A stretch of DNA of 63,187 nucleotides, counting the filler, from Basidioascus undulatus (Eukaryota), in assembly GCA_000826855.1 (NCBI GenBank). It is 8 parts of 8 records of this genome, joined end to end, with 100 filler letters (N's around TTAATTAATTAA, not from the genome) between each part and the next. Parts side by side here need not be neighbours in the genome. Positions count along the whole stretch, not along the records: positions 31,679 to 39,487 come from JTLS01001488.1; 7 more parts are not named here. One strand, given 5' to 3'. Below are positions 1-63,187 of the stretch, one piece after another. Every line of letters begins with the position of its first letter. The first letter of the stretch is position 1. Position numbers and translations under genes: made by a program. Under the pieces are notes generated by a model. It saw nothing but the letters and a program-made list of their open reading frames with translations. It made no database searches and had not been told where the DNA came from.

Positions 1-393
1 CCGCTCTCCCGTCTCCTCGCCGCAGCGTCCGATACGCCCCCCACGAGCTCGCGCGCAAACCCGCCGCTTACGACTGCCCATCTCGCGCGGTCGGCGACTT
101 CCGCTGCAAGGCGCCCGGCTTCCGGGGGCGGTGCAGCGCCGGCAAGGGGGAAGGAGAACCCCCCGCCTCCTGCTGCTGCTGCTGGAGTGAGGAAGGCGGC
201 TACTACTGGGGTGGCCGAGGCCAGGAAGGCCGGGCCGCCACAGGTCGCATCTACGCGTTCGCGGCCGATGACGGGGACGGGGACGGCAGCGAGTGCGGGT
301 ACGGGTGCGCCGAAGGTGCGCAGGCCTAGCGCCGCGGCGGGCATGGGGAAGCTCGCTGCCAGTCGGGTTGGCGGCGGTGCAGTGCGGCGGTGA
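1..393 (+). CDS. 3' end of an unidentified gene (Ala/Pro/Arg-rich low-complexity C-terminus)
   Basis: Frame 1 is open from base 1 to TGA at 391-393 with GC-rich codon usage, followed by a T-rich 3'UTR-like stretch. It contains a KEN tripeptide, but no domain is recognisable. Confidence 0.45.
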   Translation, partial: PLSRLLAAASDTPPTSSRANPPLTTAHLARSATSAARRPASGGGAAPARGKENPPPPAAAAGVRKAATTGVAEARKAGPPQVASTRSRPMTGTGTAASAGTGAPKVRRPSAAAGMGKLAASRVGGGAVRR

Positions 394-2613
394 GGTCCCA
401 CCCGCTGTTGTTCGTACCTCGTACCCCCGCAGCGCGGGTTTTCGACAGTGGGAAGGTTTTTGATCCTCTCTTTTTTCCCTCCGCGTTTTCAACAGTTTCA
501 TATTGTTCGGTTCCATCTACGCTGTAACTGGTGTTTTCCTCGCATCGCTGTTCGAGTTTCGTTTTGTCTACCTATCGGTTTTGTCTTTGTGTTGGCATCT
601 TCTGTCCTACCAGGCCGCTCCGCGCATTCTGCCTTCGGGTATTTGGGTGTTCTGCGTGCGCCATTTAGGGAAAGGTCAATGCGAAACACGAGATGGTTAG
701 GGTCGTACGAGGCTAGCGTTCCTCGACTTGTTCCGCATCAAACTCTTCAAAGCACCCTCAGCCCAGTACAATTGACATGAGGCCTTCTACCTTCTGTTGG
801 ACCCGCCGCGGCGAGCGTATCTACCGCGCCTACGGCCTGCACGAGATGTCCGCATCCGACTTCCACGCAGAGCAGGCGCGCGTCCTTGCCGAGTATGCGC
901 CGAGTGAGATTAAAATCGCGCGCCGTTTGTTGGCGGGGAGATGGTAATTTGTTTGTTGAGCAGTCGGTACATGCTGAAGTGGTGGGCCGACTATGAGACG
1001 AAAATACTGGACCTGAGGATGGCGGAGGCCAAACTGGGTGCGTCGTCGCAAGACAAACAGCTACCTCGCCCAGCTCGACGATCTTGCTCGGAGCTGGCGG
1101 TTATGCTTACATCTGCTCGGTGGGAATGTTTTCAGATCTTTGAAAGCGCTGTGAGAAGCGTCTGGAAGCGCTGGCATGGCGAAGAGTCGCGTGGAGAAGC
1201 GGGTACGTACCCGCCCAACTCCATCGCCGTCCGCCCGTCCTGCCCCTCAGTTCTCCATATGGACTAAGAAATCCATTCCCAGTTACATTTGATCCCGAAG
1301 AGCCGCTTACGCCGCTCGAGTCGCCGGAAGCACCCCCTCGCCTTCGCCTGCCCTCTCTGAGGCTACCTCTTCTACGGGACTCCTTCTGCCGTCTCCGCCC
1401 TCATCACCCCTACGGAAATCCCGCAGACAATTTGCTGTGGACAATTCGGTGACATTCTTATATGCAGTGGAACCCATGTACTCACACGACTTCTCGCACC
1501 ACCTAAGCCCTCGCCCCTCTCCCCCTTTCTCGCCGGATAACGGCACATACTCCCCGCCCTGTCATCAGTTGCATCTCTCATCCAGAGAGACTTATAGCTA
1601 TCTCTAGGACTCCTCATCTGATACCAACTTCCACGCACGCCATGCGTTCGAACTTGATCGAGCGCAGTGTTCGTTGGGACAGCAAAATTGGCTTGGTGAG
1701 AACAAAGACTGTTAGGGCAAACGCTGCTGTGATATAAGCTCAGAAGCAAACTCTTGCAGTAGTAATTATGTACGTGATTTGACCAGACGTCTACCGGCTC
1801 ACCCCGATCAGCTCGCGGCTGGCTAGTAAAAGACCACGGTTGGCAACGCCGTCACCGTGCATACAAGTTCGAGGCGGATGCACGATGCGCCGGGATTATT
1901 TCCTTACTTCACTATACTGGGTAACATTTCCCAACACAGGTGATTTACAGAGGGTTTTATGCAGACAACGCCTCAGCTAGCATGAGGTAAAAATGGGCTG
2001 GGATACCTTAGTCCGAAAATGTTCAATCGGCTCGACTGTGCTCTTGTAGCTCATGTCAAATGTTCAGCTGGGCTGCCTGCTATGTTCTGCATACCTTCAG
2101 CAAGTCTACGTGCCTGTAGCGCTCCGTCGGGGAGATCCTCCTGACTTGAGAAGGGTAGGAAACCTTGTCCGCACCTGTGTGGCGCCACATGCTTTCCTGC
2201 GAATGCAGCCTTCCAGATGATCGTGTAAATCCACAGTCACGTCGATGGCCGGCCAGTGCGACGGGACACAACAGGCACGGAGCTGTTGCCCGGCTACAGC
2301 TGTGATCTTTTTTTGGCAGTGCAACCTGAAGTCTCTTTCGCCCTTGCTGCCCTGTGCTGCCCTTTCCTGGCTCATATTTGCTGACATGTATCTCAGTTCT
2401 CGTAATGCTCGCTGCACGTGGGATGGATGGGGAGTGCTTGTCCTTTGATTCGCTTTGTCGTTGCTGGTGAAATTTTGCCTCCATCTCCATCGCATCAGCT
2501 GCGGTTGGGCCAGGAACAAGTCTCTCTCGTGTCGAAAAGTGAGCCTGATCCACGGCCGAGGTATTGCAGTGCTCCCTCAGAGAAAGCGGGGGTGGCGAGA
2601 AGTGTGCACTGCG

Positions 2614-2619
2614 TATAAA
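2614..2619 (+). promoter_or_regulatory. TATA box of the phosphoesterase gene
   Basis: TATAAA lies 76 nt upstream of the ATG at 2690, followed by a CT-rich tract. Confidence 0.45.
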
Positions 2620-2689
2620 GCCCAGCTGTAGTACGCAGTAATCGCTGTGTGCCCGCTGTGCAACTCTCACCTCTTCCTTCACCAGCGTC

Positions 2690-4720
2690 ATGAGGCCCTC
2701 GACCGCCGTCGTTCTCGCGCTTTCCGCTGTCGGATCCGTCTCTGCTGCCCCCGGCCTCTTCGAGAGCGGCGAGGCGCACGGCAGCCACCGCAGCGACGAT
2801 GGCAACAAGGCTTCCTGGCGCGACCACATCAAGAACGTTGTTGTCCTCGTTCAGGAGAACCGGTAAGAAGGCAGTACCTCTCTTTAATTCTGTTAAATTG
2901 AAGCTGATGAGCCTGTGAATCAGCTCTTTCGACACCTTTGCTGGCGGTCTCACCTACAGCAATGACATCGACGGCCTCAATGGCAAGCAGCAGTACTGCA
3001 ACCCGGTGCGTACCGCTGCGCCTTCATAGTTGTCTCTTCTCAGAATTCTTTAATGACAAGTGTGTACAGGTAAACACCACCGACCCCTCTGCAGGCCAAG
3101 TCTGCGCCGAGCCTACGGCTCAGAACATCGCGCCCGAGGACCCGCCGCACGGCATCGCCGGCGTCAACTTCCAGATCCTCGAGACTTACCACCCCGACGA
3201 GGGCGCTGTCGATCAGAGCAAGGTGCCCGAGACGATGCACGGCTTCGTCACCGAGCAGCAGAGCGCGCACGGCTTCGCCGGCAACGTGACCCGCGCCGCT
3301 GAGGTCATTAACTACTACACGCCCGACCACATCCCCGTCTTCAACGCCATGGCATCCAACTATGTCCTCTTCGACCGTTGGTTCGCAGACGTTCCTGGCC
3401 CGACTAACCCCAACCGGTACTTCTTCTATCCAGGCATCGTGTCAAAGGCTCTTTCAAAGTCACTGACTATCCTCTGTTTCGCGTTCATACAGTGCTTACC
3501 TCACGTCCGGCACGTCGTACGGTCACGGTAAGAACGACGAGGCGTTCATGAACTCCACGATGCCCCAGCGCTCCATCTTCCAGCAGATGACCGAGAAGAA
3601 CATCACTTGTATGGCACAGCTCGCCCGTTTTGCTCTTTGCGGCTGCTTATTATTGGGTATGCAGGGATCAACTACCACAACGTCACCGGCTACCTGCCTG
3701 ACGCGCAGTTCTACGGTACGCACGTTGCAGTCAATTCGTATGCTAGACTATACGGCTTAAGGCTCTTACCACCTCATACAGAGTGGTCTGTCACGTCTGG
3801 CACTGCCCAGACGAACGTCAAGCACCTCGCCGACTTCTTTGCAGACGCCAAGGCTGGCACTCTTCCGCAGTTCACCTACATCAACCCGGAGGTAAGTCTA
3901 AATCGCGTGGCTTCGTATACACACTCTTGCAACTGACGCTAAACGCGTCTTCCTGCAGTGCTGCAGCTGGGACAGGTATGATGGGTATTCTTTTCAGTGA
4001 CATTTCGACATTGAGGTAACTGAGCTCTTTCATCTTTTCAGCTTCCACCCGCCCTCGTCTATGACCAATGGCGAGAAGTTCCTTAAGCTTATCTACGAGG
4101 CTGTCCGCAACGGCCCGCAATGGAACGAGACGCTCTTCGTCCTGACCTTCGACGAGCACGGCGTAAGTGCCAGTTTTTTTTTCGTTCTATACCCTTGATC
4201 TCATGAGGTCTTCTTGCTAACCTCTACCGACATCAGGGCTTCGCGGACCACGTACCTCCCCCCGTCAACGTACCTAACCCTGACGGCCTCACGTACACCG
4301 ACGTTGCGCCTGACGGCCAGCAGTACACTTTCGACTTCAAGCGTCTCGGCGTTCGGTGCGTAGTTGCCCCATGTCGGAGCATATAGACGTTTTCTAATGG
4401 CGGAACTGGCCGCAGTGTTCCCACCGTCGTTATGTCCCCCTGGGTTGACAAGGGTGTCATCGAGCACAAGGGCCATAACGGCGACGGAAAGGAGTACACT
4501 CACTCTTCTCTGCCTGCTTTCCTCGCCAAGGTACGCTCTATCATCCAGTCCACATCATGTGATTGCGTGGACGCTCGCTCACGCAACCTATCCCCAAAAG
4601 CTCTGGGACCTCGACAACCTTACTCCCCGCACTGCGTATGCGAGCACCTTCGAGCACCTCATCAAGGACAAGTTCCGCGACGACACGCCGGCGCAACTCC
4701 CCGAGCCCGTGGAGTTCTGA
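2690..4720 (+). CDS. Secreted phosphoesterase / non-specific phospholipase C family protein, multi-exon
   Basis: Signal peptide MRPSTAVVLALSAVGSVSA. Spliced family motifs: IKNVVVLVQENR/SFD, LFDRWFADVPGPTNPNR, TLFVLTFDEHG/GFADHVPPP, FDFKRLGVR/VPTVVMSPWV. Stop TGA at 4718-4720. Confidence 0.9.
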
Positions 4721-5963
4721 TTATTAGACGCTTAAGAGCGCGATAGGCGGCCATGTTTCGACCTGTCTTTTCTGTAAACTTTCAGATGACGCGAGACAAC
4801 CTGTGTTCATGAAGTTTAGAGTCCATCGGACGTTTAGCATACGAATAGGACTGTCTGAACTGCTGAGCAGACCAGAGAGAATCCGAAACTGTTTGCGACC
4901 TGGGTTAGTGAAAGTGGCCCACACCATCGGGCGTTTACCGCGGCTCTTCTTATAAGTGGATTGACACAGATGAGCATACCACGGGTCTTGATTTCAAACA
5001 AGATGACACTCTTGTTCTTGCCAACGGGCAGCCCAACACGACTGTAGAGACGGTCTTCTGAAGTGTCGCCACATTGACTGACATTTATTTATATATAGAT
5101 GCGCTTGCTGTATGGGACGCTGTCTTGTGTGCCGGGGCTGTGAATGACACCGGACGCAGACTTCTGTGGGTGCCGCATCGAATCAGCTTCAAGCTGTGGA
5201 GATGCACAATGCTGTCGAGGAGAATCTCCCTCGCTGCTGCCGGCTGTCGGCACTGCGCAGGGCTTTCACGAGCATCAGCACCGCGCGCTTCCCCAAGTGG
5301 CTACTTCAAGCCGCGACAACAGTGCTATCTCCCAGGAAGGCATTTCATGCCCTGTAAATGGTGCTTTTCGGTATACAGTGAAGTTGATGACTTCCACGCG
5401 TCAGCTTGCAGCACTCAAAGGCAGCAAGCCGGCTTCGTCAGCTGTAGCCTTGTGGTCGTGCTTTACTTTCACTATACTTTTTCCAGACGCTTGCGAGCAC
5501 CAGAAAAATCAAAATCTCGCCGGTTAATCTTTTGAAGAAATACGTAACTGATGCTGAGGCCGAAGCAGTGGAAAGGAACGGTGTCGCGGAAGCATCATGA
5601 AACGCGATTCGACGACGAACCCGAAGCAGAACAACGCTGTCGCTGGGGATGTCTGGTATGTCGCTGTCTTGCTTTTCAGACGACAGGAAGAGGTTGAGAC
5701 GCTGAATGGATTAGTTGAGCAGTGTCGTGCTCGATTGGTTGGGATCAGACGTTGCGGTGCGGAGGAAGCTGATCAAAGGAGCGTCCGCAAGCGTCCGACA
5801 CTGCCGGAACATCCGCGGATGGCACCCCTCAATTTTCGGAGTGTCTTCTCGGCTCGCACCGTGCGCCTGCTGTGCGCCTTCCCAGCGTTGTCTCTGCCCC
5901 TCCTCTTCCTCCCCCTCCTCCCGGTCTCCCCCTTTTCCCCCTCTCTTCAATAGACTCCCTAAA

Positions 5964-7824
5964 ATGTCGGCCCCCTTCGCCGCTACCAAGACCGTGATCG
6001 GTCTCAACGTCGGCGCCGGCTACGCGTCCATCGCTATTATCAACAACGTCCGTCTAGGGCCACCGCGTCTTTGCGTGGGAGTGTGTGGAGCTGAAACTGA
6101 CGTTTGGCGGTGGGGGTGGGCTGATGGCTTGGATCGGGAATGGAAATGTAGGAGGGCCTAGCGGACTGCATTGCGAACGAGGACGGCGAGCGCCAGATCG
6201 CCACGGCCATTGCATTCAACGGCGAGGAGATCGTGCGTCTTCGGTATTCCTTTCCTCTGGAGGATGATTTGGGAGCCTGATGGACCTTGGTTTGGGTGGA
6301 ACAGTACATTGGCAACCAGGCCAAGCCTCAATTGATCCGGAACCACAAGAACACTGTCCTCGGCTTCCGCAATCTGCTCGGCAAGAAGTGCGTTTCCTGC
6401 TGGTCTTCTTCGCACCTTGAACACACCCTCAACCCCCCTCCATCCGCCCCAGGTTCTCCTCCGACCTGCCCCAGCCCCTCCTCTCCACGCCCATCGTCGA
6501 CTCGTCCTCCTCCCCCGCCTTCAACCTCACCTTCTCCCCCTCCGAGGGCGCCGAGCCCACCGCGCAGACCTTGACCGCGCACGACATCGCCGTGCGCGTG
6601 CTCTCGTCCTTGCACCGCTCGGCAGTCGACTACCTCGGTGTGCCCGTAGACGGCGCGGTGATCGCCGTCCCGCACGAGTGGTCCGCCGCGGAGCGCGACG
6701 CTCTCCGCGCGGCGGCTAAGGACGCGGGCATCGCGGTGCTGGACCTGATCGACGACTGGTCTGCCGCGGCGAGCGCGTACGCGGACGTCCTCGCTGCGGA
6801 AGACCCGAACGTCCTCATCGTCGACATGGGCGAGTCTTCCACGGCCGTGACCGTCGTCGCCGCGCGCCAGGGGCTCTTCTCCCCGCTCGCGCACATCGCG
6901 GACCCGACCGTCGGTGGCGCGCAGCTTGACGAGCAGCTTCTCGCCCACTTCGCCAAGGAGTTCACCAAGAAGACCAAGGTCCCCCTCCCCGCCGCGCTTG
7001 CGGCCGACCTTCCCGAGGCCGACCGTCGCGCGCTCACCAAGCTCTTGCTTGCGACCGAGAGCACCAAGCGCACGCTCAGCGCGAGCAACAGCGCCAGCTG
7101 CGCCGTCGAGAGCTTGAAGGACGGCATCGACTTTTCCGCCCAGATCAACCGCCTGCGCTTCAACCTCCTTGGCAGCAAGGTGTTCAACAAGGTCGCTGAG
7201 CGTGCGAAGGAGGTCGTCAAGCAGGCTTCCCTCGAGCCGGAGCAGATCAACAAGGTTCGTTTCCTTACCCACTTTCACCTTTCGTTTCCCCCTCTCCCCT
7301 GGTCCCCTTTTCTTTCTCCCTCTTCCTCCATTCCTCTCCTCTGCCTTCCGAACCCTCCCACTCAACCCTCCTCCCCTTTACCGCAGGTCATCCTCGTCGG
7401 CGGTTCCTCCTCCCTCCCCGCTCTGCGCTCCGCGCTCGAGCCGCTCTTCCCCGAGTCGACCGACTTCCTGACCACCATCGACCCTGACCAAGCGATCGCG
7501 CGTGGGTCCGCGATCCAAGCGCGCCTTCTCTCTTCCCCGGAGCTGCCGGAGCTGCCCCCCGCCGCCGCAGCGCTTGACGTTGTCTCCACATCCGCGCCCA
7601 TCGGCCTCCGCCTGGGCGACAACTTCATTACGCTCGTCGAGCAGGACACGCCGCTGCCGGCGCGCCGCATCGTGCGCTTCGAGGGCGGCGCGGAGAAGGC
7701 CGCGAAGGAGGTCGCGCTGAGCGTGTGGGAGGGGAAGCACGAGGTGCAGGTTGAGGTGCCCGCGCCGCAGGAGAAGCCGGCGAAGACTGCGGAGGATGAG
7801 GAGGACGAGGACGAGGACGAGGAC
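5964..7824 (+). CDS. SSZ1: Hsp70-like ribosome-associated complex subunit Ssz1, 3'-truncated by contig end
   Basis: Spliced motifs CIANEDGERQIATAIAFNGEE, YIGNQAKPQL, LLLATESTKRTLSASNSASCAVESLKDGIDF and VILVGGSSSLP, plus an acidic insert. The atypical Hsp70 N-terminus matches Ssz1. Confidence 0.85.
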
Positions 7825-7924
7825 NNNNNNNNNNNNNNNNNNNNNNNNNNNNNNNNNNNNNNNNNNNNTTAATTAATTAANNNNNNNNNNNNNNNNNNNN
7901 NNNNNNNNNNNNNNNNNNNNNNNN
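7825..7924. other. Artificial contig-joining linker (N44-TTAATTAATTAA-N44)
   Basis: An identical 100-bp spacer with stops in all six frames occurs 7 times in the window. Confidence 0.99.
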
Positions 7925-8496
7925 CCCCGCCGCTCTCGCTCGGCTCCGCGTCCTCCACCACCACCTCCAACTCCGCCGCCCACCCCCCGCCGCGATCGCT
8001 CGTGATCGAGATACCCGAATCGCCCGCCAAGGGCATCCTCGCTGTCAACGACGAGCCCTCCTCTGCCCAAGTCCTCCTCAGCTCCCCGTCACAACGCCCC
8101 AGCATCGACGGCGGGGCGACTTTCACGAACGGCGTCGCCCCTGCCGAACCCCCAGTCGTGGACGACGATGACGACGACGCGCGGACACCCACCGTCCGGC
8201 TCGTGCCCGTCCCCGACGCCGACGCCGCGCCCTCCGCCTCCGCCGAGGCCGAGGCCGAGGCCGTCCCTCCCGCTGCCGCAGCCGGACCCGACATCGCGCG
8301 CGAAGGGAGCCCGATCGAGGCTGCGCACGCAGACGGGATGGAGGAGATCTCGCTCGCGCGCGTGTCGCTCTCGGACGACGTCCCCGCGACAGGGGCGGCG
8401 GCGGCGACGGACAAGCAGGCCAAGCGCCGGAGCGTGTTCGACATGGTCAAGTGGCCCGGCGGGAAGAAGGGCCCGGTCGACACGCCCCCGGTGTAA
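7925..8496 (+). CDS. 3' end of an unidentified gene (disordered Ser/Pro/Ala/Asp-rich C-terminus)
   Basis: The frame is open from the contig start to TAA at 8494-8496 (...KRRSVFDMVKWPGGKKGPVDTPPV), followed by a long pyrimidine-rich 3'UTR-like region. Confidence 0.6.
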
Positions 8497-9239
8497 CCTC
8501 TGCGGGTCGTGTCTTCCGCGGGATGGAGAGTGCATGCGGGGGTGGGTCGGCGGGCGGGCGATGGAGTCTCTCGATACCTTCTACTGTTCCTGTTCGCTTT
8601 TGTTCAAATCCCACCTTTGCTTTTGTTTGCTTTTCTTTCTGCTTACCAAGTCTATTTTGCATGGTTCATTCGTCGCGCGTTCGTTTGTTCGCTCTGATCG
8701 CTTTTTTTCGTGGACCTTCCTCAATAACCAACCCTTCTTCGCGTCTACTGTACACCGCCCTTCACTCTCTTTGCTTTTCCTCTTGCCCTGCCGTCCCTAC
8801 CAACCTGCACATATCCTTCCCCTCCCGCTCCTCGGTTCTTTTTGCATCACACGTACGCGTACTCCCCGACAATCTCTCCCTCTTTCCCTCCTCCCTCTCA
8901 TCTAGCTCTCCCGGCTTCCCACGTAGTTTCTGTTCTTTCCCCTTCTCGATTTTTTGCTCGAGCTCGGTTGCTAGTCTGTTCGACCACCTTACCCCTGCAT
9001 TTTATGGATCGACACTCGCATGACTTTGCGTACGCAAACGAACAGCTGTGTGGCTGACCTTGTCTTGCGACTTGGCCGAGGCAAACCAAAAAGAACAGCA
9101 CAGATCGTTCATATATTCTGCACTCAGCTCGCTACTGTTCCACGACCCTGACGAGCCACGGTCCTCGACCACGCGCCCCGCACTGTCAGTCGGCGTTCTC
9201 GAGAGCCCTCTTCAAGCTCAAAGCAGGCAGGCCCCATAA

Positions 9240-10085
9240 GTGCCGTCCATCGACCTCTCTCGAACCCACTCGCCGTCCCTCGAAACCGACATAACAACGT
9301 CGTCCTCATGGAACAGGTTACCGTTACTTCTACAGGGTTCTGACGAATTGGCTCGCAACTCGTTCTGCGTCCGGGGACTCGGAGACTGCACAACGATCAG
9401 ATGGACACACTGCAAATCCGGGAGCCGCTGGATAACTTGTCCAAGAGATATCTGGCCGGACAATACGTAGGCGACCGCAAGGTGGATAAGCAAGGTAAAC
9501 TTGCTGACGGCGGCAGCGTGATATGGTGTGGTGAGTTGCACGGCTGATAGGCAGAGTCTCCGCATCGTCGAGGGTCTGGAACAAATCGCCTCATTTCCAG
9601 TCAAAACAATTGTTCCTTTTTGAGATCAGATAGAAAAACTCAAGTTCCTCGAGCTCGTGCTTCAAGGCGCCGAATGACTCATCGAGGTGGACTGGTATCG
9701 ATCGAAATTTGTTGTAGTCCATGGCAAGACGATTCAGACGACGCTCCGTGATCCTGAGTACCTTGAGAAGGGGCATCCACGACGTTTGAGAAGCCCTGGT
9801 GCGTACAGCACAGGATGCTCAGGTCATCGACATTCGCACAGTGCGAGGGTCGACGAAGGTCAGATGCGTGGACTCGGCCAGAGACGAAAGTCCTGCTACG
9901 TCCCGAATGCGGGCGGTGCGAAACATGTGCGGAATAGTCACGGCTCTGACATCGTGCGAGGCGAGAGTGAGAGTGAGGAGAGCGTCGAGCACGTCGCGAG
10001 GGTGTCCGTAGGCAAGCGGGTGCCAGGGCTCAGCCAAGCACGCGACTATGTGCGCGACAAAGTCGATAGGGACGGAGATGGTCAT
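9240..10085 (-). pseudogene. Degenerate F-box-like/LRR-like hypothetical gene
   Basis: MTISVPIDFVAHIVACLA...LLTLTLASHDVRAVTIPHMFRTARI resembles a basidiomycete F-box-like N-terminus. LRR-like pieces (PLLKVLRI, LEELEF) lie in broken frames. Boundaries are approximate. Confidence 0.35.
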
Positions 10086-11845
10086 TTTGTGGGTGTCGTG
10101 TGATTGTCTGCGATTGCGAGAATGGTGAGGGCGATGATCAGGCGGAGCGATGGTGGTGGTCCGAGCCAAAGAGACAGCGGCCCGCGAGGAGCTGTTGAGC
10201 GGACGGGGTGGCATCAGCATAGCGTCGTCATCAGATTCAGTACGTAGGCATATGCTTACCTGCCCGAGCACGTTTTCTGAGTCAATCAAAAGTCGAAAAT
10301 GTCTGCAGCTCCTGCACGAACCGCTCGCGTCGTGTCTGATTTCCACGATGCCGAAGGTATGCTTGACATTCGAAACGCCGCGATATATCACATGTCAGAT
10401 AGGCTGCCCTCTATCTTTTGACCAAGTTTTTCAAGCGTCGCCACAGCGCAGACACAGGCGATGGCCACGCAGAAGGCCCGACTCCCAAGCTTTCCAATCT
10501 GCAGCGGGACTGCCAGTGGGGACTGCCTGCCTCTGCTCGGCGACTTCCACTGTCACAAGCACAACAAGGCTATATTTGGAGCTGCTTGCGACGCTCAGAT
10601 CAGTGGAGCTCACGTATTTTACTGAACTTCGCGGGTCGTGTCAGAGGGCCGGCATTGACTCGGGCCGCCTTGGGCTTCGCTTTTTCAGCTTGCAGCTGTC
10701 GAGCATGTTCTGCTTGGAGGAAATGGCCGGTTCAGTGTGTTATCAGGCTTACTCTACCTGCGGCGAGTGCTGAACCGGACCGACGATAGTCGACTGCTGA
10801 GATTACAGGCAGCAGCCGCTAGCCAACACTGATACCGCTGGTCATCTCTGCTCGTTGAGTACAAGAGGAACAGTAACTGGTGCTTTCTTTCTAATTTCGG
10901 ACTGGGTGCTGTGCAGGAGCGAAAGTACGCTTTGGGCTGACGAAGGGTCGCTTACGCAGCGATGGTGAAGACCGTCAGGTAGTGGAGCCTGCATTTCTGC
11001 TTATTCACATTTGAGAAGCGTTTAAAGTTATGCACCCACAATAAAGTTGTGTAGTTAAGGCGTCAAGCACCTGCCTTTTGCAAGTTGAACATGCCGCTGC
11101 TGTCGAAACGCCCAGTTCAAGACGCTGCGTTCTTGTGACGGGCTTCATGTCACGGAATGCAGTGGACTGACCAGAGCTTTGTAGTCTTGTAAAGTTCTAT
11201 CTGCTACAGAGAGTATGTTTAGGGACATTCCGTCGATACACGGCACTTTCGTGAGGGCAAACAGCCAGATCGAAGGTACGCGATGTACAGAAGTGCTAAG
11301 ATATCAAGGCCCACATATATCTGTACCAGTGTATATCTCCATGTAATATGAAGTATCCGCTTGTCACGCTCGACTCGTCCACACAAGGGCGTTGTGGAAA
11401 CGTACGCAGATGTTGGCGCGGTGGGCAGCTGTAACACATCGAGGAATTTCAGTCGTGACTGAAACACGAAGAATGAAAATGAAAATACGAATCACGGCAT
11501 CCTTATGTTACAATGAAGATACCTTTGCAATGTCTGCGCTGCCCGCGACGCCTTCCTTCCCTTCAATTCGTTCAGTGGCTCAAGCGGCGCCGCGTTGGCT
11601 ATGCTCTCCTGCTCAGTAGCCGTAGGTCATCAGATTTAGAGCACCTCGGGCACCAAATGCTAGACAATCCATCAAGCATCTTATGCGCCCTAGTGCACCT
11701 CAGTGAGACGTAGGCGAGACTGTGTTGGAAAGGCCGCACGGTGAACGGGTCCGCACGCCCACGGCGATCTCTTTCTCTCCCCAGACGCACTTCACACTTC
11801 GTGGTCATGTCATTTCATGTTCAACTGCAAGCATTTTATCGACAA

Positions 11846-12802
11846 CTACAACCGTTTCTTCTGCTCCGAGTGCGCGTAGGCGTTGCGGAAGGGGAAAGCT
11901 GATGTGCGCTTATCTAAGCCAGTCTTTTTCGATTTCCTCGTGCTACCAGTGAACACTAGCTGGAAGGATATTGGTATGGCATGTAATCATTGTGTCAGCT
12001 TTATGGACGTTGAATAATGCGTACTGCGGGGGAGGGGCGGACGCACGATCCACAGCCCCCAGAGGCCGAACGCCTCGGTGACGACCGAGTGCAGCGTCGC
12101 GGGGATCCCGACGGCGTTGGAGGCGCTGTAGGAGGTGAGGGAAGCGATGATAAGGAGGACCGCACGGCGGGAGAGGGAGGGGGCGTCAGTGCGGGAGCGA
12201 GGAGTGGGTGGGCGGAAGAGCGACTTACTATGTCCCCACAGCCGGAGCGCGATACGGTGATATGGGCTCACGCGTCGGGGACGTGCTCAAAGATCCAGTC
12301 TGTTGTAACCACCATCCCCGCAAAATATTAGTGCGTTCAGCACAGCAAAAGTCTGGGGTGAGACCCCCGCAGCGCACGCACCAGATGCAGCAGCAGCGCC
12401 GCGCTCCCAAGCAGCGCGAGCGCCGACTGCGTCGCGAGGAATGTTTCGAGCGGCGTGAGCTTCATGGGAGCCTGGGCGTCGCCCGAGGGCGGGAGGAGGA
12501 AGAGGAGGAGCCGCGGGAAGGCGAGCAGCGGGAGGACGGTGAGGGTCGCCCTGTGCACAGTCCACCCCATCTCTCCCTTCAGTCTTGGCTACCTCCGATG
12601 AAGGGATGAGAGGGACTCACCACCCCGCCACACCCCACGCGAAATAGTCCACCGCGTCTAGCTCACGGGGCTCTCTGCTGGGGACCGCGGAGGCCGACGA
12701 GGAGCAGGCAGGAGCGGGAGATGGGGCACCCCTCGGAGTAGGGTTTTCGGACATCTCGATTGGCTGCGACTCGGTTATGCGCTGTTTGGAGTATGCGGAC
12801 AT
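11846..12802 (-). CDS. Small multi-pass membrane protein of unknown function, multi-exon
   Basis: Several hydrophobic exons (LLAFPRLLLFLL, LTPLETFLATQSALALLGSAALLL, FGLWGLWI). The last exon LVFTGSTRKSKKTGLDKRTSAFPFRN...* resembles a C-terminal motif I recall from uncharacterised fungal membrane proteins. Confidence 0.6.
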
Positions 12803-13828
12803 CAATTGGCCGTTGGAAAATATGGAGATGGAGATGGAGATGGAGGTCGTGTGAGAGATGTGAAAGTGCGGACAGTCTTGGACGCACCGTAGAGACTTTG
12901 ATGACGTCAGCTATTGTAGGCTGCGTGTTCTCTTGAGACCAGGCGGTTTCGTAGGCTTGCAATAGACCGATAACGGAAACTCAAGTTCAAGATTATTTTG
13001 ATTCAGCTTGCAGAATAGTACCTTCAAGGTCGGTGGCCGCAATGAGGATGGTGCTCGGGCTGCGAACTGGAACTGCGCGTACTGGGGACTGCGACTCTCC
13101 ACCTGGGCTGTGCTCACACCTCCCCCAGAGATTGATAATCCCAGTCACAGTCTTCAATCTGAGAGATCAGGAAAAGATCAACTTAGGCCGTAGACGCTCC
13201 TGTCTTGGATAGTCGCTGAAAGCTGACTTGCCACATGATGGCTACGCCGCTCGGCCGCTGCGTGTTGAACCGACCAACGGTTTTGCTTGGTTCGCTTGTC
13301 GCCACCATACCATCTGCAGTGCAACTTCACAGATATTAAATTCCACTTGCTTTAGCCTATCCTCATTGTACTGTGAGCCGTGTTGAGTGTCGCAAAACCA
13401 GACCGTGAAAAGCAGGCCAGTAGGGGTTTCCAGCCTGCACTGGCCCTCCGTACTTCAGCTCATGCTGATGTCCACCTGACTGAAAACTTTGTTGGACATT
13501 GAAAGTCCATTTAACATGCGCCCAAGAAAAACAACTTCAAGATGTCACCCGCAACAAAACGGAGGAACGGCAGCTCGACTATTCGCCATTGTTCGAACGC
13601 GCAAGGGGGCTGGGTCCGGGCGGACCGGGGCTCGGTCGCGGCTGAGCTCAACAGGCTCAGCTTCGCCGTTTGCTCTTGCCGACCTACTCCTCCTTCCGGC
13701 TCGATATCCAGCCTTCCTCACCGGCAGCCCAATCTCCCTTGCCGCAGCATCCATCCCAATACCGCCCCCGGCGTGTCTCTTTCTTCCTCTATTTTTCACT
13801 CTCCACGGCTCCACGATCCCCCGCCGCC

Positions 13829-15745
13829 ATGTCCGTGTCCAAAGCCGCCCTCTCTGCGCTCAACCTCCCGCTCTCCCTCCCGCCCGCCGCGCGCGGCGTC
13901 GCGCTCCCCGATCCCCATGGGTTCCAGAAGGACCTCTTCAAGGGACTGCGGGACGCGTATTGGTCCGATGATGAGGTCAGTGCCTCTTCTCCGCCGTCGG
14001 GCGGTCCCTCTGTCCACTTGGTGGCGCAGACGCGAAGAGAGCAGAGCAGCTGACGACACGCGTTTCGGGACCGCTCACAGGAGGATCGCGACTGCCCGCT
14101 CTGCCTCGAGGAGATGGACATTAGCGACCTCAACTTCAAGCCGTGTCCGTGTGGGTACCAGGTCAGTCTTTTTCCATCCTGACCGCGTAGTGCGCGCAGG
14201 CGCTACGCTTGTGCGTTCGTAGCGCGTTCGGTGCCGGACTGACCCTTGCCCTCGTCCCCTCCCTCGCTCTCCCTTTCCCTTCCATGGCCCCTTCGCTATT
14301 CCTCCGCATCATTATCACCGCGCACATCTTCACTTCTCGACGTGGTTCACGTCGCCGACCACCTACACGCTCGCCCATCACGCGACCGCCCGTTCACGTC
14401 GATCGCGTTCATCGCCGCACGCACAGATTTGCCGCTTCTGCTGGCATCACATAAAGGAGAACCTCAACCGGCGCTGCCCTGCCTGCCGTCGCGAATACAC
14501 GGACGCCGGGGCAGAGTTCAAGCCCGTCAGCGCGGAGGAGTGCGTTCCTTCGGTTTCCAACTGCTCCGTACGGCCCTGAAACGCTTATTAATCCCTCTTG
14601 CCGCTTTCTCCACAGCGTCAAGCGGCTAGACCGGCAGAAGAAGCAGAAGGAGCGTGAGAAGCGCGAGCTCGAAACTCTCGGCCGGACCCGTTTGGCGAGC
14701 TTGCGTGTCATCCAGCGCAACGTCGTGTATGTCGTCGGCTGGCCGGATAGGGTGACGGACGAGGTGCGTCTTCTCTAAAACGTCATTTCGGTCAAAGGGT
14801 CAGGCCTGACATGCATTCTGGTGGACCAGATCCTCCCACTTCTACGCGCGAACGACTACTTCGGGCAGTACGGTCGAATCGCAAAGATCACGATCGCGAA
14901 ACGCCCGTCGTCCGCGCACTCCGTGTCGAAGGACCCGACCGTTGGTGTTTACGTGACGTATCACCGCAAGGAGGACGCGGCGAAGGCGATCACCGCTGTG
15001 GACGGCACGCCGCTCGGCGACGGACGCGGTGCGCTCCGCGCGAGCTTCGGCACGTCGCGGTACTGCACGAGCTATCTGCGCAACCAGGCGTGCATGGATC
15101 CGACGTGTCAAGGCTTGCACGAACCGGGCGAAGAAGCGGATAGCTTCACGAAGGAGGACATGGCGACGAGGTGGGTGTGGTGCGGTCGTGCGACGCGGGC
15201 GTTGCAGCAAGCTGATCGACTGGACGCTGTGCAGGAAACACCCGATCAAGGACGATCATCTTCGCCTTGCTCGTCGTCCGCCTCCCACCGCGAGCGCAAC
15301 TGCGTCACCCGTCATATCCGCTGCTCGGAGGCACGAAGAAGCGGAATGTACGTTGTCCTTCCTTACGCCGTTTCTCGATCCTTTCGTTGCTCACGGTGCT
15401 CGAATCGACTGCAGCTTCTGCTCTTCCGCGCACAGCATCATGGGCGAAGCCCGGATCCGGTCCGCCCGCCACGGTCCCCTTCCCGACTCCTCCCCCTCCT
15501 CCGACGCAACCGTCGCAGAGCAGGCGGCGCGAGCCCAAGTCGCGTGCACAGCCCGCCGTGCAGCCCACCGCACAGCCTGCGTTCCGGCCCAGAGCGACGC
15601 CGCAGCCAGAGCCGCAACGTCGGTCCGCCGCGGCAGCGCGCAAGGCGTCAGTGGAGGAGATCACGCCGACGAGTTCCGCAGTGCCCTCACCTGTCGTCTC
15701 CAGCGCTGCTCCTGCTCCCGCTCCTGCACGTACGCCTTGAGCGTA
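13829..15745 (+). CDS. NOT4: CCR4-NOT E3 ubiquitin ligase Not4/Mot2 (RING + RRM + C3H), 3'-truncated
   Basis: C4C4 RING CPLCLEEMDISDLNFKPCPCGYQ/ICRFCWHHIKENLNRRCPACRREY, then LRVIQRNVVYVVG, RRM DYFGQYGRIAKI, and RASFGTSRYCTSYLRNQACMDPTCQGLHE. Confidence 0.93.
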
Positions 15746-15845
15746 NNNNNNNNNNNNNNNNNNNNNNNNNNNNNNNNNNNNNNNNNNNNTTAATTAATTA
15801 ANNNNNNNNNNNNNNNNNNNNNNNNNNNNNNNNNNNNNNNNNNNN
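15746..15845. other. Artificial contig-joining linker
   Basis: N44-TTAATTAATTAA-N44. Confidence 0.99.
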
Positions 15846-15929
15846 GAGGACGGCCGGACCCTCTCGGACTACAACATCCAAAAAGAATCGACGCTCCACC
15901 TCGTCCTCCGTCTTCGCGGCGGCCAATAA
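15846..15929 (+). CDS. UBI4: Polyubiquitin, end of the last repeat (5'-truncated)
   Basis: EDGRTLSDYNIQKESTLHLVLRLRGGQ*. A single extra residue after GG is typical of polyubiquitin precursors. Confidence 0.9.
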   Translation, partial: EDGRTLSDYNIQKESTLHLVLRLRGGQ

Positions 15930-16705
15930 TGTAGCCTTGCTTGATCGACTGTTGTTATACCCCACTTGAGCTTGATGCTATCTGCGTCTGTTGCATGTCT
16001 GTCCGCCGGAAATAACATCGCGCTCGCTTCGGCATGTTTGCACATGCCATACTCCTGGCCTCGGAACTATATCGTGCACCAGTGCTCGCGGTGAGGTCTA
16101 CGGAGAAGCTCGGCGAGGCGAAGGAACGACTGCAGACTGCTCAGCGCGGTGAAGGAACGACTGCCATCGCTACCGCGTACCCGTCATCGCAGCTCAACCA
16201 GTTCGCCCAGTGGATTTACATCACGATGTAGATCATGTTGTTCTAACTCCAACCAACTCAGATTGCGTTCCAAAGTGGGGGCGCGGGCGCAGGCGATTTG
16301 CTAGCAGCCTGAGGTGCGGCGAGCCCGGCCGAGGTCGTTTGGCAGAGCCCGGCATCTTCATCTAGAATAAGCTGAGGTTTACTTGGGTCTATTCAGGCAT
16401 AGTTATTATCGCCATCCCTGAGCAGGCTAGAGAGGAGCAAGCGATGGCAGGTTTCCGTCACAGTGGCCGGCGCGGCGCATGCTCACTGCTGCGAACTCCT
16501 GTTATTCCGTGTATCAGCTTGTGAGACGCAGCTTTTCAAAAGTACAGATACCATCTAGATGGCACGGTTGTCAAGCGGTGTTTTCTGGAAATGTCTTGGC
16601 CCGCACGGCGGGAGCGCGCGGAGCGTGGATCGATGCCGCCAGGCAGGTTTCGTTGACCACAGACGCTGCCTTCAAACGACCTTGGACGCTTTGCTTGAGC
16701 GCGTT

Positions 16706-19008
16706 TCATAGTATAAATAAAATTTTGGTGACGTTTACTTTCTTCCACACATTCAATAGGCTCGGTGAACCCACTTGGCATGGAGATGTGAGTTCTGTCC
16801 AGAGGACCTCCCGCCGTGGCAGTCCGATCTGCACACGCTCCAGCTGTGGATTACGAGCCACCGGGTCCTTCACGTCCTTGCGCATGTTTTTGCGCTCGTG
16901 CGTCTTCTCAGCACAGACGACGGAGAGGTGCTTGACCGTCGGTCGAAGCCACTTCAGAAGCGGAACCATCCAAGTGACGACGGTGAGCGAGGCGAGGTTC
17001 GGCGTGCCGAGCGGTCTTTCGCGCCATAAACTTTTCAAGAAGGCCTGCATAGGGTTGATTACGTGGGGCGGTTTGTATCGAGGGCGAGGAACTCATCCCG
17101 CCCTCACGGTGAGGCAAAGGCGTCGAATGTGCTGAAGCGAAGCTGGAGCGCGGACAAGGGCTGTCATAGTGGATGGGACAAACAGCCGAGAGACCCTCTC
17201 GGAGAGAACCTCTCGAAACGTGACCTGCTCCGAAATGTCGATCTCCTCGTACAGCCGCGGTGCAGTGGAGTCGAGGATACCTCTCGCTCTGCCTCCATGC
17301 GCTCCCGCAAAGAAGTGCTCGATGTTCTTGCACGAAGCGTCGTAAGACGCCCCTGCCATGGCGGTGACCAGTTGCTCCAGAGCAGTGCACCAGGGATCCC
17401 CACTCTTGACTACTATCCCCACCGACGGAGAGATGACTGAAATAATAGCGGCTACCGCGTTCCCGTCCGTATCCGATGTATAAGTTACTTCCTGTCGGAT
17501 GCTCCTCATGTAGTTGTGCACCGTGGCTACAAGCTCGACGAAGAACGCTCCCACGACGCGCGGTCCTGTGCGAGACCCAGGCGCCGCGCTGGCGCCTCCA
17601 ATGCTGAGCGCTTGTTCGGCTGGCCACCTCGAGAGAGAGAGCGAGAAAGAGAGCAACTGCATCGCTTCAGTGAGGTTACGCATCTGCTGCTCCATCTGGG
17701 ACATGGCAGCCACTATTCTGCCCATCATGTCACCTTGTGCAGCTGAGGTACGCGTGAGGCTCTGGAGGTATTATTGGTAACCTTGGAGTTACGAACCAGC
17801 CGAGAGAGGAGCATGTGAGTAGTAGCTGATCTGGAGACTGTACCCACCAGCTTGCTTATGAACTCATCTTCACCGCCCGGCTCGTCCTCGACGTCCCCGT
17901 GGACTCGCATACCCTCCAGTTCATCCGCTAGTTGTTCCATGATGCAGGTGGCACCGCAGCAGTAACCTGCCTGTGCTCACTCCTCTCATGACTACCTCTG
18001 GAAGTCGACGTCTCACTAGTTACTCGTTCAGCCATGAGAGGAGAGCGCAGCTCGCCACCGGAGGTCTACTGCGGGATCCACAACCAGAGGACCCCGACCT
18101 GGTCCATCGCCAAAGTCCCCTCTCTACTCTCGACCCAACCTCGGAGTACTACCTCAACACCACAGCCCGCGCGTTAGGGGTGATCGGCGAGGGCCAGGGG
18201 TCGGTTTCGCCCGACTGAAGGTGCGTGTGGACACTCGGCAACTGGGTGTATCCCTCAGGTCTCGCTGTCGCCTGTTCTATGATGCAGCCTTTAGTAATCT
18301 CTGCTAGAGTAAAGATGTAAGGGAAGACACATTCGCTACGCGCAATAGGTGACGAGTTTGTGAGGGCGGGCGCCCAGCCAAGTTCCGTGACTGTGCGAGA
18401 GTATAGGAATTCCTCCCAGGTCCAGGGCAGGCTGTCACTAGCAGCTTAACCAAGCGGCTGTGGACCGTGGGCTGACAACACGCCACCCGAGTGACACTGT
18501 AATGTTCCTCAACATAGGGGGCTCTAAGCTTACCATCTGGCTCCTGTACGAGGGGTATGGCCCCGTCCTCTGCTACCTTGGAATCGACAGCCTCAAGATC
18601 CTCGCGCGTTACCTGCCGCAGGACATACGTTTGATACCCAGTTGGCTAGCAAGAGGGGCTGGCACCTCGTCAGATCCGGCCAATCAGCGTGTGATGCGGA
18701 TTACAGCTACCTCGGGGTGTCGCCGATTGGGAACCTCCAGTTCAATGGCAAGTCCTCAGGGATGACGGGGCTGTACTCTGCCCTCGCATCTGCGATACGG
18801 GCTGCCCTCTCAAGCCAGGGGAGCGGAGCATTCGTGGGAAGCCTGCGAGTTTTAGATATTGACAGAGATAACGAAGCACCTCATCCACAAGCTCCGGGCA
18901 TCGGTCCCAGATGGTCGGGCCGTATGATACACGCCCTCCCTGCCCGCACTCAAACCACGGCTTAAGGTCGCGCCAGGTCCAGAAGTAGGCGGATCGCGTG
19001 GTGGCCAT
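16706..19008 (-). pseudogene. Host F-box-like gene interrupted by the virus-like insertion
   Basis: The 5' part MATTRSAYFW...IWDRCPELVDEVLRYL (19008 to ~18865) resembles F-box helix 1. The 3' part TAPRLYEEIDI...LQHIRRLCL...TPNLASLTV...VKHLSV resumes below ~17265. Confidence 0.5.
17265..18864. mobile_element. Virus/plasmid-like insertion, copy 1 (divergent intronless ORFs X and Y, both disrupted)
   Basis: Homologous to 31973-33550. ORF X starts at 17940 (minus) and ORF Y at ~17988 (plus). It has stops and frameshifts that the other copy lacks. Identity of the source is unknown. Confidence 0.7.
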
Positions 19009-19399
19009 GCGAGATAAATGGCTTGATGGATCTGGTTGGGTGCTGAGAATGCAACTTGTGCAGCCCCCGCCTTTTACATGAGATTTGGCTGTTGTTAGCC
19101 CTCTGCCCATTGATTTATACGGGAATGTGAGGGGATGCAGAACGCTGGCTGCAGCTGGGAATGCAAATGTCGTTCTGGCCCACGCGACGAGCAAACATGA
19201 ACGCAGCGTTCGCAATGATGCTTGCAGCGTGGCGCCCGTTCGCGTGGCCTCAACAGAGCATATCGTTAAAATCCTTCATTTTGATTTTCATTTTGTACAT
19301 TATTTGGTGCGGAAAGCTGCATGCGTGCACTAATGCCGATGTACACCAGCCGTAAGACCTGGGGCCAGCGCAACGCAGGCGTCAACAGAAATGGATCCA

Positions 19400-20600
19400 G
19401 GTCTCACAGTTTCTGGTGGCACCAAGGCCCAAGGTGTATACAAGTGACTCTGCGCTATCAAAAAAAACAGTATACCTCTCGCGGCCAGGCGACGCGATAG
19501 AGGCATGCACCAGAGCGAGGCGAGCCCAGCCTCCGGCTCGGTATTCAGGAGGTCGTTGTTGAGAAGGTAGGTGATGAGGAATCGACCACCACAATCGTTG
19601 GCCGACTTAATCTGCGCCAGGGCCGGGAGACGGCTCTTGATCGAAGGAGCACTCGAACTCTTCGAGAGCATCGCGGCAGCTTTGATCGAACATATCAATC
19701 TTGAACGCGATCCATTCGATAGTGGGATGATGAAAATCATACACGTCAGTGTCGAAAAATTCATCTGGGCAGACCTCGAGGCCCAACAGACACAGGCACA
19801 TGCTGGCCAGTCGGTCGTATGCGATGAGGCCGTCGCCACGTCGAATACGCAAGATGCGCAGCTTTTGACCGATGACGAAAACGAAAAAGAGATGGCAGGG
19901 TCGACGCCGTAAGATCGAGATAAAGCTCCTCCAGCGAAGGAAGCGAGGCTTGTTCGAGGATGGCCAAGATCGCCTCCACAGATGCGTCGTCGTCCTAGGA
20001 GAAGGTGAGCGAACTGAGGAGGGTTACAGAAATACGAGGGAACCGAAGGCTTGTTTGTTTTTTGGCGCTCCCAGTTTGACGTTCAGCTCGTTAAGTGAAG
20101 TGCAACGTGACAAAGTCGAGAAGAGCGCATTTGCAAGCCAGCAATGCTGATGTGAAGGCAACGCAACGAAGAAGCGGTGCAGACTAGCGGTGCGAGTAAC
20201 ACTGGGCTGCAGAACGGCGGCCTGTGAGCGCTGCGTGGGTATAGGAGGAGATCGCAAATGCCTTTGGCAGCGGGCATGACGTGTCCGAGCTGTCCCTCCG
20301 ACACGTCGAACGAGTCGAGGTCGATTGTAGCCATGACCTCTCGAATCCCTCGAACGACGCGCGTCTGGCCTCGCATGGTTCGAAACATGACATGGCCGTG
20401 CAAGCGGGAAACTTTCCGACCAAGCATGTAGAGGTTGTGTAGGAGCAGTGGTGAGGCAAGATCCTGTCCCAGACACGGACGATAGAAGAGTAAGCAGATA
20501 AAGCCTCGCTGGGCGGCCCGAGACGACTTGTCTTCCAAGCTTTGAAGACCAAGACGAGTTTATGAGGCACGTACGGACTAGTGCGCCATCTGTTTGGATA
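19400..20600 (-). pseudogene. Degenerate LRR/F-box-like hypothetical gene
   Basis: Fragments LFSTLSRCTSLNELNV and ILEQASLPSLEELYLDL are separated by in-frame stops. Boundaries are approximate. Confidence 0.3.
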
Positions 20601-21122
20601 CAGGCAGGAGAAGTGATCCTGGACGACATACTCGAAAATCCGCGACTAAACTTCGTTCGGAATTCGATCGAAGGCGGACAGACCCTGCGGCATAGCGATC
20701 GAAAATGAATTGAATGGTGTGCGCGGTAATGGCGTTCGGTACGAGACAGCGTTTGCTGAAAGAATTTAGTGTCGGAAGTGAGAGATGATGGTGGTGGGAG
20801 AGAAGGTGGAGAGGGAGAACACTGCGGGCTTTGACGCTGTAACCCTCGCCCTGAACTCGATGGTTCGATGGACCACCCCTTCAGACGCCATAAAAACAGG
20901 CTTTACCTTCGAAAAAACGCTACTTGTAGAAGATGGTCCTAAGGGAGGTTTGCAGGGACCAGTGTGGCTTCTGCATTCGCACACAAGAAGACGTTGCTGC
21001 AATTCAGCAAAGGTATCTTCTTCATCGGCAATCATCAACCGCCTCCCAAAGCAACAAAGGCAAAAGCCACACAGCACAATTTCCCAAAAGTCTCTAGCAG
21101 CGTCTCTAGCTCCCAAAAAGTA

Positions 21123-23664
21123 TCAGAAGACAAAGTATCCCTTCGCGAGGGGCAACGTCTCCGCGGGCGGCGCGTCGCACAGCTCGCCGTCGGCCGTCAC
21201 CGCGTATGTCTCGGGGTCGACGCGCATCTGCGGCGTCGAGTCGTTGTGCTTCATGTCGCGCTTGCTCACCGTCCGGCAGCCGCGGACGCCGAGCGAGCGC
21301 TTGCGCAGGCCGTAGGAGGCGATCACGCCTGTCCCGCCATCATCGAGATCAACTTCGCTGCTCGTAAGGAAGGAGGTGGAATGTATGGACGGACTGGAGT
21401 CGATCGAGACCTGCGAAACGAAGTTGTACGAGTTGAGCGCTGCCGCGCCGGGGTAGCCGCCGAACATGGGCGCAGAAACGATCGGCTGGATAGTCGGGAT
21501 GGATGCGTTCGCGTCACCGACCTGTACAAGCACAGTTCCAGCTGAAGCATTAGCCTTTGTAGCAATGCAGCAAAGAACGGCAGCGTACACCCGCCCACGC
21601 AATCACTCCGCCCTTGATAACGTTCTCGGGCTTGACGCCGAAGTTCTCGGGCTTCCAGAGCACGAGGTCGGCGAGTTTGCCCTTGACAACGTCCCCGACG
21701 ATGTGCGCGAACCCATGCGTGATGGCCCTGCGTCATTAGGCCTGAAGTTATTCTCACAGTCCCCGCGCCCTGATCCACTGCAAGAAGCGGCGCGCACGGG
21801 TTGATGGCTGTCCTTGTCGAAGTTAGCGACCCGCTTTCTCGATGGGAGGAGCAAAGAAGAGATAGGAGCGCGACGCACTATACTTCGAAACATACCGCTT
21901 CACGCGGAAGTTGTCGTTCGTGGTGTCGTGCGGGGCGAGTGGCCCGCGCACGCTGCGCATCTTGTCTGCCGTGCGCCAGGTGCGCGAGACGACCTCGCCG
22001 ATACGGCCCTGTTGGGGTGCCGTTCAAATGAGATTCAGATGTCATTTGAGATCATCAGTTGCATACCATTGCTTGACTGTCAGATGAGATCATGGAGATC
22101 GCGCCGGTGTCTGTCCGAGGGATCTCTAACAGTCCGCACAGCATAGGGATTGCGAGAAAGCTAATAGCGCACCGTGCAAGACGTCCTCAGCCGCCACCGT
22201 CTCCGCTCGGATGCGCGAGTCGGCAAAAGCGACGTCTGTGCATGTGCGTGCACATCGCGTAAGCCACCAGGTCCATCACTCGTTCGCGAGCCGCACGCAC
22301 CTTCCGGGATCGACTTGTCGAGGTGATGGCAGACCATGAGCATCTGCACAGATTGGGCACGCGTCAGTGCCCACAGCTACCAGTGTGCAAGCTCCGCCCC
22401 TCACGTCCAGGTGCTCGTCGAGCGTGTTGCGCGTGAACGGCCGCGTCGGGTTGGTCGACGAGGGGAGGACGTTCTGCTGCTCGCAGACGACCTGCAGTTC
22501 CGCACATCCGCAAGGTCAGCACCGTATCCCTCGCGCCGGCTCTGCGCTGAGCAGGGCCACGCACGATGATATCCGGCGCGTGCCCGCCGCCGGCGCCCTC
22601 CGTGTGGTACGTGTGGATCGTGCGGCCTTTGAATGCGGCGATGGTGCCTGCAGATAAATTGCGTTGCAGCCCCTCCCATCAGCAGCAGCAAAACGCGAAA
22701 GGACGGGGGATGCGAAACGAAGACGCACTCTCTACGAACCCGCTCTCGTTCAGCGTGTCCGTATGGATGTTGACCTGCACGTCGTACTTGTCCGCGAGGG
22801 TCAAGCAGCTGTCGATCGCCGCCGGGGTGGATCCCCAGTCCTGCGCTCCTCCGCCTCGTGAGAACCCGCTCCCCCTCCTCACTCTTTCCCTACACAAGCA
22901 CCTCATGCAGCTTCAGCCCCGCCGCGCCCGCCTTGACGATGTCCTCCAGTCCCCTCGGGCCAGAGCTGTGCCGCACCGCCCTTCAGCCAACCGTGCGCCC
23001 CTAAGGAGCGGGAGAACGGGATGTGGCGGGGATGGAAGGCGAAAGGGGGAGGGAACGAAGACGCACTCGTTCCCCTTTCCCGTGAACGCAAAGTTCATCG
23101 GGATCCCATCCGTTGCAGCAAACATGTTGTGCAGGTGGTTCTTCCCCGGCGTGCACGTCGTCGCGGCCGTCCCCGCCGCGGGGCCGCCCGTCCCGCCGCC
23201 GATGAGGGTCGTGATGCCGCTTGCCATTGCCTGTTGCACCCCCTCAGTCCTGTCAGCATCGCCCCCCACTCCCCTCAAACAAACGAAGCGGGCAAGAGGA
23301 AGGAAGAAGGAGGAAGGAATGAGGAAGAGGAGGAAGAAAAAAGAACCGCACCTCCTTCCACAGCTCCGGACAGATAAAGTGCACGTGCGCGTCGATAGCG
23401 CCCGCAGTGACGATCTTGCCCTCCCCTGCAATGACCTCTGTGTTGACGCCGACGACGAGCGCCGGGTCCACGCCGTCCATCACGTCCGGGTTGCCCGCCT
23501 TGCCGATCCCCGCGATGTAGCCCTCTTTGATGCCGATATCCGCCTGACCCGGGTTGGAGACGCATCGTTAGCCGTTAGTTGGGGAATTGGGGGGAGGGAA
23601 AGGCAGGGGAGGAGAGGGAGGGAGGGAGAAGGAAGCGCACCGTCTGGACTATAGCTTTGACGCT
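21123..23664 (-). CDS. URE1: Urease (alpha-subunit region of the fused fungal urease), 5'-truncated
   Basis: [86 protein letters not shown]-terminus [12 protein letters not shown]...[10 protein letters not shown]. Confidence 0.97.
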
Positions 23665-23764
23665 NNNNNNNNNNNNNNNNNNNNNNNNNNNNNNNNNNNN
23701 NNNNNNNNTTAATTAATTAANNNNNNNNNNNNNNNNNNNNNNNNNNNNNNNNNNNNNNNNNNNN
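23665..23764. other. Artificial contig-joining linker
   Basis: N44-TTAATTAATTAA-N44. Confidence 0.99.
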
Positions 23765-24002
23765 CCTAGACACCTTGCCTCTCCGCCGCCCCTTCGTCCA
23801 TCCCTCGTTCTTTCACACCTCTACCACACCACTTAGCCACTTCTCCTTTGTGCTTGATTTCCTCCTGTGATGTATACCCGCCGCAACATCCCTTCCCCTA
23901 CCTTTTTACTTTGTTGAACCCCACACCTTCTCCTTCTTACTTTCGCTCGTCTGCTGGGTCTGAATGCACGCACGTTCTATCTGCCGCAGTTGACTGGCTC
24001 GC
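23765..24002 (+). repeat. Inverted copy of the PDB1 stop codon + 3'UTR (partner at 26395-26632)
   Basis: CCTAGACACCTTGCCTCTCCGCCGCCCC... is the reverse complement of 26632 downward. The first ~80 nt are identical and the rest diverges progressively. Confidence 0.92.
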
Positions 24003-24257
24003 AACCAAGTGGCTCACAGGCCTCTCTACGCAGCGCTCTGCACATCTTTGCCTGCACAGAGAGTTGTTCTGCCGTTGGAGTCAAGTGTGCAACAGTCCCA
24101 GCCACTTGGTTCCTTGTTCGGTGTTCCAAGGAATCCCAAGCTCAACAGAGGACAGGACGAGAGGGGGAAAAACACAAGGCCATTAGTGCCATTAGTCATT
24201 GAGTAAGGCTTGCCTGGGTCCGAAGGGGAGCAAAAGCAACAGAAAAGCATCAGATCT

Positions 24258-24329
24258 TTCCCCGTCCGGGAATCGAACCCGGGGCTGGGCGGTGAGAACA
24301 CCCGATGTTAGCCACTACACCAACGAGGA
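24258..24329 (-). tRNA. tRNA-Glu(CTC), intronless
   Basis: Reverse complement TCCTCGTTGGTGTAGTGGCTAACATCGGGTGTTCTCACCGCCCAGCCCCGGGTTCGATTCCCGGACGGGGAA folds as a cloverleaf with anticodon CTC. Confidence 0.93.
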
Positions 24330-24837
24330 CATGTATTTGTACTGCAATGCGCGATTCAGCAGCATTTCAAGTTGCAACGACTCCTTTCCCTTAAAACCGG
24401 AGCATCCCATGTCAAATGCTGGTCCTGAACTCTCTGTAACACACATTGCGGCTTTGACCACTCAATACCTTCTGACGCAGGTCGACGACGTTCGGACGCA
24501 GCGATGAATCCCACAATCAACATAGCGGAGCTTTGAGGGTTTCGTTGCTATACACCTCAGGGTCTGCGCCTGTGTTGGTAGTGCATTCAGATCCCAAGAC
24601 TCGTGACATGCTAGCACAGCGTCAGTGTGGCAGGAGCCGGGCCGAGAGGTTGAATGGGCTGGTATGACGAACTAAACGAACAGGCACCGAGAGAAGGCTG
24701 CATAGATGCTTGTTCAACGGACCACCGCTTCTCCCTTAAATGAGTCTCGCCCTCGTCTCGTCTGCCCCTCCTTCATCCTCATCCCACTCTCCATCTTCTA
24801 TATCGTGCAGCGCTAGTCGCCATAATAATACTCTCAA

Positions 24838-26116
24838 ATGCCTTCCATTCGTCATTCTCTTCTGGCGCTGGCCGCCGCCTCTGCCTTCACCGTCCCCCTT
24901 GTCCGCGCCGACGGCTTTATCAACCGCATCGAGGCCGACGGTGTTGGGTATGACGGCTACGACGCTTGGCACGACGCTGAGCTGCGTGATGGAGTACGCA
25001 AAATTGTGCGGGCGAAGGAAACCACCTACCCTGGTACGTGCTTTTACCTGGAGCGGGGTAAGCGAACGTGCAGAGGTATTGATCTTTCCAGCACACAGTG
25101 TCGAACCTGCGTAGCCAGGACATGAACTGCGGGTTGGGGAACGGCGACTCTCCGGCTGCGCTGGTCGCGGACGTGACTGCCGGCTCCAACATCACTGTTC
25201 AATGGGGTCCGGCAATGGGCAACTTTACTTACCCCGACGATGAGGTGCGTCTTCTTCTTCTCCTCCCGGCATTGTTTTTCCATTTACAGACGTCTGTCTC
25301 AGGATGGCCCCATAATGATGTGTCCGTCTGCTCTACCACTATGAGTATACATCACTACCCCTGCGAGGCTGACATGTTGTTGATGAATTAGATGCTGCTG
25401 ACTGTCACGGTGACTGCACGACATTCACGCCGTCTGGCGCGACGTGGGTCAAGCTGTACGACGTTGGTTTGCTGCCCGATGGTCAGTTCGCCAACACTAA
25501 GCTCGTGAACGGATCTTGGTCGTGAGTCTCCTTTTCTTCCTTGTTCTCCATGCTCTGCAGCTGAGCGATGGTCAATTCTTTGCGCCGTACAGCTTCCCCG
25601 TGCCCGATTCCCTCGCACCCGGTCAATACCTCTTCCAATTCACCATCCTTGGCCTCAACATTGCCAACATTCCTCACTTCTACCCTCAAGTACGTCTTTC
25701 ATAGTCCCCTTTGTTGTCTCCACGGTGACGTTTATCCGTTCCGTCTGCCGGTGCCAGTGTGCTCAATTCAACGTCCTCGGGGGCGGATCCACTAACATCA
25801 CTTCTCTTCCTCTGGTCGACATGACCGAGGTGTACCTCAACGCGAACGGCGTGTACGTCGACTTGTGGAACGTACAGGAGCACATCGACACCGGGAAGTG
25901 GAGCACCGTATGTTTCCTTTCAGCCCCTACCGACTTCCTTCCTCTCAGACTGAACGTCGCTGTTCTCCGCAGTACGACATTCCCGGACCGGCCATTCTCG
26001 ACGCTCTCCTTAAGTCTGGGGCCGCGTCCGCGTCCGCCCCTGCCGCGCCCGCCGCTAAGAACTACTGGGTCTCTGCAGCCTCCGCGTGGAGCAACCGCGT
26101 CCGCCGGTGGGATTGA
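24838..26116 (+). CDS. Secreted AA9 (GH61) LPMO-fold protein lacking the histidine brace
   Basis: Signal peptide ending VRA, then DGFINRI. AA9 framework: PVSNLRSQDMNC, VTAGSNITVQW, GPIMMYAADCHGDCTTF, WVKL, VPDSLAPGQYLF, HFYPQCAQFNVLGGG, YDIPGP. It splices to an uninterrupted ORF over 7 exons. Confidence 0.85.
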
Positions 26117-26394
26117 TCGTGATGCTCCGTTCTTTCGTTGTTCTTCCTTCCCCTTCGTTTTCCTATCAGTATTTCGCCCTTATTTCGCAGCAGCGCTGCC
26201 GGAGATGTGGGGATGAGTCTCGTCACGGCACAGCATACCTTGTTATCTTTCATGTCGGAGCGACCGGAACTCGTCTATGCATTTATGGACCCGCATTTTT
26301 ATGACGTATTAATTGCATGGGCACTGAAAGTGAAGTGCAAAAGATCTAGAGGCCGGATGCTGAGATCGCGAAAGACGATCGACAAGAGCAGCCA

Positions 26395-26632
26395 GCGAGC
26401 GAGACGATTGCGGCAGAGGGAACATGCGTGCATTCAGACCCAGCAGACGAGCGAAATGAAAAGGTGAAGGTGTGGCGGTTCAAAAAAGCAAAAAGGCAGG
26501 AGAAGGGATGTTGCGGCGGGTATACATCACAGGAGAAATCAAGCACAAAGGGAGAAGTGGCTAAGTGGTGTGGTAGAGGTGTGAAAGAACGAGGGATGGA
26601 CGAAGGGGCGGCGGAGAGGCAAGGTGTCTAGG
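26395..26632 (-). repeat. PDB1 3'UTR, partner arm of the inverted repeat
   Basis: See 23765-24002. Confidence 0.92.
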
Positions 26633-28616
26633 AGCGGTAGAGCGCACGCTTGGCGACCTTGGTCACGACGCCGGTGTCCGGGAAGGAGAAGTCCTCCATG
26701 TTCTTGGCGTACTATGTAGGCACGAGGGCAGGGTGCGTCAGTAGGTGTTGGCTGATGTGCGACGTGATGAGGGAAAGGGGAAGGGCACGCACGGGCGTCG
26801 GGAGGTCGGCACCGGTAACACGCTCGATCGGCGCGTCAAGGTAGTCCCACGCGTCGGACTCTGCGGAAAATTGACGGGATGTCAACGGCGTGCGTCCCGA
26901 ACCGAGCATGTAGACGAGCCAAAGTACATACCGACGATCTGAGCGCAAATCTCGGAACCAACACCGAACATCGGGAAGCCACCCTCAACGGTCACCAGAC
27001 TGTTTTCCAATCGCGCCCGTCCCCTCTATCAGCTCCGCTGCCCAACCAAACGCAACTAGCAAAGGGACTGCCCACGCACCGGTTCGTCTTCTTGACGGAT
27101 TTGATGATGGTCTCGATGTCGAGCGGGCGGATGGAGCGGAGGTTGATGACCTCGGCCTCGACGCCCTCCTCCTTCTTGAGGATCTCGGCGGCCTCGAGCG
27201 AGTGCTGGACCATCTTGGAGTGCGCGACGAGCGTGATGTCCTTGCCCTCGCGCTCGACCTTGGCCTTGCCGATGGGGAGCAAGAACTCGTCCGACATTGC
27301 CTCGGCCGACATCGGGAACGAGACACCATACATGATCTCGTTCTCGAGGAAGACGACGGGGTTGGGGTCGCGGATGGCGGCCTGTCAGGGGAGGCAAATA
27401 GGTTCAGAGGGTGACATGCAATACAAATGTGGATATGATGAGAAGCACACCTTCAGCAGACCCTTGCAGTCCTCAGCAGAGTAGGGCGAGATGACCTTCA
27501 GACCAGGGACGGAGCCGTACCACGCCGCGTAGTCCTGGGAGTGCTGCGCGGCGACACCGGCGGCGGCACCGTTGGGGCCACGGAAGACGATGGGACAGGG
27601 GACGTTACCACCGGACATCTGTTCCGCGGCGCTCTCAAAAATATCAGTACACCCTTCTCACTCCAACCCGAGCCAAACGCACGTAGTAGGTCTTGCCGCC
27701 AGAGTTGACGATCTGGTCGATGGCCTGCACTCCCCGCATCGTTTGTCAGCAAAGACGCCGGTGAATCTGGGGAAAAGGAACTGGGGCCAACGCACCTGCA
27801 TGGCAAAGTTCCAGGTCATGAACTCGCAAATGGGCCGGAGGCCGGCGAGGGCCGCGCCGACGGCGAGACCGGCGAAGCCAGACTCGGTGATGGGCGTGTC
27901 GACGACGCGCTTCTCGCCGAACTTGTCCAGCAGGCCCTTGGTGACCTGTTTGTGTGTGTCCAAGGATCATGATCAGTTCCGCGCCGCAAGGAACGGAGGG
28001 AAGGGGGTAGCGAGGGGAGAAGGGAGAAAGGAGACAGGACAGACCTTGTAGGCACCGTTGTAGCGCGCAACCTCCTCGCCCATGATGAAGACGGTTTCGT
28101 CCCGAAGCATCTCCTCCTCCATCGCGGCGTTCAGGGCCTCACGGACGGTCATCTGCCGTGAGAGGGGGAGGAGCATGTGTCAGCAGGGCGAGATGAGAAG
28201 ACGCTAGGCCATCTTGCGAGAGACCGTGTAGATTTCCCAGTTTTGGAGCAGCATTTTTATGCGCATACACGCAAGCAGCACCATACCATGGTGCCCAAAC
28301 CTCCAAAAAGCGAGAACCATCCCATCCGACCGTCTTCTTCCTACGCCTTGCGCGTCTTCCCCTAACGCCTTCGTTCCCAACCTCGTCTTTTCCCCACATA
28401 GTCCTCCAACTGCTTCCCAACACGCGTTGTTCCCCACTCCATTTGTGGAATACAAGCCCAACTCACCGTGTGCTGTCCCTGCTCGCTCGCCCAGCGCTTC
28501 TGCGCGGGGACACCAGCGAGCCTAGACGGGGTCGCCAGGGGCGCAACGGTGCGCGCGATGGCGGCGCGGGAGAGCGCGCGCGCGGCGGGGGTCGCGAGGC
28601 GGGAGAGGGGGGCCAT
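26628..28616 (-). CDS. PDB1: Pyruvate dehydrogenase E1 beta subunit, mitochondrial
   Basis: Presequence [15 protein letters not shown], then [83 protein letters not shown]. Confidence 0.97.
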
Positions 28617-29855
28617 GGCGTAACGATGGGCGGGGAGGGCGAGGGCGAGGAGGAGGATGAGAAGGCAAGCGGCGAAGACAGACCAGACAGCAGCGCGATT
28701 GCAGCACAAGCTGGGGCGGCACGCCGGCGGGCTGGGGACAGGCCGACCCCGCGTGGCAGGCGATAACTATCGATCTGTACTCTACATTTTTACTACGCTT
28801 CTGGCACACGGCCGGCCGCGGACTCCAGCTGTTTTTTTTTCACTTTTTTCACTCACGCACTGTACACTGCACTCGTGATAAGCATGCTCGATTGCTCTTT
28901 AACTACATATTCTGCAAAACCAGCATACAGATCGACATGCGATGAGTCTGCAACGACGATAACGGCACTCAGGCACGGCGCCGCCGAAAGTTCTCGCTGC
29001 TCGGCCCGGCCTGCCCAAAGTCAAGGAAGTCTTCACAACGGATGCCTGCATATTCCTCCTCCAGAGCACACAGCGCAACCGGAGTAGGCGGAAACGATTT
29101 ATAACCCTCCTTCGAATGTGGTTACAGCTCTCCGGCGAGGCATTGATACAAACTGAGGGGGAGATCTGTAGACATCGGTTAGGCACGGCGAGAGTGCACC
29201 GGTGCACGGACTGCCCCCGAGAAAGTCGTATGTACGCAGATGCAGGCAGACTTCTACATATATACTGTGAGGTCTTTATAAAAACAGACAATGAGCATCA
29301 AAGGTCGAGCGATGCGATAGGTCTGGAAGGCAAAGCCAACGAGGGACGGCTTACGAGCTCCTGATCGACCGACTTGCGTTGGCAGAGGAGCAAGCAATTC
29401 GAGCGACACACTCAAGCCTGAGTACCAAGATGAGCAGGTGAGCGACCGCTACTCCATCCACTGTCAATGAGTCAACGAGACCACGACCGCATCTGCAGGT
29501 GCAGCCGCGACATGCCGACGTGGGCACGGGGCGACTGCGCGACAGGACCAAGGAAAATGACCTTGTCATGCCCGAGAACGGGTTGGGGTCGAAAAGGTCA
29601 CATGTCGAAGTATGCCACGCACAGGCGCATGAGCGACATAGCAGAAAGGGCAGAATATTGAGATCAGCGATATCGAAAACCCGTGCGGGACGGGGTCGTG
29701 TAGAGACGAAGTCCCGGACGCGCGCGATGTCCCATCTAGTCCGCCCAACGTTCCCCAGGATACTCCTCTCAACCCCATCCCAGTAGCCCGAAATGAAAGT
29801 CCATGCGCGCTCAAGCTCGCCCCCCTGCTGCCTGGCCCGCACCGAGCGCCTCCCC

Positions 29856-30951
29856 TCACCAGAACCTCCACCAGAGGAGGACGAGGACGAGGAAGACGAT
29901 GGCGCCGACGGGGGCCCACTTGCGGATGAGCGCGTCGATGTTGACCTGCCGCGCGGTGCGCCGGTACTTGAGCGACTCGTCCCGTAGGGACGTGGAGAGG
30001 TGCGACATCCCTGGAATCGCCATGGTTGGTTATGTCAATGACTGATCTGGGAATAAGAAAGAAGGCAGGACGGGGCGGGATAGGAAGAGGGGGAGTGGAA
30101 AAGGGGAGGAGCGGGTGGGGAGGTGAAGGACGCACGGTCGAGCGAGTCCCCACGCCACAGCAAGTCCTCCATGTTCTTGGTCATGATGCGCGTCACGTCC
30201 TGCAGGTCCTCGTTGAGCTTGTCGAGGTGCCCGCCGCCCGCGCTCGCGCTGGCCGCCGCCGTGCGCGGATCCGCATACAGGCGGGTCGTCTTGTGGATGA
30301 AGGAGTCTGTTATGTCCCATACCATTCGACATGAGTTTTCCCGAATCGAAAGAGAGATAGAGAGAAAGGAGGAGGCAAGACGCACCGAAAGGCTGACACG
30401 CATACGGTCGCCGATACGAGCCCAGCTCCTTGCCATGCGAGCGATCAAACTCTTTGCTGAGCTCGTCGAGGTAGGAAAACGCGAGTTTTCGCGGGTAGGA
30501 GCGCTCGGCGATGCAGAGGTAGCACACGCCTTCGGAGATGAGGTAGCTGTTGTGCCATCGCTCTGGCTCAGTGCTGCAGAGGGGGGGATGGGGAGAGTGA
30601 GAAGGGGGTGGGGCGCACTGGAGAGTGTAGTTTCCTGATTCGATGGAGCAGCGGGGTTCGGAATTGGGCGAGAGGCGGCGGAGGACGAGCTTGGACTGCT
30701 GCTTCTGCTCTTTGAGGCTGCTCTCCGTCTGTGTCCCCAATCACCCCACAGGACCTTCTCAGCCTCCCATTCTATCCCCCTACGAACTTCGCCCCGACTG
30801 ACCGCCTCGTCGTCGATGGAAGCTACGAGCGGGAGGGCGTCTGCCCAGCCCGAGCCAGATCGATGTCAGTCCGGAGGCTCTGAGCTCCTGAGTGCGTGGA
30901 TGCTTTCGCGAGCGCACCGGATACGCGGGAGATGGATGTGGAGAGTGTCAT
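29856..30951 (-). CDS. SEC22: R-SNARE Sec22 (longin + SNARE + TM)
   Basis: DALPLVASIDDE, SEPRCSIESG, CIAERSYPRKLAFSYLDELSKEF, LDKLNEDLQDVTRIMTKNMEDLLWRGDSLD, C-terminal TM ending WWRFW*. Confidence 0.95.
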
Positions 30952-31215
30952 TCTGTCTGTCCGTCACTTCAAGAAGCACAAGGTCGTGCGGAAGATAGTT
31001 TAGAGTGATGATCGCCGTCGTTCAGCCTCGATGCTGGGCAGCGACACGCTGTCGCGGAACAGACGCGACTCACGTGTCCATCCGCGGATGCCCAGGCCCC
31101 GCACGCGGACCGGTCCTAATGAACGCCCGGGAGCCGGCGGAAGCATCGAGTTCGCAGTGCTTCAACTTGGTTCCCGACCATCACCACCCTCCCACACACG
31201 CATAGCAACACGATA

Positions 31216-31578
31216 ATGTCGACGACAGGCTCAGCGCTCGACGTGGAGCACCAGCTCGTGTTCTATGCGTCTTACCACTCCAACCCGACCAACGTGAGGA
31301 TCCACCAGGTCTTTGTCCCGCTCATCCTCTGGTCCGTTCACCTTCCTTCCAGCTTCCATTCCGAGTGGGCACACTGACAAATCGAACCAAAACCCCAGGT
31401 CATGGCAAGGCGTGCTCTCCCTCCTCCCGCCCATAGCCTCCACGCAGCTCCCCCTCGGGCTCCAGCTCGACTGGGCTCTCCTCTGGTCGATCGCCTACCA
31501 AGTCTACTACTTCCTCCTCGCACCCCTCCTCGCCACGCGCATCCCCTACGCCATCCACGTCCGCACCTATTCCAAGCC
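31216..31578 (+). CDS. MPO1: Mpo1-like (DUF962) ER membrane dioxygenase, 3'-truncated
   Basis: LDVEHQLVFYASYHSNPTNVRIHQVFVPLILW is the family N-terminal His motif, followed by the TM segment AYQVYYFLL. Confidence 0.8.
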
Positions 31579-31678
31579 NNNNNNNNNNNNNNNNNNNNNN
31601 NNNNNNNNNNNNNNNNNNNNNNTTAATTAATTAANNNNNNNNNNNNNNNNNNNNNNNNNNNNNNNNNNNNNNNNNNNN
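31579..31678. other. Artificial contig-joining linker
   Basis: N44-TTAATTAATTAA-N44. Confidence 0.99.
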
Positions 31679-34220
31679 CTCACCAATAGTGGCCGCGTGG
31701 AGGAAGATAGGGACACTCAGTAAGGTGCTGGCAACTCATGGCCAGTGGATCGAGACGAGTGCCCAGCTCGGCACCGACACCGGCTTCTTGCAATCGCTCG
31801 GTATCGACGCGGCCCCTTGGTCCTCAGACACACCTCTCCTCGCCCGGGACCTGGACTGGCCCGCGGAGGAGATTTTGATGAACGACACTCCACTGACGGC
31901 ACACAGCGGAGGGGTATCATACACGCACATGGGGGTATTGATGAAGCTGCAGTCCTTGAGGGACGGGTCAAGTGTCGATGTCTAAAACGCGGAAACTTCC
32001 CACGAACGCCCCACTTCCCTGGCTTGAGAGTGCAGCCCGTATCGCAGACGCGAGGGCGGAGTATAGCCCCGTCATCCCCGAAGGCTTGCCATTGAACTGA
32101 AGATTCCCGATCGGCGACACCCCGAGGTAGCTATAATCTGCGTCACCCGCCGATTGGCCAGATCTGACGAGGTGCCAGCCGCTCTTGCTAGCTGACTGTG
32201 TATCAAACGTGTACCCCGCGGGTAGGTAATGCGCGAGGATCTTAAGGCTGTCGCTATCCCTCGGGTCTCGCTGCCGCCTGTTCTATGATACAGCCTTTGG
32301 TAAGCTCTGCTACAGTAAAGATGCAGGGAAAGACGCACTCGTTACTTACTATACGCGACGAATTCGTAAGGGCGGGTGCTCAGCCAAGTTCCGTCACGGT
32401 GCGAGAGTACAGGAATTCCTCCCAAGTCCAGGGTAGACTATCACTAGCAGCCTATCACGCAGCTGTGGATCGCGGGCTGACGACGCGCCACTCGAATGAC
32501 ACGGTAATGTTCCTCAACATAGGAGGCTCTAAGCTCACCTGGCTCCTATACGAGGGGTACGACCCCGTCCTCTGCTACCTTGGTATCTTAGTTACCGAGT
32601 GTCCACACGCACCTCCAGTCGGACGAGACAGCCCCCAAGCCCTCAGCTATTACCCCTAACGCGCGGGCTATGGTGTTGAGATAGGGCTTTGAGGTGGGGT
32701 CGAGAGTAGAGAGGGGACTTTGACAATGGACCAAGTCGGGGTCCTCCGGTTGTGGACCTCGTAGTAGACCTCCGGTAGCGAGCTGCGCTCTCCTCTCATG
32801 GCTAAATGAGTAACTAGTGAGACGTCGGCCTCCAGAGGTAGTCATGGGAGGAGTGAGCACAGGCAGCTTACTGCTGCGATGCCACCTGCGTCATGGAACA
32901 ACTAGCGGATGAACTTGAGAGTATGCGAGTCCCTGACGAGCCGGGCAGTGTGGACGAGTCCATAAACAAGCTAGTGGGTACAGTCTCCAGATCGGCCACT
33001 ACTCACATGCTCCTCACCCGGCTGGTCCGTAACTCCGAGGTTATCAATCAGCACCTCCAGAACCTCATCGTACCTCAGCCGCACAAGATGACATGATGGG
33101 CAGAATGGTGGCTGCCATGTCCCGGATGGAGCAGCAGATGCATGACCTCACTGAAGCCATGCAGTCGCTCTCCTCCTCGCTGACTCTCTCGAGGTCGCCG
33201 GCCGAACAAGCGCCTAGCATTGGAGGCGCCAGTGCGCGCCTGTGTCTCGCACCGGACCCCGCGTCGTGGGAGCGTTCTTCGTCGAGCTTGTGGCCATAGT
33301 GCGCAACTATATGAGGAGCATCGGACAGGAGGTAAGTTATACATCGGATACAGACGAGAACGCAGTGGCAGCCATCATTCAGTCATCTCTTCATCGGTAG
33401 GGATAGCGAGAGCGGGGACCCTGGTGCACTGCACTAGGGCAGCTCGTCACTGCCATGGCGGGGGCGTCCTGCGATGCTTCGTGCAAGAACATCGAGCACT
33501 TTTTTGCGGGAGCGCATGGGGGCAGAGCGAGGGGTATCCTTGACTCCATGCACTGCTCTCTCGTGAAGTGCAAGGCGACGCTGAAACCCGAGTTCGGCGA
33601 CATCATTGCAGCGCTCGAGTCCCCGTGCGCAGAGGGTGAAGCGCCCAAGCCCAGGTTAGTCCCCAGGGCCCACCAGCACACTGCCCACGAGCTCGCGGTG
33701 TCGAAGCTGAAGCAGAACGACAAGAAAGCAGTCGCCAAGTCCCTCCTCTCGGGGTCGTCCCTAACGCAGGCCCTCGCTGCGGTCAACGAGCAGCCCATCA
33801 AAAAGCAGGCCAAGGTGAAGGATGAACGGATTTTAAATACCGGCCCTTAGATCCGTTCCTTGGAGATCCGTTCCCTAATAAATCCGGCGAGTGCGCTCTC
33901 GGTACTGGCATCGGTGAGGTACCCGATAGGGTTCTCCTCGGGCACGCCCTGCTTGTAGAGGGCCAGCATCTTGTCAGCCGCAGACCCCTTGGCGGTAGCG
34001 GAATTGTTGATGGCATAATCGACGCTCTTGAGAAGGTTAGCGGGGTCGCCCTGATGTATGGCAGGTGTCTCCTCTATGGCATCCCTCAGCACCTTGAGAC
34101 TGGGCATGTCGGACTCCTCTATGAGGCCTAGGCCCTGGCAGGCGGCGCGGCAATTCTGGTTTACCTTCCAGATGGTTAACCTCTTTATATTCTGGCTGAT
34201 GCGAAAGTCCTGCATCTTTC
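31679..34220. mobile_element. Virus/plasmid-like element, copy 2: ORF W(+, to 31985), ORF Y(-, 32845-31968, internally inverted), ORF X(+, 32893-33850, frameshifted), ORF Z(-, 34215-33847)
   Basis: Intronless ORFs on alternating strands with overlapping stop ends and a 47-nt divergent spacer. The central 1.6 kb is homologous to 17265-18864. The element runs off the contig start. No transposase, RT or terminal repeat is visible. Confidence 0.7.
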
Positions 34221-34325
34221 TACTTGCTGGCTAGTGCAAATTACCCTTTCAATCACGAATACATTGTAACGAATAAACACCATCGTCACCTCCCGATGTT
34301 CTGGCAACCGGCGCCAGTGAAAAGC

Positions 34326-34878
34326 TCAAAGTTGGATGGGCTGGAGGGACGCTCAACGTCAGCCAGCCGCTATCTCCCTGCGGTCCTTAGTCGAGTGCGT
34401 TACTTACAGAGCAGCCCAGGTTAATAAGTCCGTTCTGCGTCACATTCTCGCAGCAGACGGGGGCGTTGTTGCAAGTGCCTCCGAGCGCACCGCCAATGAC
34501 CGGCACCTTAGTCAAGACGGACATTATCAGCCTGACAGCCTAGAATGTTAAACCAATTGGCGGCTTTAGCTTACCTGAATGCAGTTCAGGCCGACCTGGC
34601 CAAGGATGCTGCCAACGTTAAGACCGAGGAGGCCGTCGAGGCCGCCGAATACATCGCCGGCGGAGTTGACCGTGTTGCTGGGGGGGGGAAAGTAAGGATG
34701 TCGACAATGAGGCCCAGTCCTATTCAAAGAAGGCAAACTTCTCGCACCAGCAAGAAACCTCCTCGGTGTTGCAACGGCCACCGTCGGCGCGCTTGAGGAA
34801 GTTGTTGGGCTCGGGAGTGGCGGAGACGGTCGCGGCGGCGGCGGCAACGGCAAGGACGGAGAAGACAGCGGTGCGCAT
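34326..34878 (-). CDS. Class I hydrophobin (hydrophobin A)
   Basis: Signal peptide and KR site, then an 8-Cys pattern after splicing: RCNTEEVSCC...[43 protein letters not shown]. Confidence 0.92.
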
Positions 34879-34989
34879 TATGGAAGAAGTGGGTATTGGG
34901 AGACGGGCGCAAGGAAGTATCAGTTGCGTGGAGTGGGAGTGAAGAACAAGTGAGGTGGTGATGGGGAATGATCTGCGCTGCCTGTGGGC

Positions 34990-35001
34990 GGGGGTTTTAT
35001 G
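34990..35001 (-). promoter_or_regulatory. TATA-like box of hydrophobin A (CATAAAACCCCC)
   Basis: Starts 123 nt upstream of the ATG and matches the box of hydrophobin B at 11 of 12 positions. Confidence 0.55.
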
Positions 35002-36287
35002 CACTTCGCAGCGCCGCTCAGAAGTCGCTCCGCCGGCAGTCTCGAGGTGGCCTGAGCCTTAGAATGGAAATGGCGGGTTGTTACAAAATCATAGCCACAG
35101 TAATCATGGAGTAGACCATGTGCGCCTTCGAAAGTCTCGTCCAACTCGTCGATCTCTCCAAGCGTCGATCCACTGCGTTGACTTTCAAGCTTGTCAGCGA
35201 AGTGCGAATGGCGGTACAGCCTCTTTAGCCACTGATGTTCGAGCATACAGGGGTGTTTTACTTTTATTGCGGAGTGGCCCGGTGAAGATCGGCAGAGGAT
35301 GGTAGGAATGCTCTAAGAGGTGGCAAGACGCGATTGAAGTGCAGTCTAGCGAGCACCTAGTCACTCCTCGTTTGGCTCTCACTTCATTTCTCAATTAGGG
35401 TGCCTTTCCGATGCTGTCTATCTTGACTAGCAAGCCGATCATTTCAACGTAAATCTGGATGAAGGCGCACCTTTGTGGACGTTCAGTCTGCCGCTTGTGC
35501 TGGACGGGTCAGCCACCGGCCGCTCCGCTGCTCCGTTGCACTGAACGTGCCGACCCTGCAGGTAATCCCCAGCCATGAAAGGCCACACTCATAAATATGC
35601 GTCCAGGGACTTAGTTTTGCTGAAAGCTCAGAGTAAAAGAAACCTCCGAACTTCTTCTTAGACCGCGTTGGAAGACAGTGGTCACGAATGAAAGCAGGCT
35701 CTCGATAAACCCACTCCTGCGATCCCAATTACCCAAGCTTTGGCCGGCCGCAACTGTGTGCGGAATGAAGGTCTTCTTAGAATTATTACAACCAAGTCCG
35801 CCATTCATGGTCCGCGCTGCAGCCTTCTACGACATCGGGAGTACAAGTCCTGCACATGCGCTCTCGCAAACTTATTGTAGCCTGACGGGACCTAGAGCAT
35901 GAAGGACTTTCAGAGTTTGAGAATCTCAGTTCAAAGCAGATGGCAAACGGCCCACAGCGTTGAAGTCGCTTTTCATCAATGTTCGATAAGCTGCCCCCCC
36001 TCGTAGATCAATAGGTGGCTCAGGTTCCTGAAAAGATGTTTCTAAAATATGCTTATGCCTCAAATCCGGAATCGCATTCTTTGCATATAGAGGCATACAG
36101 CAGCGCAGGTGGCCGTGGTGCTACGCTAGAAGTGGAGCAGACACGCTCGTCTCGCCTCCCCAAGCTATCCTTCGTCTCCATGCTCCATCTCTACTGAGGA
36201 AGCCCACGACTCTTGATCATGAAATCAGTCTTTGTAATCTCTGCACGGCGCCACAGACAAGTTCTGGGGGTGGAGCGGTACCAGGCC

Positions 36288-36299
36288 TATAAAACCCCC
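36288..36299 (+). promoter_or_regulatory. TATA box of hydrophobin B (TATAAAACCCCC)
   Basis: Starts 123 nt upstream of the ATG at 36411. Confidence 0.6.
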
Positions 36300-36410
36300 T
36301 CTACATGTCCAGTTCGAACTCCCCACCAACACGCATCCAACGTCTTCCCAGCCCCCCCCGCCTTGCTCTCCGCTCCAGATCCCACCTAACCCACCTTCCC
36401 TATTCTCAAC

Positions 36411-37018
36411 ATGCGGTCCGCCTCTTTCGCCCTCCTCGCCGTCGCCGTCGCCGCCACTGTCTCCGCCCACCCCAGCTCGGGCAACATCCTCAAGCGCCAG
36501 GACGGCGGGTCTTGCAACACTGACAAGGTTGCGTGCTGGTCAGTTTAGATCCCGTCCATGGGGAAAGCCAGTTAATGTATTGAACTAAGATTTCCTTTCC
36601 AGCAACACTCTCAACGACGCCCCCACTGCGAGCGGGGTGAGGTTCCTTCTCCCATGCCTCTCGTGTAGCCTTGAATCTGACGAGCCTCGTGCATTTGACG
36701 CTCACAGCTTCTCGGCGGCCTTCTTAACGTCGGAAGTGTCGCAGGCCAGGTCGGGTTCAGCTGCGACCAGGTACAGTAACTTGTGTATCTTTTGTTGATG
36801 CAGCACATTGTGCTGACGGACCGACGAATCTCACAGGTGCCCGTAATCGCCGGCGCGGTTTCCGGCCAGTGCGACAGCGCCCCCGTGTGTTGCGACAACG
36901 TCTACCAGGACGGCCTGCTCGGTGTTGGATGCTCGGTGAGTGACTCCCCGATTTACTCCTGACCGAAGATCGTGTGGGGCTGATGGTTTGTCGACGCAAG
37001 CCCGTCCAAATCGCTTAA
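36411..37018 (+). CDS. Class I hydrophobin (hydrophobin B)
   Basis: Signal peptide, then SCNTDKVACC...GFSCDQVPVIAGAVSGQCDSAPVCCDNVYQDGLLGVGCSPVQIA*. It has 8 Cys and shares intron positions with hydrophobin A. Confidence 0.92.
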
Positions 37019-38952
37019 GCACTGGGCTCGCAACCGGCGTCCAGCGCCTTGGGATAATATATTCGGGAAATGTAGGGATGTTTAAGTGAATTGTAACTCT
37101 TGTAGGAACGTATAGCATGGACACAATGCTGCTGGAAAGAGATTTCCTCGGGACAGCTTTGCTGTCATGATCCCCTTGCAATGGTAACTAGAGGAGTAGC
37201 TAATGGTACTTTGGGATAGATATATTTACCGATTATTGGGGCTTCAAACTTCGTTCATGTTTACGATTTCCGTTGGGCAAATGGGAATGCGCCGCTCCTT
37301 ATGAGACTTCGGGCGACATTCGCTTCAGGCCGAGTAGACTGTTGATCTGAATGATCCCATTACCAGAACTTTCTAGAATCTTGGAATGAGGAACAGAACC
37401 AACAGGATGCAGTGGCTTCATGGCTCCCGCGACCTCCTGTGTGAGCTATTGCTAGCAGTGCGCTCTGTCACTTGCTCGCTCACCGCCTTGAGCCCTTGCT
37501 CGTCAGTCCCTCTTCGCGAATCGAGCATGGCTCCAGGTGAGAGTGGCTTGGTTTTGAGACTTAATATTCAGGTGATCAAAGCAGGACTCCTCGAGCATTG
37601 GCCTTACAAGGCTTTGTGAAATTTTTCCTTTGACCTGCGAGATGTGGCGGTGGCCAGCCTATAAGTATTCTCAGTTCAAACACAAAACACTTCGCAAGCG
37701 TCCTGATATTGCTGACTTGCTTACATGCATACAAGGGAGAAAGACGACGGCCCCCGCCCATCGTGCTGTTCACTGCTGTTGTCGTTGTTCGACGGAGGAG
37801 TTTCGACAAGTTTCAGGTGGACGTCGAAGGTATCGAAAGTTCGTCTAATTTGCTCACGCCGCTGACGAGGCGGCCCTCTCTAGCCCTCTCCGACAGTTCC
37901 TGTCGCCCGCGTAAGACCTCTCTGTCTGTACGCAAAAAATGCTAGTAGAGTTGTATGCACTGCAAAGAGAATGCTTCTCTTATTTGTCTCTGTATATCGC
38001 AGAAGAAAATTTTCACGAGAGCTGGTTTAAATTCGGAGGTGGAATGGCGACGAATCCGTACCGACGTTGTGGATTTCACTGCAAAGCGCGACGTCATTTC
38101 GCACCCCCGCGTGCGCGGCTCGTGGCGTCCCGTTGGAGCGCAGAGCTGCTTTTCCGTTGGCGGTGAGCTCCTGGACCGACAAAGGAACGAGGCGCATGAA
38201 GACTCGATAAGTCGAGAGTGAGCGTCGCAATGGGTACGAAAGGACGCGAAGACGGGCGTCGTCGAGCAGAATCAGTGAAAAATGGACTGCATGTGTGCGA
38301 TCAGAAAGGCTAAAAAAGTGGAGGGGCTAGTAATAGTGCCGGAAGGGCATGACGTTGCGACGCGATTGGCCGTGCAGCGTCGGTCACAGTCGCTCGCTCG
38401 CTGCAAAGCCCTGCTCGCTGTCCCCCGACCCGCCCTTGTTCCTTGTATTGGCTGCTCACCACCACCATCGCTCCCCACGCCACCCGCGCCGACGCCCCAT
38501 TCGCCCCTGACGCGCAGTTGGGCTCTTTACGCAACCACCGGCCACAGGCGAGACCCCCAATCTAGAGGTGAGATGGGAGTTTTTTGCTGCGAGAGCGACT
38601 CTGCGATGGCGTTTGTCGCGTGCTTCGCCCGAGGGTCGGCCTTGTATGGAGGGCGTCCCACTGAGGGTGGGCAATTGGCTCGATGCGCGGGCGCTGCCGA
38701 TGTGTAATGCGTATGTGGTGAAGGTGGGCGAGTGAGGTCGCTTGTGACGGTCGTAGGCGCACTCGAGAGCAGCCGGCCCAGGGGCGAGAAGGCGGCGATG
38801 CTGATGCCCCCAACCCAGACGCCTTACAGTGATCGGTTGCCCCCTCCACCGGCAACTTGCGCATCCTACCCATCTCTCTTTACTGACCCCCGCATACTCT
38901 ACTCTCATCAACGCACCATCAACGCCTTCGTCGCACACAGGCGGGCGCAGCG

Positions 38953-39487
38953 ATGGACTTCAGCTTGGCGCCCTCGCGCTCGTCCTCGACCGCCGCCACC
39001 ACCGGGTCCGTGAACCAGCTTACCGACAACCCATCGACCTCCAGCACCGCCTCACCCTCCGAGTCCGACCTCTTCGCCGCCGCGCTCAAGCAGCGCTTCG
39101 GGGAAGGCGCGACGCCCGCCGCGATCGGCACCAGCCGTCGTCCGAGCTTTGGCGAGACCGCCGGCGAGGGCTACTTTGGCTTGCCCACCGCGTCGACGTC
39201 GGCGCCGGGACAGGTGCCACAAACGCCGGGCGCGAGGGGCTTGGGGGCAGGCAGCACGGGCTTGACGCCTGCGTTGGGAGCGCTCGGAAGGCGGAGGAGC
39301 TCAGCCGCCCCATCTCTCGCCCAGATCCCTCCGACCCCGGGCGTGGGCACCGATGGTGCCCCCAACCCTTTCAATCTCTCGCTCTCCTCCGCCTCTACCT
39401 TGGTCCCGACGCTTCCACTCACGCGTTCCGATCGGCCAGCCGCCCCATCTCCCTTCTCTCCCGTACACACCCTCTCCGCCCCACCTC
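38953..39487 (+). CDS. 5' part of an unidentified Ser/Pro/Thr-rich protein, truncated by contig end
   Basis: Open frame with host-like codon usage from ATG 38953 to the contig end. No domain is recognised and the true start may lie upstream. Confidence 0.5.
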
Positions 39488-39587
39488 NNNNNNNNNNNNN
39501 NNNNNNNNNNNNNNNNNNNNNNNNNNNNNNNTTAATTAATTAANNNNNNNNNNNNNNNNNNNNNNNNNNNNNNNNNNNNNNNNNNNN
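39488..39587. other. Artificial contig-joining linker
   Basis: N44-TTAATTAATTAA-N44. Confidence 0.99.
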
Positions 39588-41050
39588 GGGCACTGCACGC
39601 GCATTCAAGCCATAAAATTAATTCCGATATAGTATGCTAGTAATTTTAAGGAGGGTCTGGCTGGAGGCATGCCAGTAATATCCTGATTGCTCTCCAGAGT
39701 GCCTCTTTGTGGTTATGTTAAGCCTCAGCTGTATGTCCTTCAAATCCCTTGCTGGTTCTAGGATCAGGTGGACTTTGGCAGTGGATATGTGGTTCAAGCT
39801 ACACTGTTTACTTGCACTGTTCATGCATGTCCTCATGATCCATTGGAAGCCCGTGCGGTGTGATATTTGCAATCCCGAAAGCTCCGAAAGATCGAGCAGA
39901 ATATGACACAACAGAAGTGGAGGGCCGTGGTGTGGCACGGAGAATTACGGTGAAACCAGAGGGAGAACGGCAAGCTGCCGTGTCACATTGTGCCACACGG
40001 CACTGACAACACATTATTGCCATGATGACCGTGCTGGAAGCCTTATTGCGCAGCAAACTACCGTGCTGCCGGCAGTCCTCCGGCGTCTAATAGGCGGGAC
40101 ACGGTACTCCTTTCTGTTCTCATCGCAGCAATGCATGCCGTGCATGCCGGCAGACACACCCATAGTGCGCCGGCAAATGGCCGGCGACTCGCTGCTGTTA
40201 TAATGCTATTTCAGGAAATTGTTTGACGGCAGGTTTTGCTCCTGCAAAAATGCTGCCGTGCTACACGGCCGACACTGCCCGCAAAGCTTCATAGACGTCG
40301 ACTGGTGATCTGTGGGAGCTCTACAACGATCCCGGAACCTATCTGCAGGATGGCCTGCAGCCTCTTTGTAAGCTTCTGATGCAATCCCAGAGCTTGCACT
40401 CTTTATGCGTGACTTCATGGACCAGGTGCAAAGTGAATGTCTGCCCGGTTTGTGAAACTGCCCTCGGAAACGGGCAGACAGTCCGGTTGGTACGAACGCA
40501 ATTGTGGGCCAGATTGCTCTTAATGTTGCCCTCACAATACCGGGTATTTAGCTAAATTCAAATTCTTACACCAAATATCACCGTGGGACCTAAAGCGCAC
40601 AAATTTCGAGGATTGTTGAGGGTCGACACTCGGACCCGGGCAACAAACGTCTTCTTCGCCTTGGTCGCTAACGTTTGATGGTAAGCCCAAGTAGCTGTGT
40701 GATGAGCAAAAGGTCATTTTATGTACTTTTAAGATTACCGTACTCCCTTGTGCAAGACCACATCCCGATCCTCGGACCGAGCAAATTGACGAAGCAGTTT
40801 GCTGAGGGATGTTACGCCGTGGGGATCGACGAGGACTTCCAACCGTGCCATTCGCCATATGTGAAGCTCAGAGAAAAAGACCCGCCAAGTACCGTGGAGC
40901 ATGGAAAAGGAGGTAAGATGAGCTCGGCTGGCATCATGCCCTCCCCTAGGCCTGCAACACGCAAAAAGACGTGGGTTCACTCCTCGAGGTCTCCCGTCTA
41001 CCTCGATTACCGACCAGTGGAGAGTAGAATATGATCATGGTCACATCGAT
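39588..41050 (+). mobile_element. Possible highly decayed Ty3/Gypsy integrase-region relic
   Basis: Lower GC and no intact ORF. Faint, correctly ordered echoes of an integrase zinc finger (CHDD...CRACRQ) and a GPY/F-like segment (LGPSKLTKQFAEGCYAV). Confidence 0.3.
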
Positions 41051-42546
41051 TGACTGTTTATATGGTGGCCGCCTTGCCTTGTCCGTCCTCACTCTCAGGC
41101 CGCAGCGACATGCAGGCGGCAGCAGTGGTTGGCGGCGCTGAGAGTTGTCTGGCTTCGAGGGTGCCTGCCATTTACTGCAGAAGGATGGGGCTGCGCCATT
41201 CCGGCGCCGCAGGAGAGAACATCACGTTGGGAGCTCCGAAAGCTCGCCGCTATGGCCAAAAGCGAGCAGTCATGTTGGGTCGGAATCGGTGATCATATCA
41301 AGAACAGTTAGACGGAACACCGATACCGATGCGATCGACTACGGGTACTTTTTGGACATTTCACCAATAAAGAGCTCGTGTCGCATCCTGTTCCTCGTCG
41401 CGGCTGATAAGGCGGCGGACACGTGGGGGGGCGTCTTGTATAAATGTTGCAAGAGTCCTTCTCATTCGGCATCATTTGTGTCGATATCAGAGTGACACAA
41501 CTTTAATCCGGTATCAGACAAGTTGAGTATCATCGAGCGGATTCAGTATAATTGCCAAGATGCAAACTTTCGAGAGCGCGAGATGGACGGGCTCCGTCTA
41601 CCGAGCCGGCGGTAGACTGTCACAAGCAGGGAAAGGAAGGAGTTCGCCAGCAGTGCGAGATTTTGGGCATAGTTCGAGCTCCAGCAGCAAGCTTCCGAAG
41701 GCACGAAAAAGCAAGTTTGACGACTTGTGACGGCGCTAAAGGCAGGGCCAGTCCAAACCTTCAGCTTTGTCGTCGTTCCCCAGCCTGTGCGCTGTCAGGT
41801 CAGCGCCGCGACTGCCTGGGGCTCTGGACCGCCCTTCGCTCTCATCCTCATTGTCTTCGCTGGCGATCGACTTCTTCTCTGTTCGTTCTTCGAGGGTGAG
41901 CCGGTCTTTTCATTGCTGCTTGCGCCATGCTGCTCGTGCTACCCGCACCACGCATTCCCTTGCCACTTGCATCTGGAGATCCATCCAGCATGCTATGCTT
42001 ATTCGTCTCCGTGCAGGCCTCCGCTGCATCGGCCCCCGGGTCTTGTTACGAGCACCGGCCACCGTAAGCCGTATACCTCCATATCTCTTGTTTCCGGCGG
42101 GCCCATATAGACTAGTAAGTAGATCATCACCCACCTTTGTTCTGTCGTACTGAGCCAGGATGGCTCGCTGTAAGTAGAGGACTGTGACAGCGTCTCCGGA
42201 TAATTTAGTGGGACCCCTGCTCAGTCGGTAAGGCTCGGCTTTCACTACTTTTTTGCGATGGCATTAACAGAGGCTCGTCATCCTAGTAGTTCGCGTCTGG
42301 GCAAAAGCTGTGGGTCTGCACGGCCGTAGCCGGGTAGTCCAGCTACTCCGGTGCGTCGGTCAAGCTCCATCCCCCCCTCGGCGGCGTCCGTCTACGGCAG
42401 GCACCAAACTCAAGTCTATTCCGCATCCCAAAGCGCATACCCCCGTTAGATCCTCTCCGAGCTTATCTTGGTTCAACCTTGCTTTCCATCCACATCCTCC
42501 TCGCCGTTCGCAGCGGTTCGCGCTCGAGCTCGCCATCGCCGACGCG

Positions 42547-44860
42547 ATGCTGCCCTTCAACCATGGGCACTGGGCACCCGACGTCGCCGCCGACCGTTCG
42601 GGCACAGGCGCAGGTGCGGGGGCCCAAGATCATGGATCGCCGATGGACGTTCTAGCCGAGAAGGACAGTAGGATCTCGCAGGGGCAGGGGCAAGGGCTGT
42701 TCGGCGGATGGGGGCAGCAGGGGCAATGGAGCACTTGCGCTGGGGCTGGGGCTGGGGCTGGGGCGGGCATCGGCGCTGTGGGCGGGAGGACGTCAGGCTT
42801 GAGCGCGGCGTCGAGCCAGCCGACATCTCCACGCGAGCCCCCGCCAATCTTCGCGCGCGGCGGCTCGCTGCCATTCTCGGGTTCCGTCACTGAGGCGCCG
42901 GCGCCGGCGCCGGCGGGCTTGCCAGCGGCCGCGCTCACCTCGCCGCCGATCCAGCTCCCCGGGCTCGCTTCCTTCGACGCATACACGCGCCCTAACACCG
43001 GCGCATCTTCCGCCATGACCCTCAGCCCCCCGCCCACACAGAGCTCCGCATTCTCCTCCTGGGGACGTCGGACGTCTTCCGCGAGCTCGACCCCCTCCTC
43101 CGTCTTCAATCTAAACTCGCTCGCCCACCCTTCCCCGACCTTTCCCTTCTCCTCCCGCCCAAAATCATCCTGGACGTCCGGACATCATGACGAGTCGTTC
43201 CGCCCGCGACCACGCCACGGCGAAAGCGACGACGATCCGCTCGGCTTCTCAGGCGCGCAGCGGCCAGTCACGTCGGCGGGCTCGCCGAGCGGTCGGCGCT
43301 GCGAGCCCGACTTTCGATCTCGGCGAGGGACTGATAACAGCTCGTGGAGTTCGACGGGAGGCTCTTTGGGATCTCTTCCTGAGGGGTCTAGAGACGTTCG
43401 CTCGCACGAGAGCCGCCAACGGCCAACAACTTCGCCTACTCTTTCTCGCGCCTCCATCACCTCGACTTCACACCATCCTTGCGTGCGACCCCCGCTTTCT
43501 TCTCCCACCTCTTCGTCGATGCCCCCTTCACCTTCGTTCGCCGGTTACGACAATCCTCACACTCCTTCCGGCTTTTCATACCCTTATCCGGCGCCGACCT
43601 CGCCCCTCACGAACCCCTATTCCCTCGGTCCGCTGCCACCCCCGCAAACCCAACCTCCCGTTCCCATCTTTACCTCTTCCTCGCGCGCGTCGATGTCCGA
43701 CGACTCTACCGGTCTGGGGCCGCTGCCGCTGGATCAGGCGGCTCACGGCCAAGGGGAATATGGCGGCGGTGGACCGCTAGAGCAGAACGACGCGCCGGAG
43801 CATCCGAGCGAAGGAGGCGGAGACGTCGGGCGCGGCGGAGGCGGAGATGGGCGCGGCGAGCGCGAAGTCAGCCCGCCGTACTTCGACCTTTCTGACCTTA
43901 TTCCCCCCGAACGCGAACCGAGGTGCGTGCACACTCGTCGTACTCGTTCCCGCTGGCTATTGCTGACTCTTACTCGGACAGGACGTATTCGCTCGCCATT
44001 CGTCAACATCCGCAAGCGGCCCGAATGTCTTCATTCGGCGAGCGAGATCGCCGGCCGCTCGACCCTCCCCCGATCCTGCAGCTGCGTGTCTTTGACAAGG
44101 ACGGCAAGGAGGATCACGAGTGCGCGGTTACTGCTCGCCCAAACATGCAGTAATCCAGGCTAATCGGGTGTGGTGGGATGCCCAGCGCGCCGCGAAGTCC
44201 GTTCTGGGTCGTCCATGTCGTGCTGGATAACGGCGACGACGACGGAAAGCGCAAGCCCCCGACGCACATCCTCCAGGGCTCGCTCACGTCCAGCGGCCAT
44301 TTTGTTCGCAACGGCGACACCGACAAGTGGGGGTGCTACTTCTATTTCAGGTGCGTAGGCGCGACCAACCTTGCCCTTCAGTTCTGAAGTGACGAGGGCG
44401 AGCGCGGCGCGATGCAGTGATCTCACGCTCACGACCGAGGGCACCTACCGCCTGCGCTTCATCTTGACGACCGTTTGCCAATTGTGCGTACCACCGGCCT
44501 TTATCTTGCCTTAATCCCTCAGCTCATTCCGCGTTATGACGCTGCAGACCGGGGCAGTCTTCTGGCGAGCCTTGCCCCGTCATTGCCGAGGAGAAGTCGG
44601 AACCGTTCGCTGTGTATACCGCTAAGAAGTTCCCCGGCATGCTACGTAAGCCGCTTGTTCACCCCTCGAGTCTTTTCTTGGCCTGATACAATTCGCACCT
44701 CGAAGCCTCGACCTCTTTAGCCAAGTCGCTGGCGACGCAGGGTATCAAGGTGCGCCATCTGCAACGATCTCATATACAAGCAGATGCTAAACCACGCCGC
44801 TAGATTCCCGTCCGGAACGAAGAGCGCGGGCGCCGTGGCAGCCGTCGGACCGGGCAAGGG

Positions 44861-44896
<36 letters not shown>

Positions 44897-44905
44897 TTAC
44901 CGTGA
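42547..44905 (+). CDS. Velvet-domain transcription regulator (long disordered N-terminus, C-terminal velvet domain)
   Basis: YSLAIRQHPQAARMSSFGERDRRPLDPPPILQL, LQGSLTSS, YFYF/SDLTLTTEGTYRLRF, SEPFAVYTAKKFPGML/PSTSLAKSLATQGIK/IPVR. Subfamily not assigned. Confidence 0.9.
44861..44896 (+). repeat. (GAC)12 microsatellite encoding a poly-Asp tail
   Basis: 12 perfect GAC units just before the velvet stop codon. Confidence 0.95.
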
Positions 44906-45669
44906 CTCCCAACCCTCTTCATTGTCCTATATCCGCACTCCTTCCCGTCCAGATTCCCCTTCATGTTCCGATTTGCCTTGTCTTGTTTCCCTATTCTGGA
45001 CTCTTCTTGCGTACATGTTGGAACTCCGACTCGATCCTCTTTACCCTTCCCGCTCACGGAAATTACCTCGCTTCCTTCCATCCTCCCGTTCTCACCTCGC
45101 ATCCTGGCATTCTTCTGTCTTGTTCGTGTAGCATGGACTTGAATTTTTTTGCCATTATTGTTCGTTGCATGATTCCCCCCTGTTCCATATCCCACCCTCC
45201 ATCTGTGTCATTGTCCCGTCGGGCAGTCCGTTGGTCGTCGTCTCGGTTACCCCCTTGCTTTCGTGTTTGCCTGCAGAGCTGGCTGCAGTTTGTGCCTTGT
45301 GACATCAATGCATTCGTGCCCCTGCAACGCGAACAGGACGGCAGCGCGTGTGAGGGAGATGATCGAAGGCAGCTCTGCGTTGCTCTGCGACAGTCGCGCG
45401 TTGTCTGCGCCCATCAAGGGCCCTCACCAGGGCTCATCCAGTGTCTTTCCATGCCCACGGTGACTCTGTTTGCACGCCAGCGGTGCCTTCCGCTTGCCCA
45501 AGAACAGACCATGAAACAAACACATGGACCGCAATCGACGTAACCGTCTCTCTGCGCGCCTGGTACAAGATCAATCCTACAACATGCCCGCCCGTCATCC
45601 AGTCGTCCTCAAGTGCACTCTATTCGCCCCCTCCCCTCCCACCCCTGTACCGGTAACACGCGCGGACCC

Positions 45670-47391
<1,722 letters not shown>

Positions 47392-47491
47392 NNNNNNNNN
47401 NNNNNNNNNNNNNNNNNNNNNNNNNNNNNNNNNNNTTAATTAATTAANNNNNNNNNNNNNNNNNNNNNNNNNNNNNNNNNNNNNNNNNNNN
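47392..47491. other. Artificial contig-joining linker
   Basis: N44-TTAATTAATTAA-N44. Confidence 0.99.
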
Positions 47492-48370
47492 GTGCATCAG
47501 TGAACGCGGGGGAGGTGGAGAATGTGGAAGGAGGGAGCGACAAACCGCATCTCGACGTCGCAAGAGCCGACGTTTTGCTTGTGCCATTGCAGGATGTCGA
47601 GCACGTAGAGAAGGCCGGTCGTGGAATAGTCGGAGGGGAGGATCACGTCCAGCACGGTCGAGGGAGGGAGAGAGGTCGAGGGGAAGCGGAGGAGGGTTCG
47701 GCCTGAGACGCGCGAGTGTAGAGCGACTTGGGTCGTGTTGCCTGGTTCGTCGTGTTCGTCTCGGGTGAGCTTGCAACAGGAGAATGGGAGGGCTAGTCCG
47801 TGTGGACGCACCAGAAGCATTGGGAGCGGTCACAGCCAGACACCGCTTCCCCCTCGGTATAGGTGCTCGAGCGACATACGTCGTCCCATCCAACAGGTCC
47901 CGAGGCAAGTCCGCCAGGTCCGCCTCCTCGGCGTACATGATCTGGTTCGCGAATGGAGACTTCCGCCGCTTGGGCTTGCTCGCCCTGCCCGGCGTGGTCG
48001 CCGCATCGGGGAGCATGACGATCACGGGGCCGCCATCTTCTACGGCTGTCGTAGGATGGCTGAACGACGGCTCGTCGTCTGAGGATGGGGAGAAGGGGGA
48101 GCCATATGGCTCGTCGGGCGCGGACGCGGAGAGCGCGGCGAGATCGACCGAGGGTGAGCGCGCAGATGCAATGAGGGCAGCGCGTTTCTAGGGGATCAAA
48201 AGCAAATCGTGAGTGTTGTTTGGCGGGGGAAAGTGGATCGGGATGGGACGCACCTCGCGCTGCTTCTCGATAGCGAGCTGCCTGCGCTGGTCATGGTTCC
48301 CGACCCGGCGCACGGGGCTCGCCTTGTAGTCGTTGCGGCGGTGCGCTGGGAGGCCTGTGGGTGTGGCCAT
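47492..48370 (-). CDS. SNUPN: Snurportin-1 (m3G-cap snRNP import adaptor), 3'-truncated
   Basis: IBB-like N-terminus (RRNDYK...QRRQLAIEKQRE/KR), FANQIMYAE, PIPRGKRCLAV, TVLDVI...LYVLDILQW...CDVEMRF. Confidence 0.82.
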
Positions 48371-48855
48371 GTATGGATATTTCTGTTTTTTTTGTTAGAT
48401 GTTAGAATAATGAGCACAAGGAGTCGCGGAGTGTTGTGCTTAAGAAGAGAGAGGGAGGAAGGGAGGAAGGCGAGTTGGGCAGGCGTGGGAGTTTGTTTGG
48501 TGGCCGTTATCTAATCTGGCCTGATCCGAAGTTGGTATTCTTTCAAGTCTGGCCATCATTTGACTGGAAACCCCGTCCTCCAAACAAAAAATAAATATTT
48601 TCAACGATTGTGGCAACGCTTTGGGGGGCGCCAGGCTTACGCCGCAGCAGGCCAATGCACAGGGGCCGAGGCACACATTTGATACAGCGGCGGGGCGGCA
48701 TTGGCACGGGCGCGCGAGAGCGCGCACTCGCGAAGACGTAAGTCGCTTCCATTCTCTTTCTTGACTTTCGACTCTCACCCTTGCCGCCAGCACACACTTT
48801 TCCTCTTTCTATTCAGCTCGGTTCTGCGGTCAGAGCACTCTACGCTCTATTCATC

Positions 48856-50445
48856 ATGACTTCAGCCGATCTCCGGCAGCGGACGACGGCGACGAGCACG
48901 GCCAGCAGTAGCCAGCCGACGCCCTCCGCCTTGTCCTCGTCCGACTCGCTCGCGTCCCTCTCAAGCCACACGTCGCTCGAGGACAGCGCAACGCTCGTGG
49001 GACGGGAACGCAAGAAGCCTCCTCCCGGACAGGACCATGATGACTTTTACTGGGTCACCCAGGAGGAGCCTCATCGCTCGCGGTGTAAGGCCATCATGGC
49101 CGCCCACCCAGAGGTGCACTTGCACTTCCTTTTCAAATCGCTGATCTCACCTGATATTTGATGTGTTACTCTCTCTGATCCGTCAGGTCAGGAAGCTCAT
49201 CGGCCCCGTACCTTGGACGTCGATCCCGATCCTGCTCGTCGTCGCCCTCCAGCTATGCGTCGCCGCGGCGCTTTCAAACACCCATCCGCTCTCTTGGCAG
49301 TTCCTCCTCGCGGCCTATGCGATCGGCGGAACTGCGAACCAGAACCTCTTCCTTGCCATTCACGAGGTCACCCACAACCTCGTGTTTCGCAACCGCACCG
49401 CCAACAAGGTGCTCGCGATCGTGTCCAACTTCCCCGTCGGCATTCCTTTTGCCGCTACGTTCAAGGTGAGTGGGTAGGACGTTCCTTTGTTCGCGTTTGG
49501 AGATATCTGGGTGGCCTGGTCTGTGGCGCCTGTTTTCGGTGGTGGGCGGTCGGCGTCGCTGTCGCCACATCAGCTGTGCCCAGCCTGGTCATCGCTCATT
49601 TACAGTTACGCCTCGGTCCCTGCCACAACCTGCTCTGACCCACCGCACCGTTCCCAGGGCTACCACCACGAGCACCACCGCTATCTTGGCGAGGACGGGA
49701 TGGACACGGACCTTCCGTCCCGGCTCGAGCTCATCTGCCTGAAAACCGCCATCGGGAAAGTGTTCTTCTGGTCCGTCCCTCCACCCTCCACCCGACCCCG
49801 ACGCCCTCTTACCTTCCTCCTCCCTCTCCAGCATCTTCCAGATCTTCTTCTACGCGCTCCGCCCCGGCTTCGTCAAGCCCAAGGCGCCGACGCCCTTCGT
49901 CCTGACCAACATCGCCGTCCAGCTCGTATTCGACTTTTTCTTCGTGCGCGCCTTCGGTTGGTACAGCTTCTTCTACTTCATCGAGAGCAGCTTCTTCGCG
50001 GGCAGCCTGCACCCGTGCGCGGGGCACTTCATCGCCGAGCACTACCTCTTCGACGGCCTCGGCCAGGAGACGTATTCGTACTACGGCCCGCTCAACTGGC
50101 TCACCTGGAACGTGCGTCCTCCCGACCTCCCTCTCTGGTCACCCACCGTCCCGAAACTGATCATCTGGCATGCGGGGCTTCCTCTGCATGCAGGTTGGCT
50201 ACCACAACGAGCACCACGACTTCCCTGCGGTTGCGTGGCGGAACCTGCCGCGCGTGCGCGCGCTCGCGCCCGAGTTCTACGAGAACCTCGGCCAGCACAA
50301 GTCCTGGCCGGGCGTCATCTACCGCTTCATCTTCGAGACCGACGTCGGCATGTTCTCGCGCGCCAAGCGCAGCCCGCCGCCCCACCGCGCCGCGTGGTCC
50401 GGCCAGCCGGGCGAGGGCGCGAGCTTGGACGGCGCGAACGAGTAG
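48856..50445 (+). CDS. DES1: Sphingolipid delta-4 desaturase
   Basis: DFYWVTQEEPHRSRCKAIMAAHPE, three His boxes HEVTHN, YHHEHH and YHNEHHDFP, and LHPCAGHFIAEHY. Confidence 0.95.
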
Positions 50446-51282
50446 ACGCAGGAACCGGCTTACTTTCTTTGTCTGTTCATGTCGCACATACCCGGCCATG
50501 TATCGCATCCTTTTTCTCCATCGATCGCATTTCAGCTGTTGTAGACCATACCGATCGGGCTCTCAGGCATCTTTTTTGCGGCTCTCTGCCATGATTAACG
50601 GAAGATGTCGACGCGGGGCAATGAAGTGTCCATGGGTGTTCCGACGTGCTTGCGCTGAGTGGGACCATGTTGTTGAATGCGCTGCGCTGGCCAAGACACC
50701 CGCGGCATTGGTCAAACTCTCTACCCTTTGCGGGCCCGGCCTGTTTTCAAGATGTAGCTTAGCAACGGATCGCTCAGTAGTGTAGTAACCAACACAGTAG
50801 GGCTCGCAGGATGATGTCCTGCGCCTGTCCCAGCCGAAGTGCTGGCCGCTTCGCACACAGCGTCGATCCCTTGTCAGGTTCGCAGCGGGGACGGATATGA
50901 ACGAGACGAGGTAAGAGCGAGACAAATTATATCATCTCGCTTGTTCACTGGCTCATTTCGAGAGTATGCTGTGTTGTATAATTTCACAGCCGAGTGGAAC
51001 AGGGACTGCAAGGGTGAGGGGACATCTTCGATCGCGCGGAACATCTAGCTGCGAGAAGTTGGACATGTATGGAAAACGCAAGCTACTCTACTCCTATGCA
51101 ATCGGTGTGGTCACGGTGGGAACACCGCTCGAGGCCTTCACGTAGTCGGCGGACTCGGACGGCGTGGCGGAGAGCGTGTTGTACTTTGAAATGGCGGACG
51201 GGTGCTGGTTCGGGCGAAGCTCGCTCTGGTACAGGACGGGATGAGCGGGCTGGTCGTTGACGACGAGACTGGGATAAAAGCA

Positions 51283-52280
51283 TTAGAAACCATAGTCAGA
51301 CAGCGCAGCGGAAAGGGACTGCTGGGGGCAGGAGAGGGACGCACCCCAGCAGGTCAGGGCGGGAGTAGTGCTCGGCAGGGTCAGCGAACATCTTGGCCTT
51401 GTCCCGGTCGCCAAGGTCGATGTCCGCACAGATGATGCCCTCCTCCGCGGCGGGCAGGGGCTTCGCGAGCTCACGCCCATCAGGCCCGAAGATGCGTGAG
51501 ATGCCGCCTCCAGTTCAGGTGAGGTCCGTGAACGCTTTGTCGTGGTTCGCGCCCTCGGGCTGCATCTCCATCGCCTTGGAACCCTCAGCCGACAAGACCT
51601 GTAGGCCAATCGAAGCAGATGGAACGATGTGAGTAATGGGCAGGTTGTGGGCCCACTTACATATGGAAAGGCAGCGCACCTGAGAAGCGAACGAGCGTGA
51701 ATGTCTGGCCCTCGATCGCGTACAGGCGGGAGAGGGTGAGCGCAGCCTTGGAGCTGAAAGCCCACAGCTCGTGCCCGCGGTTGGGGAAGATGGCGGGCCA
51801 GGCAGCAACGTGGATCTCGTCGCCGAGAGAGTAGGTGTGGTACTTTAGAATCGTCTGAATGTGCTTCCCTAGTACACGAAGCAGAGCCAGACGGTTTCAG
51901 CTTTCGATTCGACGCAAAAGGGAACTTCCAAACGTACAGCACTGCAGATTGCCCACGCGCCGAAGGCGTGTCGATAACGTTTTGCAGCGAGTCGCCTAGG
52001 ATTTCAGAAGGTTCTGCACCGTCAGGTTCTGGTATCGGCATGTAGTTTGCTGAGGATATGCGAGAAAGGGGGAAAGGGGAAAGGAAGGGAAGAGAAAACG
52101 TACCGGTGCACTGGCCGAACATCACACGCTCGATCGAAGCGGGCATGAGCTTGCGGCGGTGGTTGCGGATCTCGCCCTGTCGTCCACGGCTCAAAGTCAG
52201 CTAAAGGGCAGGACAAGCAACAGACAGGCAAGGAATGCTTACGCGGTCGTCGATCCAGGCAGGTTATGAAGCCATCACAT
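51283..52280 (-). pseudogene. Nitrilase (carbon-nitrogen hydrolase) pseudogene, N-terminus missing
   Basis: HRRKLMPASIERVMFG, GDSLQNVIDTP, EIHVAAWP, YAIEGQTF, RIFGPDGRELA, ADPAEHYSRPDLL. The catalytic CWEH segment is corrupted and frameshifted, and there is an in-frame TGA near 51515. Confidence 0.8.
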
Positions 52281-52368
52281 TTTACTCTCTCGTTTTACGT
52301 CTAAATTTTTCGTGCCAGTCTCTGTATTTTCTTCCGAGCGCGAAGTATCCCCTTCTCGTTCCCTCAGC

Positions 52369-53041
52369 ATGTCCTCCCCAATCCCCTCCGACTGGTCCAG
52401 CCTCCCGTCTTACCTCCCGGTACCCAAGAACGACGGTCTCGCCACACACCTCCACAACTTCCCGCTGCCCCCTTCCCTCCTCCTCCCCTCCACGGCCGGC
52501 CCAGATGCACGGCCCGTCGATCTCAGCGCCCTCTTGCCCCAGCGACCCGTCTTGGTTTCACCTTATCGTATGGGCCAGCTGGGGGTGCCTAATCCGGATG
52601 GGTGGGACGATATTCCAGGAGCGAGGGGGTGCACGCCTGTCCATCTTCTTTTCCTTCGTTCCGAGTGCGCAGCAGATCACTTCGATTAACGAGCTCCCTT
52701 CCATAACCCAGGAACTCTGCGCCGTTCGAGACTCCATCGCCCACCTCCTCTCCATCCGCCAAACCTCTCCATCTTTGGCCTCAGCAACCAATTGACGCCC
52801 TACCAGTCCGAAGTCGCCGAGCGTTTCACCTTTCCTTCCCGCTCCCGAGCGAGGCGCAGCTCGAGCTCACGCCGGCGCTGCGCCTTCCGACCTTCCAGGC
52901 GGGCGGAGAGGTACTGTTGAGCGGATCACAGTTCTCCTTGAAGATGGGTTTGTCAAGAAAGTTGACTACCCCGTGTTTCCTTCGGATCAGGCGGCGAGGA
53001 GGGCGGTGGGGCTGCTTGAAGGAGCGGGAGATGGACAGTAG
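52369..53041 (+). pseudogene. AhpC/TSA (redoxin, BCP-like) pseudogene
   Basis: LPVPKNDG, WDDIPGARGCTP, FGLS, LRLPTF, KVDYPVFPSD. At least two frameshifts are needed after the intron. Confidence 0.78.
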
Positions 53042-53845
53042 CTGCGTTCCTTTTCCAAAGAGCCAGGCCCGGAACATACATTCTGGAAATATCAAACTCT
53101 TGCTGGACAGCATTTATGAAAGCATGATGAACAGACACCCTCTCTTTACCCACTTCGTGCCCCGGCGTCACAATGGTTCGGTGGGAGGCAGAGCAAACAC
53201 TGCCACTCCCTGCAGTAAATGGTGTTCGACTTCCATGTTTGTAATACTTATCGTACACAGTGGACTGGCGGACGTGTGGTACTGCTGGTTGTGTCACAGT
53301 CAGTCACTGACAGAAGGCTGCCAGGAATATGTTGTCCTTCAGGAATATGCCTCGGCTTGCTCCCGAGCCCTGCATCCCTGTACACACCGCATAATTCCAA
53401 AATAGTACAGACGACCTCTCGGATCCCACTAGATCTGTTTATGAAGTACTAGTGCACAGTCGAAGTGCACTTTCAAGTTTGTCGGCGTTTGTAGCCAAGC
53501 GAGTTCATATCGGCAGCGAGTCGAGGGAGTGCCCATTTCGACTTGCTTCCGCCCGCCTTCGACGTTCGACACTCACTTGCTTCTCTGTCCGCTGGGGATC
53601 GTCAAGGCCTACACCGCACCGCACTGCACCGCAACGCACCGCACGCCCTACTGTACGTTTTGGCCCCTGCGCAATGCGTCAAAACGCAGACGAGAAGATA
53701 TCTGATTTCAATGCAGGAGCAGACCTCTAAAGCCCGTACTTTCGCGCACAAACTGCGAGGCGACCCAGACGATAGTGCGTTCCCCTTTCCCCTCGTTCCC
53801 CGCCGTGTCCTCGGTGCCTTCCGCTCACTGAAGTCTGTTGTCTAC

Positions 53846-55294
53846 AATGTGCTGTAACTCTGGTACTTTTGATGGAACAGTGGACGTCGAGGCGGACACG
53901 CTCGACTGGGGCGACGCGCACGACGACGAAGTCCTGCACGCGTCCACCAAGGCCTGGCAGCAGCAGCAGTCGGTCCTCACCACAACTGCCACCACCACCG
54001 CCGCCGTGGACGAAGACGCGGATGTCATTTCCCTAGACGGCTTTGACGAGCCCGCGCCTGCCCTCGCGCAGGCGCCTGAGCCCCAGCCCGCGCCCAAGCC
54101 GCAGCCGATGAAGGAGCAGCTCAACGCGGCGCTCATCGCGAGCATCACCGCCGACGGTCCGCCCCTGCCCGCGGGCTGGATCGTCAAGGTCAGCCGCGAT
54201 GGCGAGGCGTACTTTTACAACCGTGCCTTGAAGAAGAGCACGTGGGACCGGCCGGGCCCGGAGGACGCGGGGGAGGATGTGCAGGAGAAGCAGAAGGCGA
54301 AGGAGGAGGCGCAGGCGCGCGAGGAGAGGTACAGGGATGGGCAGGACAGGGCCGTGGGCAGGGACGACCGCGTCAACGACCGCCCGTCCAGCTCGGCTGT
54401 TGCTGCCACGAAGGTGCGTGCTCTTCACGGCTTCTCGCCCTTAGCGGTTCGGTTTCTTGCTGACATGCATACCAACTAACCACCACTAGCGCGACCGCTC
54501 TCCTGCGCCCACTGGTCCCGCGTCAGACGACCAGAAGCGCCGGCGCACATTGCGCTACGACGAGTCGTCGCCTTCCGCGCCGGTCCACACCTCGCGCCTC
54601 GCGCTGCTGGACGGGCGCGCTGCCGCGGCTCCCGCACCCCGTAAGGCGCCGCATCCACACCTCCCCCTTCTCTCACTGCCCCTGCCCCCTCCACGCGCGG
54701 ACGGCTCAACCGTCGTGCGCCGCGCGCTCCGTGCGCTTGTCGGACAGCCGCCGCGCGCGCTTCCCCTGCCCCACAGGTCCACCCCGCCCGCGCGGCGCTT
54801 GTACAGCAGCCGTCGCAGCACCAACACTCACCGCCGCGGCCCCCCCCGCCCCGCTTGACGAGCGCCAACGTGCTTCCGCCCGCGGGCCCGCGTAACGGGG
54901 GCGGCGACGCCCGCTCACCGCCTACAGGACCGCGCAATCGGTCGCCGCCTCACCAGCGTCCGCCGCGCAGGCGGGACTCTGACGTCGACGACGACCGCCG
55001 CATCAAGGACAGGGAGGGGGAGAGGGAGAGGGAAAGGGGGCGCGAGCGCGACAAGGACGTGATGGGTGCGCCCCCGCCGTTCAGGCCTGAACTGCCTCGC
55101 CAGCGTTTCGGAACCGCGCTGGGCAAGCGCAAGCCCGAGAGGATGCCCACCGCCCTTGGCGTCGACAGCAACTACGCGGATCTGGGGGAGCGGCGGAGGA
55201 AGTGGGGCGAGCCGCAGGGGATCGCGGAGAAGGAGGAGGAGGAGAGGAAGGAGCGGGAGAAGAGGGAGGAGGACGAGGAGGAGATCGGAAGAGC
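53846..55294 (+). CDS. WW-domain protein with Arg/Pro/Glu-rich C-terminal region, 3'-truncated
   Basis: WW domain PLPAGWIVKVSRDGEAYFYNRALKKSTWDRP at ~54160-54255. The exact start is uncertain. Confidence 0.7.
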
Positions 55295-55394
55295 NNNNNN
55301 NNNNNNNNNNNNNNNNNNNNNNNNNNNNNNNNNNNNNNTTAATTAATTAANNNNNNNNNNNNNNNNNNNNNNNNNNNNNNNNNNNNNNNNNNNN
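55295..55394. other. Artificial contig-joining linker
   Basis: N44-TTAATTAATTAA-N44. Confidence 0.99.
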
Positions 55395-55399
55395 CATAA

Positions 55400-55472
55400 G
55401 CCTCGCTAGCTCAATCGGTAGAGCGTGAGACTCTTAATCTCAAGGCTGCGGGTTCGACCCCCGCGTGGGGCT
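55400..55472 (+). tRNA. tRNA-Lys(CTT), intronless
   Basis: GCCTCGC-TA-GCTC...GAGC-G-TGAGA-CTCTTAA-TCTCA...GCGGG-TTCGACC-CCCGC-GTGGGGC-T cloverleaf, with a T-run downstream. Confidence 0.95.
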
Positions 55473-55649
55473 TTCACTTTTGCTCCTCTCATCCAGTTTT
55501 TACAGGAGACACTGCCGACAGCGAGGCTGGTAGCGTTCACGTTATGTAAGGGGCTGCACTGGTCCCCGCAACACTTTCGCACTCCGCAAACTTGGCAGCC
55601 GACTTCGCCGCCTTTCATCGCACCACAGCAACTTCACCTCAGAATCACT

Positions 55650-58600
55650 TCATCTCCAAGCATTCTCCAGCAGCTCCTCCGCCTCGCCCTTACCCACCGC
55701 GGCAGCCTCCTCCTCTTTGAGCTCCACTCCAGCCCCCAGCGCTCGTCGTCCGACCTCCTCCCCCTCTGCGTCCTCCGACTCACTGTCCTCATCCCCCTCA
55801 TCCTCCTCGTCGCTGCTCGTCTCCTCATGGCCATACTCCGCAAACGCCGCAGTGGGCCCAACCAAGTCCTCCGGCACGCCCGAGCTCTCGCTATCCGCCT
55901 CGCTTTCCTCGTCCGTCGGCTCCTCCTCCTCTTCTTCTTCCGAGGACTCCTCGGAAGCGAAGAACCGCTCGAGGTCGTCGATGTCCGTGAAGCCTTTGCG
56001 GGTCGTCCCCGCCCCGCCCGTGGTGGAAGGCCCGAAGGAGCCGACGGGCGAGCCCGCTCCGTGCCCGGTAGGTGTGAGCGTGATGGGCGAGCCGGAGACA
56101 GAGCCGAGGTTACGCGGCACGGGCGTGGCAGTCTTGGTCGAGGGGGGAGTGGGCTCCTGCGGCGGCGGCGGCGGCGACGATGTCGTGTCACAAACGATAC
56201 ATCCGGGTAGAAAGACAATGAGGATCGGCTCGGCGCCCCTCTTCGTCGCGCACGGAGGAGTCGAGCCTGCCTGTAGGCCAGTCTGGCAGCGGTTCGAAGC
56301 CGGGCACCTTACGAGCGACCGCGAGGCTGAGCGTCCCGAACAGCTCGGGGTCGTCTTTTTCTGTTGACCGCGCACGGTGAGCATCTCTCTTCCTACTCCA
56401 ATAACATCGGATCCGTCGTTGGACTCACCAGCTCCGGTGATCTTCTCCAGCACAACCGTTTTCTCGCCGCCCAAGACCATCCTGACCTGCTCCCTTCTCA
56501 GGACGACCTTGCCCCGCAGATCGGTCTCGTCCTCGTCCTCGTCCTCCTCGTCGCGCTCGACAAGCGGCACGCCGGACCCCACGCCCGCTACCAGCGCGGC
56601 GAGGAACCGCGCGCGGTCCCGCACGTCGTAGTCGAGGTCGTAGCGCGCAAGGGCGAAGACGTGGCGGCAGAGGAGTCGGAGGGTACGGTGGTTGGGCGCG
56701 AGGAGCAGGAGCTTGGCGGCGAGGAGGATGATCTGGAGCTTGGCGACCGTGCCCTGTCAAGGTGCCGGGAGTTTCATCAGTTTCGAACGCCTCACTGCGG
56801 CGCAGAGGACAGGCGCACCTCTTGTGCAAACCCCTTCACGCCCTTCCGCAGCACGTCCGGCGCGCCCCTCCACATCCCCGCCCCGTCGCCGTCCTCGCCA
56901 AACGCCTCGCGCTCGTCTCCATCCGCGGCCGCTGCGTGCTCGCCCACGAGCCAGTACACGCTCGCGCGTGCAGAGGGGCTCGCAATGCTGCCGAGCAGGC
57001 GCGCGAGCTTCGCAACGATCTGCGTGGGCGAGGTGCGGTGCTTTGAGGACGTGGAGGAAGAGGTCGCGGTGGACGCACGGGACTGGAGGAGCGAGCGGAG
57101 GACGAGGACGGAGTGCGTTACGGCGAGGTCTGGGGCAGGTTGAAAGTGGAGGGGACGTGAGCTCATGAGGCTGAAGCGGCGAGGAGCGATGTGAGGAGAC
57201 CGCACCATCCTTGCTCCGAAGCAACTTGATGAGCGTTGACAAGCTCGACTCAGCGACTTCGGGCCGCTTGAGCGCGATTTGCCCCAGCGCACGTATAGAC
57301 TGCGCAGCGAACGTCTCATCCGCGTCGCGAGGGTATTCCTGCGAAAGCCCTGCCCTGGTCAGCACTCGCTCTCCCAAGGCGCAACATTCAGTTCCCACCT
57401 TCAATTCCCTCAGTACCGTCTGTACGTTGCCGGCGTCCACGAGCTTGACGAGCACGCTGAGCTTGACGAGCTTGACGGCCTCAGGATCGGACGCCCGGAC
57501 GAAGAAGTGGGAAGCGTAGGGCGCGAAAATCTCCTGCGCAGTTATACCCCGGCCCCTTCGGCATCAGCAATGCAACAATGGAGCAGGTGGGTAGTGCGCT
57601 AAACGCACAAACTCGTCTGTCGCCATAAGGTCGATGTCCTGTAGGACGCTGTGCACGACCTCCGGCTCGCCGTGCAGCAGGCGGAGGAGCGGGCGCGCAA
57701 GCGACGCGTGTCGCCGACGTGGAGCGAGGAGGACGTGCAGACGGACGGCAGCGGTGATGACCTGGCTCCAGACACATTTAGCAACTCAGCCGTCACGCGC
57801 ATAGAAGCGGCAAGGGGGAGGAGGTTGAACGTACAGAGGGATTCCGACTTTGGAAGAGCTGCGCGGCTTTGCTGAGCAAGAGCTCGAGATCCTTGTCTAA
57901 CGGCTTCTCCTCGCCTTCTTCCTCGTCCTGTCCTCCGCGTACCCCGTCCCACCCTACCATAGATCAACAACCGCCCCTCCTGAATAAATATCCCGCAATG
58001 CCTCATGCAAATCCTGCCCATCTCTCGCCTCGTGCCCAAATGCGAAAAGCCTACGAACGCACCTCCTCGTCCGGCCGCGACAGATACGTGCGCGCATAGC
58101 GCGCCAGGACGTTCATGAGCCCGTGCTGGGCCCACTCGTCCGCGTCGACGAGCATCCTGCACAGGCTGCGGTAGTGCTTGTGGAGGAGGTCGAGTCGGTC
58201 CGGGCACAGCACCGCGAACGCTTGGATCGTCGCGCCGAGGGGGATGGGGGACGGTGTTGCGAGGAGGGTTGAAAGCAGGGGAACGAGAGAGGAGTGAAGA
58301 CTCCGGTCGAGGCTGCCAAACATGACCCAGACCCACCCAAACCGCATGAGCACCCTCGCCTGACCTGCAATTTAGGAAGAGGTAAGGAGACACTCACGCA
58401 AGGCATTTTGTCAAGCCGAGTGCGCCCGCCTTGCGGACGTACGGACTTTTATCGATGACAGCCTTCTTGACGCCGAGGAGCACGACGGCAGAGACCATGG
58501 GGTTCCCGATGCTGCTGAGGACGCGGAGCGCCTGGGCGCGAATGAGGGGATTCGGGTCGTTTAGGTCCTTCTGGAAGCTGTTGATCGAGAGGAGCGCAAG

Positions 58601-59171
58601 GTCGGGTTCGCTCTCGGCGTAGCGGATGAGATAGATGTAGGACAGCTTCTTGATCTGCACCCTCCAATCCACAGCGCTCAGAATGCGAGATATTGCTAAC
58701 AAATGAACAGAACAACGCACCTCCGGGTTAGAAGATGGGACGAGCTTGACGACCGATGAGAAGACGCTCGAGACGTCCCTTCCCTTGGAGATCATGGCGA
58801 GTAGGCGCTTCAACGCATCGAGCACATCGCGGTCATGTCTTGACTCAAGCTTCGCGCTGAGATCCTTGACCTGCGAACAAACGATTTCAGCACCTTAGCA
58901 TCCATCTGGGTGTGTCCCAGGAATGAGAAGACGCACCCGATCATCGCTCGAGTCAAAGAAGCTCGCGCCCCCTCCCAGTCCTCCGCTCAACCCCAGATCT
59001 CTGCACAAGCATTCCAAAACAGCCATTCAGCTATACTCACACAGCAGAGATCGTTGCAGGCATGCTGTGTTGCAGGACGTACCTAGCGGACTCCTGGATG
59101 TTCTCCTGCAACCTCTGCTTGAGGCGGTTCGCGGTACTCGTCAGCGACGAGAGCGCGTTGGCGCCTGACAT
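55650..59171 (-). CDS. APL6: AP-3 adaptor complex beta subunit
   Basis: LDALKRLLAMISKGRDVS, IKKLSYIYLIRYAESEPDLALLSINSFQKDLNDPNPLIRAQALR, DRLDLLHKHYRSLCRMLVDADEWAQ, ARYDLDYDVRDRARF, and an acidic hinge. Confidence 0.93.
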
Positions 59172-59911
59172 TATTTTGGATTCTGGCGCCGCCGCTGGAG
59201 GATAGAATGAAGAGGATTGGAACTCTCGGAAAGATGGGAAATCAAGAAGATGAGAGTGGGCAGCCAACTCGGGCGGTCGTGCCCGACGTCACCGAGCCGG
59301 CGAGGCTCGAAGGGCGGGGAGTTCGTTGTGGCTTAATGCAGTGCCAATCTGCCGGAGCCAACTAGAGGTCGTTCAAGCTGCAGTAGACTATGAATCATTG
59401 ATAAATTTTGAATATTTCGTAACAGGTACAATTTGAGGATAAGTGCGGGAGGTTAACGACCGGGGAACCCACTGAATTTTCGCATCTCAACGCATTGCAA
59501 CGCTGCGAAACTTCCCATCATCGGAAAATGGTGCAGTCAGCAGGGAACTCTTTTCAACAGAAAGTGCCCCTGATCTAAGAAATGGATTGAATTGCAGGCT
59601 TCGGTGAACATTCGTGCTGCGAAACAGTTTGAAACCTGATCAAATACTGTCAGAGCGTCAGACCTCAAGCACAAGGCGGCTCCGTCGCTGTGCAATGGCC
59701 GGCCACGGGCCTCACAAACCATTTTTAAATGTAGGCAAAGTGTTCTTTGTGCTTCTCATTCAGGCAGATCTGCCTGCCCCCGTGGGTTGGCCAAGTCCAA
59801 GAAGTTCCACCCAGGCTGTCCTTGTTCTTCCGCATCACGTCCGCACTCTCTATTCACCGCTTTACCCTTTTTGCTCAACCACCGGATTCAAAGAATGTTT
59901 TAAGATTCAAC

Positions 59912-61270
59912 ATGTCAACCGAGTCCCTCAGCAGCGGCACCTCTCAATCCAGCGAGCTCGCTCGTCCTCCCCTTTCGGGCGTCCAGATTCCTCGATTCGC
60001 TCGTAAAGACCCTCGACGACACCGAGTCGCAGTTCTGTTGCGGCGGCCATTTCAACTTTCCGAGAATATCACCCCGGAGCTATACTACAAGTTTGGCGCC
60101 CACAGTGCTCATGCAACAATCGCATGTTTCCCGCTGGGCCAGTCTGACCTCGTCGCCCTCTTCGAGGCTTGCGCGCCCTCTCCGCATGGCAAGGGCCGGA
60201 AGACGGTGTACGATGAAGTCTTACTGCCTTGCGCGTGATCTACCCCCAGAGCGTATCGCCCTGCCCACGACCTTTGTTTTAGACATCGTCGGAGGCTCGA
60301 GTCCGATCCTGGACACCATCTCCTCTCTTACCGCTGACGAAGGCGAGCGCGTCGAGGCAGTCCTTTACAAGCTCAACGTGCACGGTCCAGATGGATTCTT
60401 CAATGTGCGCAAAGACATGCCCAAGGCCGAGAACCACCTCGGTACGCTGCTCGTCGGCTTGCCGTCGAGCCATGAAGGCGGGGCTCTCGTGGTTCGCCAC
60501 TTGGGCAGGGAAATCATCTTCGACTGGTCCGACGAGGGACTAGCGAAGGATGGAGGGATCCTAGAGGGCACCGTCCCTTGGGCGTTTCTCTTTTCCGACG
60601 TGGAGCATGAGGTCCTCCCAGTCCGGTCGGGCTATTGTCTCACACTCGCATTCGACATCTTCACCATGTCACCAGCGGCAAGTGCCGCCGCATGTTCCGC
60701 CATGGACAAGAGCATTTTGACACCCTTCTCTCTTGACCTCCGTGCCGCTCTCGAAAATCCCTCTTTTCTCCCAGAGGGCGGACGACTCGGCTTCGCACTG
60801 CAACACGAGTACCCAGCAACCACAACCGACTTCGCGCACTCTTTCGCGCAGCAGCTGAAAGGCGGAGACGCCTCCCTCTGCAGGGATCAACTTTGTTGTC
60901 AAGGTGGTCTTCCCGCTAGGGGGCCACTACTTCCGGACTTCGAACATCGACACCTCCGTCTGGCCAGACGATGGGCATAGCTCCGGGTTCGGACCGGACG
61001 GAGTGTTGTTTACGGCCGACAAGTTCTGCGGGAGCTGGTATGACTTCAGGCAGCCGGAAAATGAAGTGGAGTTGGTTGAAGAGGACTTCGGAGGGACTCT
61101 TGAACCCGATATTGTCTGTGAGTAATGGCTATCCATCGTCTCCTCGCCGTTAGTTCAGACTCTTAGTGTTGTCCAAAGGGTGCCGCTACCCTCGTGAAGA
61201 GAACAGGTGCATTGCCGAACACTACATGGGGTATTGCAATACCGCAGAGCTAGCCTGCCTTTACATTACG
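59912..61270 (+). pseudogene. 2OG-Fe(II) oxygenase-family pseudogene
   Basis: LYKLNVHGPDGFF, GTLLVGLPSSHEGGALVVRH, WAFLFSDVEHEVLPVRSGY, FLPEGGRLGFALQHEYP. HxD reads RKD, and there are frameshifts near 60230 and 60890. The 3' end is approximate. Confidence 0.75.
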
Positions 61271-61870
61271 GCGGGTCTGATTGCCACGGTGCCAAGGGTG
61301 AGAGAAGGATGCCGCAGGGCTGTCGGGACCGAGTGAAGGGTGTGGCGGGAAAATTAATCCACCGATAAACGTGCATACGTTTTGCACGCCTGTTCTGTTC
61401 CCAGTAGGTACTCGGAGAAACCCAAGTCAATTGGCTCGAAAGGTTTGGTGGTTTCTTTGCTTGCAAGGAATCACAGGTTGTGGATACAGTCGCCTTCTTC
61501 TGTGTGGCGTTCCCTGGCCATGGTTTTTTCACTTGAATTCGTGTGTTCCATGGTTCTTTGTGAAAGGGCGTAAGACGAGTGCTGCTTGCTCTGCTGTCCG
61601 CACAATGTGCCGTTGCCAGCGAGCGTTTCAAAGACCCCATGGAGTGCAGAACTCCGTTGCCATGTGAGTTCCGGAAGCCTGCCTTACACTTTTTTATTTA
61701 TACTTGACGTGGCAGCTCAACGTCGTTGACTCCCGTTACGGGCACAAAACGGCACCCGTTGCGGTGCTTTCCGCCCTCAGCCCGAGTCCTTCTTCGTCTC
61801 CTTGCCTCTCCCAACCCCCATCCCGCCTGAGTTCACTTTCAAGGCACGCTAGTCCCCCTTACCGTACAAA

Positions 61871-62630
61871 ATGTCCACGGTTCCTTTACTCGCTGCCAGT
61901 TCCACCCCATCAGCCTGCTGGATCTTCCCACCGAGCTGCTCTTCAAAGTCCGCTCGCTCCTCGACTTCTCTTCAGCCATTGCGGCCTCTCAGATCTACCG
62001 CGCCCTCCGCCCAGGGCCCCAGCGAGCGATGCGTACTGGACGCGCTGCTTTTGCGCTCGGGCTACGCCGCGCCGTGCGGCGTCGTTCCCGCTGGCTGGCG
62101 CGGCCGCTGGGAGCGCCCACGACAGCTCGCAGCCATTATTGCGGGGCACTTGCGCGGAGGATGCGAGGTGTGCGAGTGGGGGAAGAAGCGGTCGCCTTTG
62201 CGCAAGGTGATCCGGACGGCTGAAAGGGGTAAACCAGTTTGGAACAAACGGCGTGTCCTGACATTCACGACCTGCTTCCCCTTACAAGCGGTCTCGATGG
62301 AGCTGACGCCAACCGTCCTCGACCACAAAGCCGTCGCCGCCCAACGCATCAAGTTGCGCTACCACCCCATCCTGCTGGACAACATGCGCTCCTCGATGAA
62401 CACGACGCTCACGCGGACCTCATCATCCACGATTTTGACCGGCCGGAAGTGGACGACCCCTCCCTGCTGTTCATCAAGCACCCGCCGCTCGTCTTCGCCA
62501 TCGCGGCCTCCCCCCCCAAGTCTCCCTCTGCATGCGATCCCCCGTCCCGTTAATGCCTGCGGCGCATCTCGGCGTCTCCGGCGGCGGACGCCCGGTCACT
62601 CACTGTGCTCGACATCGTGCATGGCTTGAA
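61871..62630 (+). pseudogene. F-box protein, frameshifted
   Basis: SLLDLPTELLFKVRSLLD is an F-box motif, but it is out of frame with the ATG at 61871 and with downstream segments. Confidence 0.5.
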
Positions 62631-63090
62631 CAGCTGCAAGTTCGCTCGGAGAGCACCTGAGAACTGCGTGTTTGTGGAGAGAGCATTTTTACTGTTCTTT
62701 CGCGGTGAATGACGATCGATCTTCTGCCTGTGTCAACAGGCGGTCATACAATCATCGACAATCATGTGCGGTCCAAGCGCGGGAGCACGATCATGTAGCT
62801 CGAGAGGGGGATACTTAGAGAGTGGGGAATATTGGATGATGAGCGTGAGCGTGGGCATTGGACGAATCTGAGGACTCCGATGAGTAACTAGCGATGCAGC
62901 ATTGTGTGTTCCTCCTGTATTGCGGTTGAGTAAGTACAGCTGTGTTCGTGGCTCAGGCACAGAAGGACGACTAATGGGAGTCCCCTCCGGCAGAGGCAGT
63001 TAGGATGGGACTCAGGAGGGATGCATTTTGAATGCGGTGTTCTGCAGCTCCCAGGCCGGCAATCAAGAAAGTGGATGACCGACACAAAAA

Positions 63091-63163
63091 AGCCCCACGC
63101 GGGGGTCGAACCCGCAGCCTTGAGATTAAGAGTCTCACGCTCTACCGATTGAGCTAGCGAGGC
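63091..63163 (-). tRNA. tRNA-Lys(CTT), identical to 55400-55472
   Basis: Exact reverse complement of the first copy, followed by a T-run terminator on the minus strand. Confidence 0.95.
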
Positions 63164-63187
63164 TTGTATTTTTCGTCCAAGTTTTCA

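Follow-up and report, generated by a model that had tools for sequence, protein, structure and literature searches.

Two stretches of this fungal genome carry the remains of the same pair of genes, which raises the question of whether a dead sequence was duplicated or whether two variants diverged while their proteins still mattered and were then lost separately. An earlier note on this DNA had argued for divergence under purifying selection followed by independent death, and the analysis bears this out, with dN/dS values of 0.09 for one gene (Y) and 0.19 for the other (X), and with disabling lesions that are all private to one copy. The same note had further proposed that both copies derive from separate integrations of a replicating agent. 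Of this proposal, the separateness of the events agrees with the unrelated flanks and private lesions of the copies, whereas the agent itself is a less secure part, which may amount to no more than a family of chromosomal repeats or transposons, or to host genes forming a family or array.

The window, i.e. the whole stretch of DNA analysed here (63,187 bases), consists of eight contigs arranged from the longest to the shortest (7,824 down to 7,793 bases) and separated by seven N44-TTAATTAATTAA-N44 linkers. These contigs of ~7.8 kb each look like the products of a fragmented assembly of the host, which is a fungus. Copy 1 (17266-18864) lies within the third piece (15846-23664) and copy 2 (31973-33548 and beyond) within the fifth (31679-39487), so that their “inverted” orientation relative to each other is arbitrary. 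Short introns interrupt the one host gene examined for its structure, which encodes a MOZ/SAS acetyltransferase. The third piece holds urease exons (~22400-23600), and an Rfam match named “5_ureB_sRNA” (23351-23597), which falls over a urease exon, was taken as coding-sequence similarity. Two class I hydrophobin genes, belonging to a family known for duplication, lie near copy 2 at a distance of ~0.5 kb, and the one at ~34390 sets an upper limit on the extent of copy 2 on its X side. An interruption of an F-box-like host ORF by copy 1 was also considered and rejected, with no match in Pfam and no paralogue in the window. The contig joins, the inversion within copy 2, the fragment status of copy 1 and the existence of a many-member family had been missed by the earlier note.

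The homology between the two stretches, already reported in that note at these positions, extends over three blocks with an overall identity of ~87.5%. Block A aligns 17266-18248 of copy 1 with 32588-33548 of copy 2 (847/960 identical positions), block B 18249-18585 with 32255-32587 (286/333) and block C 18586-18864 with 31973-32252 (242/279). Beyond both ends, local alignments of the flanks of copy 1 and copy 2 scored below the shuffled maximum, indicating unrelated surroundings, and tblastn searches with pieces of X, Y and a neighbouring frame (Z) found no third copy within the window. Copy 1 (17266..18864, no strand assigned) is an internal 1.6-kb fragment delimited by its homology to copy 2, with unique flanks at single-copy depth. 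Both of its ORFs are cut at the fragment ends, where copy 2 and other members extend further, implying that selection acted before the fragment arrived at its present locus. For copy 2, the Y-side end runs off the contig at 31679 and the X-side end is undefined. The window shows ~2.7 kb of the unit, whose length is at least 4.6 kb and of which ~1.9 kb on the X side falls outside.

The element carries at least two intron-less genes, X (~320 aa) and Y (~293 aa), which diverge from each other. The start codon of X lies at 17940 (minus strand) and that of Y at 17988 (plus strand), with 47 bp between them. In copy 1, the ORF X remnant (17266..17940, minus strand) opens with an ATG at 17940 and ends at 17266 without a stop codon, and the ORF Y remnant (17988..18864, plus strand) opens with an ATG at 17988 and ends two codons before the stop of copy 2. 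ORF Y of copy 2 is distributed over three open parts, namely an N-terminal part of 85 codons from the ATG (32591..32845, minus strand), a middle part of 111 codons whose orientation is opposite to that of the other two (32255..32587, plus strand), and a C-terminal part of 94 codons followed by a TGA stop (31968..32253, minus strand). ORF X of copy 2 (32893..33850, plus strand) runs from ATG to stop through five frameshifting deletions and one in-frame 12-nt deletion. Its final 100 codons (33549-33850) are missing in copy 1, and the 30-nt continuations of other members beyond 17266 match copy 2 from 33549 on. The merging of both copies into continuous ORFs of ~290 and ~320 aa, as previously proposed, requires an amendment for X, which reaches only ~225 codons in the shared 1.6 kb and needs the further 100 codons of copy 2 to attain ~320 aa.

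Two additional frames adjoin this gene pair. ORF W (31680..31985, plus strand), open to the contig start, converges with Y and overlaps its 3′ end by ~15 nt; it is possibly a further gene of the element, and other members carry the sequence of copy 2 on this side past 18864. ORF Z (33847..34230, minus strand, 127 codons) converges with X, their stop codons overlapping, and is possibly either a further element gene or a host exon. Between the divergent starts, the 47-bp spacer (17941..17987, no strand assigned) is identical at 43/47 positions between copies and, being better conserved than synonymous sites, looks constrained too. No significant hairpin was found in it, the DNA fold of 17920-18010 having an energy of -9.9 kcal/mol (z -0.01 against shuffles).

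Disabling lesions number 12 in the overall count (by copy, seven in copy 1, including two truncations, and six in copy 2), none of which is shared, and the coding frames have no stop common to both copies. In Y, copy 1 carries the two private stops that had been noticed earlier, TGA at 18216-18218 where copy 2 reads TGG and TAA at 18318-18320 where copy 2 reads CAG, together with two frameshifts, caused by an additional base near 18448 and by the loss of a base near 18615. The separate early frameshifts in X that the note described for each copy were likewise found, with a private 1-nt loss between 17769 and 17770 in copy 1 and a 1-nt deletion at the base aligned to 17753 in copy 2. The base lost at 17769/17770 is present in every other family contig covering the site, and all three frameshifts of copy 1 are absent from all other contigs covering those places. 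The frameshifting deletions in X of copy 2 (1, 1, 1, 4 and 1 nt) fall at copy-1 positions 17753, 17584, 17440, 17409-17412 and 17396, respectively. No nonsense codon occurs in the X or Y parts of copy 2 that are comparable with copy 1, and the sole lesion of its Y gene is the 333-nt inversion (32255-32587).

This inversion amends the earlier description of the locus, block B being reversed within copy 2 relative to its own flanks. The arrangement of copy 1 is the original one, because its frame runs straight through both junctions. At these junctions, copy 2 shows a few filler bases and a 5-nt loss, from which the inversion looks like a break-and-rejoin event rather than a programmed switch. 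Its joints, which connect opposite strands (18243 with 18585, and 18249 with 18627), were found at approximately single-copy depth in contigs of three public sequencing runs (X1, X2 and X3), and their recurrence in all three indicates that the inversion is real.

The comparison of copy 1 with copy 2 by Nei-Gojobori estimates with bootstrap intervals revealed a strong deficit of amino acid changes in both genes. Over 283 comparable codons of ORF Y, 68 synonymous and 29 non-synonymous codon differences were counted (dS 0.519, dN 0.049, dN/dS 0.094, bootstrap 0.06-0.137), and over 206 comparable codons of ORF X, 37 synonymous and 28 non-synonymous ones (dS 0.342, dN 0.064, dN/dS 0.186, bootstrap 0.111-0.312), these being differences between two sequences that cannot be polarised into changes along either lineage. 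For X and Y alike, the intervals exclude 1. The codon alignment and dN/dS check that the earlier note had suggested, applied here to the two window copies, thus gave values well below 1 and no shared disablement. Its hand count of 26 synonymous and 7 non-synonymous differences in ~93 codons was closely reproduced by the recount of 18618-18864 (82 codons, of which 24 differ synonymously and 6 non-synonymously), and the third-position bias that it described is pronounced, differences at codon positions 1/2/3 being distributed as 17/15/83 in Y (chi-square p 8e-18) and 9/19/44 in X (chi-square p 1e-6).

All six frames were scored in each of five sub-blocks as a control. Only the assigned frame combined a low dN/dS with the absence of any stop common to both copies. 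A low ratio was also obtained for the mirror antisense frame, which has its third positions in common with the assigned one, but this frame contained 1-2 shared stops per block; the remaining four frames gave dN/dS values of 0.8-13.9. In Y, first- and second-position differences amount to ~5.5% and third-position differences to 29%, the corresponding values for X being ~6.6% and 21%. The low first- and second-position values cap the joint neutral phase of both copies. These counts indicate that most of the divergence accrued under purifying selection on both ORFs. The two copies differ by in-frame length changes of 12 nt and 3 nt, and each high-depth version described below has an additional 3 nt, which also fits frame maintenance.

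A wider view of the family was provided by contigs of the three public runs, placed on 16600-19500 at a likeness of at least 80%. This stretch received 50 contigs from X1 and 51 from X2, against a depth in the flanks of copy 1 of 43-52 (X1) and 17.5-19.5 (X2), and at position 18728 another letter was present in 8 contigs of X1 and 6 of X2. This pile-up, together with the variant contigs at 18728, points to a family well above two members. The contigs that pass 17266 and 18864 go on with the flank sequence of copy 2 and not with that of copy 1; members thus continue beyond both ends of copy 1, which is an internal fragment of a unit exceeding 1.6 kb in length. The earlier picture of two copies of a 1.6-kb element is accordingly replaced by that of a longer unit with far more than two members. 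These members show several distinct loose ends, and the family has the attributes of a dispersed repeat, with multiple members, two loci with unrelated flanks and differing end points.

The search for another version in public sequencing contigs, also suggested in the earlier note, detected a high-depth version devoid of the frameshifts of copy 1, a property read from gap letters, with stop codons outside that reading. In X2, high-depth contigs at 406-473 (21-27x the flanks) cover 17266-17732, 17781-18259 and 18449-18864. In X3, for which the library type is a guess, a single 4589-nt contig with a depth of 317.8 (other members 3-9) is colinear with the whole of copy 1 (positions 2542-4144 of the record); summed, contig depths such as these are not copy numbers. 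This contig differs from copy 1 by 264 substitutions, and its only six gap letters undo the three frameshifts of copy 1 and add one codon. No high-depth contig of X1 was found over 17279-17500, where the record filter makes such holes uninformative.

Searches for relatives of the encoded proteins returned no homologue. Thirteen pieces of X and Y had nothing in Pfam at E up to 1 except one chance match at E 0.13, W and Z, like the tail and the N-terminus of X, had no match at E up to 10, and 41 ORFs of at least 80 aa from the contig of copy 2 contained no mobility or replication domain. Word-index searches of 5.8 billion proteins with X (168 aa) and the last 94 aa of Y found no homologue, and a phmmer search with the first 153 aa of Y against 1.84 billion protein representatives gave 0 matches. 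X and Z had no usable match in the ESM Atlas and nothing among PDB sequences, and none of the three queries used against IMG/VR viral contigs (the C part of Y, X and the B part of Y) had relatives there (0/3). Weak resemblances were discarded. The best PDB match of the B part of Y, a designed PPR protein (E 7e-4), was considered chance-level as no stretch passes alone; the likeness of the Y C-terminus to the C-terminus of vesivirus VP1 (PDB, E 0.07) decomposes into two overlapping, non-colinear stretches (E 7 and 600) and was attributed to chance; and of four loci in a JGI metagenome scan, also set aside as chance, the one inspected (L001) was a prokaryote-like contig whose match fell in a non-coding frame, and the remaining matches were shorter. 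AlphaFold2 models were of too low quality for a fold search, with a pLDDT of 45.6 for X (168 aa, 4-row alignment) and 34.6 for the Y N-terminus (153 aa), the latter appearing basic and probably disordered, followed by predicted strands in a model of very low confidence.

Hallmarks of known mobile or viral systems were equally absent from the regions searched. By Pfam, no reverse transcriptase, RNase H, integrase or protease was found in the X/Y pieces, the 41 ORFs, W, Z or the X tail, no transposase (DDE or other) or recombinase in any ORF of the ~2.7 kb visible or in ORFs of at least 80 aa from the contig of copy 2, and no RdRp or known coat protein. A Rep protein with HUH and superfamily-3 helicase domains had no Pfam match among the X/Y pieces (E up to 1), and X had none in the PDB. 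The only long direct repeats in the contig of copy 2 or in the window are the copies themselves, the element ends probably lying outside the window, and the window, from which the true ends of the element are missing, showed neither LTRs nor terminal inverted repeats or target duplications. For the agent supposed in the earlier note, the searches made here thus found no replication or mobility enzyme, terminal repeat, target duplication or likeness to a known virus.

We consider it somewhat better than an even bet that the two copies are decayed members of a lineage-specific mobile repeat, whose class is unassigned. Such an element would comprise at least two intron-less genes, X and Y, diverging from a conserved 47-bp spacer, and both proteins would have been kept by purifying selection in the propagating lineages. 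Copies from different lineages would then have landed at different loci and decayed neutrally and independently, leaving copy 1 as an internal fragment disabled by 2 nonsense codons and 3 frameshifts, and copy 2 as a longer stretch whose Y gene contains a 333-nt inversion and whose X gene has 5 frameshifts. That the element is mobile, that the copies descend from live lineages and not the reverse, and that X and Y have any function are inferences. The missing mobility and replication domains and the missing terminal features oppose this best reading. Fungal transposons are not known to carry two genes arranged head-to-head at a distance of 47 bp, which we also count against mobility.

A non-mobile origin is the strongest competitor, although we regard it as unlikely. 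X and Y would here form a head-to-head host gene pair, member of a paralogous family expanded by segmental or tandem duplication, perhaps as an array, in which functional paralogues would have evolved under purifying selection, the window copies being recent pseudogenes. The failure to find a mobility enzyme, a terminal repeat or a target duplication speaks for such a family, as do the ordinary gene neighbourhood of copy 2, ~0.5 kb from two hydrophobin genes, the similarity of third-position GC between X/Y codons and host ORFs, and the ability of a tandem array to give high depth. However, a doubly truncated 1.6-kb fragment within unrelated, single-copy flanks, such as copy 1, is hard to obtain by segmental duplication, X and Y are intron-less in a genome with short introns, members end at different points, and no homologue was found in other organisms by searches covering parts of both ORFs.

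Less probable again, and in our view quite improbable, are chromosomal captures from an extrachromosomal fungal agent, a plasmid- or virus-like DNA or an agent passing through a DNA stage, that is still extant as the high-depth version. Copy 1 does resemble a captured internal fragment, the layout is compact, with the 47-bp spacer and the overlapping convergent stops of copy 2, and the relative depth is uneven between runs (21-27x the flanks in X2 versus 318 against 3-9 in X3). The model of very low confidence for Y, in which a basic and probably disordered N-terminus precedes predicted strands, would also suit such an agent. Yet no replication, capsid or polymerase family was matched, the three IMG/VR queries returned no relatives, the spacer is without an origin-like hairpin, the composition is host-like, and collapsed repeats or an array explain the depth equally well. 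A more specific proposition, that the high-depth version is a living, self-amplifying or extrachromosomal fungal agent of an undescribed kind, at least 4.6 kb long, and that copies 1 and 2 are fossils of its different strains, is a long shot in our estimation; the agent would carry compact, intron-less genes on alternating strands, encoding proteins without detectable relatives, and its fragments would occasionally be captured into chromosomes. Finally, the signal might be suspected to stem from assembly or alignment errors or from chance, for instance through a mis-assembled inversion or through frames selected post hoc, given the fragmented assembly with its ~7.8-kb contigs and the differences already known when the frames were assigned. 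Such an artefact has almost no probability left, as both copies and the inversion joints are found again in contigs from two studies, the assigned frames alone stand out in the six-frame control, and the position bias reaches p 1e-6 and 8e-18.

Returning to the mobile repeat that we favour, the pattern itself, purifying selection and then independent decay, is the textbook one for mobile-element or viral fossils and is as such unsurprising. The element deserves interest for its constrained genes within a fungal repeat, for searched pieces that match nothing and for an abundant version in public data; it is apparently an unclassified two-gene repeat that is still abundant. Should the high-depth version prove to be an episome, or a transposon that is active and belongs to a new class, it would offer a handle on undescribed fungal mobile DNA, while a host gene array would be an ordinary finding.

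Among known systems, the closest general parallel is with subfamilies of transposable elements. In the master-copy or lineage model, copies derived from different active lineages differ mainly at synonymous sites. The present family shares with such subfamilies the private stops, frameshifts, truncations and rearrangements of each copy, the varied end points and the existence of one abundant, intact-looking version; it differs from them in that no transposon enzyme, terminal repeats or target duplications were seen, and in its at least two orphan head-to-head ORFs. DNA transposons of the PIF/Harbinger type have two genes, encoding a DDE transposase and a Myb-like partner, and generate a 3-bp target duplication. 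They have in common with the element a two-gene unit a few kb long and ORFs of roughly 300 aa. By contrast with such transposons (PMC4482050), X, Y, W and Z have no DDE or Myb-like match in Pfam.

Circular Rep-encoding ssDNA viruses have two ORFs of ~300 aa diverging from a short intergenic region. Endogenous copies of such viruses occur in eukaryote genomes (PMC3198968). The divergent pair of ~300-aa ORFs and the independent integrations with later decay are similar here, whereas no Rep, helicase or capsid match and no spacer stem-loop were found, and the unit is at least 2.3-4.6 kb long and extends beyond the two ORFs. Fungal genomes also harbour insertions of totivirus-like and other non-retroviral RNA viruses (PMC13756089). 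These resemble the present case by their intron-less virus-type ORFs in fungal chromosomes and by a history read through dN/dS. The element differs from these insertions by the lack of any RdRp or coat match, by ORFs lying on opposite strands, and by a high-depth version carried in apparent DNA contigs.

In both public DNA runs, contigs that cover 17266-17600, at one end of copy 1 of the decayed two-gene repeat, and that carry the private deletions of copy 2 reached about twice the depth of the copy 1 flanks (89.5-94.4 vs 43-52 in one run, 40.7 vs 17.5-19.5 in the other). Such a depth might arise if the copy 2 locus was recently duplicated, or if the fungus is a dikaryon whose two nuclei differ here.

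Copy 1 may lie within a host gene. On one side, a minus-strand ORF (18865-19011, with an ATG near 19010) reads directly into the copy at 18864, and beyond its other end, below 17265, protein-like frames occupy the minus strand (16709-17265). A motif in these flanking frames is reminiscent of F-box proteins, but a Pfam search was blank and no paralogue is present elsewhere in the window. Copy 2 is flanked by two further ORFs, each convergent with one of the repeat's divergent ORFs X and Y and overlapping its end: W (31680-31985, plus strand) with Y, and Z (33847-34230, minus strand) with X, whose stop codon shares two of its bases with that of Z. W had no match in Pfam, and Z none in Pfam, PDB sequences or the ESM Atlas.

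The window is made up of eight separate contigs of ~7.8 kb each, in order of descending length, so that long-range spacing and orientation across pieces carry no meaning. A 7.9-kb "periodic repeat" returned by the repeat search corresponds to the seven N44-TTAATTAATTAA-N44 linkers (7825-7924, 15746-15845, 23665-23764, 31579-31678, 39488-39587, 47392-47491 and 55295-55394). Within the fourth contig, a 144-nt inverted repeat (23859-24002 / 26395-26538; arms 83% complementary and 2.4 kb apart) encloses a tRNA-Glu (24258-24329) and may correspond to the terminal inverted repeats of a different element. The eighth contig carries two equally scoring tRNA-Lys(CTT) genes in inverted orientation, one (55399-55473, plus) within 5 bases of one end and the other (63090-63164, minus) within 24 bases of the opposite end; they could be a true inverted duplication, or the pair could stem from the assembly of contig ends.

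Among host genes, two intron-split class I hydrophobin genes (Pfam PF01185; 34390-34880, minus, E 2e-9; 36390-36960, plus, E 3e-7) are opposite in orientation and 71-73% alike in DNA, a likeness that accounts for the inverted repeat 34572-34858 / 36428-36773. Minus-strand urease exons (22400-23600; Urease_alpha N-terminal domain, E 7e-14, and Amidohydro_1) underlie an Rfam match to "5_ureB_sRNA" (23351-23597, plus) at gathering-score level, which probably reflects coding-sequence similarity rather than a small RNA. Finally, a minus-strand MOZ/SAS histone acetyltransferase gene (45673-46976; Pfam E 3e-29), with its several short introns, provides a handy marker for host gene structure.

Follow-up and report, generated by a model that had tools for sequence, protein, structure and literature searches.

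Loss of the copper-holding histidine brace has already been recorded within the AA9 family of LPMOs. Members without LPMO activity, brace or copper, which keep carbohydrate-binding features, are described in a passage of PMC7949027, and a passage of PMC10354095 likewise places on record AA9 members without brace and copper but with such features; AA9 homologues that start with Arg were, according to a passage of PMC10486138, excluded before the analysis reported there. The statement in the preliminary description of this locus that natural Arg-type AA9s have been described is thus backed by passages in all three papers (PMC10486138; PMC7949027; PMC10354095). Two further groups come close in other respects. 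X325/Bim1 proteins keep the copper histidine brace and have a role in copper uptake (as given in a passage of PMC7924993), and the AA9-X282 proteins of Agaricomycetes are presented in a passage of PMC10354095 as having poor or no activity on cellulose, a C-terminal extension and a suspected non-degradative role. A motif look-up in the supplementary files of PMC8615602 and PMC10486138, which contain almost no sequences, returned nothing. In the full-text literature searched, which misses most subscription papers, neither an Asp- or Glu-type AA9 nor the term “Arg-AA9” was found. To our knowledge, all AA9 proteins so far described without the brace are of the Arg type.

The locus compared here with these systems belongs to Basidioascus undulatus (GCA_000826855.1) and was studied in a stretch of 63,187 nucleotides (the window), composed of eight parts from eight records joined with N filler, where adjacent parts need not be genome neighbours; the part at positions 23,765 to 31,578 is JTLS01001487.1 and carries the AA9-like gene. 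Reading of the sequence and scripted assembly place this gene at 24838-26116 on the plus strand, with seven exons, a coding sequence of 882 nt that stays in frame and a product of 293 aa. The window sequence gives its start as ATG at 24838 and its stop as TGA at 26114-26116, and in the ORF list this ATG is the first after an in-frame TAA (24826-24828), the frame opening at 24829. Its six introns (65, 58, 70, 71, 68 and 65 nt) are all of the GT..AG type. Exon 1 (24838..25033, 196 nt) holds the signal peptide and the mature start D-G-F-I-N-R-I-E-A-D-G, with Asp25 at the place of His1; exon 2 (25099..25244, 146 nt) contains Cys76 and closes on the acid run D112-D113-E114, with Glu114 at the place of the second brace His; and exon 3 (25303..25321) is a micro-exon of 19 nt that encodes D-G-P-I-M-M together with the first base of a Tyr codon. 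They are followed by exon 4 (25392..25521, 130 nt), with Cys125 and Cys129 in A-D-C-H-G-D-C; exon 5 (25593..25689, 97 nt), with Asn186, His192 and Tyr194; exon 6 (25758..25907, 150 nt), which opens with Cys197 (C-A-Q-F-N-V) and encodes a C-terminal portion of the domain that is divergent; and exon 7 (25973..26116, 144 nt with the stop), which encodes Y-D-I-P-G-P and then a tail. This C-terminal tail, 40 aa from 25994, is rich in Ala, Ser and Pro and basic at its end (pI 10.3). X325 proteins are GPI-anchored, whereas the C-terminus of the AA9-like protein is charged and not hydrophobic, so that no GPI signal is predicted in it.

The gene is placed among housekeeping genes in a gene-dense region of the joined window. 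Domain matches (the N-terminal domain of Urease_alpha plus two pieces of Amidohydro_1) identify a urease gene at 21553-23567 on the minus strand, which, in window order, runs away from the AA9-like gene, and both genes seem to have a short upstream region in common; on the other side, a pyruvate-dehydrogenase-E1-beta-like gene (Transket_pyr, Transketolase_C; 26995-28179, minus strand) converges on the AA9-like gene's 3' end. Elsewhere in the window, domains of a phosphoesterase (2911-3528), an Hsp70 (6421-7869), a RING finger (14223-14576), a Longin SNARE (30033-30740), a MYST acetyltransferase (45673-47443), a sphingolipid desaturase (48742-49158), a WW protein (53832-54476) and an Adaptin_N protein (56760-58894) were recognized, and among window ORFs of at least 90-110 aa no further gene for a carbohydrate-active or redox-partner protein was found. 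The codon bias of the AA9-like gene resembles that of its housekeeping neighbours: its GC3 is 0.72, compared with values of 0.64-0.88 for six coding pieces nearby and a GC of 0.51 for its own introns.

Three sequencing runs (X1, X2 and X3) contain the stretch, none of them recorded as RNA; X2 and X3 come from one sample, the assembly itself may have been built from X1 and X2, and the runs do not stand for independent strains. X1 and X2 each show, over 24700-26300, one genomic contig with the intron-containing form only, and their sole difference from the window is a C>T at 25263 in intron 2, one in 1601 bases. In X3, which comprises 15.7 million letters in 36,764 records, a contig of 2651 nt (record 3) covers all exons with 0 mismatches and skips all six predicted introns at their exact borders; its match begins at 24777, which gives a 5' untranslated region of at least 24777..24837 on the plus strand. 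Because of these six exact skips, the size of X3, the retention of the introns in the genome runs and the presence of a second spliced copy (see below), X3 is taken to be transcript-derived, although its record label, a guess, says otherwise (“DNA?”). If this holds, the AA9-like gene is transcribed and spliced as predicted, its expression having been seen once. The predicted splicing is matched by the contig at all six joints, including both sides of the micro-exon (the skips of 58 and 70 nt), and none of the X1, X2 and X3 contigs on 24700-26300 has a different joint by which a His would be restored. The possibility that reads might carry CAC at 24910 likewise fell away, as all three runs have GAC there. 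The 2651-nt contig extends about 1.5 kb beyond 26300 and probably merges the transcript of the AA9-like gene with that of the converging pyruvate-dehydrogenase-E1-beta-like gene.

Kinship with AA9 was assessed exon by exon, both against profiles and against solved structures. The AA9 profile PF03443 (207 positions; whole-protein cut-off of 27.8 bits) was matched by exon 2 over profile positions 38-69 (22.5 bits, E 1.1e-4), by exon 4 over 85-124 (17.0 bits, E 5.8e-3) and by exon 5 over 132-165 (16.6 bits, E 7.8e-3), each of these single-exon scores lying below the whole-protein cut-off. The matches concern three of six exon pieces and are colinear with the profile, and their order and fitting spacing argue that they are not due to chance; exons 1, 6 and 7 had no Pfam match at E<=10. 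Among solved structures, exon 5 matched 5ufv_A (E 6e-5) and 5nns_A (HiLPMO9B; E 3.4e-3), and exon 4 matched 5nns_A (E 7e-4), where A-D-C-H-G-D-C stands opposite A-N-C-G-G-D-C with both Cys matched. The matches of exon 2 were weak, with its Cys matched (2vtc_A, that is Cel61B, E 0.02; 9bjs_A, E 0.039), while no PDB entry was matched by exon 7 or by the mature part of exon 1, and the matches of exon 6 were weak, unrelated and in no case AA9. In a protein atlas, exon 2 lay nearest an AA9 cluster (0.82), which we treat as a lead only; exon 1 fell near LptD-like clusters (0.85), which were dismissed as unrelated. The assignment of the gene to the AA9 family, made beforehand from motifs, was borne out by the colinear PF03443 matches and the alignments to solved AA9 structures, and on this evidence the protein is an AA9 homologue, although an unusually divergent one: its N-terminal 41 and C-terminal ~100 residues are unrecognizable alone, and about half of it (exons 1, 6 and 7) has no AA9 match.

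What was retained in this protein is mainly the scaffold. Cys76, Cys125 and Cys129 align to Cys of 9bjs_A or 5nns_A, so that three of the four Cys are matched directly, and Cys197 follows F-Y-P-Q as in the AA9 family motif; the four presumably form the two disulfide pairs of AA9. The motifs G-P-I-x-x-Y-x-A-x-C, P-G-Q-Y-L, F-Y-P-x-C and Y-x-I-P-G-P are kept as well. The predicted signal peptide (24838..24909, plus strand; 24 aa ending in V-R-A) has a basic start, a hydrophobic core of 12 residues, Pro at -5, Val at -3 and Ala at -1, directly ahead of Asp25. From the (-3,-1) rule we infer that Asp25 is the mature N-terminus; a weaker alternative cleavage (A-S-A, after residue 16) would add eight residues, still without a His. 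The start D-G-F-I-N-R-I-E-A-D-G has the G2/G11 pattern in common with the N-terminus of Cel61B (H-G-Q-V-Q-N-F-T-I-N-G).

The copper site, on the other hand, has been replaced at four of five positions. Asp25 (GAC, 24910-24912) stands in place of His1, and Glu114 (GAG, 25242-25244) in place of the His of H-x-G-P, the sequence reading E-D-G-P. In exon 5, I-L-G-L-N-I-A-N-I-P-H-F-Y-P-Q lies opposite L-I-A-L-H-Q-A-N-N-P-Q-F-Y-P-E of a solved AA9, which sets Asn186 (AAC, 25657-25659) against the second-sphere His (..LN.. vs ..LH..); His192 (CAC, 25675-25677) falls opposite the Gln in the alignment to 5ufv_A (HFY vs QFY), and Tyr194 (TAC, 25681), which falls on the Q-F-Y Tyr of both 5ufv_A and 5nns_A, is the retained axial Tyr. 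Asp, Glu, Asn and His have thus taken over four positions, and two of three second-sphere residues are lost. The region of Glu114, E-D-G-P-I-M-M-Y-A-A-D-C, was read against H-x-G-P-[IV]-x-x-Y-x-A-x-C, which we take to be the AA9 motif. From this motif and the spacing of 11 residues to Cys125 we infer that Glu114 is the equivalent of the second brace His, and the splice that joins Glu114 to the D-G-P of the micro-exon is seen in the X3 contig. The codons named in the preliminary description (24910, 25242, 25657, 25675 and the Tyr at 25681) are all present, its four substitutions with a retained Tyr hold (Asn, His and Tyr by PDB alignment, Asp by the (-3,-1) rule and Glu by motif and spacing), and translation, alignments and the X3 contig agree with its account of an intact signal peptide, cysteines and splice sites. 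As both brace positions are without His, copper would not be held in the LPMO manner; the AA9-like protein would then not be a canonical copper LPMO, and LPMO-type copper binding, and with it oxidative cleavage of polysaccharides, would have been lost.

The reading that we favour, with a probability of roughly 60%, is that the gene encodes a secreted, divergent AA9-family protein without copper brace, likely acting as a non-redox binder of glycans or cell walls. In such a protein the two disulfide pairs, the axial Tyr and the Y-x-I-P-G-P platform region would maintain the scaffold, and the change of His1 to Asp and of the second His to Glu would remove LPMO-type copper and, consequently, oxidative cleavage. 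The flat face of the fold, where copper sat, may now bear a strongly acidic patch, and it is through this face that a glycan or cell-wall surface would putatively be bound; the brace-less Arg-AA9 proteins offer an analogue for such a binding role. The composition of the mature domain points in the same direction, since its 229 aa include 21 Asp and 6 Glu (pI 4.2), Glu114 belongs to a D-D-E-D run, and of the 25 residues that begin with Asp25, 7 are Asp and 2 are Glu; this suggests a broad patch of negative charge on the surface by which true LPMOs bind their substrate. The same features could also be expected of a decoy or interaction partner, that is, a look-alike without activity whose binding target would be a protein (for example an LPMO inhibitor made by a host or competitor, or a redox partner) and not a glycan: the scaffold is kept, the active face is remodelled and charged, and secretion is predicted. 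Nevertheless, no sign of any partner was seen, the housekeeping neighbours give no hint of one, and we hold this explanation to be very unlikely.

The acidic residues might alternatively form a new metal site, where the amine and carboxylate of Asp1, Glu114, His192, Tyr194 and the D-D-E-D run would bind Fe, Mn, Zn, Ca or Ni for another kind of catalysis or for metal capture. Three of the four replacements are indeed classical metal ligands next to a retained axial Tyr, the replaced positions surround copper in solved AA9s according to what is known of the family, and an acid cluster is nearby; the short divergent upstream region shared with urease, a nickel enzyme, could be added to these arguments, but it may be a coincidence. 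The composition of the protein weakens this case, because Asp or Glu at site positions is unsurprising in so acidic a domain (21 Asp in 229 residues), and once His1 was lost the remaining site residues would have been free to change; moreover, no relatives were found in which conservation of these residues could be seen. A new metal site consequently seems quite improbable to us, and the more specific proposal of a carboxylate-brace class, namely a non-copper metal centre on the LPMO scaffold shared at least with an expressed paralogue, appears highly doubtful. For such a site, which the preliminary description considered as one outcome of a re-specialisation, no computed result speaks beyond the identity of the residues, and the results as a whole favour neither re-specialisation nor drift of these residues after copper was lost.

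The search for relatives was extensive in library size. In word-indexed searches of 5.8 billion proteins, exon 1 gave 251 candidates, none at E<=0.01, exon 2 gave 11 candidates, none at E<=0.1, and exon 5 extended by 8 intron-encoded residues gave no candidate sharing three words. An exhaustive HMMER search with exon 1 against 1.84 billion representatives returned three matches at E<=0.001. One of them (P0001), an adhesin from bacteria, contains eight Cna_B repeats, each resembling W-x-D-A-E-x-x-D-G-x-R, and another (P0002) is a long repetitive bacterial protein; both were judged to be chance, and from these two the same was judged of all three, including P0003. Residues 42-54 of the AA9-like protein (24961-24999; D-A-W-H-D-A-E-L-R-D-G-V-R) resemble the Cna_B motif, a similarity judged to be chance and inflated by the eight repeats. 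A metagenome scan with exon 2 left one locus (L001) from 598 pattern matches, which was rejected as a chance match of 10 residues without an AA9 gene, and tblastn of the joined model found no second AA9-like copy in the window. With short exon pieces as queries and an uncertain coverage of fungi in the libraries, these results give a weak indication that no close relative is to be seen, and the gene is not termed an “orphan” here.

A relative does seem to exist in the same organism. Record 4 of X3, a spliced contig of 1314 nt, matches the AA9-like gene in patches at 25158-25220 (63 nt, 9 differences) and 25593-25649 (57 nt, 8 differences), with about 86% nucleotide identity over these two listed patches; a third patch, at about 25848-25886 in exon 6, is indicated by a joint 25649->25848 together with a loose end behind 25886. 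The spliced length between the first two patches is 173 nt in both record 4 and the AA9-like gene, and on account of this common spacing, with X3 taken as transcript-derived, record 4 is read as an expressed paralogue located elsewhere in the genome. Its loose ends encode C-G-L-G-N-N-N-T-P-A and K-T-Q-K-W-S-T-Y-A-M, and its matches end just before F-T-Y-P-D-D-E and G-L-N...H-F-Y, that is, before the site residues.

Such a paralogue could carry the function, and it leads to the explanation that the AA9-like gene is a relic, a duplicated AA9 gene whose function has been lost and which drifts, still transcribed and not yet broken. The extreme divergence of the protein (17-23 bits per matching exon, half of it unrecognized), the failure to find relatives in very large libraries and the loss of four of five site residues would all fit this explanation. 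Conversely, the 882-nt frame is open across seven exons, 12 of 12 splice signals and the 19-nt micro-exon are intact, splicing is accurate, neither the signal peptide nor any of the four structural Cys has been lost, and a coding-type GC3 contrasts with the introns; divergence of this extent without any frame-breaking change is hard to reconcile with neutrality. Altogether, the intact seven-exon frame, the correct splicing, the neighbour-like codon bias and the four conserved Cys argue against plain decay, and we consider a relic unlikely.

These results carry limited weight, as they concern one gene of one organism for which no relatives are known. Even so, annotation that scores each AA9 hit as an oxidative LPMO overstates the fungal oxidative toolkit, and the AA9-like protein would be a counterexample to it. 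A second brace-less type, chemically opposite to the first (acidic vs basic) and encoded by a gene seen in spliced form and read here as transcribed, would also offer a further way to learn what the LPMO fold is used for once copper is absent, and if a metal or a cationic polymer were indeed bound at the acidic site, this would represent a new use of the LPMO scaffold.

Regarding the systems with which we began, the canonical AA9 LPMOs (5nns_A, 5ufv_A, 2vtc_A and 2yet_A, the latter being TaAA9A according to a passage of PMC7924993) resemble the AA9-like protein in the colinear profile match, the Cys pattern, the motifs and a signal peptide right before the domain, and differ from it in that His1, the second His, the second-sphere His and Gln are all replaced here. 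X325/Bim1 is similar as an LPMO-type fold in non-cleavage use, to judge from the passage cited above, a use which is proposed here for the AA9-like protein; it is, however, a separate family and not AA9, and it has the brace, whereas the AA9-like protein is without His at either brace position. The AA9-X282 proteins differ in keeping a working histidine brace, as a passage of PMC10354095 indicates, and their Thr/Ser/Pro-rich belt of ~30 aa has no evident counterpart in the Ala/Ser/Pro-rich, basic-ended tail found here, the two having been compared by description and not by alignment. The closest counterpart is the Arg-AA9 LsAA9B of Lentinus similis, which is likewise an AA9-family protein, secreted (as predicted here for ours) and naturally deprived of the histidine brace, and which passages of PMC7949027 and PMC10354095 describe as lacking LPMO activity and copper while keeping carbohydrate-binding features. 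In LsAA9B the residues of the site region are reported to be splayed apart. The two proteins are set apart by position 1, which is Asp here and Arg there, and by the further replacement here of the second His (by Glu), the second-sphere His and Gln. The entries of LsAA9B, which we take to be 6RS6-6RS9, are absent from the PDB matches listed for the exon pieces, the nearest of which are ordinary LPMOs. Brace-less AA9 proteins being already known (the Arg type, LsAA9B), the acidic Asp/Glu form of Basidioascus undulatus would best be filed as a new variant of them.

Follow-up and report, generated by a model that had tools for sequence, protein, structure and literature searches.

Several kinds of compact genetic element share features with the locus described here. 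PIF/Harbinger elements are multi-ORF DNA transposons that are dispersed and a few kilobases long, with intronless ORFs that can lie on opposite strands, and they typically occur as many truncated, dead copies alongside few active ones. Nuclear plasmids of the yeast 2-micron and Dictyostelium Ddp types measure ~5–6 kb and are multi-copy, carrying about four ORFs on alternating strands whose proteins have no recognisable relatives beyond the plasmid group; the pRS64-type DNA plasmids of Rhizoctonia solani are smaller (~2.7 kb), with orphan ORFs, transcripts and chromosomal homologues. In the excerpts of the literature used here, ambiviruses have two ambisense ORFs, one of which (ORF-A) encodes an RdRp, and a ribozyme in each polarity (PMC10162972; PMC7724248), ambivirus-type circular RNAs replicate without a DNA counterpart (PMC10162972), and Pleurotus Helitrons carry captured, highly expressed genes (PMC4289320).

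The window is a 63,187-nucleotide stretch of DNA from Basidioascus undulatus (GCA_000826855.1), in which eight contigs of ~7.8 kb are separated by artificial N linkers (seven joins ~7.9 kb apart, of the form N44-TTAATTAATTAA-N44). Positions 31679–34122 hold a defunct chromosomal copy of a compact ambisense element, at least 4.6 kb long and of unrecognised class, whose intronless ORFs, at least five in number, alternate in strand: W rightward, Y* leftward, X1 and X2 rightward, and Z leftward. A sequence-only reading had delimited the feature as 31679–34220; its ORF coordinates hold, but the left edge at 31679 is a contig end at one of the artificial joins (31579–31678), which cuts the element copy there. 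G+C content is 0.55–0.60 over 31001–35000, a hydrophobin gene (34387–34539) adjoins the element copy, and other host domains lie elsewhere in the window. The search for further copies of the family covered the window and three public sequencing runs. Of these, X1 and X2 are DNA; run X3, from the same sample as run X1, was judged to be a transcriptome because its hydrophobin contigs are spliced, skipping stretches of 67, 68 and 70 nt that are each bounded by CT..AC. Two forms serve as the main comparisons: a partial copy in the window itself (copy 2; 17257–18864, minus strand), equivalent to 31973–33556 and ~86% identical (854/988, 286/337 and 243/281 in its aligned parts), and an abundant, transcribed form assembled from the runs, here called version V.

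At the left, the last 101 codons of W and its TAA stop (31983–31985) occupy 31680–31985 on the plus strand, the frame being open immediately after the N linker and the start of the ORF lying beyond the contig end. Version V covers W without interruption, its –1 and +1 indels at 31799 and 31805 cancelling out, and another copy of W has an in-frame skip of 54 nt (31761 to 31816). W ends at 31985 and the minus-strand TGA of Y lies at 31968–31970, giving the 18-nt overlap of tails that had been described from the sequence. Y itself had been read as one open frame at this locus, which it is not: the middle third (32255–32587) is inverted and reads on the plus strand. Rebuilt with this part in the orientation of the other copies, the frame becomes Y*, an intronless ORF of 292 codons. 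Copy comparison divides it into segment A (31968–32253, minus strand; the C-terminal 94 codons and TGA), segment B (32255–32587, plus strand; the middle 111 codons, inverted only here among the copies seen) and segment C′ (32590–32845, minus strand; the N-terminal 85 codons, with the ATG at 32845–32843). The opposite orientation of the 333-bp inverted part occurs in at least six distinct 'opposite strands' joints and in version V, and segment B is likewise in the ancestral orientation in copy 2, whose Y* has two stops and two frameshifts. Both inversion breakpoints are bridged by copy-exact contigs of all three runs, and the changes at the junctions are small (one added nucleotide on one side, and two nucleotides in place of five on the other).

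A spacer of 47 nt (32846–32892) separates the divergent starts of Y* (ATG 32845, minus strand) and ORF X1 (ATG 32893, plus strand), exactly the head-to-head spacing first noted for Y and X. What had been called X, on the other hand, comprises two ORFs whose stop and start codons overlap as ATGA, and the second ORF is broken. ORF X1 (32893–33096, plus strand) has 67 codons, and its TGA (33094–33096) overlaps the ATG of ORF X2 (33093–33095), an arrangement also present in copy 2. At 32932–32934, ORF X1 has alleles that differ by in-frame indels (0, +12 and +15 nt). ORF X2 (33093–33850, plus strand; ~252 codons) is disrupted in the focal copy by a frameshift of 1 nt at 33235 and by two TAG codons (33398–33400 and 33404–33406), and in copy 2 is intact as far as that copy reaches (uninterrupted from 17728 to 17257). 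A long helix is predicted with low confidence at the X2 N-terminus (residues 2–33). The TAG of X2 (33848–33850) interlocks with the minus-strand TAA of Z (33849–33847), as had been observed. A minus-strand-only reading, in which Z and a minus-strand ORF at 33391–33846 share a frame with one TAA between them, was rejected: the latter ORF has its third codon positions in common with ORF X2 and has a stop in copy 2, where ORF X2 is uninterrupted. Also rejected was the idea that X derives from a retrotransposon gag, now decayed, that follows a long LTR: the sequence read as an LTR is the Y* ORF, which is under strong selection, and no gag family was matched.

Z is represented by its last 91 codons and TAA (33847–34122, minus strand), and the larger N-terminal part is missing from the focal copy. 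The first 36 codons of its apparent frame (34123–34230, minus strand) are flanking sequence that reaches an ATG by chance; version V and the focal copy part at 34122, placing this stretch outside the element. Version V continues for 1981 nt beyond that point, and its 30-letter loose end keeps the Z frame open as judged by eye; within Z, its –1 indel at 34063 is offset by a +1 at 34067. Summed depth in run X2 falls to 37.8 from the 34157 bin onwards, and the copy-exact contigs of that run in the flank (records 14–16) have depths of 36.5–40.7.

The locus is no lone fossil but a decayed representative of a multi-copy family that includes an abundant, transcribed form. At 80% likeness or above, 89 contigs of run X1 and 85 of run X2 fall on 31679–35200. 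In run X3, a single contig of 4589 nt (record 17; depth 317.8) covers 31687–34122 in the order W-Y-X-Z and extends a further 159 nt to the left of 31687; because it spans both the W/Y and X/Z junctions in this order, the arrangement is native, as first proposed, and not the product of scrambling. Copy 2 ends before either junction and is uninformative on both. In run X2, version V contigs have word depths of 406–474 against 36–41 for unique flank contigs (~10–12×), a measure that cannot separate free molecules from chromosomal repeats, and version V is there split into contigs of 484–880 nt, with variants. Carry-over of cDNA into this DNA run is unlikely because it contains no spliced hydrophobin joint. 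At the left loose end of version V, 2 of 30 letters differ between runs X2 and X3, and two run X2 contigs agree only to 0.95; since these ends vary, version V comprises several slightly different copies, like a young repeat family. Run X1 shows zero depth for V-specific differences and indels, although run X3 from the same sample contains version V; its contigs, some records of which were filtered, indicate presence and not absence, and the zero is given no weight as evidence. Fragmentary copies end at differing internal points (31973, 33556 and 34122). The focal contig has no direct or inverted repeat within 31679–34122; as the true ends of the element lie outside the window, neither terminal repeats nor target-site duplications are visible. 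No direct repeats occur in the contig at 31679–39487, where the copy is cut at both ends.

The ORF pattern exceeds chance. Differences between the two window copies are concentrated in one codon phase in segment A (31/37, P = 4e-10), in segment B (35/47, P = 1e-8) and at 33310–33549 (21/30, P = 4e-5), and indels between copies are in frame or form compensated pairs. Over the 279 codons of Y* compared, Sd is 78 and Nd 28, with a dN/dS of 0.09 (P = 2.5e-25); segment A has five amino acid differences in 79 codons (dN/dS 0.045), and segment C′ a dN/dS of 0.165. The corresponding ratios are 0.15 for ORF X2 (137 codons, P = 8e-9) and 0.30 for ORF X1 (50 codons, P = 0.026). These codon comparisons indicate purifying selection on each ORF tested (Y*, X1 and X2). 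Among the 40 of 594 differences shown, 25 lie in 32849–33243, and only one of these is in phase 1, which is no simple fit to the frame of ORF X1, though a sample of this size supports no conclusion. The excess of A-ending codons over host genes that had been remarked upon is evident in codon counts: Pfam-matched host exons (675 codons) have A at 6% of third positions, a GC3 of 81% and four CTA, ATA, GTA, AGA or TTA codons in all, against 14%, 69% and 37 in the element (676 codons). The contrast drawn between intronless ORFs and intron-rich host genes is equally clear next door, where the hydrophobin has three introns in ~400 nt.

Relatives were sought at the levels of sequence, profile and predicted structure. 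None of the 37 ORFs of at least 40 amino acids in 31679–34230 reached threshold in Pfam. In the visible 2.4 kb this search detected no domain of a transposase, reverse transcriptase, integrase or Rep, in agreement with the earlier remark that no hallmark polymerase, capsid or packaging ATPase gene could be identified there. In two protein libraries of billion-sequence scale, homologous-protein searches gave no match for the copy-2 X ORF at near lengths and, at longer lengths, none for the Y* C-terminal piece or the Z piece, while an exhaustive HMMER comparison of Y* segment B with 1.84 billion representatives returned nothing. For W, the search covered Pfam, PDB sequences, IMG/VR and the ESM Atlas. 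IMG/VR scans with Y*-A, Z, X2 and W yielded no credible relative; the sole row, a 72.6-kb viral contig, was a chance, pattern-seeded match of low-complexity residues at 26% identity. A scan of JGI metagenomes gave three weak rows, two of them matching 37 and 25 residues and the third rejected as off-frame; its contig, from its long ORFs, appears to encode ordinary cellular proteins. PDB sequences returned nothing for Z or the X2 C-terminus, and a match of W to artificial six-fold RecA concatemers (E = 7e-7) was discarded as a summed artefact in which each stretch contributes only 0.5–5 bits. The best ESM Atlas scores for X2 and W (0.88 and 0.83) gave no lead, with recognition values under the tool's guide value. 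AlphaFold2 models of X2 (157 amino acids, pLDDT 51.9) and Y*-A (94 amino acids, pLDDT 48.4) were too poor to use; the low-confidence X2 model had no Foldseek match in the PDB at E ≤ 0.001. Rfam gave no match at E ≤ 1 over 31679–34400, ribozymes included. The proteins thus resemble no recognised host or transposon family in Pfam or the protein libraries, as had been supposed; with no family matched and both junctions kept in the run X3 contig, the searches yielded neither an ordinary identity for the ORFs nor a junction that differs.

The earlier interpretation as an endogenised virus or plasmid genome stands insofar as W, Y, X and Z belong together and are packed, intronless and selected; it does not stand as to a lone fossil, and the evidence does not establish a virus or plasmid as the source in place of a transposon. 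To our knowledge, nearly all unclassified dispersed repeats of fungal genomes are transposons, and the copy ends at 31973, 33556 and 34122 resemble old transposon remnants. We weigh most heavily, at somewhat under an even chance, a selfish, transposon-like element of unrecognised class, with version V as one of its young subfamilies. By description, the element is like PIF/Harbinger in being multi-copy with intronless ORFs on opposite strands; it differs in having at least five ORFs in place of two, with no DDE or Myb-like domain in the visible 2.4 kb and no terminal inverted repeats or target-site duplications in view. Of the marks of a TIR DNA transposon, no transposase domain is found in the visible part, and the true ends, with ~2 kb of version V, lie outside the window; that remainder could accommodate a DDE transposase or a recombinase but is too short for a complete retrotransposon pol, and the visible 2.4 kb has none of the gag/pol domains (capsid/zinc knuckle, protease, RT, RNase H, integrase) of Ty3/Gypsy or Ty1/Copia elements. 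With Pleurotus Helitrons, as far as the cited description goes, the element shares multiple copies in a fungus and expressed ORFs of no assigned function, but it differs in its tight packing and the strong purifying selection on all ORFs tested; the visible part shows no Rep/helicase, and hairpin ends of the type 5′-TC...CTRR-3′ would fall outside the window. Against a transposon, five ORFs on alternating strands with 47-nt divergent spacing, overlapping convergent stops and an ATGA overlap are unusual for ~5 kb, whereas such arrangements are common in viruses and plasmids. This compact ambisense architecture, with the ATGA in both copies, brings in a serious rival, doubtful but possible, in which version V replicates outside the chromosomes as DNA, either as a plasmid of the nucleus or cytoplasm or as a small DNA virus. 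The chromosomal copies would then be decayed fragments of it, integrated through end joining in the manner of organelle DNA. Intronless ORFs in an intron-rich host, a codon usage unlike that of host genes, the ~10–12× depth of V-type contigs in DNA run X2, and the lack of relatives in the libraries searched all fit such a replicon; so do chromosomal copies that are internal fragments with differing ends, inversion junction changes of the kind that end joining produces, and mostly synonymous differences between copies, as expected from sampling separately evolving replicon lineages. Size, alternating-strand ORFs, orphan proteins and multiple copies are shared with 2-micron and Ddp plasmids, from which the element, known here from contigs, differs in its chromosomal fragments and basidiomycete host, and the visible part has neither a Flp-type tyrosine recombinase nor the pair of long inverted repeats of 2-micron. 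Compared by description, it also resembles the smaller pRS64 plasmids in its basidiomycete host, orphan ORFs, transcripts and chromosomal copies.

Set against a replicon are the lack of a Rep, polymerase, capsid, recombinase or partition ATPase in the visible part, which likewise shows no circular junction, hairpin or terminal repeat, and the run X2 variant contigs of 484–880 nt, which fit many differing chromosomal copies at least equally. No HUH Rep, SF3 helicase or capsid family of the CRESS-DNA virus or genomovirus kind was found (the Y*-A model having a pLDDT of 48), and unlike linear mitochondrial plasmids, which encode a protein-primed DNA polymerase B and an RNA polymerase, the element is not A+T-rich (G+C 0.55–0.60) and shows no polymerase domain. 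We know of no G+C-rich DNA plasmids or DNA viruses of such size in Agaricomycetes, and for this reason the prior for a replicon is low; that version V is a living G+C-rich ambisense replicon of ~5 kb or slightly more, with at least five genes without known relative, and the locus and its sisters its integrated fossils, is entertained only tentatively. Endogenised cDNA of an ambisense RNA virus, possibly ambivirus-like, with the 4589-nt run X3 contig as the RNA genome, is very improbable. That ~4.6-kb RNA contig is near ambivirus genome size and comes from a basidiomycete, with ORFs on both strands; but coding signal is found in five or more ORFs where ambiviruses, as far as the cited accounts describe them, have two, no RdRp domain and no Rfam match were found in the regions searched, and DNA copies occur both in the window (two) and, as high-depth V-type sequence without sign of cDNA, in DNA run X2. 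A non-retroviral RNA virus would not normally leave many DNA copies at 85–87% identity. Nor does an ordinary host multigene cluster, such as a subtelomeric or segmentally duplicated family, seem probable. Such a cluster would account for transcribed ORFs under purifying selection in copies adjoining ordinary host genes (the hydrophobin, and others in the window), but not readily for intronless ORFs of 292 and ~252 codons beside a hydrophobin with three introns, for codon usage unlike host exons, or for copy fragments that end inside ORFs, and no homologue was found in other genomes of the libraries searched.

If the element is transposon-like, the mobilising enzyme would be the product of the long ORF that ends in the last 91 codons of Z, with W, Y*, X1 and X2 as accessory proteins retained by selection as needed for propagation, and the family would spread by transposition. 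The focal copy is inert, cut by the contig end on its left and truncated at 34122 on its right, with the middle third of Y* inverted and ORF X2 carrying a frameshift and two stops; Z, the likely enzyme gene, is almost wholly absent from it. The full element is already present in public reads, and the question can thus be settled. As a transposon, version V would establish a family whose five genes have an unusual ambisense arrangement and, so far, no recognisable enzyme, and would help repeat annotation in fungal genomes, where such sequence is labelled 'unknown'. As an episome, it would be either a DNA plasmid of the nucleus or cytoplasm, of a kind rarely met in eukaryotes, or a DNA virus of fungi, with its fossils preserved in host chromosomes; it would constitute a new replicon family, the first for Agaricomycetes, and might provide a vector backbone and a route to studying replicon integration.

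It is established that the element copy at 31679–34122 (this copy) is chromosomal, truncated, internally inverted and partly broken. The element itself is compact (at least 4.6 kb), and its intronless ORFs, five or more, alternate between the strands; it is multi-copy, transcribed and under purifying selection, and has no detectable relatives. The window consists of eight contigs of ~7.8 kb each with seven N44-TTAATTAATTAA-N44 linkers between them (7825–7924, 15746–15845, 23665–23764, 31579–31678, 39488–39587, 47392–47491 and 55295–55394), and features seemingly spanning linkers are artefacts. The fifth contig begins at 31679, where this copy also starts, so the left edge of this copy is set by a break in the assembly. 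The domains found in long ORFs elsewhere in the window are ordinary eukaryotic ones (phosphoesterase, transketolase C, longin, MOZ/SAS, sphingolipid desaturase, WW and adaptin), with no transposase or reverse transcriptase among them.

The sequence-only reading had described four tightly packed ORFs (W, Y, X and Z), an observation that proved largely right. W ends at TAA 31983–31985 and overlaps by 18 nt the minus-strand ORF Y (stop TGA 31968–31970); the head-to-head starts, ATG 32845 (–) and ATG 32893 (+), lie 47 nt apart; and the X stop (TAG 33848–33850) interlocks with that of Z (TAA 33849–33847). X is indeed coding on the plus strand, but as two ORFs: X1 (32893–33096, +, 67 codons), whose TGA overlaps the X2 start as ATGA both here and in a second partial copy in the window (copy 2), and X2, which runs from that overlap to 33850 (+). 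X2 is uninterrupted in copy 2 throughout the homologous part. In this copy it is broken by a frameshift of 1 nt (33235) and by two TAG stops (33398–33400 and 33404–33406). Codon usage differs from the host, as claimed, between 676 element codons and 675 codons of Pfam-matched host exons: third-position A is 14% versus 6%, GC3 69% versus 81%, and CTA, ATA, GTA, AGA and TTA together occur 37 versus 4 times.

Y, read as a single ORF, is not one open frame in this copy, its middle being inverted. BLAST of this copy against the window located copy 2 at 17257–18864 on the opposite strand (~86% identical), aligning in blocks A (31973–32253, 243/281 identities), B (32255–32587, 286/337, inverted between the copies) and C (32590–33556, 854/988). 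Copy 2 holds one frame from an ATG through C′ (the N-terminal Y piece within C), B and A, interrupted by two stops and two 1-nt frameshifts; in this copy A, B and C′ are each open, with B reversed. The ancestral ORF, Y*, was therefore an intronless reading frame of 292 codons (32845→31968). The inversion is genuine and confined to this copy: its breakpoints are bridged by contigs matching this copy exactly, on the right by run X1 record 3 and run X2 record 10 and on the left by run X3 record 19, and the other orientation appears in at least six other contigs, and in the abundant transcribed version of the element (V), as opposite-strand joints at 32210–32275/32580–32595. Changes at the two junctions are small, +1 nt at one and 5→2 nt at the other. 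Position 32891 is T in this copy and C in other copies, including V; the C abolishes a TGA just upstream of the minus-strand Y* ATG, so that in V the start of Y* may lie further upstream. In the copy 2 flanks, unrelated sequence adds 33 codons to the open Y* frame (18865–18965) and 54 to that of X2 (17093–17256), perhaps by chance or as part of a mosaic form of the element.

The codon phase of differences between the two window copies was tested by segment. One phase held 31/37 differences in A (P=4e-10), 35/47 in B (P=1e-8), 18/30 at 32590–32829 (P=0.0025) and 21/30 at 33310–33549 (P=4e-5), and 32830–33309 was without phase bias (18/51 in the top phase, P=0.43). Nei–Gojobori estimates for Y* (279 codons; Sd 78, Nd 28, dS 0.51, dN 0.046) gave dN/dS 0.09 (P=2.5e-25), with 0.15 for ORF X2 (137 codons, P=8e-9) and 0.30 for ORF X1 (50 codons, P=0.026). 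An antisense frame sharing third positions appears as conserved as each selected frame, and the frame open in both copies was preferred; at 33391–33850 this is the plus frame, the minus “shadow” frame having a stop in copy 2. Copy 2 reaches neither W nor Z, which nevertheless also behave as coding sequence, given compensated indel pairs between V and this copy (31799/31805 in W, 34063/34067 in Z) and indels whose length is a multiple of three (+15 nt in ORF X1 between V and this copy; a 54-nt skip in W of another copy).

Three public sequencing runs contain the contig of this copy: runs X1 and X2 (~35 Mb of contigs each) and run X3 (16 Mb), from the same sample as X1. Run X3 is listed as “DNA?” but is transcriptome-like, with 16 Mb of contigs, very uneven depth and spliced contigs of the adjoining hydrophobin gene (34387–34877, –; Pfam PF01185, E=2e-9, match 34387–34539). 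These skip three introns (67, 68 and 70 nt, bounded by CT..AC), from which we infer that X3 behaves as RNA and that the host is intron-rich, as the sequence-only reading had held. The hydrophobin region reaches a depth of ~8300 in run X3, and an inverted 71–73% match at 36428–36773, 1.6–2.1 kb away, is probably a paralogue facing the other way. Within inverted B, one X3 contig that is identical to this copy (depth 9.3) leaves out 67 nt (32283–32349, –, CT..AC ends), indicating minus-strand transcription and cryptic splicing of the dead copy.

At ≥80% likeness, 89 contigs of run X1 and 85 of run X2 fall on 31679–35200. V is represented in one piece by a 4589-nt contig (run X3 record 17, depth 317.8, ~87% like this copy) that follows 34122→32590, 32255→32580 and 32228→31687, and overhangs this copy by 1981 nt past 34122 and 159 nt past 31687. 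Because it carries W, Y* (B oriented as in copy 2), X1/X2 and Z together, both junctions, W/Y and X/Z, are native. This copy departs from V at 34122, a codon boundary of Z, so that the first 36 codons of Z are flank, outside the element. At the 30-letter loose ends of V, the Z frame stays open for 10 more codons and the W frame for 9 (by eye); at the left one, the run X2 and X3 versions differ by two letters, both synonymous in W. V-specific changes occur in run X2 contigs of depth 406–474, versus 36–41 for unique-flank contigs, and as no spliced hydrophobin joints occur in run X2 contigs, V-type sequence there is DNA at ~10 times the flank. Summed contig depth in run X1 is 619 at 31679–31796 versus 226–386 in the next bins (~2.5×); the left end of W, where the assembly breaks exactly, may have a higher copy number than the remainder.

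No relative emerged. All 37 ORFs of ≥40 aa in 31679–34230 fell short of the Pfam thresholds, and there was no match among 5.8 billion protein clusters (word-indexed; queries the copy 2 X ORF, the Y* C-terminal piece and a Z piece), in exhaustive HMMER of Y* segment B against 1.84 billion representatives, or in Rfam at E≤1 for the visible part of the element. IMG/VR and JGI metagenome contigs gave no genuine match, and the ESM Atlas no credible lead. The sole row from PDB sequences, artificial RecA concatemers, was rejected as a summed artefact. AlphaFold2 modelled ORF X2 as all-helical with a long N-terminal helix, which fits the coiled coil proposed for X, although at a pLDDT of only 52; Foldseek found no match to this model, and the Y* C-terminus reached pLDDT 48.

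The proposed virus or plasmid fossil is partly supported: these genes do form a native unit belonging to an orphan element, but the family is living and this copy a dead member of it, and of the two live readings a viral or plasmid origin is not the leading one. Under that origin, V would be a DNA replicon resembling a plasmid or virus, with fragments of it integrated as the chromosomal copies; this rival is serious though the less probable of the two, and it better fits the tight ambisense packing, overlapping stops and ATGA coupling, the foreign codon usage, and the internal fragment ends with an end-joining-type inversion. In DNA run X1 the changes specific to V have depth 0, versus 317.8 for V in same-sample run X3, but contigs cannot show absence; a true lack of V in that DNA would favour extrachromosomal V, and we do not count it as evidence. 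A host gene family is improbable, given intronless ORFs, codon usage unlike the host and fragmentary copies. Least credible is an ambivirus-like RNA origin: the ORF number is wrong, the visible part has no ribozymes, and the element exists as DNA copies, where ambivirus-type circular RNAs are described (PMC10162972) as replicating without any DNA counterpart.

The reading we tentatively prefer is a transposon-like family whose class is unrecognised. This preference draws on dispersed fungal repeats being, to our knowledge, transposons in nearly all cases, on the variants within V, and on its room for an enzyme. Variation of this kind would be the pattern of a young family, and the ~2 kb of V beyond this copy, including nearly all of Z, could encode the enzyme.
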